Part shown: one piece after another, positions 1-64,000 of the stretch
Layout of the letters: every line of letters begins with the position of its first letter
Numbering within the stretch: position 1 is the first letter of the stretch
Assembly: GCF_006345805.1 (NCBI RefSeq)
Contig: NW_021832601.1
Span: 1-64,000, forward strand
Direction of reading: 5' to 3'
From: Octopus sinensis
Taxonomy: Eukaryota
Length of the DNA: 64,000 nucleotides
Position numbers and translations under genes: made by a program
The notes under the pieces: generated by a model
What the model was told of the DNA's origin: nothing
Database searches by the model: none
What the model saw: only the letters and a program-made list of their open reading frames with translations

Positions 1-345
1 TAAATACTCTAATGTTTGTACTAAATTTTATAGTTTAGTTTTCATTTATTTTTAAATAATTTTGACATTCTTTAGATAAAGTACATTATTGAATAAAAAA
101 ACTTTTGTTTTTATTGATACAATTGATTTTAATCACTTAATTATATAAGTACTTCTTTTGAAACCGAAAAAAACTAGCAGTTGATTTATTGAATTCGTCA
201 ATGTCATAAATTGATGGTTACAAAACCCAGATTATTGTTTTTATCAAACTTTAGATCTTGGATCGAATTTCTAAATCTCAATAATAAAACAACATGGTGT
301 GTGCGCATTAAATTCAAACTAGCAAAATACAGATGAATTGTCTAA
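1..345 (-). repeat. Diverged partial copy of dispersed repeat A (see 16612-17447)
   Basis: Reverse complement aligns by eye to about 16745-17060 (e.g. ctgggttttgtaaccatc, ttcaataaatcaactgctagttttttc, tttagtac..acatt.gagtattta). It is truncated by the window edge. Confidence 0.85.
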
Positions 346-539
346 ATCCTTTCCCCTTACTTCTTGCCCAAAAAAATTATTAACAGAAAATCGATTTGCT
401 ACAATTTTTACAATCTATAGAATCATAACTCAAAATTTTCTTCGAGTTGTCGGGATCAACTAATTAATTTACTTAATTAACTATTGGTGATTTTGAGTTA
501 AATAAAAAAACGACCTATCAAAAATTTGTAGGGAAACGT

Positions 540-960
540 AATAGAAGCGACGATATTAACAGGTAAGTATAAGGTGAGGCTGTTTATACCCCATGAATTC
601 ATATTATTTCTCATGAATTAGCGTTTGTATTAAAAGGCTGAAATTTCAGTTAAAGATGAGTTTTGCGATGACAATAAACATGGCCCAGGGACAGTCATTA
701 AAGGTAGTTGGCTTATTTTTAGAGAGCGAGTGCTTTTCACATTAACACCTGTATGTTAGATTCTCAAGGTTGGGCAAAAAAACTTGTTCATATATGCCAA
801 GGAAACACGGACGACAAACATCGTTTATCAAAAGGCGTTAGAATAGGGTTAATTTAAACCAGGTTGTTGTATATACATTATCTATATATACTTATATAGA
901 TTGATGAAACAGGCCCACCAAAGAGCTAAATCACGCAGAGCGAAGAGATTGGCGAGCTAG
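540..960 (+). mobile_element. Helitron 3' fragment (helicase C-terminus and 3' end)
   Basis: Translation KRLKFQLKMSFAMTINMAQGQSLKVVGLFLESECFSH* is the PIF1-type Helitron helicase end. It terminates in CTAG|T at 957-961 and is similar to 44440-44741. Confidence 0.85.
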
Positions 961-1879
961 TTGAAAATAAATTTGAAATGCTTTGAACATATAATCATAA
1001 CTGCATTTATTTATTTTTATTTATTGACCAAAAAACCAGGGTAGCCAGTTTATTATAATCCCCGTGATCCCCGATTAAAGCGAGAGAGATCCTTCTGAAA
1101 GGTTCGATCCTGCCCACATGATCGGACTAAGACGACGATGTCCCAGGGTCAGAGTTCTAGAAGTCTTTTTTTCGGTAGGCATTAAGTGTCTCCTGAGCGT
1201 TTCTTGCTAGAAATAGTCAAGTACGCTAGAAGAGCGGCATTATTGTAATTGTAGTTCAGCAAATTCAAAAAAGGCATCGGCTTCAGATCATCCATAAACA
1301 ATTAATTATTTGTTGAAAAAGTCATTCTGAATGTACATTGCCAAGTTCGGATATTTTGAATTCAATATTTACTCGAAGGTTATATTACAAGAATATTTTT
1401 CATTTTATTATTATTTACTCGGACTATCTAAATATGCCAGCTTGATTTTTCGATGGATCTGAAAATGATATCGACATTCGGGCATCCGTGAAGACAAGAC
1501 AGTTGCGTATTGAAACGCGATTTATAAAAAAATTATTGAAGAAAAATTTATACGAATTAGAAATCTAGCAATCACATAGGTAAACTCAGTTTGAAAGATC
1601 AAAAATCCTAAGAATCATACAGAAAAAATATATCTGGCAACTAATGTACATTTTATCTCTCGAAAGTACAGACAGCATTAGAAATACATAAGAATTGACA
1701 TTCAAGAAACTAAATGAGATTCCAATTGTAAATCTGTTAAAGAAAACTGAAAAGAAACCATTACATTCAATTCTATATCAGTGTCTGGAAAATACTGACG
1801 TGAATTGGGTCAAAATTCCAGGGTAACCAATAAACAAAAATAACTCATCTTTAAACAAAAAAATTTTCTGTTTACTTCG

Positions 1880-2420
1880 AGATCGCAACCTGTTTTTCGA
1901 ATATGGAGGAAAATAATTCAATTATTGTAACTGAACAAAAAAGAGAGTTTACCACCACAGCTACAAGATGTAGCAGAATGTTTAATAGTTCTTATCTCAG
2001 AAGACATAAAGAAATTGTTAAATGCTTACATTTGCATTTGTATAGGAAGTATGAAATTAGGAAGAACAAAAAGCCAAAAATCAACTTAGTTCAATCTGTT
2101 CTAGAGAATGAGCTTGTCGAAATAAAGGTCAGTACAGCAATCAGAATGTTGTGAAAATACATAAACATGACCTGTTAGAAAGTGAATCAAATATTACTTG
2201 TGGTGGAAGGTAAGAATAATCCCATTCGTATCTAAATAAGAGCTAATTCCTCAAATTACTAAAAAAAGCTATCTAGGCTTCTTTAGAATTGAAAAGGCAA
2301 CCAAGGCATTTATCCAGCCAGCGTGCTTCAGAAAAAATTGGAGAGCATGAAGTGTAGGAAAAACATTGACTTTTTAATGCGTTCTTATGAAGAGAAAGCT
2401 AACATAAATCCAACTCTTGA
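1880..2420 (+). mobile_element. Degenerate non-LTR retrotransposon, restriction-like endonuclease (R4/Dong-like) C-terminal fragment
   Basis: ATRCSRMFNSSYLRRHKEIVKCLHLHL..VLENELVEIKVST matches the RLE zinc-finger/RH region. Stops and frameshifts follow. Confidence 0.7.
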
Positions 2421-2693
2421 TTGCTCTAGGAGGAGAATGCCGTACACAAAATAGACTTAAACTAATTAATTAATTTAATAGACAAAGATGCCAAAACTGC
2501 TGAACCATATTTACAAAGATTATCTAAATAATAGTTTATTTGACTTAAAGATTCATTCTATTTAGTAAATAAGTATTTCTTGTTTGAAAATTTATTAAAA
2601 ATAAAATTTTAATATCACCTTTTTTGTGGTCGATATATATACAAATTGGTATTAAATTTCTACTAGCTATATATTTTTGATAGAATATACCGA

Positions 2694-2975
2694 ATGTGGC
2701 ATCTTCTAGTAAGAATAGTCAGTAAATATGGTCCAGCAGTTTTGACACCACTTTTAATACCAATTGCTACCGTCGGATACTATTTAGAGTGGTCAATAAG
2801 AGGTTCTACTGAAGAGGAACAGTTAACTGTCAAAGAAGAACGTGAGGAACGTCTAATATCGACTATCACTGCTGAAAGCCCACATATGCCCCGTTCCTTC
2901 AATCCTCCAAAGAAATTTTCAAGTCTTAGGATAAATGACCCCTCTTTACTGTACAGTCAAAACCGATCTGAATAA
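2694..2975 (+). CDS. SMIM12: Small integral membrane protein 12 (UPF0767), 93 aa, single exon
   Basis: MWHLLVRIVSKYGPAVLTPLLIPIATVGYYLEWSIRG..EEREER matches the family pattern MW..R.Y.P...P.....VGY.LEW.IRG..ERRE.R. Confidence 0.85.
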   Translation: MWHLLVRIVSKYGPAVLTPLLIPIATVGYYLEWSIRGSTEEEQLTVKEEREERLISTITAESPHMPRSFNPPKKFSSLRINDPSLLYSQNRSE

Positions 2976-3199
2976 AATTTTATTTTTTTGATTAATATGA
3001 TTTATTTAATTTTAGAATAACACAGGAAAACTACACATGCAAAATAAGGTTTTTCTGCTACCTCCAAAGTTAGCCAAATAGGATAGGATGACAAAATTTT
3101 TGTGTTTTGTAATTGTATAATATCATTTTCAGCATATACTGTATTTTTCACAGCATTGGTTCTACGAAAAGAATTAGGAAAAGAATTTTGGAATACGAC

Positions 3200-3700
3200 T
3201 GTTGAGGTAGTTCAAGAGGAATTTTTTAAGAAATCACACAACATGTCAAAAATAGCATCTAATATGCCGCGAATTAAGTTGGCGACCAAGATGACCTACA
3301 TAGTTCGACACTAATTACTGGGACCATCTTTGCACTATAAAATTTACTGTAAAGAGCTGAAGAGTGTTGTTGATGCACATGCTGTAATGAATTTTTCCGA
3401 GTATGGAAGAAAATTGGATTTGTTGCCAAAGGAATTTCATGAAAGATTCAATGATTTCTTGTTTTTTGAACTCGAATTTTCATTATTCACAGCACCTTTT
3501 GCCTTCGATGCTAACAATGCAGATAGAAATTTACAAATGGAATTGTTGGCGATCTAATCGGATTCTATACTAAAGATATTTGGAAGTTGGAATACCTGCT
3601 TTCTCTACGGATCTTCTTGGAAAGCATAAAAACTTTTGAAATTTTGCTACTAAAATAATTGCTATGTCTGGTTCAATATGTATGCACTATTGTCGCAAAA
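3200..3700 (+). mobile_element. hAT transposase remnant, GTF2IRD2/EPM2AIP1/SPIN-like
   Basis: FHERFNDF..FSLFTAPFAFDANNADRNLQMELL and ATKIIAMSGS, interrupted by stops. Confidence 0.7.
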
Positions 3701-3872
3701 TTTTCCGCTTTGACTCTGATCATTTTCGTAGCACTTTTGATGTAGACTTCTGGTTTGTTGAACTCTCAGACCTGAATCACACCTGGGGCTTTTTCTACTC
3801 AAGAACTATCTCTTTATTCCGAAATTTTGCATGTTACGAAAATAAAATTACCGATTGAAAAAAAATAAAAAA

Positions 3873-3972
3873 AATAAAAAAGTCAACAATTGAAGACGCT
3901 AATTTTAAAACTGCAATCAACTGGTCAATATATTATTAATTCACTGTTTAAAAGTAAATATAATTCCTTTGC
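3873..3972 (+). repeat. About 100-bp direct repeat, copy 1 (copy 2 at 6991-7090)
   Basis: aataaaaaagtcaacaattgaagacgctaattttaaaactgcaatcaact...cctttgc is present at both sites with a few substitutions. Confidence 0.9.
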
Positions 3973-4030
3973 TACCCGTTATTTTTAAAATTCATTAATT
4001 TTAGAATATAAGATCACCAATACCTTAGAG

Positions 4031-4776
4031 CAGAGGTTTCCAAATGGGGAGGCGCGCCTCCCTAGGGAGGCGTTGACTCGTGTCAAGGGAGGCGCGAAAA
4101 GTATTTCAGAAACATTTTTTAGAAAATTATATCTATGTAAAAAACGTGACTATATTCCGATAATAAGAGTTATTAATTTAAAAATTATATTGAAGCAAAC
4201 AAAGACATATTTGCTGAACATTTGGATTGTTTGTTGAAGCATTTTGCTCACTATTTTAAAGATCTCGACTGTAAAATGTTCGAATGGATACAGAATCCAT
4301 TTATTGATGAAGAAGATAATCAATTTGCATTGACAACTTTTGAAAAAGAAAAATTGATAGAATTGTCATGCGATACATTATTGAAACAAAAATTTGAGAG
4401 AGAACCGCTAATTTCTTTTTGGTTGAATGTAAGAACGGAATATGAAATTTTGTCGAATAAAGCAATGAAAGTTTTGTTGCCATTTGCTACTTCATATTTA
4501 TGCGAAACTGGATTTTCTGCACTAGCTGCAATTAAATCTAAATATCGAACTCGTTTAGTAGTGACTAATGAGCTAAGAGTAGCACTCTCTGCGATGACAC
4601 CAAGATTTGAAAAACTTTGCGCCAAGATGGAAAAAAAATTATCTCATTAACTTTTTGTTTTAAAAAATTGTTTTTGATAAAATAATAATTGTATTATATT
4701 ATGGAATATAAAGGGAGGCGCAAGATTGTACTTTTTCTCTAAGGGAGGCGCGTAAAAAAAAGCTTGGAAACCTCTG
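4031..4776 (+). mobile_element. Non-autonomous hAT (Buster/Charlie) element, 746 bp
   Basis: Perfect 13-bp TIRs CAGAGGTTTCCAA / TTGGAAACCTCTG and gggaggcgc subterminal repeats. ORF 4222-4650 encodes the Buster dimerisation domain (LLPFATSYLCETGFSALAAIKSKYRTRL). Confidence 0.9.
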
Positions 4777-4859
4777 GTCTAGTCTTTTGGCAAAGGCGTA
4801 AAACGCTTTTTTCTAGTTCATAAAAGTTGTCCATATCTATTTCATTTGTTAGCTGTTAG

Positions 4860-5915
4860 TAAGAAACTGGCGTATCCATCTGCATGCACCCATAGCTTCC
4901 GAACTGATTATTTTCACGAGTATGAAATCTTTATCATCCCCATCGTCTTCACAAGAAATATCTCTTGACATTAAACATATTTCATCATCGGACATGATTC
5001 CGATACATTCGTCGTCCTCCCAGCCTTACAAAAACAGTTGTAAATTGTTGTTATTTTGACTTCTCTCCAAACCATTTTGAGCATGTGTAGTGCATCCAAG
5101 AGAGTGATAGAATTCACAACGGATTTGGTACAGGCATCGTCTGAATCAATTATGGCAGTCACTCGTTGTAAAAATCCCAATCTGTAGTTGTGCTTTAGAC
5201 TTTTTATAATCCCCATATCACATGGGTGAATGCATGCGGATGTGTTTGGTAAGACAATTGATAAATTTTCACCAGCATCTTTCGGATGCGCAGCACAAAT
5301 GTCAAGGACCATGGCTATATTTCTTTTTCGTACTTTCATTTTCTTGTTAACACATGATAACCGGTTTTTAAAAATGCGTGATGTCATCCATGCATTCTAT
5401 AATTCTAGTGAAATTGACGTGATACCTTATTGGCAACGTAGTTAACTGGAAGTGTTTTGATACATTTGAAGCATCTAGGATTCTTTCTTTTCCCAATGAC
5501 CATCAATGGGTGATTGTCCGAACCCGTCATGTTGCAGGATACCATTACTATCACTCTATCCTTTATTTTTTTACTTCCAACGGTATTTCATTGTTAAATG
5601 AGAGTGTCCCGTCGGGTAAACCTCGGAATATGAGTCTTGTTTCATCACAATTATAAATGTTTTCCGGTGTAATTTTTGAGAAGGTGTAAAATCACGACGT
5701 AACGAAAATGACATGTGGAGTAGTAATTCAATTTTAAACAAAAATTTTTATAAGAAAAAATAGTAAATGTTCCCAATGAGAGTATGAGATAAACCGATAT
5801 GTAATTAACCGATATTTTTTGAATGGAAAGCATATAAATTATGATTTTAAACATAAATTTATGCTATTAACCGATTTATGCAATTAACCGATTTCTATTT
5901 AAGAAATAAAATAGA
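4860..5915 (-). mobile_element. pogo/Tigger (CENP-B-like) transposase remnant
   Basis: VLDICAAHP..LPNTSACIHPCDMGIIKSLKHNYR..ITLLDALHMLKMVWREV..IYNCFCKAG; DETRL motif near 5640; attaaccgat repeats at 5800-5915. Confidence 0.8.
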
Positions 5916-5967
5916 TAATTTATTTTTTATTAATAAAGGCCTGAAATGAGATCAATTAACAATTAAT

Positions 5968-6869
5968 TTAGATATCTGTTTCGAAGTACATTAAATCCTA
6001 AATATAAAAAACTATAAAAATACGATCAAGAAAATAGCAGATAGCATAATCATTTTAAGGTTAGCATCTATATTTTTCAAAACTGGAAATTAAAGTATCA
6101 ATAACTACATCGAACTCCAAATGAATCCGCACATGTGAAATATTCATTTATAAATCCACTCCATTTTTTGTAAATTTCAGCTACAACTTCTTCGTCACTG
6201 TTTTTAATCTTATAAAGAAAATAAACAAAATTTATAAAACTGGGAAAATCAAATCTTTTCTGGAAAATAATTGAATTTGACAAATCGGTCCTGTAATTGT
6301 ATAAAGTAGGTCTTTTTCACTGTTAAGAACTTCGAAATATGGGCTTAGGCAACTTTTGCTATTCATTGTTTGGAAAAAGAACAAACCCTTGAACGACATA
6401 TCCTATAATTTCATCACTTCTATTTTTAACGACAATTTCGGCACTACAGCATGGAATTCCACCACAACAAGGAAAGCACATACATTTGAGCTTTCTTTTG
6501 AAACTAAATATGAGCTAATAGTAATGGCAAAATAATTCCTCTTCGTTTAAATCATAAAAGTTCATTTTTAGGGAACGTGCACTCCCCAAACACAACCTCA
6601 TAAAAAGTCCAGATTCTAAAATTAATTTTAAACAGTTTTAACCCTCTTTAACATTAAGAAATGGCTGATTCATAATATTGTAAATAATATATTTATTTTT
6701 GGCTTCATAAGAAAACACTTTGAATAAATTTATATATTTCAATATTTACAAATTTCAGTGAGTTTAACTTTCTGTTGGATAATCAGTTGATCAATATCAT
6801 TTAGATATTTAAGAGCTGATTGGGGTACGATCTCTGAAAAAATTAGATCACTGTGAATATACTATCCAT
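5968..6869 (-). CDS. Phospholipid scramblase (PLSCR family), multi-exon with micro-introns; one intron lacks a GT donor
   Basis: Spliced product contains ALKYLNDIDQLIIQQKVKL, YEAKNKY, KLKCMCFPCC, TITGPIC, IYKKWSGFINEYFTCADSFGV and LSAIFLIDLMYFE. The start codon is inferred. Confidence 0.85.
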
Positions 6870-6990
6870 AGTAATTATAGGTCAATCTATATGTTTTATT
6901 TATATTTTGAAAATATACAGTTTTAAATAAAAGTTCTAATATTTTTTGAAAAAATGTATCATTCTCCTAACAAAATTAAGGCGACGACAT

Positions 6991-7090
6991 AATAAAAAAG
7001 TCAACAATTGAAGACGCTAATTTTAAAACTGCAATCAACTAATCAGTATATTATTAATTCACCGTTTAAAAGTAAACATAATTCCTTTGC
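6991..7090 (+). repeat. About 100-bp direct repeat, copy 2 (copy 1 at 3873-3972)
   Basis: Near-identical to 3873-3972. Confidence 0.9.
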
Positions 7091-8039
7091 CACAACTAGA
7101 TAACAAGTGTATATCCAGGAAATTGTATTTATGAAAATTTTGTCAAATTTACCATATCTATCTGGTTACGCTCTCTTGGAGCTTTTGCTTTAATGTTTAT
7201 TAAAGGAATATGTCCTTTTAACTTCGAGCACAGGCCACACATTCAGGCCAAAATATAGATCAATAAGTCAAAAGTGTTGGGTCAAAATGACGCTCGACAT
7301 TAAATATGTCAATAATTTAATTTTTTCAAAAAGTTGTTTCAGTTTGCAAATATCAACCTTTTAGAGCCAGAATCATTCATTATTATTTTTTTTCACCTTT
7401 GAAAGCTTTGGCACAGACTTTTTGGATGCTTAGTGTTTTCTTGCATACATTTTTTTGTCAGCATTATCCGAATACTCTTTTTCGATCGTCCAATTGGAGT
7501 TTTTAAATAATCTACAAAGGGATGGCTTCTCATCTTTAACATTGTAGACCTCTGAGAAGGAGCAATCCTGCGCCTCTCGTTGACTAAATATCCACAAATG
7601 AGTTTCGGTCCTGCACTATAAATTGTTTTGCTAACCTGGAAGTTGTTTTCATACTTTAGCTTTCATGAGGACTTGATAGTGTCCACTTCAAATTCACTCA
7701 ACACTTGAATAACATAGACTTAGATTGATTTATTGTCTGCGAGAGCGATGATGATTCTCTAGGCTACTTTCGGAGAAAGTGATCCTTTTCCTGATATCGT
7801 AAGTTAAGGTCGTCTTAAGGAATCCGGCGAACCCCGAAGTTTCAAATGCGACAGAGGCAGAGAGCCAATGGACCGCAAGAGTTTGGTATTTGTTGGTTTT
7901 CACGTGGTCCGCCTTGTGTTGTAGGTATACGACAGACCAGACTATATTCGAATTTAAGAACATCCGTACAGGTGGCACCCCACAACAGTGATCGGCCTTC
8001 GAGACTTAGAAGATTGCCATTCTGTTCGGTCTCTCGCAC

Positions 8040-8320
8040 TCACCATGGTCGAGGTCGGCTGGGTCGAGGATATAGGGGAACTCCGCAAGTTGGACTACGC
8101 GGAAAATACGCAGGTATTTCGTTCTCTTTAACTATTCGGCCTGAGCACTGGCTGCAAGTTTTGGGTAGCGTCGTCACCGAAAAAGAGTCGACGCAGGTGG
8201 CGTCCAAAACCAGAGACTTGCCTTCCCTGAAAGCAAAGATCGTCATCCCGTCAGGAATCTTACCGTCGCTCCGGAAAAGCCCAACAGGCTCTAGAGTGGA
8301 AGGGAAACCAGCCGACATGA
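8040..8320 (-). mobile_element. CRE-clade non-LTR retrotransposon endonuclease fragment
   Basis: [30 protein letters not shown] is the PD..D restriction-like endonuclease motif of CRE elements. Confidence 0.8.
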
Positions 8321-9089
8321 CAAAGAATAATCCGAAGACGAAATTAAATGATCATCAAAATTCATTCCACATACGTCTTCTTTAAAATCCAATTTTTTCA
8401 AATTTTTTTAATTCGAAAGTTATTTCAAGAAAGTAATAGTTACGTCAACTAGAAGTTAACAAAGCCATCCATTCAGAGTGGACCTTGCCGACATTATCGA
8501 CGTTGCGTTGCCTCTCACGATGGCAACAGAGATCAACTTGAGAAACCACCGGCTCTCACGTGAGTCGTGACTTTTTAATGTGGCTAAGCGTCCAAGCTTC
8601 TTTAGAAAGCCTCTCATTGGTTTGATTGGTTTAGAAGCCTCTCATATTTATCCTCGCAGATTGTCCTGTAACGGTCTTTCTGCTCAGGCATTGTCACCCT
8701 CGAATGCTCCATCTCTGTGATTTCAGATGATTCTGTTTGGAGTTGGAGAATCATCCTGATCAGCAGTCGGCTGGAGTCCAAAGAGGATAGGTATGCGGGG
8801 CAAGATAAATCTTTCGGTGAAGGGATTCCCAGTCCGTCCAGGTTTACGGGTAGGGTCGCTTAGTCCCACCCTTGGTCATCAAATTTCACATCGGTGATGC
8901 GTTTTTTGAGTAATTGAATGATATTGTTAATATATCTTGGCCTTGAGAGGAAAATTTATAAATTAGTTTTCTGCCAAAACTTGTTTTGTGAAAAATTAAC
9001 TGAATAATCGTAAAAATCGCAGAAACAAACTATTCAATATGAATTTTAGCTAAATTATCTAATTAGTAGTCAAAATAGTCCGTAATTTT

Positions 9090-9370
9090 CATTCTTTGCT
9101 TGGAAGAAGAGTTAGTCACAAACTTTCTTTCATTTTTTCTCAAGGTTTTTGTTCAGCTGAGTATCCTTATGGCATGCCAGCTCAACAAGTTGTTTGGGGG
9201 GCAGAGGCCTACTCTTTAATGCATGTTTTCATTCCATGTCTTTGTTCAATGACCATACTTTCCGGAGTCCTCTTTAGCACATCCGACTAGACGTATGTCC
9301 TCTTTCCTTCTTCAATGGATAACTTTTCCTTGTGACTTTTAAAAAACTTTGAGACAACTCCATTTCATGT
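9090..9370 (-). mobile_element. R4-like RLE retrotransposon extreme C-terminal fragment
   Basis: RTYV*SDVLKRTPESMVIEQRHG is homologous to RTYIQFVVLKRTLESMVVEHRHG at 39250-39430. Confidence 0.65.
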
Positions 9371-10618
9371 CAAGACTATAGCAATAATGTGTGTACAATA
9401 AATCTAATCAATTATAGTCAAATCAATTACAAATCGAAATATTTTTTTGTTGATTCGACATGATTTTATTACATTCTGCTCTATTAACAAAGTGTTTATA
9501 AAATTGTCAGATAAAATCTGGTATTAAATATGGAGATCTTATTTTTTTAATTATTGATCGTATCATACTTTTGCGGATACTTCTTCGCCCGTTATAGCTT
9601 TAGAAAATGAATATATGGTATTTTTTAATTTGGATTTATTAAAGAAATCATGAAATTTTCTATTTAATAGCCAGCATTACCTCTGACTAAGAACGGATCC
9701 TTAAAAAATTTAAGTATAGTCATTGAAATAACTTTAAAAGGTCGCTGAATTTTTTAATAATTGTTATTTATGTCAATTAACATAGCTTATATTTTCGATC
9801 GAATGTTGGAGTTATCATTTCTATAAGTAGTTATATCATAAATCATTAATTAAATTAAGTCAGTGTGATTTTAGATCGTATCTCCGCTACTTAAACGTGA
9901 AATTACTAAATGAGAGTTTTTTGAACAGTCTGAAAATAGGTCAATTATGTCTTTATGACGGCTAACAATACTTGATTAATAAGAAATATAATTAATCTTT
10001 GGCTGTCTATAAATTAATGATATATTAAAACAAATTATAATTATAATAAAACTCGAAATATTTATTATTTAAGCAATTTTTTACCATAAATTATATGTTA
10101 ATTATTTTTCCTGCTGTAAAATTGCAAGAGGTATTAATTATATTTTAACTACAATTTGTTTCTATTTATAATAATTAGGACATTAAGCTGTTGCTATAAA
10201 ATAAATTTTTACACTATAAATTTATAAATAATTTAATCTCAACCTAATATTTCAAACAACAAAAAAATTTCAAAAGTATATCATAAATATTTTCCCAATA
10301 TTGCCTTGTTTATCACGACTCGAAATATAATTGGTTGCCGCATCGATTACTTACTTATATATGCTATTTCTTACTAAGATCCGTGATAATATAATTTTAG
10401 TAAGAAATGGTTAGATTAATTTTTATTCGCTGAAATTAGTTATTATTGACTCTAGGAATTATTTTTGTTGGTATTCGATTCCAATCTATTTTAATTCAAA
10501 ATCACTAGACAGCAATTTGATGTCCAAGTAGTACTCAAAATGATTAATCTGTTGCAATTTAAATTATTTTTCTATAATTATTGTTATATCACGTATTTTA
10601 GACTGCACTTTTTAGAAA

Positions 10619-13297
10619 ATGATTGTTTTCTTTATTTTGATTATTATATGTCATTCTCCAAAGTCTCGATTTACTATTTATGAAGAAAAACCTCCTGGAT
10701 CTTATGTTGGACAAATTTCTTTAAATTATCCCGACAATCACCATATTCCTTATCAACGAACAACTTATTCCCTAATGGAAAAAGCAGAATTTTTCCCATT
10801 TTCCATAGATATGAACACTGGAAAAATTTATACCAAAACAAAATTTGATTATGAAACTTTTTGTAAATCAGGATCAAACCTATGTGTGATTAAATCATTT
10901 GTTTTTGTTGAATCTACGAATGTTTCAAAAATAGTTCCAATTGAATTGATAATCCAAGATGTCAACGAATACTCACCTGATTTTGGAATAAAAGAAGTTG
11001 AAAAATCTATTGTAGAATGTTCCCCCATTGGATCTCGTGTCGTTCTCCCTTTAGCAGTCGATTTGGATGGAAGTTCTCAATACTGTATTAATGACTACAA
11101 ACTTCTCGCAGATGAAAATTTTCCTTTTAAATTAAAAATAACTCGAAGCCAAAGTCAGATTTCAAGAATTTATCTTGAACTGTTCGAGCCTCTGAATTTA
11201 AATAAGTTCAATAAATATTTTGGTTATGTCATTGCTCAGGATGGCGGGAACAAAACAGGAAAATTGAAAATTAAGATTTCAATATTTGATTGTGATTCAC
11301 ATAAACCAGTTTTTAGAAACTCACAAAAAAATGTGCATGTTTATGAAAATCTATCCATTGGATCAAAAATATCAGAATTCAACGCCTCAAATTTGTATGA
11401 AATAAAAAAAGTACCGATTTTTTATGAACAAAATTTTTTAAAAAACAGTGTTACTGCAAAAGAGCATCTAGGAATTGATGAAAACAGCGGAATTATATAT
11501 CTTAGAAAATCTTTAGATTTTGAAGAGGTAAAATTCTTCCAATTTTTTATTATTGCTTATCATGCAAACAATAAATTCGTTTATTCTGAGGCTATTCTCA
11601 ATTTATTCGTTCACAACTGTAATGACAACAGGCCTCAAATCGAAATTCAAGGAAAAATAAATAATGGTCTATTGTCATTAAATGAAAATACTCCAGTTGG
11701 AACAATTATTGCAAAAATTACGGTTTCTGATCTTGATGAAGAAGATATTTTTAATCTGACTTGTAATTACAGTGGTCCGGACTTTATTTCACTCAATAAA
11801 ATCAAAGACCAAATTAATGTGTTTTATTTAAAAACAGAACAAAGAATTGATTACGAAAAACAACATTTTTTATCTTGTGTGATTATATGTTCAGATAACA
11901 ACATAATTCAGCCATTAGAAACACTCAAAAACGTTTCAATTGCCATAATAGACGAAAATGATAATCCTCCAAAATTTGAAAAACAGTTATATTATTCTGA
12001 AATTTTTGAAAATTCACCTCCAAATACTTACATCTTATCCGTCAAAGCAACCGATGAGGATTCTGACCAACACGCTAAAATAACATACAAAATATATAAT
12101 GAACTGTTTTACATTTCGGAAGCTGGCGATATTTTTACAACCTCCTTTTTGGACCACGAAACGCATCCAGATATTGAGTTGATTGTTTATGCATACGATA
12201 TGAGTCATGATTTCCTATCTGACTCAGTAATGGTAAAGATAAAGGTTTTAGACGTTAATGATAATAATCCTGTTTTCCCATATACCAAAAATTATTTTCA
12301 TTTATCGGAAAATATGCCAGATGGTACTTTTGTAGGAAATGTGGTTGCATTTGATGTTGATTCTTCTTGTGATATTTTGAATTATTATATTGAGCCAGCT
12401 GATGTTCCATTCAGAATTGATTCTCATAATGGATTTATTTATTCAACTGAAATTTTGGATTCGGAAAAGATTTCAAAATATCAATTTAAAGTTGTCGCAA
12501 CCGATTGTGGACCAAATATTTTAAGTGCAAGTACCGATGTTGTTATTTTCATTGACGACGTTGAAGACAATCCAACAGTTCTTAAAATTTATGGAAATGG
12601 AAACAACATTATACATGAATCATTTATTGCTGATATTTGCACAGATAAAACAACAATTGCGACTGCAATTCTCGAAGACAAAGATTTGTCTCAAAAGTTA
12701 TATGCTACATACACCCTAAGTACGGATAGTCCCATGTTCACTATAAATAAACACACTGGAAAGATTAGGATTGAAAAAAAATTGAACAAGTACAACAATT
12801 CGATTTCTAAAATAACGATCTTTGCACATGACCAGGGAATTTTGTTTGAAAAATCTTTTAAAGTAATGATTAAAATAAATGAAACATGCTATAATATTAA
12901 CTGTGAGAACGAAACCAATAAAAATTTCATAAAAGCTTATCCGCATTTATATGGATGCCTGGGTGTTATTTTTTGTGGAATCATTGTCATTTTGATAATA
13001 TACAATAAACGAAGAAACACAATGAAATTACTTCCAAAACATAAACCACACGATAATCGAGAAATTGCATCAGAATTTTCTCCATTTCGCTGGTCTAATC
13101 CATCCCCGCTCTCCTACGATTTTTTGAAAGAAAATTCTATAATTCAAGACGAATTAAACAGCAATTATTCATTAGTTGACAACATAAAATTAATTTCCCA
13201 TGACGATTCGTGCAAATTATGTGATTTGATACGGCTGAATTCAAATTATGTTTTTATCAATTGTCATTGTAATCATGAATCGAACTCTAAGCGTTGA
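10619..13297 (+). CDS. Protocadherin-like protein, 892 aa, single exon: signal peptide, 7 cadherin repeats (last degenerate), TM helix, short cytoplasmic tail
   Basis: Repeated E.xP.G, DxD, LDxE/DYE and DxNDNxP motifs; Cys pair in EC1 (CKSGSNLC); PLAVDLD in EC2; hydrophobic LGVIFCGIIVILIIY. Confidence 0.9.
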   Translation: MIVFFILIIICHSPKSRFTIYEEKPPGSYVGQISLNYPDNHHIPYQRTTYSLMEKAEFFPFSIDMNTGKIYTKTKFDYETFCKSGSNLCVIKSFVFVESTNVSKIVPIELIIQDVNEYSPDFGIKEVEKSIVECSPIGSRVVLPLAVDLDGSSQYCINDYKLLADENFPFKLKITRSQSQISRIYLELFEPLNLNKFNKYFGYVIAQDGGNKTGKLKIKISIFDCDSHKPVFRNSQKNVHVYENLSIGSKISEFNASNLYEIKKVPIFYEQNFLKNSVTAKEHLGIDENSGIIYLRKSLDFEEVKFFQFFIIAYHANNKFVYSEAILNLFVHNCNDNRPQIEIQGKINNGLLSLNENTPVGTIIAKITVSDLDEEDIFNLTCNYSGPDFISLNKIKDQINVFYLKTEQRIDYEKQHFLSCVIICSDNNIIQPLETLKNVSIAIIDENDNPPKFEKQLYYSEIFENSPPNTYILSVKATDEDSDQHAKITYKIYNELFYISEAGDIFTTSFLDHETHPDIELIVYAYDMSHDFLSDSVMVKIKVLDVNDNNPVFPYTKNYFHLSENMPDGTFVGNVVAFDVDSSCDILNYYIEPADVPFRIDSHNGFIYSTEILDSEKISKYQFKVVATDCGPNILSASTDVVIFIDDVEDNPTVLKIYGNGNNIIHESFIADICTDKTTIATAILEDKDLSQKLYATYTLSTDSPMFTINKHTGKIRIEKKLNKYNNSISKITIFAHDQGILFEKSFKVMIKINETCYNINCENETNKNFIKAYPHLYGCLGVIFCGIIVILIIYNKRRNTMKLLPKHKPHDNREIASEFSPFRWSNPSPLSYDFLKENSIIQDELNSNYSLVDNIKLISHDDSCKLCDLIRLNSNYVFINCHCNHESNSKR

Positions 13298-13659
13298 TAA
13301 TCAAAATATATGAAATATGTCTGATCAAATGAAAAAATAATGATAGTTTATTGATTTTCATAATTAATAAAAATTCTGACTATTAGTTGACCAATATTTG
13401 CAGGATAGAAACGATGTCACCATTGAAAAAGTAAGGCGATGACCGTTGGTTTATGCACCAGTCTAAAAGTCTGTGCCATCTCATGTGTAATGGCATGGAA
13501 TGAACTGGTCACCAAATACCAAAAGGGTCATTTGAGATAAATCTTTACAGGCTTATATTTATTTAGCCCCATTCCCCCTGAATTGAGAGAGAATACGGCT
13601 CGATGAAAACCGACAGACCTCTTAGGGTTACACCACAAGTCAAGAATAAAGTTAATCTT

Positions 13660-14220
13660 GTATGATTTTCTTATGGCGGAAAGTTTTTTGGATTCCAGGA
13701 GAGATGTGTTACTGTATATAGTCCATCAAGGCAGATTGGACATGTCGGATCGACATCCTTTTTCAGTTTTTTATGGTAGTTGAGAAGTGAAGGATGGTGA
13801 AACCTTGCAAGTTCAACCCGATTTCTACGGCTGAGATCCTTTTCAGCTGTGTTTATTTTTGGAGGGGGATTGTTGATGATATTGTTTACAGTTAGTGCGT
13901 TCAGGTAGGACTTCGTTAGTAGTTGTTTTATGTCCAATGGTTTTTTGTTATTAAATGAGTTTAGGATACGACAGTAAAGTCCTGGCGTGTTTTCAATGTT
14001 CCTACGGGGTTGGTATTGTAGTGAGATTACGACTTGGATGGTTTTTGATCATATTCGCGATTTACTGATGCATATGGTCGGTCGGACTAGACTTCCTAAA
14101 ACTCGTAATGATTCTGGGTTATATGCAGTCAACTGTTCTAAAGAAAAGTCTGGAGAGTATCTCGTTTTTTGCTCGGCGATCCATTACTTTCCTGACACTT
14201 AGACAGCAAAATGCGCTCGA
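13660..14220 (-). mobile_element. APE-type LINE (I/Jockey group) 3' fragment
   Basis: PPPKINTAEKDLSRRNRVELARF..CPICL..H is homologous to LPPPINKIESSLSREARVNLARL in the LINE at 54507-55303. Confidence 0.7.
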
Positions 14221-14984
14221 CTAAAAGTATATATTAGTTGATCAATAGACTATTAATAAACTCCAAGTGAGAATTAATTAAATTATTTATTTTATTTAGC
14301 GTCACTTTATAATAATTAAAAAAAATTAAGATCCGAAAGACAATAAAAATAGATACCAAATTCCCACGGTTGTTTATAGAAAGACTTAAAAACGACAGAA
14401 AAAACTAACGGATAAATGTTAACATTGCTCTTTTATATGGGATCCAAGCCCGGGTCTCTACGAAGATACACGATCATCTCTACACCTGCTGTTTGTTCTA
14501 AAGGGTTACACATGAAATCTTTCACGCTAATTTTGAGCTGGTTGGATAATGCTTTGAGTAGGATAAATTATCTGTAAAAAAAATTTATTAAAATCAAACA
14601 AAAATAAACTGACAATTAATTAAAAATAACCTGCTAATGGAATTAAGTCGATTTATCCTATTTTTATCAATTTTTTGATTGAATAAATTTTACCAAAAGT
14701 CGGTAAAACAGACATCACCAATTTTTTAATCATTAGCGTATTTTATTGAATTCTACATTTTTTAGGTTTTTTGCAATTAAAAACAAGTACATTTTTAAAA
14801 TCAATTAATTCTATTATGAGGGAAAAGGGCACCTGCGGTTGCATGATGGAGTGTGGATTGCCGCGAACTACAGCTATTCCGATTTGCTGGAAAAATCATG
14901 ACACTTCCGAGGCTCCCAACGTCGCATAGTAGCTTTTCCTCAGACTTCTTTGATGAAAGATTTGTTAGAGAATAAGTTACCCCA

Positions 14985-16610
14985 GATGTTTCCACAGCGA
15001 TGGGGATAAAACGATACTGTTGTCCAAGATTAGCATATTAGGCAATCAAGCAAACAGCCGAAGATGCGATGTGGAATACACGATGTTTGTTTTTTAGGTG
15101 TCAACATACGTTGAATCCCAAACCAGAGATGAGATTTCCCGCAGGAGTAAGGAAAGGTGGTCATCCCATCGGGTCTGTTCCCATTTCCACGGAGCATTAT
15201 CTTGTGTAAGAGACCCACTGGCTCTAGCACTGAGGAGAAGCCTCAAGATAACATTGTTGAGAGCGGAGTCTCGAGGAACTCGCCCAGCACTTCGTTTGCA
15301 AGAGAGTGGGTGGACATCTTTGACGTCAACCGTTTTTCCACATCTGCAACAATGTTGTTCGCAGATGTCAAGTCCGAGTTTCAGTTCGGTACAGATGCGC
15401 ATGCAGTCATCCTTTAATAATGCTTTGAGGTCAGCAATTGACATGGTACAGCTCCATAGCATAAACAGGCGAGGCGATGTTGGTCGACTCATTGCAAAGT
15501 TGTCTGAGGTGGATTTTCAACGTAAATTGTCCAAGCTCCGTAGATATGATGTTTGGAGTGGGAATTTTAATCCTGATTACTTCCACAGCATACATCCATC
15601 TTCAAAAAGCTTGTCCAAAGAAGATTCTGGGATTTATGTGGAATCTCTAAAGATACCCATTGGCAGGATGGGTGAGAGGACAGAAAGGTCGGGAAGGCAA
15701 AGTCCAGAGAAAATCTCAGGCCAGCTCCGCCATAATTAAGCGGTAGTTTACATTAAGTCTACCAATCACAATCTCAACGTATTATCGATAGAATGCAATG
15801 TTTCATCTTGTATATAGCAGAACAAGCATCTCAGTAAGTATAATAATTTGATGACGTGGATGCAATTTTTGAGGAAGAAAAGACCGTGTAAAAGTCAAGT
15901 AGAGAGAGGCGTTCAGAAAACGTGACATTTCGGCACACTTAGCTCGAAGGCAGTTTTGCAATTCGAACTCCCCGAAAGGACACCCGATTAAATAAACATC
16001 ATTGAGGTGTGTTTGTTTTGTGCCTGCCAAGATTTCCGAAATATTCTCTATTACTAAGCCAAAGTCGAGACTAAGATATTTATGATCTCAGTTTTTTTGG
16101 TGTTGACTATCAGCTCCATTTTTGCCTGAGCAGGAACTTTAAATAACTTATCCAAGGCGACATCAACAAAGCCCCTAATAGTGGCATCGTCGAGGTACCA
16201 GAGATTGAAAGGTGTCTTAATAATACGAGCCAGCTTGTCGATCGACATATCAAATAGTAAAAGTCCAAGAGGGTCCACTTGTTGGACTCCAGTCCGGAAA
16301 CGGACAATGTGTTTGTCAAAGAGAAGCGAACTTTCAGACCCGTAAGCAAGATGAGCCAGTCTCATGATCTCAGGCGTACGCCGTGAGACGATTCCAACAA
16401 ACAGCCCCTCCTCAGACTGTTCAACGCGTTTAAGATATCTAACTTCACGGAGAAGGTATTTGGGGAATGCCTTGTGTCAGGTGAAAAAAAGTCCCTGTCG
16501 CGTGGACAGCGGCTTCACATCCTTTGGAAACAGCAACTCCCAGTTGAGCTGAAGATAATTTAGCAGCAACACGGGGACAGACTCTTCTGGCTGCAATTTT
16601 GCATGCGAGC
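14985..16610 (-). mobile_element. Degenerate CRE-clade non-LTR retrotransposon (RT, CCHC finger, RLE)
   Basis: QLGVAVSKGCEAAVHA; GVQQVDPLGLLLF; WYLDDAT; CRCGKTVDVKDVHPLSCKRSAGRVPRDSALN; EPVGL..RPDGMT. Many stops and frameshifts. Confidence 0.85.
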
Positions 16611-16611
16611 C

Positions 16612-17447
16612 TATCAAAAACCTCATCATCAAGGATATTCTTGATATGTTAGATTTTTAGATGAAAGGTTCTTGGAAGACCTAACCATTTTTTAGCTTGT
16701 ACTCTATTATTTGCTAATTTGAATACTTTAAAATCTGTTAGGATTTTTTACAATTCATCTGTATTTTGCTAGTTTGAAGTTAGTGCGTAAACACATAATA
16801 CCATTTTATTATTAAAATTTAGAAATTCGCTCCAAAATCTAAAATTTGATAAAAACAGTAATCTGGGTTTTGTAACCATCGACTAATGACATTGAAGAAT
16901 TCAATAATTTGTCAATAAATCAACTGCTAGTTTTTTTCAATTTAAAAAAACGTTAGTTTTCTTATTTAATATTGTACTTTATGTAAAGAATATCAAAGCT
17001 ACTTTAAAAATAAATTATAACTAAAGTACAAAATTTAGTACGAACATTGGAGTATTTAAGTAAATTTTCGATCAAATAATAAATTATGTGTTTATTCGCC
17101 ATATTCATTTGTGTTTTTGTTTTTAAAAGTTACCAGTCTCCAATATCATCGGATGATGCGGCAAATCAGATAGTCGGAAAATTAATTATTAATTTTATAG
17201 GTAGAACATGAAATTATATTTCCTAATTTAAACCCACTTAGTATTTATTAATTTTTCTATTGTTAGAGTCAGAATTTATCTTCAGACAAGGACCTCAAAG
17301 TAAGATAGAAAAACACAATTTCTATTTAGACGACCGCTTTTATGAAGATAATTATAGTGAAAATAATCATGTACGGTGATGAAAGTTACATGATTTTTAT
17401 ACTAAATCGATTCATCCTTTATTAATAAAAAAACTAATTAACTATTT
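16612..17447 (+). repeat. Dispersed repeat A, 836 bp, containing a cryptic multi-exon reading frame
   Basis: Near-identical to 30597-31432, with diverged copies at 1-345 (-) and about 57030-57175 (-). GT-AG introns at 17060-17129, 17173-17200, 17241-17266 and 17300-17329 join into a stop-free frame. Confidence 0.9.
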
Positions 17448-17481
17448 TTTTTACAATTAACGCTGAAATTGGCAAATACAG

Positions 17482-17711
17482 TAGTTATTAACTAACTAAA
17501 TTCCCGGCCTCGTAAATGGAAACACAGTTTCCACGTACTATAGCCAAGGAAATCCTTTCGAGAAGCCACTTGGACTCGCGTGGGTCTCCCCGTTTATGGG
17601 AAATCATGTGGCCAAGCTTTTTCAGAAAGGAAAGAGACTTTTCGCCGATGACGCCGGAAGTCTCGACGGCGATGGGAGTGAACAGATACCGTTCAGAGAG
17701 CTCCTTGTCGC
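17482..17711 (-). mobile_element. CRE retrotransposon 3' fragment
   Basis: [42 protein letters not shown]; almost identical to the part of 33667-34220 ending near 33895 and to 29740-29950. Confidence 0.9.
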
Positions 17712-17974
17712 GATGTCGTGTCTTATTTTGAAATGGCGATATCGTGTCTGACTTTTCAGAAAACAAAATATAGAAATAGACTACGGGTACAAGATGATAT
17801 AAGATTAGCTTTGTCAAACATAGATCCTGAAATAAGTAGAATTATTCTGAACAAACAAGAGCAGAAATCTCACTGAATTACTGCTAAATTGTCTGTTATT
17901 TTGGTAATTTTCGTGTTATTTTCATACAATAAATAGTCGAACATGTCTAACCTAAAAATTTTATTTTATTTTAG

Positions 17975-18039
17975 GTGATCCCCGCAAAATTTTATAGAGC
18001 AAAAGTGGTCCCCAGTCTAAAAAAGGTTGAGAACCTCTG
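17975..18039 (+). mobile_element. hAT 3' terminus remnant
   Basis: Ends in aaaaaggttgagaacctctg, a Charlie/Buster-type terminal sequence, with agtggtcccc subterminal motif. Confidence 0.55.
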
Positions 18040-18081
18040 ATATGGATTATATTAATTTTGTTTAATTAAAAAGTATATTAT

Positions 18082-19922
18082 TAGGGCAACCAAAAAATTG
18101 CACTTTTTAATAAAAAAAATTGCAAAAATGAATTTTAAAAATTGTAAAAAATTGCAAAAATAATTTTTTTTAATTGTAAACATTACATTATGCAAAAAAT
18201 TAACGAAATTATTTATTGTAATAGGAAATCAAATATTCCTGAACATTTTCAGGTTTAAAGTTCCTCTCTTTACTAAGAATTTTCGTCAAAAGAGATATTG
18301 CCCTTTCGATAGATGCTGAACTTGCGCTACATTTTCTGAGATGTGAATAAACTTCTGGCGATAGATTCTTATTTGAGAATTCAAGAATACTTAGTATTCC
18401 TGATTTCTCAAGCTTTTTTGATATATAGGATTTTATGTCGCATGGATCTGATGTAAAGTCTAGGGTGTTTAGATCACCATAAGCTGTTGCAATGGAGTAA
18501 TCAAGCAATTCAGTATTTGAAATCATTTCAATTAATCCCAAATAATTTGAACTGATTTGGGTTAAGCTTGGAAACAACGTAGGATTATTCACTGATTTTT
18601 TTGCCTAAAATAATTAAAAACTAAAACATTTTGTATTAAAACTCCATCTCCTTCAAATTCAGATACGATTTTAATAATTTCTGGAAGATTCTGGGAGTAA
18701 TATTTTGCTGCTTTTAGCCAGCTTCCCCATCTTGTAACCACAACTTCGGGTGGATTTCCGATTCGTGAAAACATCTCCAAACGTCTCTTGTTTTTGACTG
18801 TGGCAGCCTTTATAGACGAAATCAATTCATCAACATCTGCGAAGTATGCCTTAATCTTTAGAGCACAGTTGTGCAATAAATGTGACACGCAAGTCACGTG
18901 GAAAAGATTTTGGTATATCAATTTCATTGATGCCCCAGCTAAAATTAAATGTATTTATATATACCACTGGTCATATATCTCGCCCCATCTGTAACGAATA
19001 ATATAAAATTTTCACGTTCAATAGAAAATTTCTTTATTACTTGTCCACCTCAACACAAATTGTTGAAGTAGTAGGCGGATAATATAGATTGGTACACGAT
19101 ACTAAATGAAGATTTTTTGGAGTGGAGATTTTCCCAATCAAAGTAATTAAAAAACGAGTTCCATTGATTTGGGCTTCATCACAAACAAAAAAAACACATT
19201 CCCCACTATTGAATAACTTAAAAAAAACAACAGTAAATGAGTCTGAATGGTATTAATTTATATTTTGATATTTCTTAACATTTAACCTGCAAGATGATTC
19301 AGATGGCAAAGGATATGTTTCCTGCTCAAAAAGCCGTATGAGGGAAGGATGTCTGATTTTATAAATTGGTATGTTTGCCTCCAAAAACGCTTGTTTACTT
19401 TGATCCCCCAATCCTTCGAGTATCCGTTATCGCCGAAAGAAATGTTTGTGAACTCTGAGATGAATTTGTCCATTCTATAAATTTAAATTCAAAGAAAACT
19501 GTGTGCTTTTAAATGTTTTTTTGAAGAACGGTGCGCATCAACAAAAAATTTTGTGTCACACCGTACAACAGTTGAGCAATTGGAGCAAAATAAATTCCCT
19601 TCACTGTCAATAACAAACTCGGGGAATTTCTTTGCATAAAATGAAATTTTCTGTGACACTGTCCTTTTACCCATTACAACAAACACTAAAACACGTTTTA
19701 ATAATCTTTTACTTATAATTATATTATTTTTTAATAAAAAAATTTTTTTTTTAATTTAAAAAATTGCAAAAAATTGTAAAATGACTACAAAAAATTGCAA
19801 AAAATTGCAAATTTAAATCGAATAAAAATATAATTAAAATTAATGTCTATTCATTACTTTATTATTTATCGAATTTTAATTAAATTATATTTAATTGCAA
19901 AAAATTGCAATTGGTTGCCCTA
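18082..19922 (-). mobile_element. Complete hAT transposon (1841 bp) with CGGBP1-like zinc finger transposase; intron-containing and frameshifted
   Basis: 12-bp TIR TAGGGCAACCAA/TTGGTTGCCCTA; exact 8-bp TSD TATATTAT (18074-18081, 19923-19930); aaattgcaaaa subterminal repeats. Motifs FCSNCS..H..SKKH, FVTDGARYM, FHVTCVSHLLHNCA, TRWGSW and SASIERAIS. Confidence 0.92.
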
Positions 19923-19959
19923 TATATTATCAATTTTTTCAGATAGACTAGCTCGCTCT

Positions 19960-20170
19960 TCCTTTCGAGGCGCTGGCAGTCACTGGCGATGTTGTAGACA
20001 CATTTATTTGGTGATAAATCTTTTTTATTCTTTTGTCCGGTTCAAGCGTCCTTTCCCACGGTTCAACTCTGTTTCTATAAAAACCAATCGTGCTCTCAAT
20101 GGTTTTCTTTACAATAAGTGATTGAATGTATGCATGCGTTCTCTCACTGATGTTAAGCGAACGTCCTGTC
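19960..20170 (-). mobile_element. R4-like RLE retrotransposon C-terminal fragment
   Basis: Translation HAYIQSLIVKKTIEST is the same family end motif as at 9090-9370 and 39150-39640. Confidence 0.6.
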
Positions 20171-20296
20171 CAAATTTTTGATTTAAAAGCCTGATGATAT
20201 TAATTTTATTATTTAAAATTTTATAATTATATATTTGATTTAATAACGATCAAACTTTTTAATCGTTGTGGTTGTTCTAATAAATTTAATCTAAAC

Positions 20297-21360
20297 ATGG
20301 GTCTCATTAATAAAATAAAAAATCGAAAACTGTTCAAAGGTGAAGGACACAAACTTTCCGACGATCCAAAAATCCCTACAAGACCTCCCTCTCAAACATC
20401 ATCTGGAGTTCAGAATTTGGAAAAAAAACATCAAGGAATTGAATTTTACTTTAAGTAATTTACCTTTGATAAAAAATAAGATGTCCTGCTGTTTGTGACG
20501 AATCTTATAAATATGAAGAATTAATTGGAAAAATAACTGACTTCGTAACAAAAACATACGAAAACGAACCATTTATACGAAAATTAGTTCAAATAATTCT
20601 TCAAAGACGTAACTGTTCATTGCTCCAGACAACCTTTTCAACAATTCTCTCAAATATAATCAAAGATCCTGAAAATGATAAATTCAGAACTCTAAGAGCA
20701 AATAACCGTATGGTGGTTCAAGGAATCGGCGATTTTCCTCATGGATTTGAACTTTTGGAACTTGTCGGCTTCGAATTTGATGAAGAAACTTTAATTTACA
20801 ATCTGCCCCCATCAATTGACATTCAAAAAATCGAAAATCTTCAAACAGCAATGTCGACTAGTTTCGAGCTATATCGACCTTCAATTGATAGGGATTTGAA
20901 GGTTTATAGACCAGATTTTCAACTTGTTCAAACAACGGATCAAGCGGAAGTAACAACTTCTGATATCCGAGCAATGTATGCTTCTCGTCAAAAGCAACTA
21001 GAACAAATGGATACTTTGGTTTCTTCCAGTTTTTGGAAAAAAGACAAGACATATAAATATAGCAGAGTTCGTTTTATTTTACCAGACGAATGGCGTATTG
21101 AGTCCTCTTTTGAGTCTGTTGAAAGCTTAAGAACAGTTGCTAGTGTTTTGAGTGAACATGTGAACGATCAATGTAATGATGAATTTACATTCACGATTGG
21201 AAATCGGAGTATTTGTCCCGATATTTTTGATAAATCAATTTTGGAACTTGATTTGGGACAAGCTATTGCAATGAGAGTTCATTTTAGTTTGGATCGTGTG
21301 TCCTCGTTGGGGGAAGGTTTCCAATACTTAAAATCTCAGTCTATCGAGAGATTCTCTTAA
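20297..21360 (+). CDS. UBXN6: UBX domain protein 6 (PUB + UBX); exons 20297-20454 and 20481-21360
   Basis: N-terminal KLFKGEGHKL; FYFKCP after removing a 26-nt GT-AG intron; PUB domain (LSNIIKDPENDKFRTLR..GFELLELVGF); UBX domain (YSRVRFILPD..ESSF). Confidence 0.85.
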
Positions 21361-21559
21361 AAATTCAATTAATTTATTCTTGTTTAACCTCAAATCTTAA
21401 AACTTGTTTTAATTGTTAGTAATGCCTGAATCTCTAATTTTTGTTCCTTAATGTCGGGTTTTGCAATGCGATTCATGAATCTCAACTCTTTTGATCATTT
21501 TCTTTTAATCAAAGAATTGACAGAATAGCTAGTATTAACATCAGTCTGTGATATCTCGA

Positions 21560-22230
21560 TTTATTAATCATAAATGGTTTATTCCAACAATCTCCTGCAT
21601 CACCAGCTCTGTTCAATTAATTTAGTCACTATTGTGACCTCCCTATGTCAATGACTGTCAAATCATCTTTTATGCAGATGATATCATTCAGTCGCAAAGA
21701 ACTACCAGCCTGCAATACAGATAGTAAACAAATGACGCACAAACTTTCCAATTGAATTTCCCAATAATATCTTGACCTATGACGTTTGCCTCGCAGGAAA
21801 CGGTTCATCTCCTACATGTCTGTAATCACATTTATTTGAACCAAGAACAGCGCCAAAGCCATAAAACAAAATTAGTTCGGTGATTACAACAATCTTACAA
21901 CTAAACTATCGAGATTAAACTTTTAAATGCCTTTCTTAGTTCATGCACGGAATACAACAACCCTGGTTTAGCACTATATACAAACAATATGTCGAGCCCT
22001 CCATTGTTCTGGTTGCGGTGCATGAATATCACATCTGACCACAAAAAATCTAAAAAATCTCGAATCTACAGCGGAAGGCTGCAAAGTCTATCTTCAGTTT
22101 CACTGAACAGCTTATAGGGCCAACTGCTTTATAAACGCTTGTAGAGACGACGGGTTCATGTTAAAACATGCTGGCCCAGACTCTTGGATCCTTATCCAAT
22201 CAGAAGAGCGTCGGATGCCTACCTGAACAC
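21560..22230 (+). mobile_element. Degenerate LINE reverse transcriptase remnant
   Basis: PQQSPASPALFN and FYADDI motifs with many lesions. Confidence 0.6.
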
Positions 22231-24182
22231 AGATAGAAAATGAGTAAATTAATTTGAAATGTTTGGACCACTTACTAATCACTTATACTTATTTTTAAAA
22301 TAATTTATGATTCTTTAAATAACATTAAAATAATATCTATACATTTTTTATTTATAATCTTGTTATGGTTAAGTTTATTTGTGAAACAGGTGAAGTAATG
22401 GTCCATTAAAATAATTAGACGAAATTTGTATTCAAGAGTCTGATATTGATTTTGTTTGGATTTTTCATGAAGATAAATTTTCTTCCGATCTGAAGAACTG
22501 TATGTCATATTATTAATTAAATTAGTTTTGGAAAATATTTAAAATAACTAATTTTCACTATTTATTTTTTAAATGATTATTGAAAAACAGATAAAATTGA
22601 ACACAGATTTGAAACTGATTACTAAAGACTTTCTCTGAGTATTACTAGAACTAAATTTCATCTCACTAGTCTCCAAGTCGAATAAACGATTTCTTTTATT
22701 TCTCTAAGTTAGTTACCTACGATTTTGCTAAAATGCAAGAGAGTGGAAGAAACTAGGAGCGTACAGCTAAGGCGGGTTTCCAAAAGTCTCAAAATTAAAG
22801 AGGAAGAACGACTGAAACATATTAGAACAGGTAAAAAGGTCTTCAGGGTATTCTCAGGAGTAGTAGTGGCTTTTAAAGAAAGCCGTGATAACCATTACGG
22901 GGTTTGGAGGCTTGAATCTAAAGCACTCTGTTTAGAATAAGGACATGTTTATTGACTCTTAAAGCCTGGAAGGATATACATCTTATAAGATTGTTTTCGT
23001 TATTAGTTGTGTTATGATATTATATTTTAATAGTATGGAATGAATATGTCCAAGTTGAGTTTTCTTAGTTCAGAAATATGTTGAATTCTTTCCTTTTCAA
23101 TTAAATTCTTCAACGCGATTTTTCTTGCCTAAAATTAAATTAAAGGTCGATAAACAATGGTTTCAACATTGTTGCAAATCATCACTTCGTTTGAAATTAA
23201 AGCTTTTTTTGCTTTCTTTCGAGCATTTTTGGCTTTAATTTGACTATTTTCGTCCCATCTAGCATTGAACAGCTCTAAAACCATACAAAAGTAAAACTGA
23301 CCAGGTGATTCCATTTGAGTATACTGCTAAGCAATATGTTTTTCTAAAAATTATCTCTAAAATTCGACTAAGTTATTAATTAAGTTATTATTTCTGTCAA
23401 TTTAAATCGTTGGTAATCTTTTTCTTTTCAAAAGGAGAGGTTGAATAGTTCCCTTCATTTCTTATCTAAATTGCATGTTTAATCATCATATCTCCTTTAA
23501 CTTTTATTTGAATGTCCTCAGTGCATTTAAGTTCCGCAAGCTGAGGAGTAGCAGAGACGTGCTAATCATCAAATATTTCCACCCAATGTCTACGCTTAAT
23601 CATCATGTTGGTGAGATTCTTTTTCAGCAAAACTGATTAGATTTAAATCATTGTTGACTTCTCATATAATTCTTAAAACGTTTTGAAACACTTTATCATA
23701 ACCCCCAAGATAATATTTACTTACAATAGTTCGAGAAGCGAAATCTCATTAGCATGAGATCATATTTATGACATTGATCAACTTGCTTTATACGATCTTA
23801 TGAAGTAATACCCACTTTAATTAAGGTAATTTCATTTTTAATCTTTTGAAAAAGGTCTAGTTTGTTGAACTGGACCTTCTCCAGGAGACTCATTTCGTCC
23901 TAATTTAAAATGCTGTATTTCCAGGAGTTTAATTCTGTGAACTGAATTGAATGCTCTGGACATGTCAATTACGAGTATTTTATTGTAGATATCAAGTGTC
24001 AATAATAAACCCTTGTCATTGTTTTTTTTGTTTTTGAGTTTGTGAAGTAATACCCGCAGTCAGATGATTGATGCTGTTAAAGATAATTGATGCGAATTGT
24101 ACAGAAGACTACTTTTTATTCCATACATTCTTAAAACAATCATACTGGATTTTTAACTTATAAAACTAAATTCAAGACAACT

Positions 24183-27100
24183 TTATACACACAAATATTT
24201 ATCATAATAATATTTAATAAGCAATTTACTAGAGGGATCCCCATTACTTTTGAGTATTCTTGTCAAATTATAAGCAGCAGTTGCACTCAAATCAAATGAA
24301 CTCTATAATTGAAATCCACAATAATACATCCACAACAGGGGACATTTCCAAACACCGTTCATAATAATAGATGGCGACATTATTCAACTTAAGCTGATGC
24401 ATTGCTCGTCCAATATTATAATAAACCTCTTGACACTCGCCACGTAAACTTTTATACGAATTGAAAAACGCCATCATCTTTATGAATAGTGATATAAAAA
24501 AATAACTGTGACATAGAAATGATGTCTATCTTCATTAGATTTGTATGATATTATCCCTAAAAGACAGACTGCCAGCAAAAAATGAATAAGCGGACTTTCT
24601 GGAAGTTTTGGAAGTACCTCGATCAAATCAACTAAACATAAATCACTTAATAGTAATACGGTAGGCAAATTTATATTTTCCAGTGGTGATTGCGTAATTC
24701 GCTGTCATTATATGAAGCGGGAGGACACGTCGGAAAGACTAAATCTAACAAGTTGGTATAAACCCTATTTCGTTTTCGAAGGCAGAAAAGATCAAAACGA
24801 CGCAGCATACATTGGAGAGACATACGACTGAAGAAATTCCAAACAAATATATGACTCGGAAACTAGCTTACAGAAATATAAGATACAGAAATTAGAAGTA
24901 AACGAAGAAAACTAAATGCTTTGGACCAATCCTCAGTCATTGTGTATGACAATGTCGCCATGTATATTAACTTCTATAAATGCAGGTATTTTCGGGCTTA
25001 CAAATCGAATAGATGGTTTTTTGTTCATTGTTGGAATAAGTGATCCAAAACAGGCAAATTTCGACAATCTCTGGTAGAACTTGGCATCGTAAAGATATTG
25101 TGCCACCTTTAATAAACACACAAAGAAAACCCTCGAAAACAGTTCCCAAACTTCTTTTAAGTGTGAAGGCTTCTTTCTTAACAAAACTTCACTTCCACAA
25201 ATCTTCCTTGCATCTTCTCCCTTCAGAAGTCGATAACGAGGAAATTTCGGAGTGATTAAACATTCTAAAAATACATAATGTTTAAATATCTGAAAATATG
25301 AATAATAAAACAAGGAAAAGATATAAAATCAAATAGAAATGCCAGCTAGGCCTTATCCCACGATAAGCCATGTCAATTAACAATATTAAATAGGTGAAAA
25401 ACTTACTCTTAATAAAAATAAGATTCTGATATGGCCAAAGATGAGAATAGAGACATTTTCTCAAAGCATGGTAACAGTTCTCATAATCTTGATTATCGCA
25501 GTATTCTCTAGCTTGTCTCAACAACATTTCACAAATCTAAATTCATAGATGCAACAACCTCAAATGTCAGTTGTTCTCCAGTATCCCTCAGTGCTAATAT
25601 AATATTAACAAATATAATACCAAATCTCACCGACTCGATGGCTTTTTCAGAAAAACCCAATCGCTCCTGAACGGCGGATAAAGCCATACTTATTTCAGCT
25701 GAAAATTGTTTAAGTTCCAAGGCAGTTTCGAAGGAATAAACAGCTTTTTGAAGTTTATTAAGAGCAGCACATGAAGCACCCAATTTATACCACAAATCAG
25801 GCTATTTAATCATTAATTATAAAATATACCGTGTTTGAGTGTTCAGTGACTACATCAAGAACTCGTTCTGCTAGAACATAACTCTCATCATCGAATAATG
25901 CTGAAGCCACTAACTCATACAAGTCGTGATATGTCTTTACTTCACATTTTAACAGCTCCTCCACCAATATCTATAAGAAATCAGGTCAATGATACAAACT
26001 GTGGAAACAGATGAACAAAATATTCCACATAACCCGACTATAACTTTTGCAATTATATCAATATAAACTGGAGAAGTAGGGAAAATACTAAAATAATTAA
26101 TTATTTATCAAACAAATAAAACTTGATTACTTTTTTGTCAGCCCACTCAACATGAAGTCCATAGTGGTTAGCTGCTACCTGTTAAAACTAGAAAAGGAAC
26201 AAAACCTCGATTATAGAGTTATATTTTCTGGTCAAAATTAGCAAATCAAGAAGAGTATTGACATCTTTTGCAGTAACCAAATCAGGCCTGAAACGGAGAG
26301 CCATCATAAAAACATCGGCTGCCTTACCACTGATATCCGAAGTATGAAAATACTAACATTTAACACGACCAATATACTTCGGCCAATTCATGGAATAGTT
26401 CACTATATTTTTCGTCATCATCTTCAAAACAGTGAAGCAAGGAACGATAACAGTCGATTAAACGACGACGATTGCCAATTTTCTTGAGAAATTCAAATCT
26501 CTCCAACTGTAATTCTTTGTTATCCGGACATAAACGAAGGACTGGGTTATAGTAATGAAATTCCAACTATTATTATAGCATCGTGTGAGCTTGTGGTAAT
26601 CATTAGCAGCCAACTCTGCACACTTAATCCATAAATCCAAGTCATTTTTGGTTATTATAGCCGATAAATAATACCACTGAGTAGAGTAATAAACAAAATG
26701 TTTAACTTTTAAAGTGTTTTCTTTATCTGAGGCTCGATGGCTGATTTGTGCCATAATTTTGTATGCCAAACCAGAAGAACAAGGAGCTGTTATAAAGATG
26801 ATTCAATACCAATTCTAATTGCCTGCATTGCAAATTTTGAAGCTTCGGCATAATCGCACGAATTAAATGACAATTCTGCTCTTTCCATGAGACCACGGGT
26901 AAAAGATTCGCTGTCTCTTTTAATCTATTTCGAATAAAAAAATATCCAATAACCCTCCGTGCTCTCTTTCCGAACTCTGAAAATTAAAATTAGTGAGGCT
27001 ACGTTTAGAGAAGAGGTTTTGATTGGATTCTGACTCGTGTACCAAATCTCCGTATTGATCGAATAATAGCGAATCCTCTGAAAAAATTGATCATTAAAAA

Positions 27101-27188
27101 AATTTTGACCTTCTATTAAAATATTGAAAATATCATCTGGATGCATATCGAGAAGAGATTCATCGGAGGGTTCACCACAGTCATTCAT
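24183..27188 (-). CDS. GTF3C3: General transcription factor IIIC subunit 3 (TPR protein, Tfc4 homolog), many micro-introns
   Basis: C-terminus AFFNSYKSLRGECQEVYYNIGRAMHQLKL...AAYNLTRILKSNG..YDKYLCV* matches the family, with TPR-like exons throughout. GT-AG introns of 22-32 nt were traced in the 5' half. Confidence 0.9.
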
Positions 27189-27289
27189 TTACAACCAAAT
27201 TATATTTTTTATTAATTAATAAATACTCATTAAAACCAAAATTAACTTTTAATTAAATAAATAAGTATTATTGAATCACCTGGAGATGA

Positions 27290-27600
27290 TCAGAACCAGC
27301 ACCTATACGCTACGTGTAAATATGAATGGTTGATGATTACTATAAGGAATGCTCGATGGGGACTACTTGGACATATTTTAGAGTTAGAGTAAGGACATTG
27401 CAAGTTGATAAAACAGATTTCACGAAGTGTATCTTTAGTTTCTTAGTTTTGAAATTATGTCTTACTCCTTTGAGATAGTGAGGACTTAACCCGGAGAAAA
27501 GTAGTATCGACGGCCGCGTGGAAAAGGCTGAAAACGGATTGGGTGGCTAATAGACCGGCAAAGATCGGGCTCCGTTTGCGGCTCTGCAATGCTTTTTTAA
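27290..27600 (+). mobile_element. Possible RTE-type LINE 3' remnant
   Basis: RWGLLGHIL resembles the RTE RW.W.GH.LR motif; highly degenerate. Confidence 0.4.
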
Positions 27601-28240
27601 ACCGGTCTTGTTATAACTTCTGCTGGGTTTTAAAAACTAAAAGCTTTAACTACTTCTACCAAATGCAACTGCGAATAATATGAGGGGTACAATTGCCGAC
27701 AAGGATCAACAATAAGGATGTGATGGAGGCCCCATGGAGACTGTTCGGACATGTTGACCACTTTTACATGTTCTTAGAAGATAGTGATATACATATTGAA
27801 AAGTTCTGCTTATGAAGCAACTGAGGCCTCCTTAGAAGTAATGACATACTTTTTTGACTTAGATAACCTTAGGTTAGTATCCATCATTGTCAGACCAGGC
27901 AGTTTATGTGCTCTTACTAGTTTATGTGCTCTGACATATTTATGTGAATCTGCATTTTCGCTATACACTGCGACTAAAACAAAATACGGGAATCGATTAG
28001 AGGCGTCGGTTGACACAAGAGTCCAACTCTCAAGTTTAACTCCTGATAAAACGACTTTGTAAATGAGTTGATATTTTTTTGGTAAAAAGTTTTTAACAAA
28101 TATTTATTTAAAATATTATGTGACATGGGCGGCTGGATACGCATGGGCAACCGGTTACATTTTTTGACCTTGTGATGTCAATTATTAATCATTGAATAAC
28201 TTCAAAGAATAATGCATTTTAACAAAAAAATTAAAATTAA

Positions 28241-29557
28241 TCATTTTTTTAGTCTTGCCATTGGTACCGTCCATATCTCTCCTTTAGCATATTTTATCTA
28301 TTAAATAAAAATGATTGATTTACCTCGACTCGATTATTTGATAAAATGTTAATTATTTCAGCCGTCGGATAGAATGGAGACTCGAATTATCCACCGCAAC
28401 GAAGGTTTGTTCCATAATCTTTTTTAACTCGAACCTATCTATAATTATTTATCTAAACTTTATCTCCGACACTAATTCGTATTACTATTGTGTACATTCA
28501 TTTTTCTATTCATTGCCTTAACAGTCTATTTTGGGGCACCTAGTGCAGTTTCCCAGATGTTTTCTAATATAACGAAAACACTAATTTTTGTTAATTTAAA
28601 ACCAAAAGATGTTTATTCTTAATTTCATTTACAATTTAGTCTTTTCTTGTCGAAATAATCCGTTATTTTCGCTCCGATTGGTACTTTTAATAATCGATCT
28701 GTCAATTAACGATCCAAAACGACCTTGTCAATGAATTTTTATCATATTATCGGGTTCTCTGAAGCCTCAAACCTTCACATATCAAAATTACATACTCCAA
28801 AACAACAGAACACGTTATTATAGTTATTATCAAAAATTATAACTAAAAAATATGATATTAATGCCCCATAACGTTTATCTATAAAGAATAAACACTCCTA
28901 ATTTCATTGCAAACCCGAGTGCCTAACCAATAAGTTACTGTAGTAGCTGAGTTTCCATTTGAGTCTAAATTTGAACAAATCTCTGAATTTTCAAATTGAT
29001 TTTTAATATTTTCTAAAACATAATTTTATAATTATAACCTGCAACATTACGACTGAAAACTTTTTTAGATCTACAAGATCTAGCTGAAACCTTTCATTCG
29101 GAGAAGAAGCAAAAATATGATGATTCATATCACCAACCTACATTAAAAATTACAAAGAATTAAAACTTTCAATGGACAGGCAAATTTACATACTTCACAA
29201 TTCCGAATGACTTTTCTGATTACGTCATTTTTAACAATGAAGTATCTTTGTCGACACTCATACTCAATCTTGTTTACTCCTCCGTGTGAATATTCGTGTA
29301 GAGATTTAGCTACATGCTCCATTTCAGTTTCATTGTCCAAAGTAATGACGAGCTTTGGATCGTCAGATTTGAGATACAATCTGCGCATTAATCGTAAATA
29401 TAGAGTACCTTTCATTGATTATTGTAAAATTCTCGATCTTTTTTATAAGTCTATATTTTGCTTGCCTAGAAAAATCTTCTGGGAATTTATTTTCCAAAGC
29501 ATCTTTTAAAATTCGATACTCTGAAGAATCTTTGACATAACCCCTATATGAAGCCAT
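28241..29557 (-). pseudogene. Ginger/GIN1-like integrase with four micro-introns; core degenerate
   Basis: Spliced N-terminus ..NERLYLKSDD..LHEYSHGGVNK..RQRYFI..IRKVIRNCEVC (HHCC)..ASSPNERFQLDLVDL. C-terminus ISVGDKVRVKKDY..EIINILSNNRVEIKY..VPMARLKK*, with one in-frame stop. Introns at 29381-29408, 29138-29166, 28435-28458 and 28298-28323. Confidence 0.85.
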
Positions 29558-29739
29558 TACAAGAAACAAATCTAGCACGCTAAAAATTTTCCAATAAGTT
29601 TAAATTTACCAACATTTAAAAAAATAACTTTTTTAAATTATTTAAGTACATGAACAAAAACTAATTTAAATCAATACAAGGCATAGTTAAACTTTATAAT
29701 TGGCCCATAAAAAATATTAGTTGTGATAATCAAAGGATT

Positions 29740-29986
29740 GAACGGTATCTGTTCACTCCCATCGCCGTCGAGACTTCCGGCGTCATCGGCGAAAAGTCTC
29801 TTTCCTTTCTAAAAAAGCTTGGCCGCATGATCTCCCATAAACGGGGAGACCCACGCGAGTCCAAGTGGCTTTTCGAAAGGATTTCCTTGGCCATAGTACG
29901 TGGAAACTGTGTTTCCATTTACGATGCCGGGAATTTAGTTAGTTAATAACTATTTGTTAATTACATATAACTTTTACCAAAAAAAA
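29740..29986 (+). mobile_element. 5'-truncated CRE insertion with poly(A) and 12-bp TSD
   Basis: CRE 3' coding end, 3' UTR and A-tail (29979-29986), flanked by AATCAAAGGATT at 29728-29739 and 29987-29998. Confidence 0.9.
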
Positions 29987-30596
29987 AATCAAAGGATTTA
30001 ATTTTGACATCTACAAGGTCAAAAAAATGTAACCGGTTGCCCATGCGTAACGCGTTGCCCATGTCACATAGTATTTAGGGGTGCAGAGGATAAAGTTTAG
30101 ATTTTTAGGGGTGTCGAGAAAGAAAAGGTTTGGGAAACCTTGCAATATAGGTTTGACTGCACTTTAAAATCTGCTAACTGCACTATCAAGTGGTATTTTG
30201 AAATCTGCTAATCAGACATGAAAACTGGTCGAATCCGCTGTATAAACTGGATACCCTTTAACCCTACTCGCATATTAATAATTTATTTTAGATGAATGTT
30301 TTTTTATTTAAATAGGTACTTTAAAATTTGCTAATTACACTGTCGAGGTGGACTATGATAATAGTCTTAATGTTGATTAATTGTTGGCATTTGTTTTGAA
30401 AGTGAAAATCCAAGGATGAATTGAATTTCTTTGCCACCAATAATTGGGTGCACACTATTGGGAGTATTCTTGCTGTCGTTTTTATTAACATGTTGAAAAT
30501 AATTCTTTAATTTTTTTCCTATAAAGTTTTAATGTATCTCATAATAAGAGTCGTGGACATTCACGTTGTTTATTTTAACCAAAATACAGAAAATAT

Positions 30597-31432
30597 TATC
30601 AAAAACCTCATCATCAAGGATATTCTTGATATGTTAGATTTTTAGGTGAAAGGTTCTTGGAAGACCTAACCATTTTTTAGCTTGTACTTTATTATTTGCT
30701 AATTTGAATACTTTAAAATCTGTTAGGATTTTTTACAATTCATCTGTACTTTGCTAGTTTGAAGTTAGTGCGTAAACACATCATACCATTTTATTATTAA
30801 AATTTAGAAATTCGCTCCAAAATCTAAAATTTGATAAAAACAGTAATCTGGGTTTTGTAACCATCGACTAATGACATTGAAGAATTCAATAATTAGTCAA
30901 TAAATCAACTGCTAGTTTTTTTCAATTTAAAAAAACGTTAGTTTTTTTATTTAATATTGTACTTTATGTAAAGAATATCAAAGCTACTTTAAAAATAAAT
31001 TATAACTAAAGTACAAAATTTAGTACGAACATTGGAGTATTTAAGTAAATTTGCGATCAAATAATAAATTATGTGTTTATTTGCCATATTCATTTGTGTT
31101 TTTGTTTTTAAAAGCTACCAGTCTCCAATATCATCGGATGATGCGTCAAATCAGATAGTCGGAAAATTAATTATTAATTTTATAGGTAGAACATGAAATT
31201 ATATTTCCTAATTTAAACCCACTTAGTATTTATTAATTTTTCTATTGTTAGAGTCAGAATTTATCTTCAGACAAGGACCTCAAAGTAAGATAGAGAAACA
31301 CAATTTCTATTTAGACGACCGCTTTTATGAAGATAATTATAATGAAAATAATCATGTACAATGATGAAAGTTACATGATTTTTATACTAAACCGATTCAT
31401 CCTTTATTAATAAAAAAACTAATTAACTATTT
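30597..31432 (+). repeat. Dispersed repeat A, second full copy
   Basis: Colinear with 16612-17447, with scattered substitutions; the four intron boundaries are conserved. Confidence 0.9.
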
Positions 31433-31565
31433 ATTGCCTAACTAAGTATTAAGTCTTCGGAGTGAACAAGTGATGACACTCCATAAATGTTCTTCCCTTC
31501 TTATTCCTCTTTCTGCTCAAACAACACAGAGTGAATAGATTTGTTTGAAATTTTTTTAATAGATA
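31423..31565 (+). repeat. 143-bp direct duplication B, copy 1 (copy 2 at 34222-34364)
   Basis: ttaactatttattgcctaactaagtattaagtcttcggagtg...ttttttaatagata is near-identical at both sites. Confidence 0.92.
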
Positions 31566-32027
31566 TTATGTATGGGTCTTTATTAGAGACTTGTTGATTA
31601 CTCGCAGCTTTCAGAAAATCCGCTATTATCTTTGACCATATGGCGGAGAATCGAGGATGCTCAACTAAGAGCGTAAAGAATAACCGAAAGTTAGGCACAT
31701 AGTGACAAATGTTTTAGACTGGCTTCTATGGAATATCTGATTAATCTGAATTCCAGAACCGATTAGCCGCTCGGTGCGATCTTGTGTAGACTTATGGGAA
31801 GATCACCGTGCGAAAATGAGGTCGCTTGTGAAATGCATCGGGATCACGTGACTAATTTGTTTAGTTTCTATCGTGATCTTGGTGACTAAATAAAATTAAT
31901 TAGGAGAATTTCTAAAGGTTGATCATGTTTAGATTTTGAAGTATCTCTCTAGATAAAAATTAGATAATTAATTTATTTAACTGTTTATTTCAAATACATA
32001 TTTATCGTTTTAAGTAGCGAGAACATA

Positions 32028-33666
32028 CAGTGGGGCAAATAAGTCATGGCACACCTATCATTTTTTTTAATTCAATATATTTTTACAAAAATAACTTTTT
32101 CGATTTAGTTCATCATGCTACACAATAAAATCTTGCATTCTTTTGAACCCATTTCGTGCTAATTATATTCATGAATTTCAAATAAATATAATTGTTTTTG
32201 CTTCATATTTAGAAAAATGTCAAATTTGATGTGTAAAAAAGTGATGACACTATCAAAAAATATGGATTTTTTTGACAATAAGATACAAATGATTATCTTT
32301 TGGTGCCTTGTTTTTTCTTTGAAATAATTGATTCTTAGTTCTATTAATATAATTGATTAGTAGATTCCGATTAGTATAAATATACTTTTATTTTTCGCCT
32401 TTTATTAAAATTATCTCGTCGATAAGGAAAGAGCATTCTTTGGACCTAAAACAACGAGTTGTAACTGCCCACCAAAACGGTAAAAGTTATGGAGAGATTT
32501 CTAAATTGTTGATATTACCAAAAAGTACTGTTCGAAATATTATTACTCGATGGAAGCAACGCGGAACTGTTATTAATAAACCAGGATCGGGTGCTCCAAA
32601 AAAGATATCTCTGCGTTTTTCTTCATTAATGAAAAGATTAGTTACTTCAAACCCAAAAATAACTCGAAAAGAATTTGCCGATAATTTAAAAATCACAGGA
32701 ACGTCAGTGTCCCTTCGTACAATCACTTCTACACTACGCAAAGAAGGTATCAATAAGCGAAGGCCCCGTCGAGTTCCGTTATTAAAGAAAATACACCTTT
32801 CAGCGCGAATCCAATATGCAAAAAATCTTTTGAACAAAGAAAATGAATTCATAAACAATATTTTGTGGTCGGACGAATCAAAAATACAACTTTTCGGACT
32901 GAACTACACGCTTTCAATTTGGCGCAAATCAAATCAGGCGTATATCCCAAAATGCACCATACCTACCGTAAAGCACGGGGGAGGTAGTATCATGTTGTGG
33001 GGCTGTTTTTCATCAACAGGTGTTGGTGAACTATTTGTAATTGATGGAATAATGAATTCTCTTAAATATTGCGAAATTTTGGAAAAATGTCTTTTACCTT
33101 CGGTCGCGAACTTAAATTTGACACAACATTGGGCATTCCAGCATGACAACGATCCTAAGCACAAGTCAAAAGTAACCGTTAAATGGTTAGAAAAAAACAA
33201 AATAAATGTTTTGGAATGGCCAAGTCAATCGCCAGACCTGAATCCCATCGAAAACTTATGGAAAATATTAAAAATAAAAGTTGGCTTAAGAAAACCAAAA
33301 AATATCCAGGAATTAAAAACAATTTGCTACGAAGAATGGAAAAATATTTCTAAAGTAGAATGTCAAAAACTAATTTTTTCTTACAAAAAACGATTGGAAG
33401 CAGTTCTGCTAGCAAAAGGGAATGCAACTAAATATTAATTGGATTTCGTGCCATTACTTTTTCCCTCAAAAAATTGATTTTAAAAATAAATCGTTAATTA
33501 GTGCACTATTAATAATTCCCTTTAAGATAGTTTTTTTAATAATTTATCTAAAAAGTTCTATATTACTAATTTATTTTTTAAAGTAATGTATTTAATAATT
33601 TTTTTGCAAAGAATTGTTAAATTTAGTCAAAATTTGCAAAGGTGCCATGACTTTTTTGCCCCACTG
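32028..33666 (+). mobile_element. Full-length Tc1 (DD34E) transposon, 1639 bp
   Basis: 27-bp TIR CAGTGGGGCAAA(T/A)AAGTCATGGCACCT with TA on both sides. Inner repeats resembling the TIR near 32236 and 33445 suggest an IR/DR layout. Confidence 0.95.
32413..33438 (+). CDS. Tc1 transposase, open frame but no ATG at the expected start (ATC at 32413)
   Basis: WSDESK, FQHDNDPKH and SPDLNPIENLW with 34 residues between D and E; paired-like HTH N-terminus; no internal stops. Confidence 0.9.
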   Translation: MSSIRKEHSLDLKQRVVTAHQNGKSYGEISKLLILPKSTVRNIITRWKQRGTVINKPGSGAPKKISLRFSSLMKRLVTSNPKITRKEFADNLKITGTSVSLRTITSTLRKEGINKRRPRRVPLLKKIHLSARIQYAKNLLNKENEFINNILWSDESKIQLFGLNYTLSIWRKSNQAYIPKCTIPTVKHGGGSIMLWGCFSSTGVGELFVIDGIMNSLKYCEILEKCLLPSVANLNLTQHWAFQHDNDPKHKSKVTVKWLEKNKINVLEWPSQSPDLNPIENLWKILKIKVGLRKPKNIQELKTICYEEWKNISKVECQKLIFSYKKRLEAVLLAKGNATKY

Positions 33667-34220
33667 TAGTTATTAACTAACTAAATTCCCGGCCTCGTAA
33701 ATGGAAACACAGTTTCCACGTACTATAGCCAAGGAAATCCTTTCGAGAAGCCACTTGGACTCGCGTAGGTCTCCCCGTTTATGGGAAATCATGTGGCCAA
33801 GCTTTTTCAGAAAGGAAAGAGACTTTTCGCCGATGACGCCGGAAGTCTCGACGGCGATGGGAGTGAACAGATACCGTTCAGAGAGCTCCTTGTACTTTCC
33901 AATCTTCTCGGTTTTGCGAGAGACTGAGCCAGCCTCGACAGCTGAGAAGGAAGGTTAAGCTCCGAGAAAGTGTCTGAATACGTCGCATCCCATAACAGAG
34001 ACTTGCCGAACTCAAATGGGAAAGTAGATAGGCCGTCGGGTCTTTTTCCGTCTCCCCTCGCAAGCCCAACGGGTTCGAGGATTGATGGAATTCCAGCGGC
34101 CGTGAGCCCCCTCTGAATAACGTCGTTAAGTGCTGCATGGCGTGGTGCGCGCCCTGCACTGCGACGACAGGAAAGGGGATGTAGACCAAAACGGTCAATG
34201 ACAGCACCACAACGACATTT
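33667..34220 (-). mobile_element. 5'-truncated CRE retrotransposon (zinc finger and RLE), well preserved
   Basis: [70 protein letters not shown]. Confidence 0.9.
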
Positions 34221-34221
34221 G

Positions 34222-34364
34222 TTAACTATTTATTGCCTAACTAAGTATTAAGTCTTCGGAGTGAACAAGTGATGACACTCCATAAATGTTCTTCCCTTCT
34301 TATTCCTCTTTCTGCTCAAACAACACAGAGTGAATATATTTGTTTGAAATTTTTTTAATAGATA
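34222..34364 (+). repeat. 143-bp direct duplication B, copy 2
   Basis: Near-identical to 31423-31565. Confidence 0.92.
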
Positions 34365-35120
34365 CAGTAAACTCTCTAGAATCTGCCAATTCTTATATTT
34401 GCCAATTCTGAAATTCGCCATTTTTTATCGATTCTTTCTACTTTTCAATGATATTTGCCAATTCTGAAATTTGCCACAATTTTTGAAAATTCTCTTTATT
34501 AATTAAAAAAATTTTTTTAATTGAAAAAAATAAAAAGAATTTAAAGCAAGCATGGTCCGCACTGTTCCTGTTGGAAGCTACTCTAGACTTACAATTGCTC
34601 AAAAAGTGGAAATATTGCGTTACAAAGAAAGTAATAAGTCTGCTTCATGTCAGACGATTTGCAGCAGATTTTCTACAATCTTTAAAAAGACAATCTCAAG
34701 AAGACAGACAATCTTTATTGAAAATAGATTAATTTTGTTATTAATGGATAATTGCCCATCCCATTGACCGCTTCTTTATTTGGAAAATATTAAAATAATG
34801 TTTATTCCAAAATACAGTACAGGGCTTATTCAGCCAATGGATCTGGGCATTATAAAAACGTTCAAAGTACATTTTACACGACACAAATTACTTTATTTAA
34901 CGGATATATTGGAATGTGAGAAATAGTCAGTCTATGAATCGTATAAAAAGTTAACTCTTAGAGATACTGTATTGTTTGTAAAAATGGCATGGGAAGATGT
35001 GAAATCTCAAACGATTTCAAACTTTTTCAAACGTCTAAAATGTACAGAATGTGAACCACAACTTCTTAACATAAATATACCAGCTGACATTATAAGCAAA
35101 ACAGATATTTATGATCCAAC
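34365..35120 (+). mobile_element. Internally deleted pogo/Tigger element, 3' end lost
   Basis: TA|CAGTAAACTCTC terminus; gccaattctgaaatt repeats; RLTIAQKVEIL (HTH), LLMDNCPSH, IQPMDLGIIKTFK and AWEDVKSQTISNFF. Confidence 0.8.
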
Positions 35121-35149
35121 AAAAGTCCCGTACGACTCCAGTTTGCTTA

Positions 35150-37110
35150 GAGATTTCTTAGTGCTTCACGTACAAATTCTCTAAGAATTGTATCAATCGG
35201 CTCCACATCTTGAGTTTTAGCCAGTTGTTTCCGCAGACATGAGGGAATCTCTTTAAGAGAGACGGCAGTCCATTAGTCGATTTAGCCAGATCTCTTTTCC
35301 TTTGCTCTCCATACTACTGAGTCGATTGAAAATCTTCCAAAATTGAGGATTTTTCTTATTCAATTTTGAGCATTAATTCTTCTAAGCGGAGTTTGAATGT
35401 TTTCTTGTGAAATCATTTATTTCTGTTTTCATAAGAACTTTTTCCAGAATAAAAGTGGAGTCCAAGGGGTCAAAACATTGTTTTAACTTTTTTTCAAGGT
35501 TCCCCTTCCTTTTTATAAGCTTTCCTAGAGATTCATCCAGTCGGATTAGTTTTTCCGGGACATATCATACCCGATGAAGTGGTCTTTACAAATCGTAGTC
35601 TATTTTCGCACGCATAAAGAATGAGGTAGGTGATCGCTGCCGATGTTTACCTCTATCTGTGGTATGTTGGATTGGTAAATGACACCAGCCAAGACGAGGA
35701 AAACTACTATCCGGTCTTTTCCGTGATAAGAGAAATAGTTTGTTTCTTGTGAAGTCAAGACACTGAAGCTGCATTTCTCCGATAATCCGAGGAGTATCCG
35801 ATTGTCCCTAATTGTATTTTTGCATTCATATGAGATCTGTTTTGCGTTAAGGTCACCTATTAGAATTTATCTGTAATGATTTGCGAAGAAGTCTTTTATA
35901 AGTTTACAATAATTCTTCATTTCTTTGAAGTAAAGACCTCCCACACGCATTCATCCAAGTGAAGTTACGATTTCCAAAGTCATAAGTTCACCCAAATTTT
36001 CTTCTAAGATTTTTATATCCCTCAGTTTATATTATATAGATGTCCCAGTACCAGCCACAGCGTCCGGTCGTCACGGGATGCCGGTTAATCGAAATTCATC
36101 GATTCTGTGATGTTGATTTTCCTTAACCATCGTTTTATTTACAATCAATAAATCCATGTTTACAGAGTTAACCAGGTAAGTTAGCTCCGTAGCCCGTTTT
36201 CAAATTGACCGAGCGTTAAGCTTAAAAGCGCTCATTTCGTGGAGTTTTGGCGACTGTTCTCCATAACGAGCGTCACCAGTTCAAGTAAATTTTTAAGTTT
36301 TCTTAGTCGTCGTTTTCGATTTTAAATGGATCATTTACAATTCCGCCTTTAGCTGTTCAACTGCACTTGTCCTTTCCCTGTCCGGTATGTTAGATAGTTG
36401 GTATCCAGAGATTGACTTTAGTGTGTCCGAGGTTCATAGATGTTGCTGCTTCTTTAGGCAGATTTTTAAAATCGGTTGTGTTCACGCCTGTTCTACCTTT
36501 AATTTTGGGTTTTGTGTTGATATAGATGGCGTCGTAGTTTTCCACGTGTTTGACCCGGGTTCATAGATGCCGTCTGTCTAAACCTCCTCGGCCACGAGTT
36601 TTGCATTTTTGGTAAAGTTCCTTTTTTCGAACTGTTTGCATACTCTCTTTTCCTGTTTCTGTGTTGTAGCTTTTTTCCTTTTTCTTTGATGCAGAAGCCG
36701 TGTCAACTTTGTTCTATGATCTGGGGTCTTCAGAGCTATCCTCTTTTGGGGAAGTTCCTTGGCGATTGGGCATCCGTCGTAATTGGCCATGTGCGCGGAG
36801 GATTCACAGTTTATGCACCTGGTGAAGTACTTCCAAGACATTAGACATTCCAAACGGATGTGTGGCCCTTCACCGATGAGAAATCTCGCTTTTTCTTTAC
36901 AAAACCGTGAGATATGTCCAAAGCGCTGGCAGCGGAAACATTGGGTGTCTGGTAACTTGTACCAGCTACATAAAATTTCGTGGAAACCGATTTTCAAGCC
37001 CATTCGCACGAGGGGGCTGCTTCCAGTCATAATTAACGTGTCAACTCTGATTTCGACTCTCTGGATCGACATGATTGATACACCGAATGTCCTTTTAATT
37101 TCTTGCTTCG
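35150..37110 (-). mobile_element. APE-type LINE 5' part: ORF1 gag-like with CCHC knuckles plus AP endonuclease remnant
   Basis: QCFRCQRFGHISRFC..RCINCESSAHMANYDGCP; ILIGDLNAK near 35860. Confidence 0.75.
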
Positions 37111-37112
37111 TT

Positions 37113-37571
37113 TTATTTCATACATTCAACATAACTGAAGATGGATACACTTAACCACAGCATCTTACTATATCGCGTGGCTAGGTAGTCGACAGTCTGC
37201 TTGTTTTTTTGCAATGAACGCATTGTGATTCCGTTTACAAAGAACAAATTCCTATCCTGCAAAAGACGGTACAATGCTTCGCTCCGTGGACCATTGTTCC
37301 CTTTCGATAGCCATTGCGAAGAAGTAGATAGGTCGACATTTGATTCCTTCATACATTTAAACATCACCGAGTGTATTGATTTACAGCTGAGTTGGTTATG
37401 CAAAAGTTTTCTTTGAGGGTCCTTGAGTAAATCAATGTTCACATTTTCCCCGCAGACAGCTGCATATTTAAAAGCAAAAAATTCTGCGATTGTGGCTAAG
37501 TGCCATTTTCTTGTTTTTATTACTCGCAAAGTACCCGACCGCCTCAGACAAATAATCGACTGTTTTAACAA
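37113..37571 (-). mobile_element. R4-like RLE retrotransposon fragment
   Basis: WLSKGNNGPRSEAL..LQDRNLF..TVDYLATR. Confidence 0.7.
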
Positions 37572-38561
37572 TAATTAGTTAATGTTTGCTTTGAAATAAT
37601 TGATTATTTTATTTTTATTTGTTGAAAATGATTGAAATTGATTTCAGCAACATGGTCTCACCTTCGGCTCGTTTCATTCTCGGATCGTGACATTATATTC
37701 GAGCTTATTTAATATACTAACTTGCTTAGGTTAAATTACATCAAACAATATTTTATCCATTTCTTCATTGTTTACTTTCCAGAATTATTTGTGAAATTTC
37801 TACAACAACCTGACAGAAGACTTGCCCTCCTCATAAAAGTTTTAAACAATAGTTCATTTTCCCTTTGAAACGCTTTAATACTTTAAACAAGTTTAAGCTG
37901 AGTTTTTCGTAAATTTCAAAGACATTGTTTTAACAGTTTTACCGAAACTAGAATGTCCAGAGTATAATTAATTTCATGATTAATTTATTTCTAAAAAGAA
38001 TAGGTTTGATTGATTTAATACTAATTAGGATAGCTTTCTTAATATAATTTTGACGTATTTCGCAATATTCATGATTTCAAGATGCCCAAGTGCGAATATC
38101 AATTCTAAGGATACTTGACAATTATTGAAACGAAAAATCCAAAAAATACAATTTTATCACTCGTTTTAGAGACGATTGGGCATTTTGATTTATTTTTACA
38201 ACAAATATTCAATTCTAGTTGTTGATTAGGTTAAACGTTGAAAATCACGGCTTAATATCACCAAGTGTTTATTTCCTAAAATTATCGAAATAATATTTGA
38301 CTATTTACGGGAAAAATTTCCTGTAATCACAGTAGATTTCTTGCAAACTATTTGAAAATGACTTTAGAAACTATTCATAAGTTATGCATCGTATATGGTC
38401 ATATTGTTCAGTCGTACGTCATCGAAGTTGTTTCCTAATAAAGACTTAAATTTAAATATTTTTTGAAGTTTTATTTAAAATAATATTAGCAATTGTGGTG
38501 GGATTTCTTATTCTTTAAAATTAAAAACTCAGTTAAATTAACCGATAAAATATTAATAATA

Positions 38562-38918
38562 TCAATCTGTTTTTAAAAATGAATGTCTAAATTCCTGAGC
38601 TGCAATTAACGAGGTAGCATCGACTTCAAGTGTGGAAAACCGATTCTTTAATGGGAGTTCAGTAATTTTGTCACATTTTGGGCAACGAATTGTCCAAAAA
38701 TTAGCAGAAAGTTGTCTTAGTAAACAGTATTTGCATATTGTATGGTTGCAAGATTTAAGAATTTTCGGAATTCTCTTGCTCTCGTCGAATAATATTTGAC
38801 AAGAAAAGCAATGACTTTTTGTTTTCAGTATTTCCTTTTTCTTTGGATTAAATATACTTTCGTATGTAGGAGGGAATTGAGTAGAATTAGAATCCGGGAG
38901 ATCCATACCTGACCACAT
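38562..38918 (-). CDS. Small RING-HC finger protein (RNF183/RNF208-like pattern); may have an upstream exon
   Basis: CFSC..F....RIPKIL.SCNHTICKYCL..IRCPKC; an AG acceptor lies directly before the ATG. Confidence 0.7.
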   Translation of the reverse strand: MWSGMDLPDSNSTQFPPTYESIFNPKKKEILKTKSHCFSCQILFDESKRIPKILKSCNHTICKYCLLRQLSANFWTIRCPKCDKITELPLKNRFSTLEVDATSLIAAQEFRHSFLKTD

Positions 38919-39149
38919 CTATAAAAAAAATTTATTAGATTTAGTTTATAGTTACTATAATGAATATTTCTAAAAAATAAATATTTCTAATTAACCAAAT
39001 TAATTTAAAATATACGTAAAAATTATTTTATAAACTAGAATTTGATGACTCATAAAATAATCCATTTTTTGTTAATTACCATGACAACAAAACTATTTAA
39101 CCTAAAGACAAATAGACGTTAATTGTATATAACTTTAGCTAGACTATTT

Positions 39150-39640
39150 AATTTAGATTCTCAGTCCCGATTATTAGAAATCTCTCTTCTTCTTTCAGGA
39201 GAAGAGTTTGCAACCAGTTCCATCCACACTCTCCATCTCCCGGTCAGATGGATTTTCTATTTGTCCCATATCTTTCACCGCGTGTCACGGCAGCATGCCA
39301 CTTCTGCAAGCTGGTAAGCAGCAGAGGTGTATTCTTCGGCAGATACTCTCACTCCGTGTCTGTGTTCAACTACCATGCTTTCTAGAGTCCTTTTTAGAAC
39401 AACAAATTGAATATAAGTTCTTGTGGCTTTTTCAATCGATTATTTGTCCATATAGTTTTTGAAGTATCTCGAAACAACGCCATCCCACGTCAAGACAACC
39501 GGGATAATCTTAGCCTTTGCATCATAAAGTATCGAGAGTTCGTTTGCGAGCTAATCATATTTATGAAATTTCTTGGTTTCAAACTAGTTAATAATATGAA
39601 AGACAAAAATAATCTTTATTAGAACGGCGAAAAAAACTCG
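39150..39640 (-). mobile_element. R4-like RLE retrotransposon C-terminal fragment
   Basis: ETKKFHKYD*LANELSILYDAKAKIIPVVLTWDGVV..RTYIQFVVLKRTLES. Confidence 0.75.
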
Positions 39641-40156
39641 AAGAATTGTTAAATTGTCTTGGAATCAACTAAAAGTTTAAACTTTTATTTTTTAACTTAA
39701 ATTCATTTTTTAATTTAAAGGCATTAAAATTTATGTAAACGAGTCAATTTTAACGTCATGCATAAAATTTATTTATTACTCATAATATTTTTTAATAAAT
39801 ACCTTCCTTCAATTTGTTTAATTTCATTTACAATAAGTACCAGTGCAGCAATCTAGAGAGTGGCGAACCAGTGAGTTCAATCGGCACCCGAGAACGTTAT
39901 TAATTGTTGTCCAAGTCAATAATCCAAATATTTTAGTGTATGGTGAAGGTAGGTATTGCACATTTCAATCGTTTGCAGAATTCACATAATTCTCTTTTAA
40001 AAATTGCACTGACTGGATTAAATATGAAAGTCTAAAATATAAGTGTAATGTGATTTAACAATCTTTTAAGTTTTTTACCATTTGTGTATTAAAAAAACAA
40101 ATTTTGAAAAAAATGAGTGAAAAAAAATTTGAAAAGTTTTATTAAAGTTTTGATTT

Positions 40157-42414
40157 TTAAGAAGCAGAAGGATCATGTGGGATCTCTAATTCTGTAATCA
40201 TCTCATAGGCAATTTTATCAGACTTCAATTCTAGCGGTTGAAAGGGGAAAATCACACGAAAATCACTATAGATAAACTTTTGATTTAAAGAATCACTTTT
40301 CACACTAATTATAGTTAGTTTAAAAATAAATACTTAAGGTGAAGGCAATATTGAAGATAGCCCAGATGTTGGCTCATATCGACACCTTCCACAGGAATTG
40401 GTGCGTATATTAATTTTTGTCGTATATAAGTCGTTTCGTTAGGTGGCATGGAAGTCAAATTATATTCAATCAAAAATATTTTTTTAACTTTTTTATTAGG
40501 TTGAAACAAAATCTAAAATAAGAATTACAGGAATCGTCAATCTAACCAATTGCAGCTTCCCCTTAGAAGGAATTCGATATTCGACGTTTTGAAGATCTAT
40601 AAAACCCTATCAAAATGATTAAAATAACAAATAGACCAAATAAGGACACAATTCGGGAGTATTCAAAGAATTGTCGAAATAAAACGAAAGTAAGGAAAAC
40701 GTTTCTTTTTTATGATATGATTTTCGATAAGAGTAGAAGTCAATGGTGTAGTCGGCAACGTAGCCAACTGGACGAATTTCACCCACAAGTAAATCATCCT
40801 TGAATAAATAAGTCCAGCATGAAAAAGTATTATTTAGTTAATATAATATACCAAATAAGTATTTGGTTTATTTCTGTCCACGTTCAATAGACTACGTGTG
40901 AGGTTAGTGCTTGGGGCTATATTTTGGAAATTTGCGTTTGCCCTGAGTCGTTGCAGGTGCCTAAAATATACGATGTTAGTGGCCAAACATTGTAAGAACG
41001 CTTGAACTTATTTTGGAAGGGTTAAATTTAAATCTATCAAAATTACGAGTTCTCTATAAAATAAGCACGATAAAAATACATTTTCAGGTTCAGATGGTGC
41101 ATTCCTGCATGTAATAACAAAGGGTGACTTCGGAACAAAAATACTTGTTTTCAATCTAGGTTCATCGATTTCCATTTTTTGATGGGTTGGCGTTTTTTCT
41201 TTTCATTTGTCAATTTAAATAATGAAACCTGATTCAGAATGTGCTTTATCACATAGTTGAATATTTCCTGAAATACTTGAAAATTCTTCTGTGGGATAAT
41301 TCGTATCTCTAGATATTTCTGCAACAGATTAAAAATGTATACTCTAACCAATTAAAGTAGGCAACTTTTCAGACTGAGATGTAAAGTCCAACAGTTCTAA
41401 AGAAACTGTTGATTCTTCGTATTTACCTGCTAATACATAGTGCATTCCTTTTTTAATATCATCAGATTTGCGAATTTGTTCGGATTCTTGTTTCTCATCC
41501 TGTATTTCATTTGATTCTTCAAATGGAGAAACACTCGATTCTGAATTTGACCTATCTCTAGATTTTCTTTTAGACGCTGGTGATTCTACAGACTCAGTTG
41601 ACCTTGATCGTCTCAATGTTTTATCTTCAGCAATATTCGAGTCTGTAAAATACTCCCATGAATGTTACCAGATATACAGAAATTGAGTATATATAATTTA
41701 GATTCCTTTTCGAGGGAAGTTGATACACTGGTTGTATAAAAAAATTGGTCTTCTGTATTTTTAAAGTTAAAATTAAGAGGAAGCCATTCGACGCTCAAAA
41801 ATAGACCCTCCATGTCACGTCTCCAAGAACATGACGGAAACTGAAGATTTTTAGGCTTGTTTATGAAATTTAAAGTTTTTGTAGTATTAATCGAAATGGA
41901 CACTTTTGGCAAAAGACGATTTGTTCGAATAAATTTTGACACTTCCCCATCATCCAAATAGCTGTGAAAGAATTTATTCATTCTCTCCCATTTGTTTTGA
42001 CTATAAAATAATTTTTTCGTTTACAGTTGGAAATCTGTGATTTGATTAAACGTCCATCTTTCAATAAGAAATGTTTCTTTGTCATAATTTTCATCTTGAG
42101 GGTCTTCTTTATAAGCATTTACTTTGCATTCGAAATATATGTCGATATAAATTGTGGGAATAATGTTTTGTGGAAAAAATATCATTTCTCCAATAAAATC
42201 ATTTCTCTGACATTCCTGTCAAATCATAAACTATAAATTATACAATATCTAAATCGATTTCAGCGAATGTGTAAAAAGCAGGAAGTTTGCAATTTAAAGG
42301 ACTTGTTCTTTTCAAATAAATTCTATCGAAGATATTTGCAAAGGATATGCATAAAGAATGGATTCTTGACTTATATTTGACTGTATCCAAGATCTGAGAT
42401 TTACTAGGTTTCAT
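40157..42414 (-). CDS. ATOSA: ATOS/FAM214 homolog, multi-exon
   Basis: N-domain FLIERWTF..LNFINKPKNLQFP..LFLSVEWLP. C-domain LLVGEIRPVG..CPYLG..YRIPSKGKLQL.LFQPNKKVKKIFLIEYNLTSMPPNETTYIRQK..LQYCLHL matches the FAM214 C-terminal domain pattern. Confidence 0.82.
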
Positions 42415-42515
42415 GTCAATTATGAAACTAAATTCGTTATTTATTGTGATTAGCTTAACGGGTTTATGTAATAGGTGTAATAGACTAAATCTTAATAATA
42501 AAATGGTATGGTGTG

Positions 42516-42516
<1 letters not shown>

Positions 42517-42552
<36 letters not shown>
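42517..42552 (+). repeat. (GTCT)9 microsatellite
   Basis: Direct reading. Confidence 0.95.
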
Positions 42553-42554
<2 letters not shown>

Positions 42555-42578
42555 GTGTGCACACCAACTTCAAATTGG

Positions 42579-43655
42579 CAATACGATGTCCTCGACTTAC
42601 ATGATGAGGTCCTTAAAACCTTCCCCCCCAAAAAAAATTAAAAAAAAATTTTCTGCATTTTGGTTAAAATGAACAACTACAATGTCCTAGACTTACATGA
42701 TGAAGTCCTTAAAACCTTCCCCCCAAAAAAATTAAAAAAATTTTCTGCATTTTGGTTAAAATGAACAACTACAATGTCCTCGACTTACATGATGAAGTCT
42801 TAAAACCTTCCCCCCAAAAAAAATTAAAAAATTTTCTGCATTTTGGTTAAAATGAACAACTACAATGTCCTCGACTTACATGATGAAGTCCTTAAAACCT
42901 TCCCCCCAAAAAAAATTAAAAAAAAATTTTCTGCTTTGGTTAAAATGAACAACTACAATGTCCTCGACTTACATGATGAAGTCCTTAAAACCTTCCCCCC
43001 AAAAAAAATTAAAAAAAAATTTCTGCATTTTGGTTAAAATGAAAAACTACAATGTCCTCAACTTACATGATGAAGTCCTTAAAACCTTCCCTCCAAAAAA
43101 AATTAAAAAAAAATTTCTGCATTTTGGTTAAAATGAACAACTACAATGTCCTCGACTTACATGATGAAGTCCTTAAAACCTTCCCCCCAAAAAAAATAAA
43201 AAAAAAAAAAAAATTTTCTGCATTTTGGTTAAAATGAACAACTACAATGTCCTCAACTTACATGATGAAGTCCTTAAAACCTTCCCCCCAAAAAAATTAA
43301 AAAAAAATTTCTGCATTTTGGTTAAAATGAACAACTACAATGTCCTCGACTTACATGATGAAGTCCTTAAAACCTTCCCCCCAAAAAAAATTAAAAAAAA
43401 ATTTTCTGCATTTTGGTTAAAATGAACAACTACAATGTCCTCAACTTACATGATGAAGTCCTTAAAACCTTCCCCCCAAAAAAAATTAAAAAAAAATTTT
43501 CTGCATTTTGGTTAAAATGAACAACTACAAGTCCTCGACTTACATGATGAAGTCCTTAAAACCTTTCCCCCAAAAAATCAAAAAATTATTTTCTGCATTT
43601 TGATTAAAATGAACAACTCGAATGTCCTCGACATTCATGATGAGGTCCATTAACC
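42579..43655 (+). repeat. Tandem satellite array, about 94-bp unit, about 11 copies
   Basis: The core atgtcctcgacttacatgatgaagtccttaaaacc recurs 12 times at 91-101 bp spacing. Units differ mainly in homopolymer length. Confidence 0.95.
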
Positions 43656-43865
43656 TTCAAGGCAAAAATCTCACGTATTAAGAATCTTGATGAAAACGAC
43701 AGCGAGAATATTAACAATGATGAACTCCCAATTATTCGCGATAAAGAAATTCAATTCATCCTATGTTTTTCTCTTTAAAATTAAATGCATATATCATTAT
43801 CGACCATGAATCAAAATTAAAGCTATTATCATATTTGACTTTGACAGAATGTGCAATCACAGATT

Positions 43866-44069
43866 GCACGACTTTGAATAGAGTGTGCAATTAACAGATT
43901 TTGAAAAACCACTTTGATAGTTGAAACCACATTAGCACAATCATTAACACAATTTACCACCAATTGACGCACGACCTTGAATAGAGTGTGCAATTAACAG
44001 ATTTTGAAAAACACTTTGATAGTTGAAACCACATTAGCACAAACATTAACACAATTTACCACCAATGAC
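43866..44069 (+). repeat. Tandem duplication of a ~103-bp unit
   Basis: cacgac(t/c)ttgaatagagtgtgcaattaacagattttgaaaaa..ttaacacaatttaccaccaat occurs twice. Confidence 0.9.
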
Positions 44070-45580
44070 AGCGCAATCAGAAGAATTTGCGTAAAAATAT
44101 TAACTATTTACTTGAGTTTTTCGTAAAGATAGAATTTATTTTCGGTATGCCTTTTTTCCTAAACTTTTTTATTATTCAAAAATAATTTTTTAAATAGATA
44201 ACCGAAGGAGGAAAACGAAGCTGAAGAAAAAACGGTCAGCTTAATAAGGTAATTAATTAAATCTTTTTGTGGTGTGTCGTTTTTTGTGTGTCGCTTTCTT
44301 GCCTGCCGCATTTCCGCCTGCCGCATCTCCCCTGCCCCATTTCCGCCAGTAAAAAAAAAAAAGAAAAAAAAAGGAAATTACAAAGGAAAAATGAAAAAAT
44401 TAAATATAAAAAAAAAAAACCACAAAAAATGAAAAAAAAGTGTGTGCAATGACAATAAACAAGGCCCAGGGACAGTCATTAAAGGTAGTTGGGTTATTTT
44501 AGAGAGTGAGTGCTTTTTACATGGACAGCTGTATGTGGGATGCTCGAGGGTAGGCAGAAGAGAAAATTTATTCATATATGCCAAGGAAGGACGGACGACA
44601 AACATCGTTTATCAACAGGCGATAGAATAGGGTTACATTAAACCAGGTAGTTTTATACATCTACATAAACTTATAGTGTTTGATGAAACAGGCCCTCCGC
44701 AGGAGCTAGGTCGCGGTGAGCGAAGCGAGCTGCCGAGCTAGTTACTAATAAAATAATTTTGTATCTAAATCTGCTTATTTTTTCTATATAAAAATGGAAT
44801 TAAATTTATTGAAAAACTGCAAAAAAAGGAAAACTGAAAGCGGGCTATTCCTATAGATATTCAAAAAAAACTTTAGTCCTGTCAACAAAAAATTCTTTTA
44901 ATTATGCCTGTCAAAGTTAATCTCACAATAGCATTCCCCAAGGTCCATGAGTTACAAAACGTGGGTCTGAAATCATTACTAGATATTTTAAACTCCCACC
45001 GACCACCGCCACTAAAGCTCAAAAATTGTTACTAGTAGATCCAGGCGATCTAATAGCCTTCGAAAAATCGCAATTTTATGAAAAACGTTGAGGTGTCTAA
45101 CAGACAAAATTGTCCATAGTGCGGCACAAGCAACGAGAGGATTATGACTTTCTTATTGTCGTGGATGTGCTAATAATGATAATTCGATAAAATTTTGTTG
45201 ATGCCTCGCTATCTTTCAAAACTGTTTAAGAGTATGATGATATAGTTAAAATATTCGAAGAGCTGGGATCACTTGAATATCTGAACAAAAAATACAAATT
45301 AACTCAAAAGTCGAAGAATTTTACTTTCATTACGAGACGGCTATATCTTAAATACTCGTGTGGATACCACAAAATTGTCATTTCTGCAGACAATCATGAG
45401 GACATACAATTACTGACTACAAAAATTCACCAACTGATTCATTGCGGACACACAACACGTTAACTTAGTTATAACCATGAAATAAATCAAAAAAATAAAT
45501 AAGTAATTGGAAGTCAGTTAGAATTAATTTGAAGTAAATTGGGTTTTCTTCAGTTAAATTTGTAATAAGTACATTTAGAA

Positions 45581-45844
45581 TTGTTTTTATGTATTATAAA
45601 ATTATTTAATCTTAATATATTGATTGATTTAAAAATTTCTATTAGGCGGATAACCGTTGGAGGTATATACTCCAAGAGGTTGAAAGACTATTCGAAGATT
45701 TTCAAAAATTTTCTAGAAGAAAATAAAAATCCAATTCTTGCTAGAGACCTAAATGCGAAGCATTCTGCATATAGCGGCGTAAAATCAAATCAGAATGGAA
45801 ATTGTTTATCTGAGATTAAAAAATCTTTAAATTTTAACGTCTGA
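45581..45844 (+). mobile_element. LINE AP-endonuclease remnant
   Basis: ITVGGIY..PILARDLNAKH..SNQNG resembles the APE GDLNAKH motif. Confidence 0.6.
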
Positions 45845-45959
45845 AGAGCATAACCACTTTCAGCAGAAAAGTGGTGATCGATTAGGATTGTTTACTGTTC
45901 CAAATGCCATAAGTGGTTTGTGTGACCGGCCTTATGTTGAAAATGTTGTGGGGGTGACC

Positions 45960-47300
45960 ATCTTTCTAACTCGACAATAAAATTTCTATCATTCTGACAC
46001 AGCCCCCGTCAAGGAATCCCTGCAAAACACAAATACGTTTACCTCGGCGAATTATATCAAAAGCTCTCGAAAGAAATGAATTAAAATTACGAAAATAAAG
46101 ACCTTCCAGGTAGATAAAAAACAGGATCTGTGATAATGAATTGCCTGTCGATTGCCAATGTGTGCTTTGAATTTTCGAAAGTACTCCGAGCCAACCCACA
46201 CTTCCAATTCCGTGTTTGTGTGAAGGACACGTATCATTCTCAAGCTGCCCTCGTCCAACAATGTTCCTAATAGCTAAATAAGATTTCCTCTGCGAACAGT
46301 TTCAAACGCTCTAAATAGATCTATTCCCAGTATGGAAACTCCCTTTCTGTACTTCTGTATCATGAGACACACCCATCTGTGTTTTTAGAAAGACAAGAAT
46401 GTGTCTGCGATAGAGATATTCTGTGAAGAACAATCAACAAAAGTAGTTTTATGTCTGAAATTTTCTACCGCTCCAACCTGCTTCTCTAGATTCTATATAG
46501 GAATTAAGACTCCTTGTCCAAGTAAAACGTCTATGTGCGTCGTAGATATCCCGTTTAGTATGTCGCATAACTGATAAGTGAGTGAGCTTGGCGACTATTT
46601 TAAAAGTTCTCCATTAATGCCATCAATACCCGGACTTCTACCATTATTCAATTTCCGGTAATTAAAACAATTAGACATCTAGGATCCCCAACAAACTGAG
46701 GTATGTGCTCATTGTCATTTATAAAGAGGAATTCAAACTATACAGCAATTTTTTCTGCCATTTTTTATCAAACATTCTTTTTCCATAGTCATCATGTAAA
46801 ATTAACTCTTTGGGTCTGTCCATTCTGTTTAGCAATCGAATAGATCGGAATATTTCTGGATTATAATTGAGCTGTTCGACTTCTTCAACGTACTGATCAA
46901 GCAATCTTCGATGAAGCAGGCGTGCTCTACTCTTTATATCCCGTAGAATGGTGTTCCTCTTATATTTTAGTTTTATGTTTATATCTATACGTTTTCTATT
47001 CTCTATACAAAGTCTAAGATTTTTAAAGTATAGAGATCATCAGGTAGATATTCTATTTTGACACAAATGTGTCGACTTTCTTACTAAATTTATTCCGCGT
47101 AGCATTGTTTGCGTGTAAGTTTTCTACTGCCAGTCTTCCAGAGAAGTGTTTTTTGTTTTTTTAATCACATTCTGACTCTAATAAAGTTTAAATCAAGAGA
47201 CAACAGTTTTGTGGTATCTCGATAGAAGTGTGCCACAGTAAGACCGTGAGTCCATCAGGATTCATTTAAGATTACTTCTACAGAGGATTTAATCAATTTG
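45960..47300 (-). mobile_element. Degenerate LINE (RT N-terminal region)
   Basis: RSPGIDGINGELLK and RAFDII motifs among stops and frameshifts. Confidence 0.55.
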
Positions 47301-47847
47301 ATTGTAAGTAGATACAACATCCCCATTCTGGTTCTGTCTTTGTCTCACCAGATTGTTACTAGAAAATGCAGACAATCTAGAAAGCTTTCAAGAAATTGCA
47401 ATCTTAAGAAAAGCGTGAAGGTGTCTAACAGACAAAATCGGCCAGGTTGTGGCAAAAGCGATGAGAGAATTATGACTTTCTTATTGTCGCGGATGTGGTA
47501 ATAATAAATAACAAATTAAGATTTCTAGATAAAGGCAAACTATTGAAGATAGACGTAAAGATTCTTTGAGGGCGTCTATATTTTAAACAGAAAGACTAAA
47601 TGAGGCGATGGGAGACGAAGTTGGCGGATAAAGGTTTTTTAGGATACACTTTCTGCAGGTTGAGTCTTGTTATGCTTCAGTTTATCTTTGTTGGTTTAAA
47701 TAAAAATATTTTATTTAAAATAAATAAATTAAATTTAATTATTACACTCTCGGTGTGTGAGATTTTCAATTTTAATTTGTATCTTATTAAATTAACGAGC
47801 TTCTTTTATTTTATTAAAATTCTGTTTCAAATTTCAGTTTATTAGAA

Positions 47848-49083
47848 ATGAAACATTTCCGGTACATTTCAGTACTAAAAATTTCATCAACCTTGTCTTT
47901 AAAAAGTGTACCTCAAGGACCAGATTTATCGTTTTTTCTTAAGACTGCTAAAGAAGAACATAAATTCGCAAAAATTGAAACCAGAACAGGACATCGGTTT
48001 AAATATGATCCCTATTTTACTAGACTACGTCTTCCTTCTTGGCTGCAAACTAAAATTCCTACTGGTAAAGATTACTCAAAGATGAAAATGTCTTTAAAAT
48101 CAGAAAAACTCAGTACAGTTTGCCAGGAAGCCCGTTGTCCAAATATAGAAGACTGTTGGGGCTCAAAAAGTGGAATCTCCACAGCCACAATTATGGTATT
48201 TTGTATATTTTTATTCACTCTTTCACAAAGATAATGGGTTCGGAATGCACACGTGCCTGTCGTTTCTGTTCAATAAAAACAAACCGAAATCCTCCTCCAC
48301 TAGACGAATTGGAACCAATAAAAACAGCCAAATCAATTATGAGTTGGGGTGTCGATTATGTTGTAATTACGTCCGTTGACCGAGATGGTATATTACACTT
48401 ATGTTATATAGACCTTCATGATTATGGAAGTTCTCACTTTGTAAAAACGATCAAAGAGATTAAAAGATTGTTTGAACTTTTGAATGTTTTAAATTCACTA
48501 GAAGTGACAATAAAGTGTTTGTCGAATGTCTTGTCCCAGATTTTGGTGGAAATTACGATTGTATCAATCAAGTTGCAAATTCTGGTCTCGAGGTTTTTGC
48601 CCACAATATCGAAACCGTCCCTGAATTACAACAGTCTGATTTACTTTTCCATTTCTAGCTCAGTGCGAGATCCACGTGCTAACTTTTCTCAATCTTTAGC
48701 CGTTCTAAAACTTGCAAAACAATTTCGTCCGTCATTAATTACTAAGACTTCAATAATGCTCGGACTGGGGGAGAGTGATCAACAGGTTATGAATACTTTG
48801 GAAGGTAAATATATTTTTGGCAACAAAATAGAACTAAGACTAGCTTCTGTTGACTGTCTCACTTTTGGACAATACATGCAGCCTACGAAAAGACATTTAA
48901 AAGTGAAAGAATACGTGACTCCAGAAAAATTCAACTATTGGAAAGAGATTGGCGATAAATTTGGGTTTTTATATACAGCAAGTGGGCCGCTTGTTCGATC
49001 ATCTTACAAAGCTGGTTGATTTAGAATTATAATATAGAACAGGTGAATATTACATTAAAAATATATTAAAAAATTCTATATAA
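47848..49083 (+). CDS. LIAS: Mitochondrial lipoyl synthase; 7 exons, introns 48196-48230, 48388-48411, 48470-48501, 48634-48658, 48805-48831 and 49015-49042
   Basis: [12 protein letters not shown] (CX4CX5C), CTRACRFC (radical SAM), [25 protein letters not shown] and [13 protein letters not shown]. All six GT-AG introns keep the frame. Confidence 0.95.
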
Positions 49084-49358
49084 AAACTTTTTAAATAAAA
49101 TCACAACTTTTTGGAAACGTAGATCTTATATTTTTTACAAGATCATTTATACTTTAAAAATGCTAAAATAAAAAAAATATTTGTTTGAGATCCCAGAATG
49201 ACACGTTATAACTAAAGAAATCCAACTAATATAATATTTACGGACACAGTTTCTTTTATTTCAAATTTCTTTCTAGTTACAAGGGTTTATTCTTCTAGTT
49301 TATAATTGAAGAGCGTTTATAATTTTTTAGTAACAAAATCTCCCAATTAATAAAAATA

Positions 49359-51435
49359 TCAAAATTTTCCATTAAAACAGAATTCCGCCATAATAATTTC
49401 AATATTTCCATCTATAGATGCAATCAAATAATTGTTAGAAGAACTATCCACCCCACACACAACACTTTCCGAATTTTGGGAAACGTATGAGCTTAAAATG
49501 CCAGCCTTATTAATATGCCGACATTTCCCATACTGTAAAAAATTTAAAAATATGCCAAACATTATAAACAACCGAAGACCTATCAAAGTAGGTAAAAAGT
49601 GACTGCGTCCCACAAAGTGAAAACATTTGAGGCGAAGGTAAAATTTGAGGAAAAGTTTTCGGAATCAAATCTCCAAAAAGCACTTCTGTTGCCAACTCTC
49701 CTAGATCGATAATATCAACCACACTATTTTGGTCAATAACGTGGAGCTATAAATAATAAAACATAAATCCACACCATTCCATCATGACTGGTACAATATA
49801 AGACGTTCTTTTCGGGAGAAGTAATTGTCAATATTGGTGTTGAAGAGAGTCGTGTTTGTGAATGCTGCTGTTTCTTATTATCTCTGATATCTTAGCATTA
49901 TTGCTAAATATATAGACCATAAGAATGTAAAACTCCATCGGAGGAACCCACATAAAGAACAAACGGAGATTCTGGCTCGAATAAGAGGGCAACTGGTCCT
50001 TCGTAATCTAAATAAAATGATCTCTATAACTTGATTAAAAATAAAAACTGTTGATTTAAACACATTTGTGTCATAAATGAAAATCTTATCACGTCCAACT
50101 ATTTTGCTGTGCACTGCAAACTGTGCCCCATCTGAATCTCCCACAACGTTAAGGACGCTAAGGTATTAAATGAGTCCCTCCCCACAAACCTGCACGGCTG
50201 TTTGTCAACCCGCACATTTTTTGTATATTCTTTACACCCGACATCAAACAGTCGTAATTGTCCTTCAAGAGAGCCAATTGCTACCTATCCAAGCTACCTT
50301 CCATAATGAATACAAGAGACTCAGTAGTTCCAATCCACTCCACGGATGTTATAACAGATTTTGACGTCAGTGTTTGAATTGTTTGGTTGCTGTCAAAATT
50401 TGGGTGCCATATTCTTAACAGTAATAAAAAGATAATAACCGGGCTATCCCTTCATCGTCAAAACTCGCCACCAAAGTTCCGTTTCGGTTAAACTTTGCTT
50501 GTATTACTCGAGAATTATGTCCAGTATAATTAATCTTTAAATTAAAAAAACGCTATTTAGAATACTTTTTTAAGTATCCTTGATTCGTTTTGAATTTGAT
50601 GCTCATTTAGTTCATCTGATAGAGGAGTATTCTATTTAAGAATAATTAAATAAACTAAAACCTCGACTTGGTCGTCTTCAACATAATTAAAATAATTTTC
50701 GACCATCAAATCGTCTTCTTCATCGTTAGATACATTTAGAACCTAATCTCGTGTATTATAAAAATTTACATACAGAATTTGTATTTAACGTCTGCTCTGG
50801 GACCGAAGTGACTCCAAGGCGAGATTCGTTTACTAATCTGACAAGAGATGGAGGTGATAGGTTCTTGAAGACGAAAACAAGGAAATTATAAAGGGACAGG
50901 GTTGTCGCTTCCTGCCACTGACGGGTAAAATAAGTGGAAAATATTTTAACATTTTCTGGATTTTTGGTGTACGGAAGGACTAAAAATATACAGGATCACA
51001 TAAACCAAGCCAATTTACCCAATCTGGGTTATCAGAAATGATTTGTTGATTTTTTTCAAAAAATTCCCCAATTTTTGTTAATTGTCTGGCAGAAGAAGCT
51101 CTGATGAGATATAGTCGGAGAATTGACGTATGGAGATGTTTAATGGTCTTTTCGTGGAGTTCCATAAATTGGCAGAAAAAATGACTTTGAAGGAAATCCC
51201 AGTAAGACTCGAGGGCTTTCAAATCAAAGTTCGCAATTAAATTCAGAAAATGATCGAGGATCAGCTTAGGCTGAAAATAAAACTATTTAAATTTAACGTG
51301 CATCTGTTTTTTAGGACTGCTAAGTTCATTTGCCAACATTTTTGACGTTAATATAAATCCTCTATAAACTAAATATTCGTTGACCATGTTGTCTAGTTCA
51401 GATATTAGATTGGGAGGTATTCCTGTATTTTTCAT
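49359..51435 (-). CDS. WDR91: WD repeat protein 91, multi-exon
   Basis: MVNEYLVYRGF..LESYWDFLQSHFF..KHLHTSILRLYLI..NPDWVNW..FSTYFTRQWQE..SLYNFL matches the WDR91 N-terminal domain; WD-like exons follow. Confidence 0.85.
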
Positions 51436-52913
51436 TTCACAACAATGAACTAAATAAAGTCATAAACAGCTAACAAAAATAAATGTTAATGTTATTATAC
51501 ATTCACATAGTAATATTTATGAATATTAATTTAATTAATTTTTATAAAATATAATAAAATCAGTATTTTACAAAATCCTCACCTAATTTTATTTGTAAGA
51601 ACTAGTTTGTCGAACCTCATCAACTTTGTTTCTTTCCTTTGTTTTGAACATCCTGAGTTGTTTGAATTTTCGTAGGTATAAGGTTTAACGTTATGCAAGC
51701 ACAGTGCCGGAAGGTTTCTACAGCATATCGTGGAGATGGGAAACGCCATGACAGATGACCATCTTTCTTTTCAAGTGGGGTATGGACGTAATCGGCACAG
51801 AAATCTACGCGCCTACTTTTCTAAACAGCTTAGCATTACTCCAGGATACTTCTCTTCCAGGACAGAAGTTTCGATGATTAAAAAATATAATTATTTCCGG
51901 CATATTTTCTTTTTTGCTCCCCCTACCTTTAAGACCAGTTGTGTCAAGTACGTTATTTTAGAGATCTGGACAAGGATTTTCTCCAAGACCTTTGACCGCC
52001 GCGAAAAAACCTGGCTTTTTAAACGAATTTATTTTGCCAACATCAAAGGCAATTGCAAAAAATCTTTTGTCAAAACAATTTAGCTCATTTTTAAAAATAT
52101 AGCCTTCAAAGTTGTCAAGATTTTCTTTATTTCGACAGGACTAATTATTAATTTCTATAACCAGTGTAACCAATCTATCTTCCATTAATCTCAATTAATC
52201 TATCTCTCGAATTTGAGCTACCCGGTCTATACTAGTTTTACAATAACAGGTTATATATGTCAGAATCAAATTGTTTCAGTGAATTCTAGTCTAAAAATGA
52301 TAAAAATTAACATTGTCGGCAGTTCTGAATTCGATTTAAATTGCTCGAAATTTCCAGAATGTGATTTTATGGTTAAGTCAGCAAAATCTAGGGAAAATAT
52401 ATTGATTAAATAAATAGTCAGAAAAATCATATATTCTGAAACTTGGCTGACACTATAACATGTTATATTAATTTAAGAATTTTATAAATTTAAGAATCAT
52501 GTTAAAGAACTTAATTTAACCAAATTTAAGGAATTTAATAGAATTTTTTCTCGCCGTACAGCTGGGTGATCGAGAGCCTGTTCATGGACTTATCATATGA
52601 GGACATCTGATGGAACGGATCTCCGGATGAGATGTTAAGCTTCCTAGCGTTTGATCAGCCGCACTACAATAAAACGAAACTTTAAAAGAAGAGTAACTAA
52701 TGGTCGTCCTACCTTGGAATTAATTAAAAATAATTAACTCTCTTGCTTTCTCTTCTTTTACAAAATTTTGTGGCTAGCAAAGTGCAACCTTAGGCACTTA
52801 CGTGCTTATAACAAAGCGGAAGTGCTATTTACATTACATTATCTCCAATTCATACACCACAGAATAAATTAAGCAACCGAACATATAAAGAAACAAAGAC
52901 TAAGAATAAGGTA

Positions 52914-53557
52914 TCATTTCTTCATATTATTTAATAAAAATTTCGACTTTTCAGATATTTCTTTATTCAATGTATTTATGACCTCAAGCTTTTTTTTGAA
53001 TTCACGAACTAAATTTCTTATATAATCAGCAGTATCTTTCAGAATCTTATCCTTACTACGTTTATTTTCATTCAAAGTTGGGACAATATCTGAAAGTTTT
53101 TGAAAACAGACGCCCATATTTATTCTCCTTTCTTTCTCTTTCACATTTTGTTTTTTTCGAAAATTTGAAAATTTGCTAAATGTAGAACGTACACTTCGAT
53201 TTAATTCTTTGTTTATTTCAGTGTTATCCTGCATGTTTGGTGACAATGCTACATTATCTAAATATTATATAATACAAATTATATTAAAATTTAACGGTTG
53301 AATAAAATTAATTGAATACCGCTATTCAGATCAACGGGGTGTGCAGAAACGTTTTCTTCAAGAACATGATTACTAATAGAAGCTTCTTGTTGGGTATTCT
53401 CAAAATTAGGAATTAAATAGGAATTATCAAATATATCTTCAAAATCTTGTATAGAATATTCAGGCCACTCATAGTCGTATTTGTTATAATCTATACTATT
53501 TATATGTGAGTTATCCCGATCAGATTCCGAGTTATCAAAGATATTGTGCTCCGACAT
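52914..53557 (-). CDS. bHLH-leucine zipper transcription factor, Myc/Max-network-like, 2 exons
   Basis: RKKQNVKEKERRINMGVCFQKLSDIVPTLNENKRSKDKILKDTADYIRNL followed by a heptad tail; about 38-nt intron near 53258-53295. Confidence 0.75.
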
Positions 53558-54317
53558 TCAAAACGAACCTTACTTACAAATAAAAACTGCCCCAAGCGTA
53601 CATTATTTCTTTTAAATAAAGTTACGTTTCTAATTTCTTTAGTTTATTCATTTCAAAAGAAACAAATTATCAGTTTCTCTTCGCTGAATATATTTATTTA
53701 TACAAGTGAGAGATGATTACATAATCGAATTATGAAATATTCACAAATTATACCTGAATACGTCTCTTTCACTTTAAAAATAAATTATTTTCCAGACAGA
53801 ATATATAACCCGAGGCTTTAAAGAGTATATAACCACAGCAGAATTTATATGTAGGAATTGATCGGATTTGTTGTCCTCGATTAAAAATTAAATGTTTAAA
53901 ATCGCCTAAAATTAATATTTGAACACTATTTAGGTTAATACTTGAATCATATTAAAGTTGATATCTGGTAGGATTATCAAAATAATTAGAGGAATAAACA
54001 TGTATTCCGAAAATTATAATTCAAGAATCACTAGAGTCGAAAATGACATCAACATTTCAAGATTTATTTTTCAAAAAATTCATTCGAATCATTTCATAAA
54101 TTCGGTAAGTCATTCAAAATCGTTTTACTTCGTAACGGAAAAATACAAGAACTTTAAGATCTCAAGTGCGATAAACGTCTAGGTCTCTCGTCAAGAAAAT
54201 TGGCTTCCCTGTCTCAAAGAGAAAACCGATTTGTGAGAAACATGTGGGTTTTTCAAAGATCTCTTTGGCAATTTACATTGTTTTTCCTAGACCTTTAATT
54301 CGATATATTATAATTAA

Positions 54318-56305
54318 TGTGACCGGTTGAATACGAGCCCAGGTTGAATACGAGCCGTTAAAAAAATCGTCAATATTTTTTTAATGAAAAAATTAATCAA
54401 TTAATTAATTTATACCTTTATAATGATTTGTAATTTTAATAATTCTAAATTTTTCACAAATTTTTGTTTTCTTAACGGTTTACGTCAGATAGAATAGTAA
54501 TAGATTGTGGAAAATCCCAGAAAAAACTCAATGTGCTCCGAGCTATTGCGGGGACTTCATTTGGGCAGGATAAGGAAAGTCTAACAACTGTATACAAGCA
54601 GTTTATTAGAACAACTATGAACTACGCCATCCCTGCTTGGGGTTCCTGCTTATCTAATACAAACCTTGAAAAACTTCAGAGAACTCAAAACTCAGCATTA
54701 CGAATTATTACCGGCTGTCTAAAAACGACACCTACCGACCACCTACATTGGGAATCGAAAATCCTTCCAATCAGTGACCATTTTGAAATGCTCGGGCTGC
54801 AATTCCTTGACAAATGCCGAACCCTAAATCACCCTGGCTACTTCCTCTGGCACTCCACTAACAACAGGAGAATAGTTCCGACCCTCGCGGACAAAGTCCG
54901 CAAGCTTATACGATCCCCTCCGGACATTAACCAGAAGGGGATTCACGACCTGGTGGCTACGAGGGCAATCAGATGTCTTGGAATAAACAAGCTTCTGGGA
55001 CGCCTTCCGCCGCCAATTAATAAGATCGAATCCTCCCTCTCAAGAGAAGCCCGAGTGAACTTGGCTCGTCTCCGCTGTGGCCACCATACTGGCCTACACG
55101 ATTATCGCATAAAAATCGGTCTTGGTGAAATAACCCCTTCCTATTCCCTCAACGACCTTTTCTCCTGTCCAGGCCCGCCTTCTACTTCCTCGGAACACCG
55201 GATCACGATCGGGGATCTTTGGGAGCGTCCGACATTGGCCCTAACGTTCTTGTTAGCCACCGGCTTCCTTCAATTGAAGGGGCCGGGGGTAAATAAATAA
55301 ATAAATAGATTTTTCCTCACGTTAGTTTTTTTTTGTTATGAGGGTTGTCCGTTTCAATCTGTTACAAAAGCAAGAAATTATAACCTATCTGAAATATCAA
55401 ATTATACCATCCAATTTGCTAAAGGAGATGCGAAATTTTATAAGAACTGCATCCTTATTCAGATTAACAGAATGATATTTCCTTTTTTAACATCGGCGAT
55501 CGAGTTGTCAGGAGGGTGTATCTTGACAATAATAAAAAAACACGGAAAAGTGCCTTAAATGAGCACATTGATACATTCACATATTATGTTAGAGGAGTAT
55601 CTGCAACAGGAATTGTTGATCTCGAGGCAGAAGATGGTACTGTGATACAAGAAAATAGCAGAGACTTAGCGAGGCTAGAATAGCTTAATCAAAATTTAAT
55701 TCAATAAAATTTATATTTTCAAAAATAAAAATGATGTAGGGAATAATTTGACTAGTTTAAAGCAAACTTGTACACTAGTTTATGTACTAAGATTTTCTTA
55801 CAAATTAATTTAAATAAGATTATTTAAGTGATAACAGGAACAAAGATCTTGTTAAATTATTTCCGAATATGATGAAGAAAAGTTGTTCAGCAATTTTTTT
55901 CTGTTTAATCAAAATTCAATCAATTCTTTTGTCAGATGGCTCGGATCGCTGATCTGTGTACATGAACGACACTCGCAAGACCCAATGGCTGTTTCAGCGT
56001 CTCTCATTGGGGGCTGCGTGGCCTCTTTCCTTCTCCTTTTTATACATACTTTCCGCTTATCAATGAAATGTATATTATCAAAAATTAAAATGATGTAAAT
56101 TATAATTTGCTAATATTGTGAATAATTTGACTAATTTAAAGCAAACTTGGTTTAGATATAAAACTTCATTTTTTAAAAGATTAAAGGTTCAATCATTAGT
56201 ACGCCCCGTTTGCTGTTTTGTCAATTGGCTTTTTTTATCGGTATATTGACTATCGATTTTTTTAACGGCTCGTATTCAACCGTATCTCATTTTCGACCGG
56301 TCACA
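54318..56305 (+). mobile_element. Second Ginger-like element, internally deleted
   Basis: About 58-bp imperfect TIRs TGTGACCGGT..; exact 5-bp TSD ATTAA (54313-54317, 56306-56310). Integrase N-terminal remnant EIITYLKYQIIP..MRNFIRTASLFRL (55338-55475) and C-terminal remnant FNIGDRVVRRVYLDNNKKTRK (to 55683). Confidence 0.78.
54507..55303 (+). mobile_element. 5'-truncated LINE (I/Jockey group) with (TAAA)n tail and 8-bp TSD
   Basis: ORF LRAIAGTSFGQDKE..LQRTQNSALRIITGC..LARLRCGH; TSD AATAGATT at 54499-54506 and 55304-55311. Confidence 0.88.
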
Positions 56306-56804
56306 ATTAATAATTTAAGCACACAAATCAATGAAATAAGATTTTCAATATCTAGATATTTCTAAGTTTGATTAACCTTTATTAAATAGCAACGAAGAAA
56401 ATATTGCATATCAGATTTTAAATCTAAACCTATGCATCCGAGCAAGTTATTATTGTGAAATTAAGAATTTATAAATAATTGAATTTGTTTAGAATTCAAC
56501 ATTTTTATTTATTTTAACAAATTCCAAGACGTCAGAGATACAGAGGCCTTCCACTCCTAATCTGCTCCAAAAAATCGGATCACGGATGGAAAAGTTACTG
56601 GCGACTCATCTGAGCATTGATATCTGACCAACAGGTTTCCCAGGCTATTCGCCAATAACCAAACTAATTAAATAACCCTTTTATTATATAGATTAGAATC
56701 CAATAGGAATTAAATTTTTAAATACAAAGCAACAAACAGAAAAATAAGTAGATGAGTAAAAGGAAGTAAGTTGATAAAGCTAGTAAGAATTTAATATTAA
56801 AGGA

Positions 56805-57077
56805 TTATTTACTATACAGCATTTTTACAAAATCTAAAAATAACCAAAATAATAAACCATCAACATTTAAACGTCCATCCTTATTAATATCGTTTTCAGT
56901 AATCAACACGTCTATTTCCTCGTCAGTAATATCTATCCCAATATCGTTTAGTAAATCTTTCAGTTCAACTTTATTGATGAATCCGTTTCCATTTGTGTCG
57001 AATTGAGAGAAAGCGTTTTGAATTGAAAACTGTTTACTCGTAAATATAAAAAAACTGAATAGAGTAAATAAACGCAT
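56805..57077 (-). CDS. Calmodulin-like protein, only one EF-hand pair visible; 5' structure uncertain
   Basis: AFSQFDTNGNGFINKVEL and ENDINKDGRLNVD|DFVKML, with a 24-nt intron before the last exon. Confidence 0.7.
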   Translation of the reverse strand: MRLFTLFSFFIFTSKQFSIQNAFSQFDTNGNGFINKVELKDLLNDIGIDITDEEIDVLITENDINKDGRLNVDGLLFWLFLDFVKMLYSK

Positions 57078-57568
57078 TATTTTTTGATCAGCAATATACT
57101 TAAATACTCGAATGTTTGTACTAAACTATGTCCTTATGTTTTCATAGTTTTTCTTAAAGTAAGTTTGACCTCTAATTTATTTGGTCTATTTCTTTTAAAA
57201 AATAAATTAACACTCCTTATCTCATCAAACGTGGCAAACATGTGAAATAACTCTCTAATCACGCACATCCCAAAGCCCGGAAAACAAATAAGTGATTTTT
57301 CTTCTTGCGTCCGGTCAAAAGTACCAAAAAACTTATGATAATGTTAATTTTCCATGCTCTACAATTTCCGTATTTTCCAACATGGCTTTAGATCTGGCCG
57401 TCTTAAAGACAAATTTTGGATCTGTCTTTCAAAAAATTACTTTCTTGATGCTCATTGATATGTGAAAAGTCTTTGACCCAACCATGATTAGTATTTGTGC
57501 ACTAATGATTGTACTGTAAAAATGAAACAAAATTATCAAGGAATAGAAAAATATTAGGCAAATTTAAT

Positions 57569-60500
57569 CTATGAATTACTAGATTGGAAAATGATGTCAT
57601 AAATCTGAGAGTAATCATTCACGAAATGTATTCGAATGTCAGACTTAATAGAGTCGGGAAGTTGTTCAAAATCGCTTTGATTCCCCAAAGGCAAAATGAT
57701 TTCATTTATTCCAATACGACGTGCCTACCAAATAAAACATAATTTTTAACCGCCAAAACTTTCTCTTTAATACCACCAACCGGTAAGACACACCCGGTCA
57801 GCGACAGCTCGCCAGTCATGGCCACAGATTGCTTAACAGGCTTTCCCATAGCAGCTGATAACATTGCAGTAGCAAGTGTACACCCAGCTGAAGGACCATC
57901 CTTAGGAGTAGCACCCTTAAAAATTAAAGCACTTAAATAACCTCTGGAACATGTAAGTGTATTCTTCCCTTATTTAATACCAAAAAATCATTATCAGGAT
58001 ATTTTCTCTTCAAGAACGACTGTGATACTGTCAAAGCAATTTCTGAACTCTCTTTCATAACATCTCCCAAATTGCCGGTGAGTAGCAACTGACCTGAGCC
58101 TCCTTCTGGTCGTGGTCGGCATTCGACATACAAAACAGCTCCGCCTATTTATATTAAGCTTAGCATAAGCAAATCAACCAACTGCGGTCCATGCTAATCC
58201 AGTTGTAACTCCAACTGGGGTCTTTTTCCCATAAAAAGTATTTTCTGGATATTTAACTGGACCGATCAAGTCAGCAAGTCGCTCGGGAGTTAAATTCTTT
58301 TCATTAACAGGATTCAGAATAGAATTCAAGGCAGCTTTACGATAAATCCGTTCAATGAGATGATTCAGGTTCCGTACCCCACTTTCTCGAGTATAAAACC
58401 TAATGAGAGTCTGTAACACAGATTTCTCAATAGTTAATTGGTCCAACACAAGTCCAGTATTCTCGCTAATCACTGGAATTAAATGATTCTGAAAATTATA
58501 AGATATTAAAAACGAGAGCAATATTTATTTTTTCATCATCAGTGTAACCACTGAGAGAAATAAGATCCATTCTATCACGGAGTGGAGGAGGGATTGTTGA
58601 TATGTCATTAGCAGTACAAATAAAGAGCAGCTTCAAATGTCAGCAAAATAAAAAACTTTACTCAAATCAATTGGTACATCCATGTAGTGGTCCATGAATG
58701 AGTTGTTTTGCTGAGGATCCAAGACCTCGAGTAAGGCTGAAGCGGGATCCCCCTGATACCCTTTCCCAACTTTGTCAATCTAATTACTTGAGAATATAAC
58801 ATTTCACCTCGTCGATCAAAACCACCGGATTTTGCGAATTTGCTTTTTTAAGACACTGAACTAGCTTTCCAGGCATAGCACCAACATATGTTCTACGATG
58901 TCCCTTTATTTCTGCGACATCAGTCAATCCCCCCACGGAAAAGCGGTAATACTACACGTGTCTATAATCACGAAAAACCTCTCGATTTAAAGCACGGGCA
59001 ATAGACCAACCAATACTTGTTTTACCAACTCCCGGAGGTCCATGAAAACAGAGGATTTTACCATGAGTCGATTTTTTTAGAATACTCACAGCTATAAACT
59101 CCTAAACAATTACTGGAAGGTTGAACTACCAAAATACGATCTTTGGCCTCAGTCATTCCATAATGATCGTGATCAAGGATCTCTCGGGCTTTGACCAAGT
59201 CCAGAGAATCCTCCGTGTACCTTCCCCACGGAATTGACGTCAACCAATCCAAGTAATTTCGAGTCACAGAAAATTCAGCAGAAGAACTCTCCAAGTTCGA
59301 CAACTTTGCAAGTTCTTGTTCAATAACTTCCATTATTGTGACAGGCACTGTCAAGCTTGCTAGCCTTTGACGGAATTTCTCTGAAACACTGTCTTTGTCG
59401 TCTTTGAGAATTCCCAATTCTCGTTTAATAGCTTTGAGTTGTTCGTTAAGCATGTAAGTCCTGTTCTGTTCCTTAACTTTCTCCTCCACCTCGTTCCTTA
59501 TTTTCTGCTGGAGTTGTGCGACTGCCAACTCATTCTTTAAAAGTTCGAGCGTTAATCTCAAACGTTTGGGAATCTACAGAAATCTTCAGTTTGTCACTTA
59601 CATTTGTTTCCTCGAGAACTTTTTGTAGTTCAGGGCTTTCGGCATTAACCAGCGCTGCACCAATATCGCTCACGTACATGGGGTCCTGCAAGGAACGCTC
59701 CATTTTGAAACCTCCTTGCAATAATTGAGACACTGCCTCTCTGAAATAATTAAATTTGGACGACCTAACCGGTAGATTGGGTTAAGCTGTGATATTTCAC
59801 GCACAGTCTGGACTATCTCTTCCATCATTGCTTTTATTTCGATTGTTTTTTCAAAATCTTCGTGTAGTAGGTTTTCAGTTTTTAGCATCAAAATGTCCTT
59901 TTGGTTGTCCTCGGATTTTAGAGGGTCTTGATTCGTAGATTTTTTGATACGCTTAGTAATCTTTGGTTTCTCTCCATTAATGATAGAAGATGCGTCTTCA
60001 GGAAGAACTTGCAAAAGTTTGATTCTATAAAAAATATTAAATTTATATTATTTTATATGTAAGGATATAATTTAATCTGTAATAAATATTTAAATTATAC
60101 CGTCGGTGTGACACTACGAATATTCTTAAGGAAGATCCCACTTCGTGACATTCAACAATATTACAAAAGGACCCCACGGAGTAAATATCTTCTAAGGTAA
60201 CCTGCTTTCCGGAGAAACTTATATATTTAACATTAATATCAACTCATCTTCTTTGAACATGAAGACACCGACATAAGGTAGGTTTAGGCTGATTTTCCTC
60301 CGTATGAGATCAATTAATTTCTTATCTGAAATCTGATTGTTAAAATCTCAAAAATACGTCAATTATTCGAACAAAGCCGGGAAACATTGGACTTTTTCGA
60401 ACAGTCACTAAAGGGACGATTGGAAAATCTTCAGGTATTTTTGTCGAGGTTAGTCCACCGTTAGGAGATTTTGAGTCGTCGCTGGAATTTTTTTTACTCT

Positions 60501-60651
60501 TGTTGGCAGTATTTCCATCAGAACTTAGGAAATGTTGCGATGGTCGGATAAGTGATTGACGAATTGGTAAAAGTGCTGGGCGAGTATATCGAGTCAGTAA
60601 ATTCCTCTTTGTGGTCACAATCCGACATAAAGCTGAAAAACGTTTAAACAT
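57569..60651 (-). CDS. LONP1: Mitochondrial Lon protease, multi-exon
   Basis: Presequence-like N-terminus; PMFPGF; [14 protein letters not shown]; Walker [10 protein letters not shown]; PKDGPSAG catalytic Ser motif; [19 protein letters not shown]. Confidence 0.95.
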
Positions 60652-60798
60652 TTGTTATTCTGTCCCACGTTCCACGATAAGTTTAGCACTTTTAAAATTA
60701 TTAAATTTAAAATATTGCTTTTTGTGATATTAAATAAAATAATATTGTAGAAAATAGCGTTAACTTTATTCCAACAATTTCAGGCATGTCTCTAATTA

Positions 60799-60860
60799 AG
60801 CGGTTCTCAACTGTAGTCTCCAGAAAATTTTTAGTGGTCCCCCAGAATTTTCAAAACCTA
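60799..60860 (+). mobile_element. hAT 5' terminus remnant
   Basis: agcggttctcaac..agtggtcccc, similar to the terminus at 17975-18039. Confidence 0.4.
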
Positions 60861-60999
60861 AAAATATATTAAAGTTAAAACTGATTGTGTAATTAAGTAT
60901 AAACCCAAAACATTGAAATTCACCTAATTCGACTAGCCTTAACCACAATTGTTAAACTTCTCAGTCCTAAATTTCAAATCGATCGATTACGCAATAAAA

Positions 61000-62590
61000 C
61001 ACTTCAACAATTGCATAATCGCTGCAGACCGAAAATACATTCCTAAAGGATTCATCCTCGGGCAAAACCACTTTTCACAAAGGAGATCATTGACCTCATA
61101 AAAGAGAGACGGGCAATAAAGAGGAATGGCGTCCGGGACTCCAACTCGGGTTCCATATTATCAAGTATTAACGGGATAATCACTGACCACATTCTACAAA
61201 ACAAAAGAGCCAGGTGGAAAGAGTTTGTATCTAGACTGGATCATCGTACCAACCCAACTGAATTTTGAAACGCATTGAAATCTATTTCTTCCGGACAGAT
61301 CTTACACACTTCCATTCACGAATCTGGGATAAATAACGCCTCCGCTCGAAGTCATTTCGAGAACAAGCGGACAGCTCATCTGTCAGATCAACATGGACAG
61401 ATCAAATCGTGTATATATATTAAATCCCCCTCCGTCACCAAACGTCTCTCCGATCAAGATAGACTGGTTGGACATACGTGCCCTAATCTTGGACGCTTAG
61501 AATTTGCCGGCAAAAGACCTAGACGGAATATGGATTCATCATCTAAAAAACCTTGGGCCGAATGGACTTCGAGTCATCACGGACATCTTTCAAACTTCAT
61601 TGAACGTTGGATATGTCCTCATGTTATGGGAACAATCAACTATAATCCCAACACTCAAGCCGAAAAAGGATCCTCGGGACCCAGGTTCTTTCCGGCCCAT
61701 CTCTCTGCTTTGTGTCGCTTCGAAAGTTTTGGAGAGATTCATTTTGAAACACATATATCCGCACATCAACCTGTCTAGATCCTAACATGGTTTCCACCCA
61801 TCTTACTTCACCTCTACGCACCTAACAAAACTAACGGACTTCATTGCGGATAGTTTTAACAACAAAAAGCCACCACTTCGCACAATTCTGGTTTCGATCT
61901 ACATCGCAAAAGCCTTCGACAAGACTTCCCGTCATTTTCTTTCAAATAAGATTACAGCGACGAGCATTCCTCCAATAATTCAAAAATGGCTCAAGTCGTT
62001 CATATCCGGCAGACTGGGTCGCACTTTGTTCATGTCGAGGACGTCGCACGCGCGATACTTACCGAATGGAGTTCCGCAAGGATCGGCCCTCTCCCCGGCC
62101 TTGTTTAACTTCCACCTGAGCAGTTTACCTGAGCTGGAAGAAACTTTGATCCTGTTTTATGCTGATGATTTGATCTTGGCGGCTCGGGACAAGAACATTT
62201 CAACTGCTTCCACACGCCTACAAACTCATCTGAATTTATTGGAGTCTTGGGTTGTAACAAACCACCTCTCACCCTCTCTCTCCAAGTCCAGTGTTACGTT
62301 GTTCACCAGTGACCGTCGCCAGCTAGATCAGCATTCAGAGCTGAAAATCTTTGGAGAACGCCTCCCCATCTCAAAAACTCCGAAAATCCTGACATTTCTT
62401 CCTAATCGTCGAACCTGGCTATTGGTCTTCTCCTCCGGACCATCTATGCCTATTGCTTCGAGAAGCTTTCTCCGGACCGGGCCTTCAGTGGGCATTATGG
62501 ACTTATGGAAGCGCCCAGCACTCGCTGCTGAGCGCCTGAGGACAGCCGGCCTTCTTCAAGCTAGAGAGGTCGGGGTAACTAAATAACAAT
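61000..62590 (+). mobile_element. Degenerate LINE (I/Jockey group) RT region with deleted 3' part
   Basis: SFRPISLLCVASKVLER, KAFD, GVPQGSALSPALFN and FYADDL. It ends PALA..GLLQ..GVTK, like the 54507-55303 copy. Confidence 0.85.
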
Positions 62591-62799
62591 TGCTAAAGTG
62601 TGATTGATCTTGTTGTGCCATTTTATCCAGTCCAAACAATTGTTTTTTTTCTCAATTATCCATGGCCGTTTGTTCTGTATGTAAAATATTCAGTCCGCAT
62701 TTTTTCATCTCTCCCGTGTGGGGTTTTCTAAGGTTTGCTCTTTTTTAATTCATAACTGGAAGTGCCAAGGATGTCTTGTGCCTTCCATTAACCTTTGTT

Positions 62800-63833
62800 C
62801 AGTCGCTGCGATTACTTCTTCCTAGTGCTTATTAGAAGTGATTATGGAAGACTTCTCGAGGTTAAAATCTGAATTTGCGAAAATTAGGCTTTCGTTAAAT
62901 GGCGATAAATGTGAAGTAGTAGGACTTTCGGGGCCACTAACAATTCAGAGTAATGCTTTTAGGTCTTTACGGAGAAGATTGACGACCAGATTTTGTGATT
63001 TTTGGTTTTCCTATTTGTGACAGCAAAAAAGATTTTGGATCTGTGCATTCGAATCCGTCATTTTGAGTCTCATTTGGGGTTATTCTTACTCAAAAACTTT
63101 CTTTACATCCTTCGGCTGACCTATTTGCTCTGCACATCTTTTTATTGTTTACATCAAAAACTTCTGGCTTTGGATGACGGTGTTGTTTTGTCTTTACACT
63201 TCCTTTTGAACATCATATTTACTAAGGTTTGATATTCTCGTGCTGCGCTCCCACTTTGCCTTGGGGTATTGGGGTTCTTTCTTGTGCAGATCTTGCCTTG
63301 CTATCTCTTCTCATCCGCTTCTGGAAATTTCTTTTGCTCTGTTTTTATAAATTTACCCGAACTCGGCGAGTTTATTGAATACCTTGTTGCTGTTCACGCC
63401 TGGAGATAGCTCGGACTTGACCTTCCAGAAAATCCTTCCATGCAAATCGTTGTTCACATGAATATTTTAAAGTTGAAAGAACGAAGTTCAATTTCAGAAT
63501 CGTCATGTGATATCTTAAAGCAATTAATTAAACTCTTTCTCGCCTCAGAACCTGCTGATGTCCGCATCCGCCCCTGGATCTATTGTCACGACCGCGGAAT
63601 GCAAAAAGATGCGGAAGTACTCCTCACTTACGGAGAAGTTCCAATTCCTTCCATTCGCGGTTGGGACTTACGGTTCTTTGGGCGGTAAGGTAATCAGCTT
63701 CGTTCAGGAGATCGGCTCCCGCATATCTGCTATCACAGGCGACGCCCGCGAATCAAGATGGTTTTTCGAGCGGATATCCCTTGCGATAGTACGCTCCAAT
63801 CCTTTCTCGATCGCGTTGGCTACCCGTCCATGA
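62800..63833 (+). mobile_element. Degenerate CRE retrotransposon 3' region
   Basis: LSLNGDKCEV; KYSSLTEKFQFLPFAVGTYGSLG..SFVQEIGSRI..WFFERISLAIVRSN. Confidence 0.8.
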
Positions 63834-64000
63834 AGCTTTCAACACTTTACCGAATTCTTTTTTCGTAATAAACTAATCACCCCATTAATTAAACCGATCA
63901 ATCAAAGTAAATGCAGGATAAGCATCCAATTGAACGAGTCAACTGACATTTCTAATGTCTGTCAGCAGGTGTCCTATGTTTGCCTTTTTGATCATGTAAA

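What the first reader, a model, noticed from the sequence alone, without database searches (positions are those of the whole stretch)
16612..17447. Dispersed 836-bp repeat hides a micro-intron-split reading frame of unknown family
The repeat has no ORF in the six-frame track. Removing four GT-AG introns (70, 28, 26 and 30 nt) gives a stop-free peptide TNIGVFNYQSPISSDDAANQIVEHEIIFPNLNPLKSEFIFRQGPQNDRFYEDNYSENNH with consistent phases. The second copy (30597-31432) keeps all splice sites. The older copy at 1-345 shows conservative changes in an upstream segment (NSLQNLKFDKNSNLGFVT vs NSIQDLKFDKNNNLGFVT). There are four copies in 64 kb, no TIR or RT is visible, and two small hairpins lie at the left end. 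It could be an expanded lineage-specific gene family or a gene fragment carried by an unclassified mobile element.
Basis: partly seen in the sequence, partly recalled or inferred. Interest (0 to 1): 0.75.

Follow-up and report, generated by a model that had tools for sequence, protein, structure and literature searches.

The report
Local duplicate carrying unproven mini-gene
An 836-bp stretch, duplicated 14 kb apart on what looks like a dicyemid-parasite contig inside an octopus genome assembly, may hold a small orphan gene with two 26-28-nt introns, but nothing yet shows that the gene is real, and the repeat's ends look like breakpoints rather than the ends of a mobile element.

Summary
The repeat is real. 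c1 (16612-17447) and c2 (30597-31432) differ at 15 positions (98%). An older inverted copy lies at 1-350 and a 148-bp fragment at 57022-57169.

The window is the first 64 kb of a contig of the Octopus sinensis assembly. Its genes carry validated 20-34-nt GT-AG introns, a dicyemid hallmark, so micro-introns are plausible here.

Its first exon has no start codon.

It has introns of 28 and 26 nt, 79 codons, a TGA stop and AATAAA 45 nt downstream. This ATG and its hydrophobic leader align with the start of a real EF-hand gene (56805-57077, minus strand).

Support for the model is suggestive only: p about 0.02 from the fixed ATG, good splice-site scores, and 3-4 synonymous against 3 nonsynonymous changes. 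No protein homologue exists, and codon usage is inconclusive.

The left 36 nt of the repeat are reverse-transcriptase coding sequence of an adjacent truncated LINE. The right end abuts another LINE. No transposon hallmarks were found. I read it as a trimmed local duplication carrying a candidate orphan gene. Interest is modest.

The parts
16612..17447 (+). Repeat copy c1, the finding itself
   Evidence: BLAST and MAFFT against c2: 98.1% identity, 15 substitutions, no indels.
30597..31432 (+). Repeat copy c2
   Evidence: The left flank is a diverged unit of the 94-bp satellite. The right flank is segment X.
1..350 (-). Old copy c3. It covers c1 positions about 16740-17058 and is cut by the start of the contig.
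   Evidence: nhmmer 7e-44 and 5.7e-14. Alignments. 71% identity including indels.
57022..57169 (-). Fragment c4: 93 nt upstream plus about the first 19 codons of the EF-hand gene. It is homologous to c1 16993-17144.
   Evidence: BLAST 73% over 154 nt. nhmmer 6e-15. Alignments. No homology beyond the block.
16612..16648 (-). Leftmost 36 nt of the repeat. On the minus strand they read HIKNILDDEVFD, in frame with the RT N-terminus of LINE B.
   Evidence: Frame translation. tblastn of the RT homologues P0003 and P0001 reaches 16645 and 16621.
14830..16648 (-). LINE B: a 5'-truncated, frameshifted non-LTR retrotransposon (RT motif YLDDAT, C-terminal IPIAVETSG tail).
   Evidence: The lower end is approximate.
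16744..16755 (+). Left copy of the 12-nt direct repeat TTTTTTACAATT. It sits where homology to c3 begins.
17447..17458 (+). Right copy of TTTTTTACAATT. It sits immediately after the c1/c2 homology ends.
17034..17063 (+). Most conserved block of the family (TTTAGTACRAACATTNGAGTATTTAAGTA), with a TATA-like TATTTAAG 31 nt upstream of the ATG. A promoter role is inferred.
   Evidence: Four-way alignment.
17086..17172 (+). Candidate exon 1: ATG plus hydrophobic leader, MCLFAIFICVFVFKSYQSPISSDDAANQI.
   Evidence: Spliced-path search (DP). The ATG aligns with the ATG of the EF-hand gene, with an in-frame 3-nt indel.
17173..17200 (+). Candidate intron 1, 28 nt, GT-AG
   Evidence: Its PWM score falls in the top 14-19% of composition-matched pseudo-introns and at the median of real introns.
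17201..17240 (+). Candidate exon 2
17241..17266 (+). Candidate intron 2, 26 nt, GT-AG
   Evidence: Its PWM score falls in the top 2-3% of composition-matched pseudo-introns.
17267..17379 (+). Candidate exon 3, ending in TGA.
17424..17429 (+). AATAAA, 45 nt after the stop codon. The repeat ends about 17 nt further on.
   Evidence: There are four AATAAA on this strand of the element, so this is weak evidence.
17478..17708 (-). LINE A: 3' terminal 231 nt, 5'-truncated. It bounds c1 on the right.
   Evidence: 99% identical to 33663-33893 and 97% to 29739-29952. Tail peptide tblastn.
31432..31565 (+). Segment X, the continuation of c2. It is 99% identical to X' at 34222-34364, which abuts the 5' end of a 555-bp LINE A copy (33667-34221) and begins with the last 10 nt of the repeat (TTAACTATTT).
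56805..57077 (-). Real EF-hand-pair gene. It gives 82 aa after removal of a 24-nt intron, and it shares its promoter-proximal block and leader with the repeat.
   Evidence: Pfam EF-hand_7 9e-17.

Best explanation
The '836-bp element' is the surviving part of a recent local, DNA-level duplication, about 2% diverged, in a repeat-rich region of a dicyemid-type genome. It is not a transposon with ends of its own.

Its left boundary lies inside the RT coding sequence of a 5'-truncated LINE. Both copies share that sequence, so the LINE was already there when the segment was copied. In c1 the right boundary is where another LINE fragment abuts. In c2 the sequence simply continues into segment X.

Inside lies an older core of about 700 bp (from about 16740), which is also present as copy c3. 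The core consists of:
- a conserved promoter-like block;
- an ATG and a hydrophobic, signal-peptide-like leader, which also head a real EF-hand gene elsewhere on the contig;
- a lineage-specific 79-codon frame split by two introns of 28 and 26 nt, the typical size for this genome;
- a stop codon and a polyadenylation signal.

The most likely reading is a taxonomically restricted small gene for a secreted or membrane-anchored protein, or a very young dead copy of one. On this reading it arose by reuse of the 5' module of another gene and multiplied by segmental duplication.

Shown: the repeat, its boundaries, the micro-intron habit of the genome, and the homology to the 5' end of the EF-hand gene. 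Inferred: transcription, splicing, translation, secretion, and the order of the rearrangements.
For: - Genome context. Micro-introns of 20-34 nt are validated: the spliced Lon protease aligns without gaps to human LONP1 at 8.5e-160, and other genes show the same. The contig belongs to the O. sinensis assembly. Among animals, introns under 30 bp are reported only from myxobolids and Dicyema (PMC13644364), and D. japonicum is 49% repeats (PMC6736024).
- Boundaries. RT homology runs 34-36 nt into the repeat. LINE A abuts c1. c2 continues into X, which recurs at 34222 next to a LINE A 5' end with a TSD-like TTAACTATTT.
- No transposon hallmarks. No TIR and no tRNA or Rfam match.
- Gene model. From the fixed ATG 17086, at least 79 codons with at most 2 micro-introns occur in 1.7% of same-composition random sequences.
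- The ATG and leader are homologous to the start of a Pfam-supported EF-hand gene, with an in-frame indel.
- Intron PWM scores fall in the top 14-19% and top 2-3% of composition-matched pseudo-introns.
- Candidate exons are 25-33% GC against 15-18% for the candidate introns.
- Between c1 and c2 there are no changes in the candidate introns or splice sites, the frame is intact in both, and 3-4 synonymous changes stand against 3 nonsynonymous (P about 0.04-0.2).
Against: - The unconstrained spliced-ORF score of the element (202) is among the lowest in the window and is matched by 64% of random sequences.
- Codon-usage log-odds (-0.02 bits per codon) lie between real genes (+0.05) and non-coding paths (-0.07). 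21% of non-coding paths score as high.
- The candidate CDS has diverged more between c1 and c2 (2.9%) than the rest of the repeat (1.3%).
- No homologue was found for any frame or for the spliced product in 5.8 billion protein clusters, in 1.84 billion representatives for exon 3, in Pfam or in the PDB.
- No gene is on record at c1 in the assembly's gene calls.
- The ATG was chosen after seeing the data.
- ORFs in AT-rich DNA are GC-enriched by ascertainment.
- The 12-nt direct repeat TTTTTTACAATT at 16744 and 17447 is not explained by a plain segmental duplication.
- c1 lacks X beyond its LINE A fragment, so further rearrangements must be assumed.
Confidence: 0.5

Rival explanations
1. The element is non-coding repetitive DNA. 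The 79-codon spliced frame is a chance product of AT-rich sequence in a genome where GT...AG pairs of 20-35 nt are everywhere. The similarity to the EF-hand gene exists because that gene recruited a 148-bp fragment of this repeat as its promoter-proximal region, start codon and hydrophobic leader (exaptation of a repeat).
For: - Spliced paths as good as this one arise in 64% of random sequences and 87% of window tiles.
- There are no homologues.
- Codon usage is inconclusive.
- The CDS is not less diverged than its flanks.
- c4 is a short internal fragment with unrelated sequence on both sides, as expected of a repeat fragment.
- T-rich DNA encodes hydrophobic residues in any frame.
Against: - Starting from the one ATG that is homologous to a real start codon, the long frame has p about 0.017.
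- Both frame-restoring introns score like real introns.
- The indel in the leader is in frame.
- A stop codon followed by AATAAA lies close to the end of the unit.
Confidence: 0.3
2. The core (about 16756-17446) is a non-autonomous retroposon copied by the LINE machinery from a polyadenylated or read-through transcript. The copies would share a fixed 3' end about 17 nt after AATAAA and differ at their 5' ends. TTTTTTACAATT would be the 12-bp target-site duplication of the c1 insertion.
For: - A perfect 12-nt direct repeat lies exactly at the start of c3 homology and at the end of c1/c2 homology. Only 0.33 occurrences are expected per window.
- AATAAA lies 17 nt before the end.
- Related LINE fragments (LINE A, three copies 97-99% identical to one another) are abundant and lie next to the repeat.
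- c1/c2 and c3 begin at different 5' points.
Against: - No poly(A) or simple-repeat tail at either copy, and no TSD around c2.
- c3 also carries a diverged version of the left 12-mer, so the 12-mer looks like part of the unit rather than target DNA.
- c2 includes 131 nt of c1's left flank, including the LINE B sequence.
- The candidate introns are retained in c2, which argues against copying from a spliced mRNA.
- There is no tRNA, 7SL or 5S head.
Confidence: 0.12
3. One reading: a five-exon frame with introns of 70, 28, 26 and 30 nt, being a gene fragment carried by an unclassified mobile element such as a Helitron-like or MITE-like element.
For: - The peptide is reproduced exactly and c2 keeps all the sites.
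- Both copies start TC after an A and contain CTAA followed by T near the 3' end, with an AT palindrome (TTTATTAATAAA) just upstream.
Against: - The first exon has no ATG and an in-frame stop 5 codons upstream.
- At 70 nt the first intron lies outside the 20-60-nt range of the introns called in this window's genes (mode 26-29 nt), and it contains the conserved ATG.
- There is no GC-rich 3' hairpin and no TIR.
- The two right flanks share the same 10 nt, which independent insertions would not.
- The left end continues the reading frame of the neighbouring LINE.
Confidence: 0.05

Closest known systems
Dicyemid protein-coding genes with ultra-short spliceosomal introns (Dicyema japonicum genome, Lu et al. 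2019, PMC6736024; survey in PMC13644364)
   Same: GT-AG introns of 26-28 nt. AT-rich introns between slightly GC-richer exons. A compact gene with a short upstream region. A repeat-rich genomic setting.
   Different: No homologue, no transcript evidence, and only 79 codons. Membership of the expressed gene set is untested.
Taxonomically restricted (orphan) small secreted-protein families that keep a conserved 5' module or signal peptide and vary the mature part, such as conotoxin superfamilies and schistosome micro-exon genes (from my own knowledge, not tested here)
   Same: A conserved upstream block plus a hydrophobic leader is shared between two otherwise unrelated coding bodies (the EF-hand pair and the orphan peptide). 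Copy number grew by local duplication.
   Different: Only two kinds of 'mature' part and three or four loci are visible. Secretion was not tested. No hypervariability or positive selection can be shown from 15 substitutions.
Segmental duplications trimmed by later transposon insertions
   Same: Two 98% identical copies 14 kb apart. The boundaries fall inside or against LINE fragments. Neighbouring pieces (LINE A, X) are also duplicated at 97-99%.
   Different: A 12-nt direct repeat flanks the old core in c1. A plain duplication does not predict this.
LINE-mobilised non-autonomous retroposons (SINE-like elements or processed retrocopies)
   Same: LINE relatives lie next to the repeat. A TSD-like 12-mer is present. 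The end lies just after AATAAA. The 5' starts vary.
   Different: No poly(A) or LINE-derived 3' tail, no pol III head, and the introns are retained. The second copy has no TSD.

Membership tests
Spliceosomal micro-intron of the dicyemid type | GT...AG termini | tested here: met
   All candidate introns in c1 and c2.
Spliceosomal micro-intron of the dicyemid type | Length within the genome's own distribution (about 20-34 nt, mode 26-29) | tested here: met
28 and 26 nt (and the optional 30 nt) against 46 training introns from this window.
Spliceosomal micro-intron of the dicyemid type | Splice-site context like that of real introns | tested here: inconclusive
   PWM scores of 1.75 and 4.21 fall within the real-intron range. 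14-19% and 2-3% of composition-matched pseudo-introns score as high.
Spliceosomal micro-intron of the dicyemid type | Removal observed in RNA | not testable with these tools
Protein-coding gene | ATG-to-stop frame after splicing, intact in both copies | tested here: met
   79 codons in c1 and c2.
Protein-coding gene | Frame longer than chance allows | tested here: inconclusive
   p about 0.017 from the fixed ATG. The unconstrained path is matched by 64% of random sequences.
Protein-coding gene | Purifying selection between copies | tested here: inconclusive
   7 substitutions in the CDS. 3 codons changed synonymously, 2 nonsynonymously, and 1 is a double change. P is 0.04-0.2.
Protein-coding gene | Host-like codon usage | tested here: inconclusive
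   -0.02 bits per codon, between coding (+0.05) and non-coding (-0.07).
Protein-coding gene | Detectable protein relatives or domains | tested here: not met
EF-hand protein family | EF-hand loop or Pfam EF-hand match in the 79-aa product | tested here: not met
   No Pfam match at E <= 1. Only the 5' flank and leader are shared with the EF-hand gene.
DNA transposon / MITE | Terminal inverted repeats and a TSD of family-typical length | tested here: not met
   No terminal inverted repeat. The flanks of c2 show no duplication.
LTR retrotransposon (the two copies as LTRs) | TG...CA ends, a flanking 4-6-bp TSD, and gag-pol between the copies on the same strand | tested here: not met
   The ends read TATC... 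and ...TATTT. The flanks GAGCC and ATTGC differ. The interval holds unrelated genes and transposons.
SINE / LINE-dependent retroposon | Pol III head (tRNA, 7SL or 5S) | tested here: not met
   ARAGORN found 0 and Rfam found none.
SINE / LINE-dependent retroposon | Poly(A), simple-repeat or LINE-derived 3' tail | tested here: not met
   The ends read ...AACTATTT followed by unrelated flanks.
SINE / LINE-dependent retroposon | Target-site duplication at each copy | tested here: inconclusive
   A 12-nt direct repeat is present at c1 only, and it is partly present in c3 as well.
Helitron | 5' TC, 3' CTRR preceded by a GC-rich hairpin, insertion at A|T, independent flanks | tested here: not met
   TC and CTAA can be found, but there is no GC-rich hairpin. 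The 10 nt after CTAA are identical in both copies. The 5' end continues the LINE reading frame.

The most novel reading that the evidence does not exclude
Dicyemids may possess a family of very small secreted proteins. In it, a conserved promoter plus signal-peptide module would be shuffled onto unrelated mature parts (here an EF-hand pair and a 60-residue orphan peptide) and then amplified by local duplication. That would be module shuffling and de novo gene birth in the animal genome with almost the shortest known introns, possibly tied to the parasite's life in the octopus kidney.
Probability: 0.15. Interest if true: 0.5.

Novelty: new member of a known kind. Interest (0 to 1): 0.3.

Why it matters
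If the mini-gene is real, it would be a lineage-specific secreted-peptide candidate in a little-studied parasite. It would also be a small example of a 5' module (promoter, start codon, leader) reused by two unrelated coding bodies.

More practically, the work shows two things:
- This contig of the Octopus sinensis assembly behaves like dicyemid DNA, which matters to anyone using that assembly.
- In genomes with 20-30-nt introns, a 'stop-free after removing GT-AG segments' argument has almost no evidential value unless it is anchored to an independent start site.

If the frame is chance, the finding is an ordinary low-copy duplicate in a transposon-rich region.

Tried and rejected
- Exact-product look-ups for window ORFs all returned nothing: the 41-aa ORF of the element, the UBX/PUB ORF, the protocadherin-like ORF, the EF-hand ORF and the Tc1 transposase from its first ATG. 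I could therefore not fetch more of this genome to count copies. Only P0005 revealed the contig.
I searched exon 3 alone and found 0 hits.
- A concatenate of the spliced product and all long frames of the element gave no hit at E <= 10.
- A metagenome scan for the conserved core found 0 matches.
- LTR-pair reading rejected: wrong ends, no TSD, unrelated interior.
- Helitron and MITE readings rejected (see the membership test).
- I tested whether the downstream part of the element is a decayed EF-hand CDS. Smith-Waterman against shuffles shows no residual similarity.
- I tested whether the satellite left of c2 continues into the repeat. It does not.
- Codon-usage log-odds trained on seven window genes discriminate too weakly to decide.
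- A weak Rfam mir-76 match (23 bits against a gathering score of 75) and a CRISPR-DR match at the left end were treated as noise.
- I could not derive a single consistent history for c1, c2, LINE A, X and the Tc1 insertion. The TSD-like TTAACTATTT fits one LINE A insertion into an '836-X' site, but the 3' flanks of the two LINE A copies differ.

Full report
**1. The observation**

The repeat is real. BLAST of 16401-17700 against the window finds a second copy at 30597-31435 (839 nt, 98.1%, same strand). It also finds a diverged inverted copy at 1-350 and a short inverted fragment at 57022-57168. nhmmer with a c1/c2 profile finds the same four places and no others.

A pairwise alignment with flanks puts the shared segment at 16612-17447 and 30597-31432. 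The two copies differ by 15 substitutions and no indels. No ORF in the element exceeds 41 aa from a start codon, or 45 aa stop to stop.

They reproduce the quoted peptide exactly, and c2 keeps every splice dinucleotide.

**2. Where the window comes from, and why micro-introns are not absurd**

One window protein (P0005, a PUB/UBX protein) is on record on contig VCDQ01004829.1 (169,060 bp) of GCA_006345805.1, at coordinates identical to the window's. The window is therefore the first 64 kb of that contig. That accession is the Octopus sinensis assembly.

The contig's genes, however, are split by GT-AG introns of about 20-34 nt:
- The PUB/UBX gene needs one 26-nt intron.
- A TPR gene, a Lon protease, a lipoyl synthase, a WD40 gene and others need many.
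- After removal of these introns, the Lon product aligns to human LONP1 at 8.5e-160 with no gaps at the junctions.

[quoted passage not shown] D. japonicum has a small, 36.7% GC genome that is 49% repeats (PMC6736024). Dicyemids live in cephalopod kidneys. I conclude by inference that this is a dicyemid contig within the octopus assembly.

**3. Is the spliced frame more than chance?**

I wrote a dynamic-programming (DP) search for the best stop-free path that allows GT...AG introns.

With introns of 20-35 nt and a 20-nt penalty per intron, the element scores 202 on the plus strand and 133 on the minus strand. Markov-1 random sequences of the same composition average 234, and 64% reach 202 or more. 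Of 839-bp tiles across the window, 87% score at least 202, so the element is among the poorest. The existence of a stop-free spliced path therefore carries no weight.

The 'conservative' difference NSLQNL.../NSIQDL... is four nucleotide changes, three nonsynonymous and one synonymous. That is the neutral expectation. It sits in a 31-codon stop-to-stop frame without a Met, flanked in the old copy by 2-nt and 11-nt indels.

**4. A better model, and an unexpected anchor**

It uses only the 28-nt and 26-nt introns and ends at TGA 17377-17379. The product is 79 aa:

MCLFAIFICVFVFKSYQSPISSDDAANQIVEHEIIFPNLNPLKSEFIFRQGPQSKIEKHNFYLDDRFYEDNYSENNHVR

AATAAA follows 45 nt after the stop, and the repeat ends about 17 nt later.

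The fragment c4 turned out to be the 93 nt upstream plus the first 19 or so codons of a real gene on the minus strand (ATG 57077, one 24-nt intron, stop at 56805). That gene encodes an 82-aa EF-hand pair (Pfam EF-hand_7 9e-17). Its ATG aligns with 17086. The hydrophobic leaders correspond (MCLFAIFICVFVFKSYQS against MRLFTLF-SFFIFTSKQFS) with an in-frame 3-nt indel. The most conserved block of the whole family (TTTAGTACRAACATTNGAGTATTTAAGTA, containing a TATA-like TATTTAAG) lies 23-52 nt upstream of the ATG. Outside this 148-bp block the two loci are unrelated.

**5. Tests of the revised model**

- From a fixed ATG, at least 79 codons with at most two micro-introns arise in 1.7% of same-composition random sequences.
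- I built a splice-site weight matrix from 46 introns of this window and scored the two candidate introns. They score 1.75 and 4.21 bits. That is within the real-intron range, and it is reached by 14-19% and 2-3% of composition-matched pseudo-introns.
- Candidate exons are 25-33% GC and candidate introns 15-18%. ORFs found in AT-rich DNA are GC-enriched by ascertainment, so this is weak.
- Codon-usage log-odds are -0.02 bits per codon, between real genes (+0.05) and non-coding DP paths (-0.07). 21% of non-coding paths score as high.
- Between c1 and c2, seven of the 15 substitutions fall in the 240-nt CDS and none in the 54 nt of introns. Three codons changed synonymously, two nonsynonymously, and one doubly (R to Q). 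An excess of synonymous change has P = 0.04-0.2, depending on transition bias.
- No protein resembles the product. A concatenate of the spliced product and all long frames found nothing at E <= 10 among 5.8 billion clusters. Exon 3 found nothing among 1.84 billion representatives. Pfam and the PDB gave nothing. No further paralogue exists in the window.

Taken together the gene is plausible but unproven. I put it near 45%.

**6. What the repeat unit is**

On the minus strand the first 36 nt of the repeat read HIKNILDDEVFD. This is in frame with RLACKIAARRV..., the N-terminal RT motif of a frameshifted, 5'-truncated non-LTR element (LINE B, about 14830-16648). RT homologues align into the repeat as far as 16645. 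c2 carries these 36 nt too, but a diverged satellite unit replaces the rest of the LINE. The copied segment therefore already contained the LINE junction, and its left end is a breakpoint.

On the right, c1 is followed by 30 nt and then the 3' end of another LINE (LINE A, 17478-17708). Other LINE A copies lie at 33667-34221 and 29739-29952. c2 instead continues into segment X (to 31565).

X recurs at 34222-34364 (99% identity), directly against the 5' end of the 555-bp LINE A copy, and it begins with the last 10 nt of the repeat, TTAACTATTT. This looks like the two junctions of one LINE insertion, with a 10-bp target duplication, into an '836-X' sequence, with c2 as the empty site. The flanks of the two LINE A copies differ, however, and a Tc1 element sits at one junction. 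I could not reconstruct a single history.

The old copy c3 shares only the part from about 16740 onward. The ancient core is therefore about 700 bp, and the first 131 nt of the '836-bp element' are c1-specific flank.

There is no TIR, no LTR-type end, no poly(A) tail and no tRNA-like head.

One feature remains unexplained. A perfect 12-nt direct repeat, TTTTTTACAATT, lies at 16744, where c3 homology starts, and at 17447, where c1/c2 homology ends. It could be a target-site duplication of a retroposed core, a microhomology junction, or the start of a lost tandem copy.

**7. Verdict**

The finding is a real, young, low-copy local duplicate in a transposon-rich stretch of a probable dicyemid contig. 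Its ends are rearrangement breakpoints, not transposon termini.

It contains a candidate three-exon orphan gene. The candidate's start and leader are shared with a bona fide EF-hand gene, but its expression, splicing and selection are all unproven.

Interest is modest. It would rise if transcript data showed a family of small leader-sharing secreted proteins.

Noticed in passing
window 1-64000 (= VCDQ01004829.1:1-64000 of GCA_006345805.1): The contig is filed under the Octopus sinensis assembly, but its conserved genes (Lon protease, lipoyl synthase, TPR, WD40, PUB/UBX) are split by 20-34-nt GT-AG introns. Among animals this trait is reported only from dicyemids and myxobolids. It is probably parasite (dicyemid) DNA inside the host assembly.
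   Followed up: partly
14830-16648, 17478-17708, 29739-29952, 33667-34221, 61401-64000, about 7400-8700: The non-LTR retrotransposon fragments are 43-51% GC in a contig averaging 33.5%. They carry an unusual C-terminal '...IPIAVETSG...RESxWLxERISLAIVRGN' tail. Three copies of one of them are 97-99% identical, which implies recent activity or duplication. Their origin (native or acquired from the host) was not tested.
   Followed up: partly
32028-33666: An apparently intact Tc1/mariner element. It has 22-nt terminal inverted repeat matches (1 mismatch), a TA target duplication, and an uninterrupted 332-codon transposase frame (the 32440-33438 ORF as listed; its first ATG is at 32629) with HTH_Tnp_Tc3_2 and DDE_3 domains. 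It is inserted at the 3' end of a LINE A copy.
   Followed up: partly
56805-57077 (minus strand): A small gene for an 82-aa EF-hand pair with a hydrophobic, signal-peptide-like N-terminus and one 24-nt intron. It lies about 490 bp downstream of the Lon protease gene. A secreted or membrane-anchored two-EF-hand protein would be unusual.
   Followed up: partly
42582-43653; diverged units at 30340-30596: A 94-bp satellite of 11.4 copies at 93% identity. Diverged units form the left flank of repeat copy c2. A (TGTC)n run lies just upstream at 42512-42558.
   Followed up: no
16744-16755 and 17447-17458: A perfect 12-nt direct repeat, TTTTTTACAATT, lies exactly at two independently defined homology boundaries of the repeat. 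It is unexplained: it could be a target duplication, a microhomology junction, or the remnant of a tandem copy.
   Followed up: partly
16612-16690 (minus strand): A hairpin spans the junction between the LINE B 5' end and the adjacent sequence (-22.3 kcal/mol, z = -3.2). One arm is an inverted near-copy of the first 15 or so nt of the LINE fragment. Only a sub-threshold Rfam mir-76 match was found.
   Followed up: partly
10619-13297: A single-exon 892-codon protocadherin-like ORF (six cadherin repeats, Cadherin_2 N-terminus, a transmembrane segment) in an organism that, if it is a dicyemid, has only about 30 cells.
   Followed up: no
17709-19700 (minus strand) and 34363-35200: Remnants of a hAT-like transposase (ORFs at 18209-19686) and of a pogo/Tigger-like element. 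The latter starts TA|CAGTAAAC right where the X' homology ends. Both are nested among the duplicated pieces.
   Followed up: no
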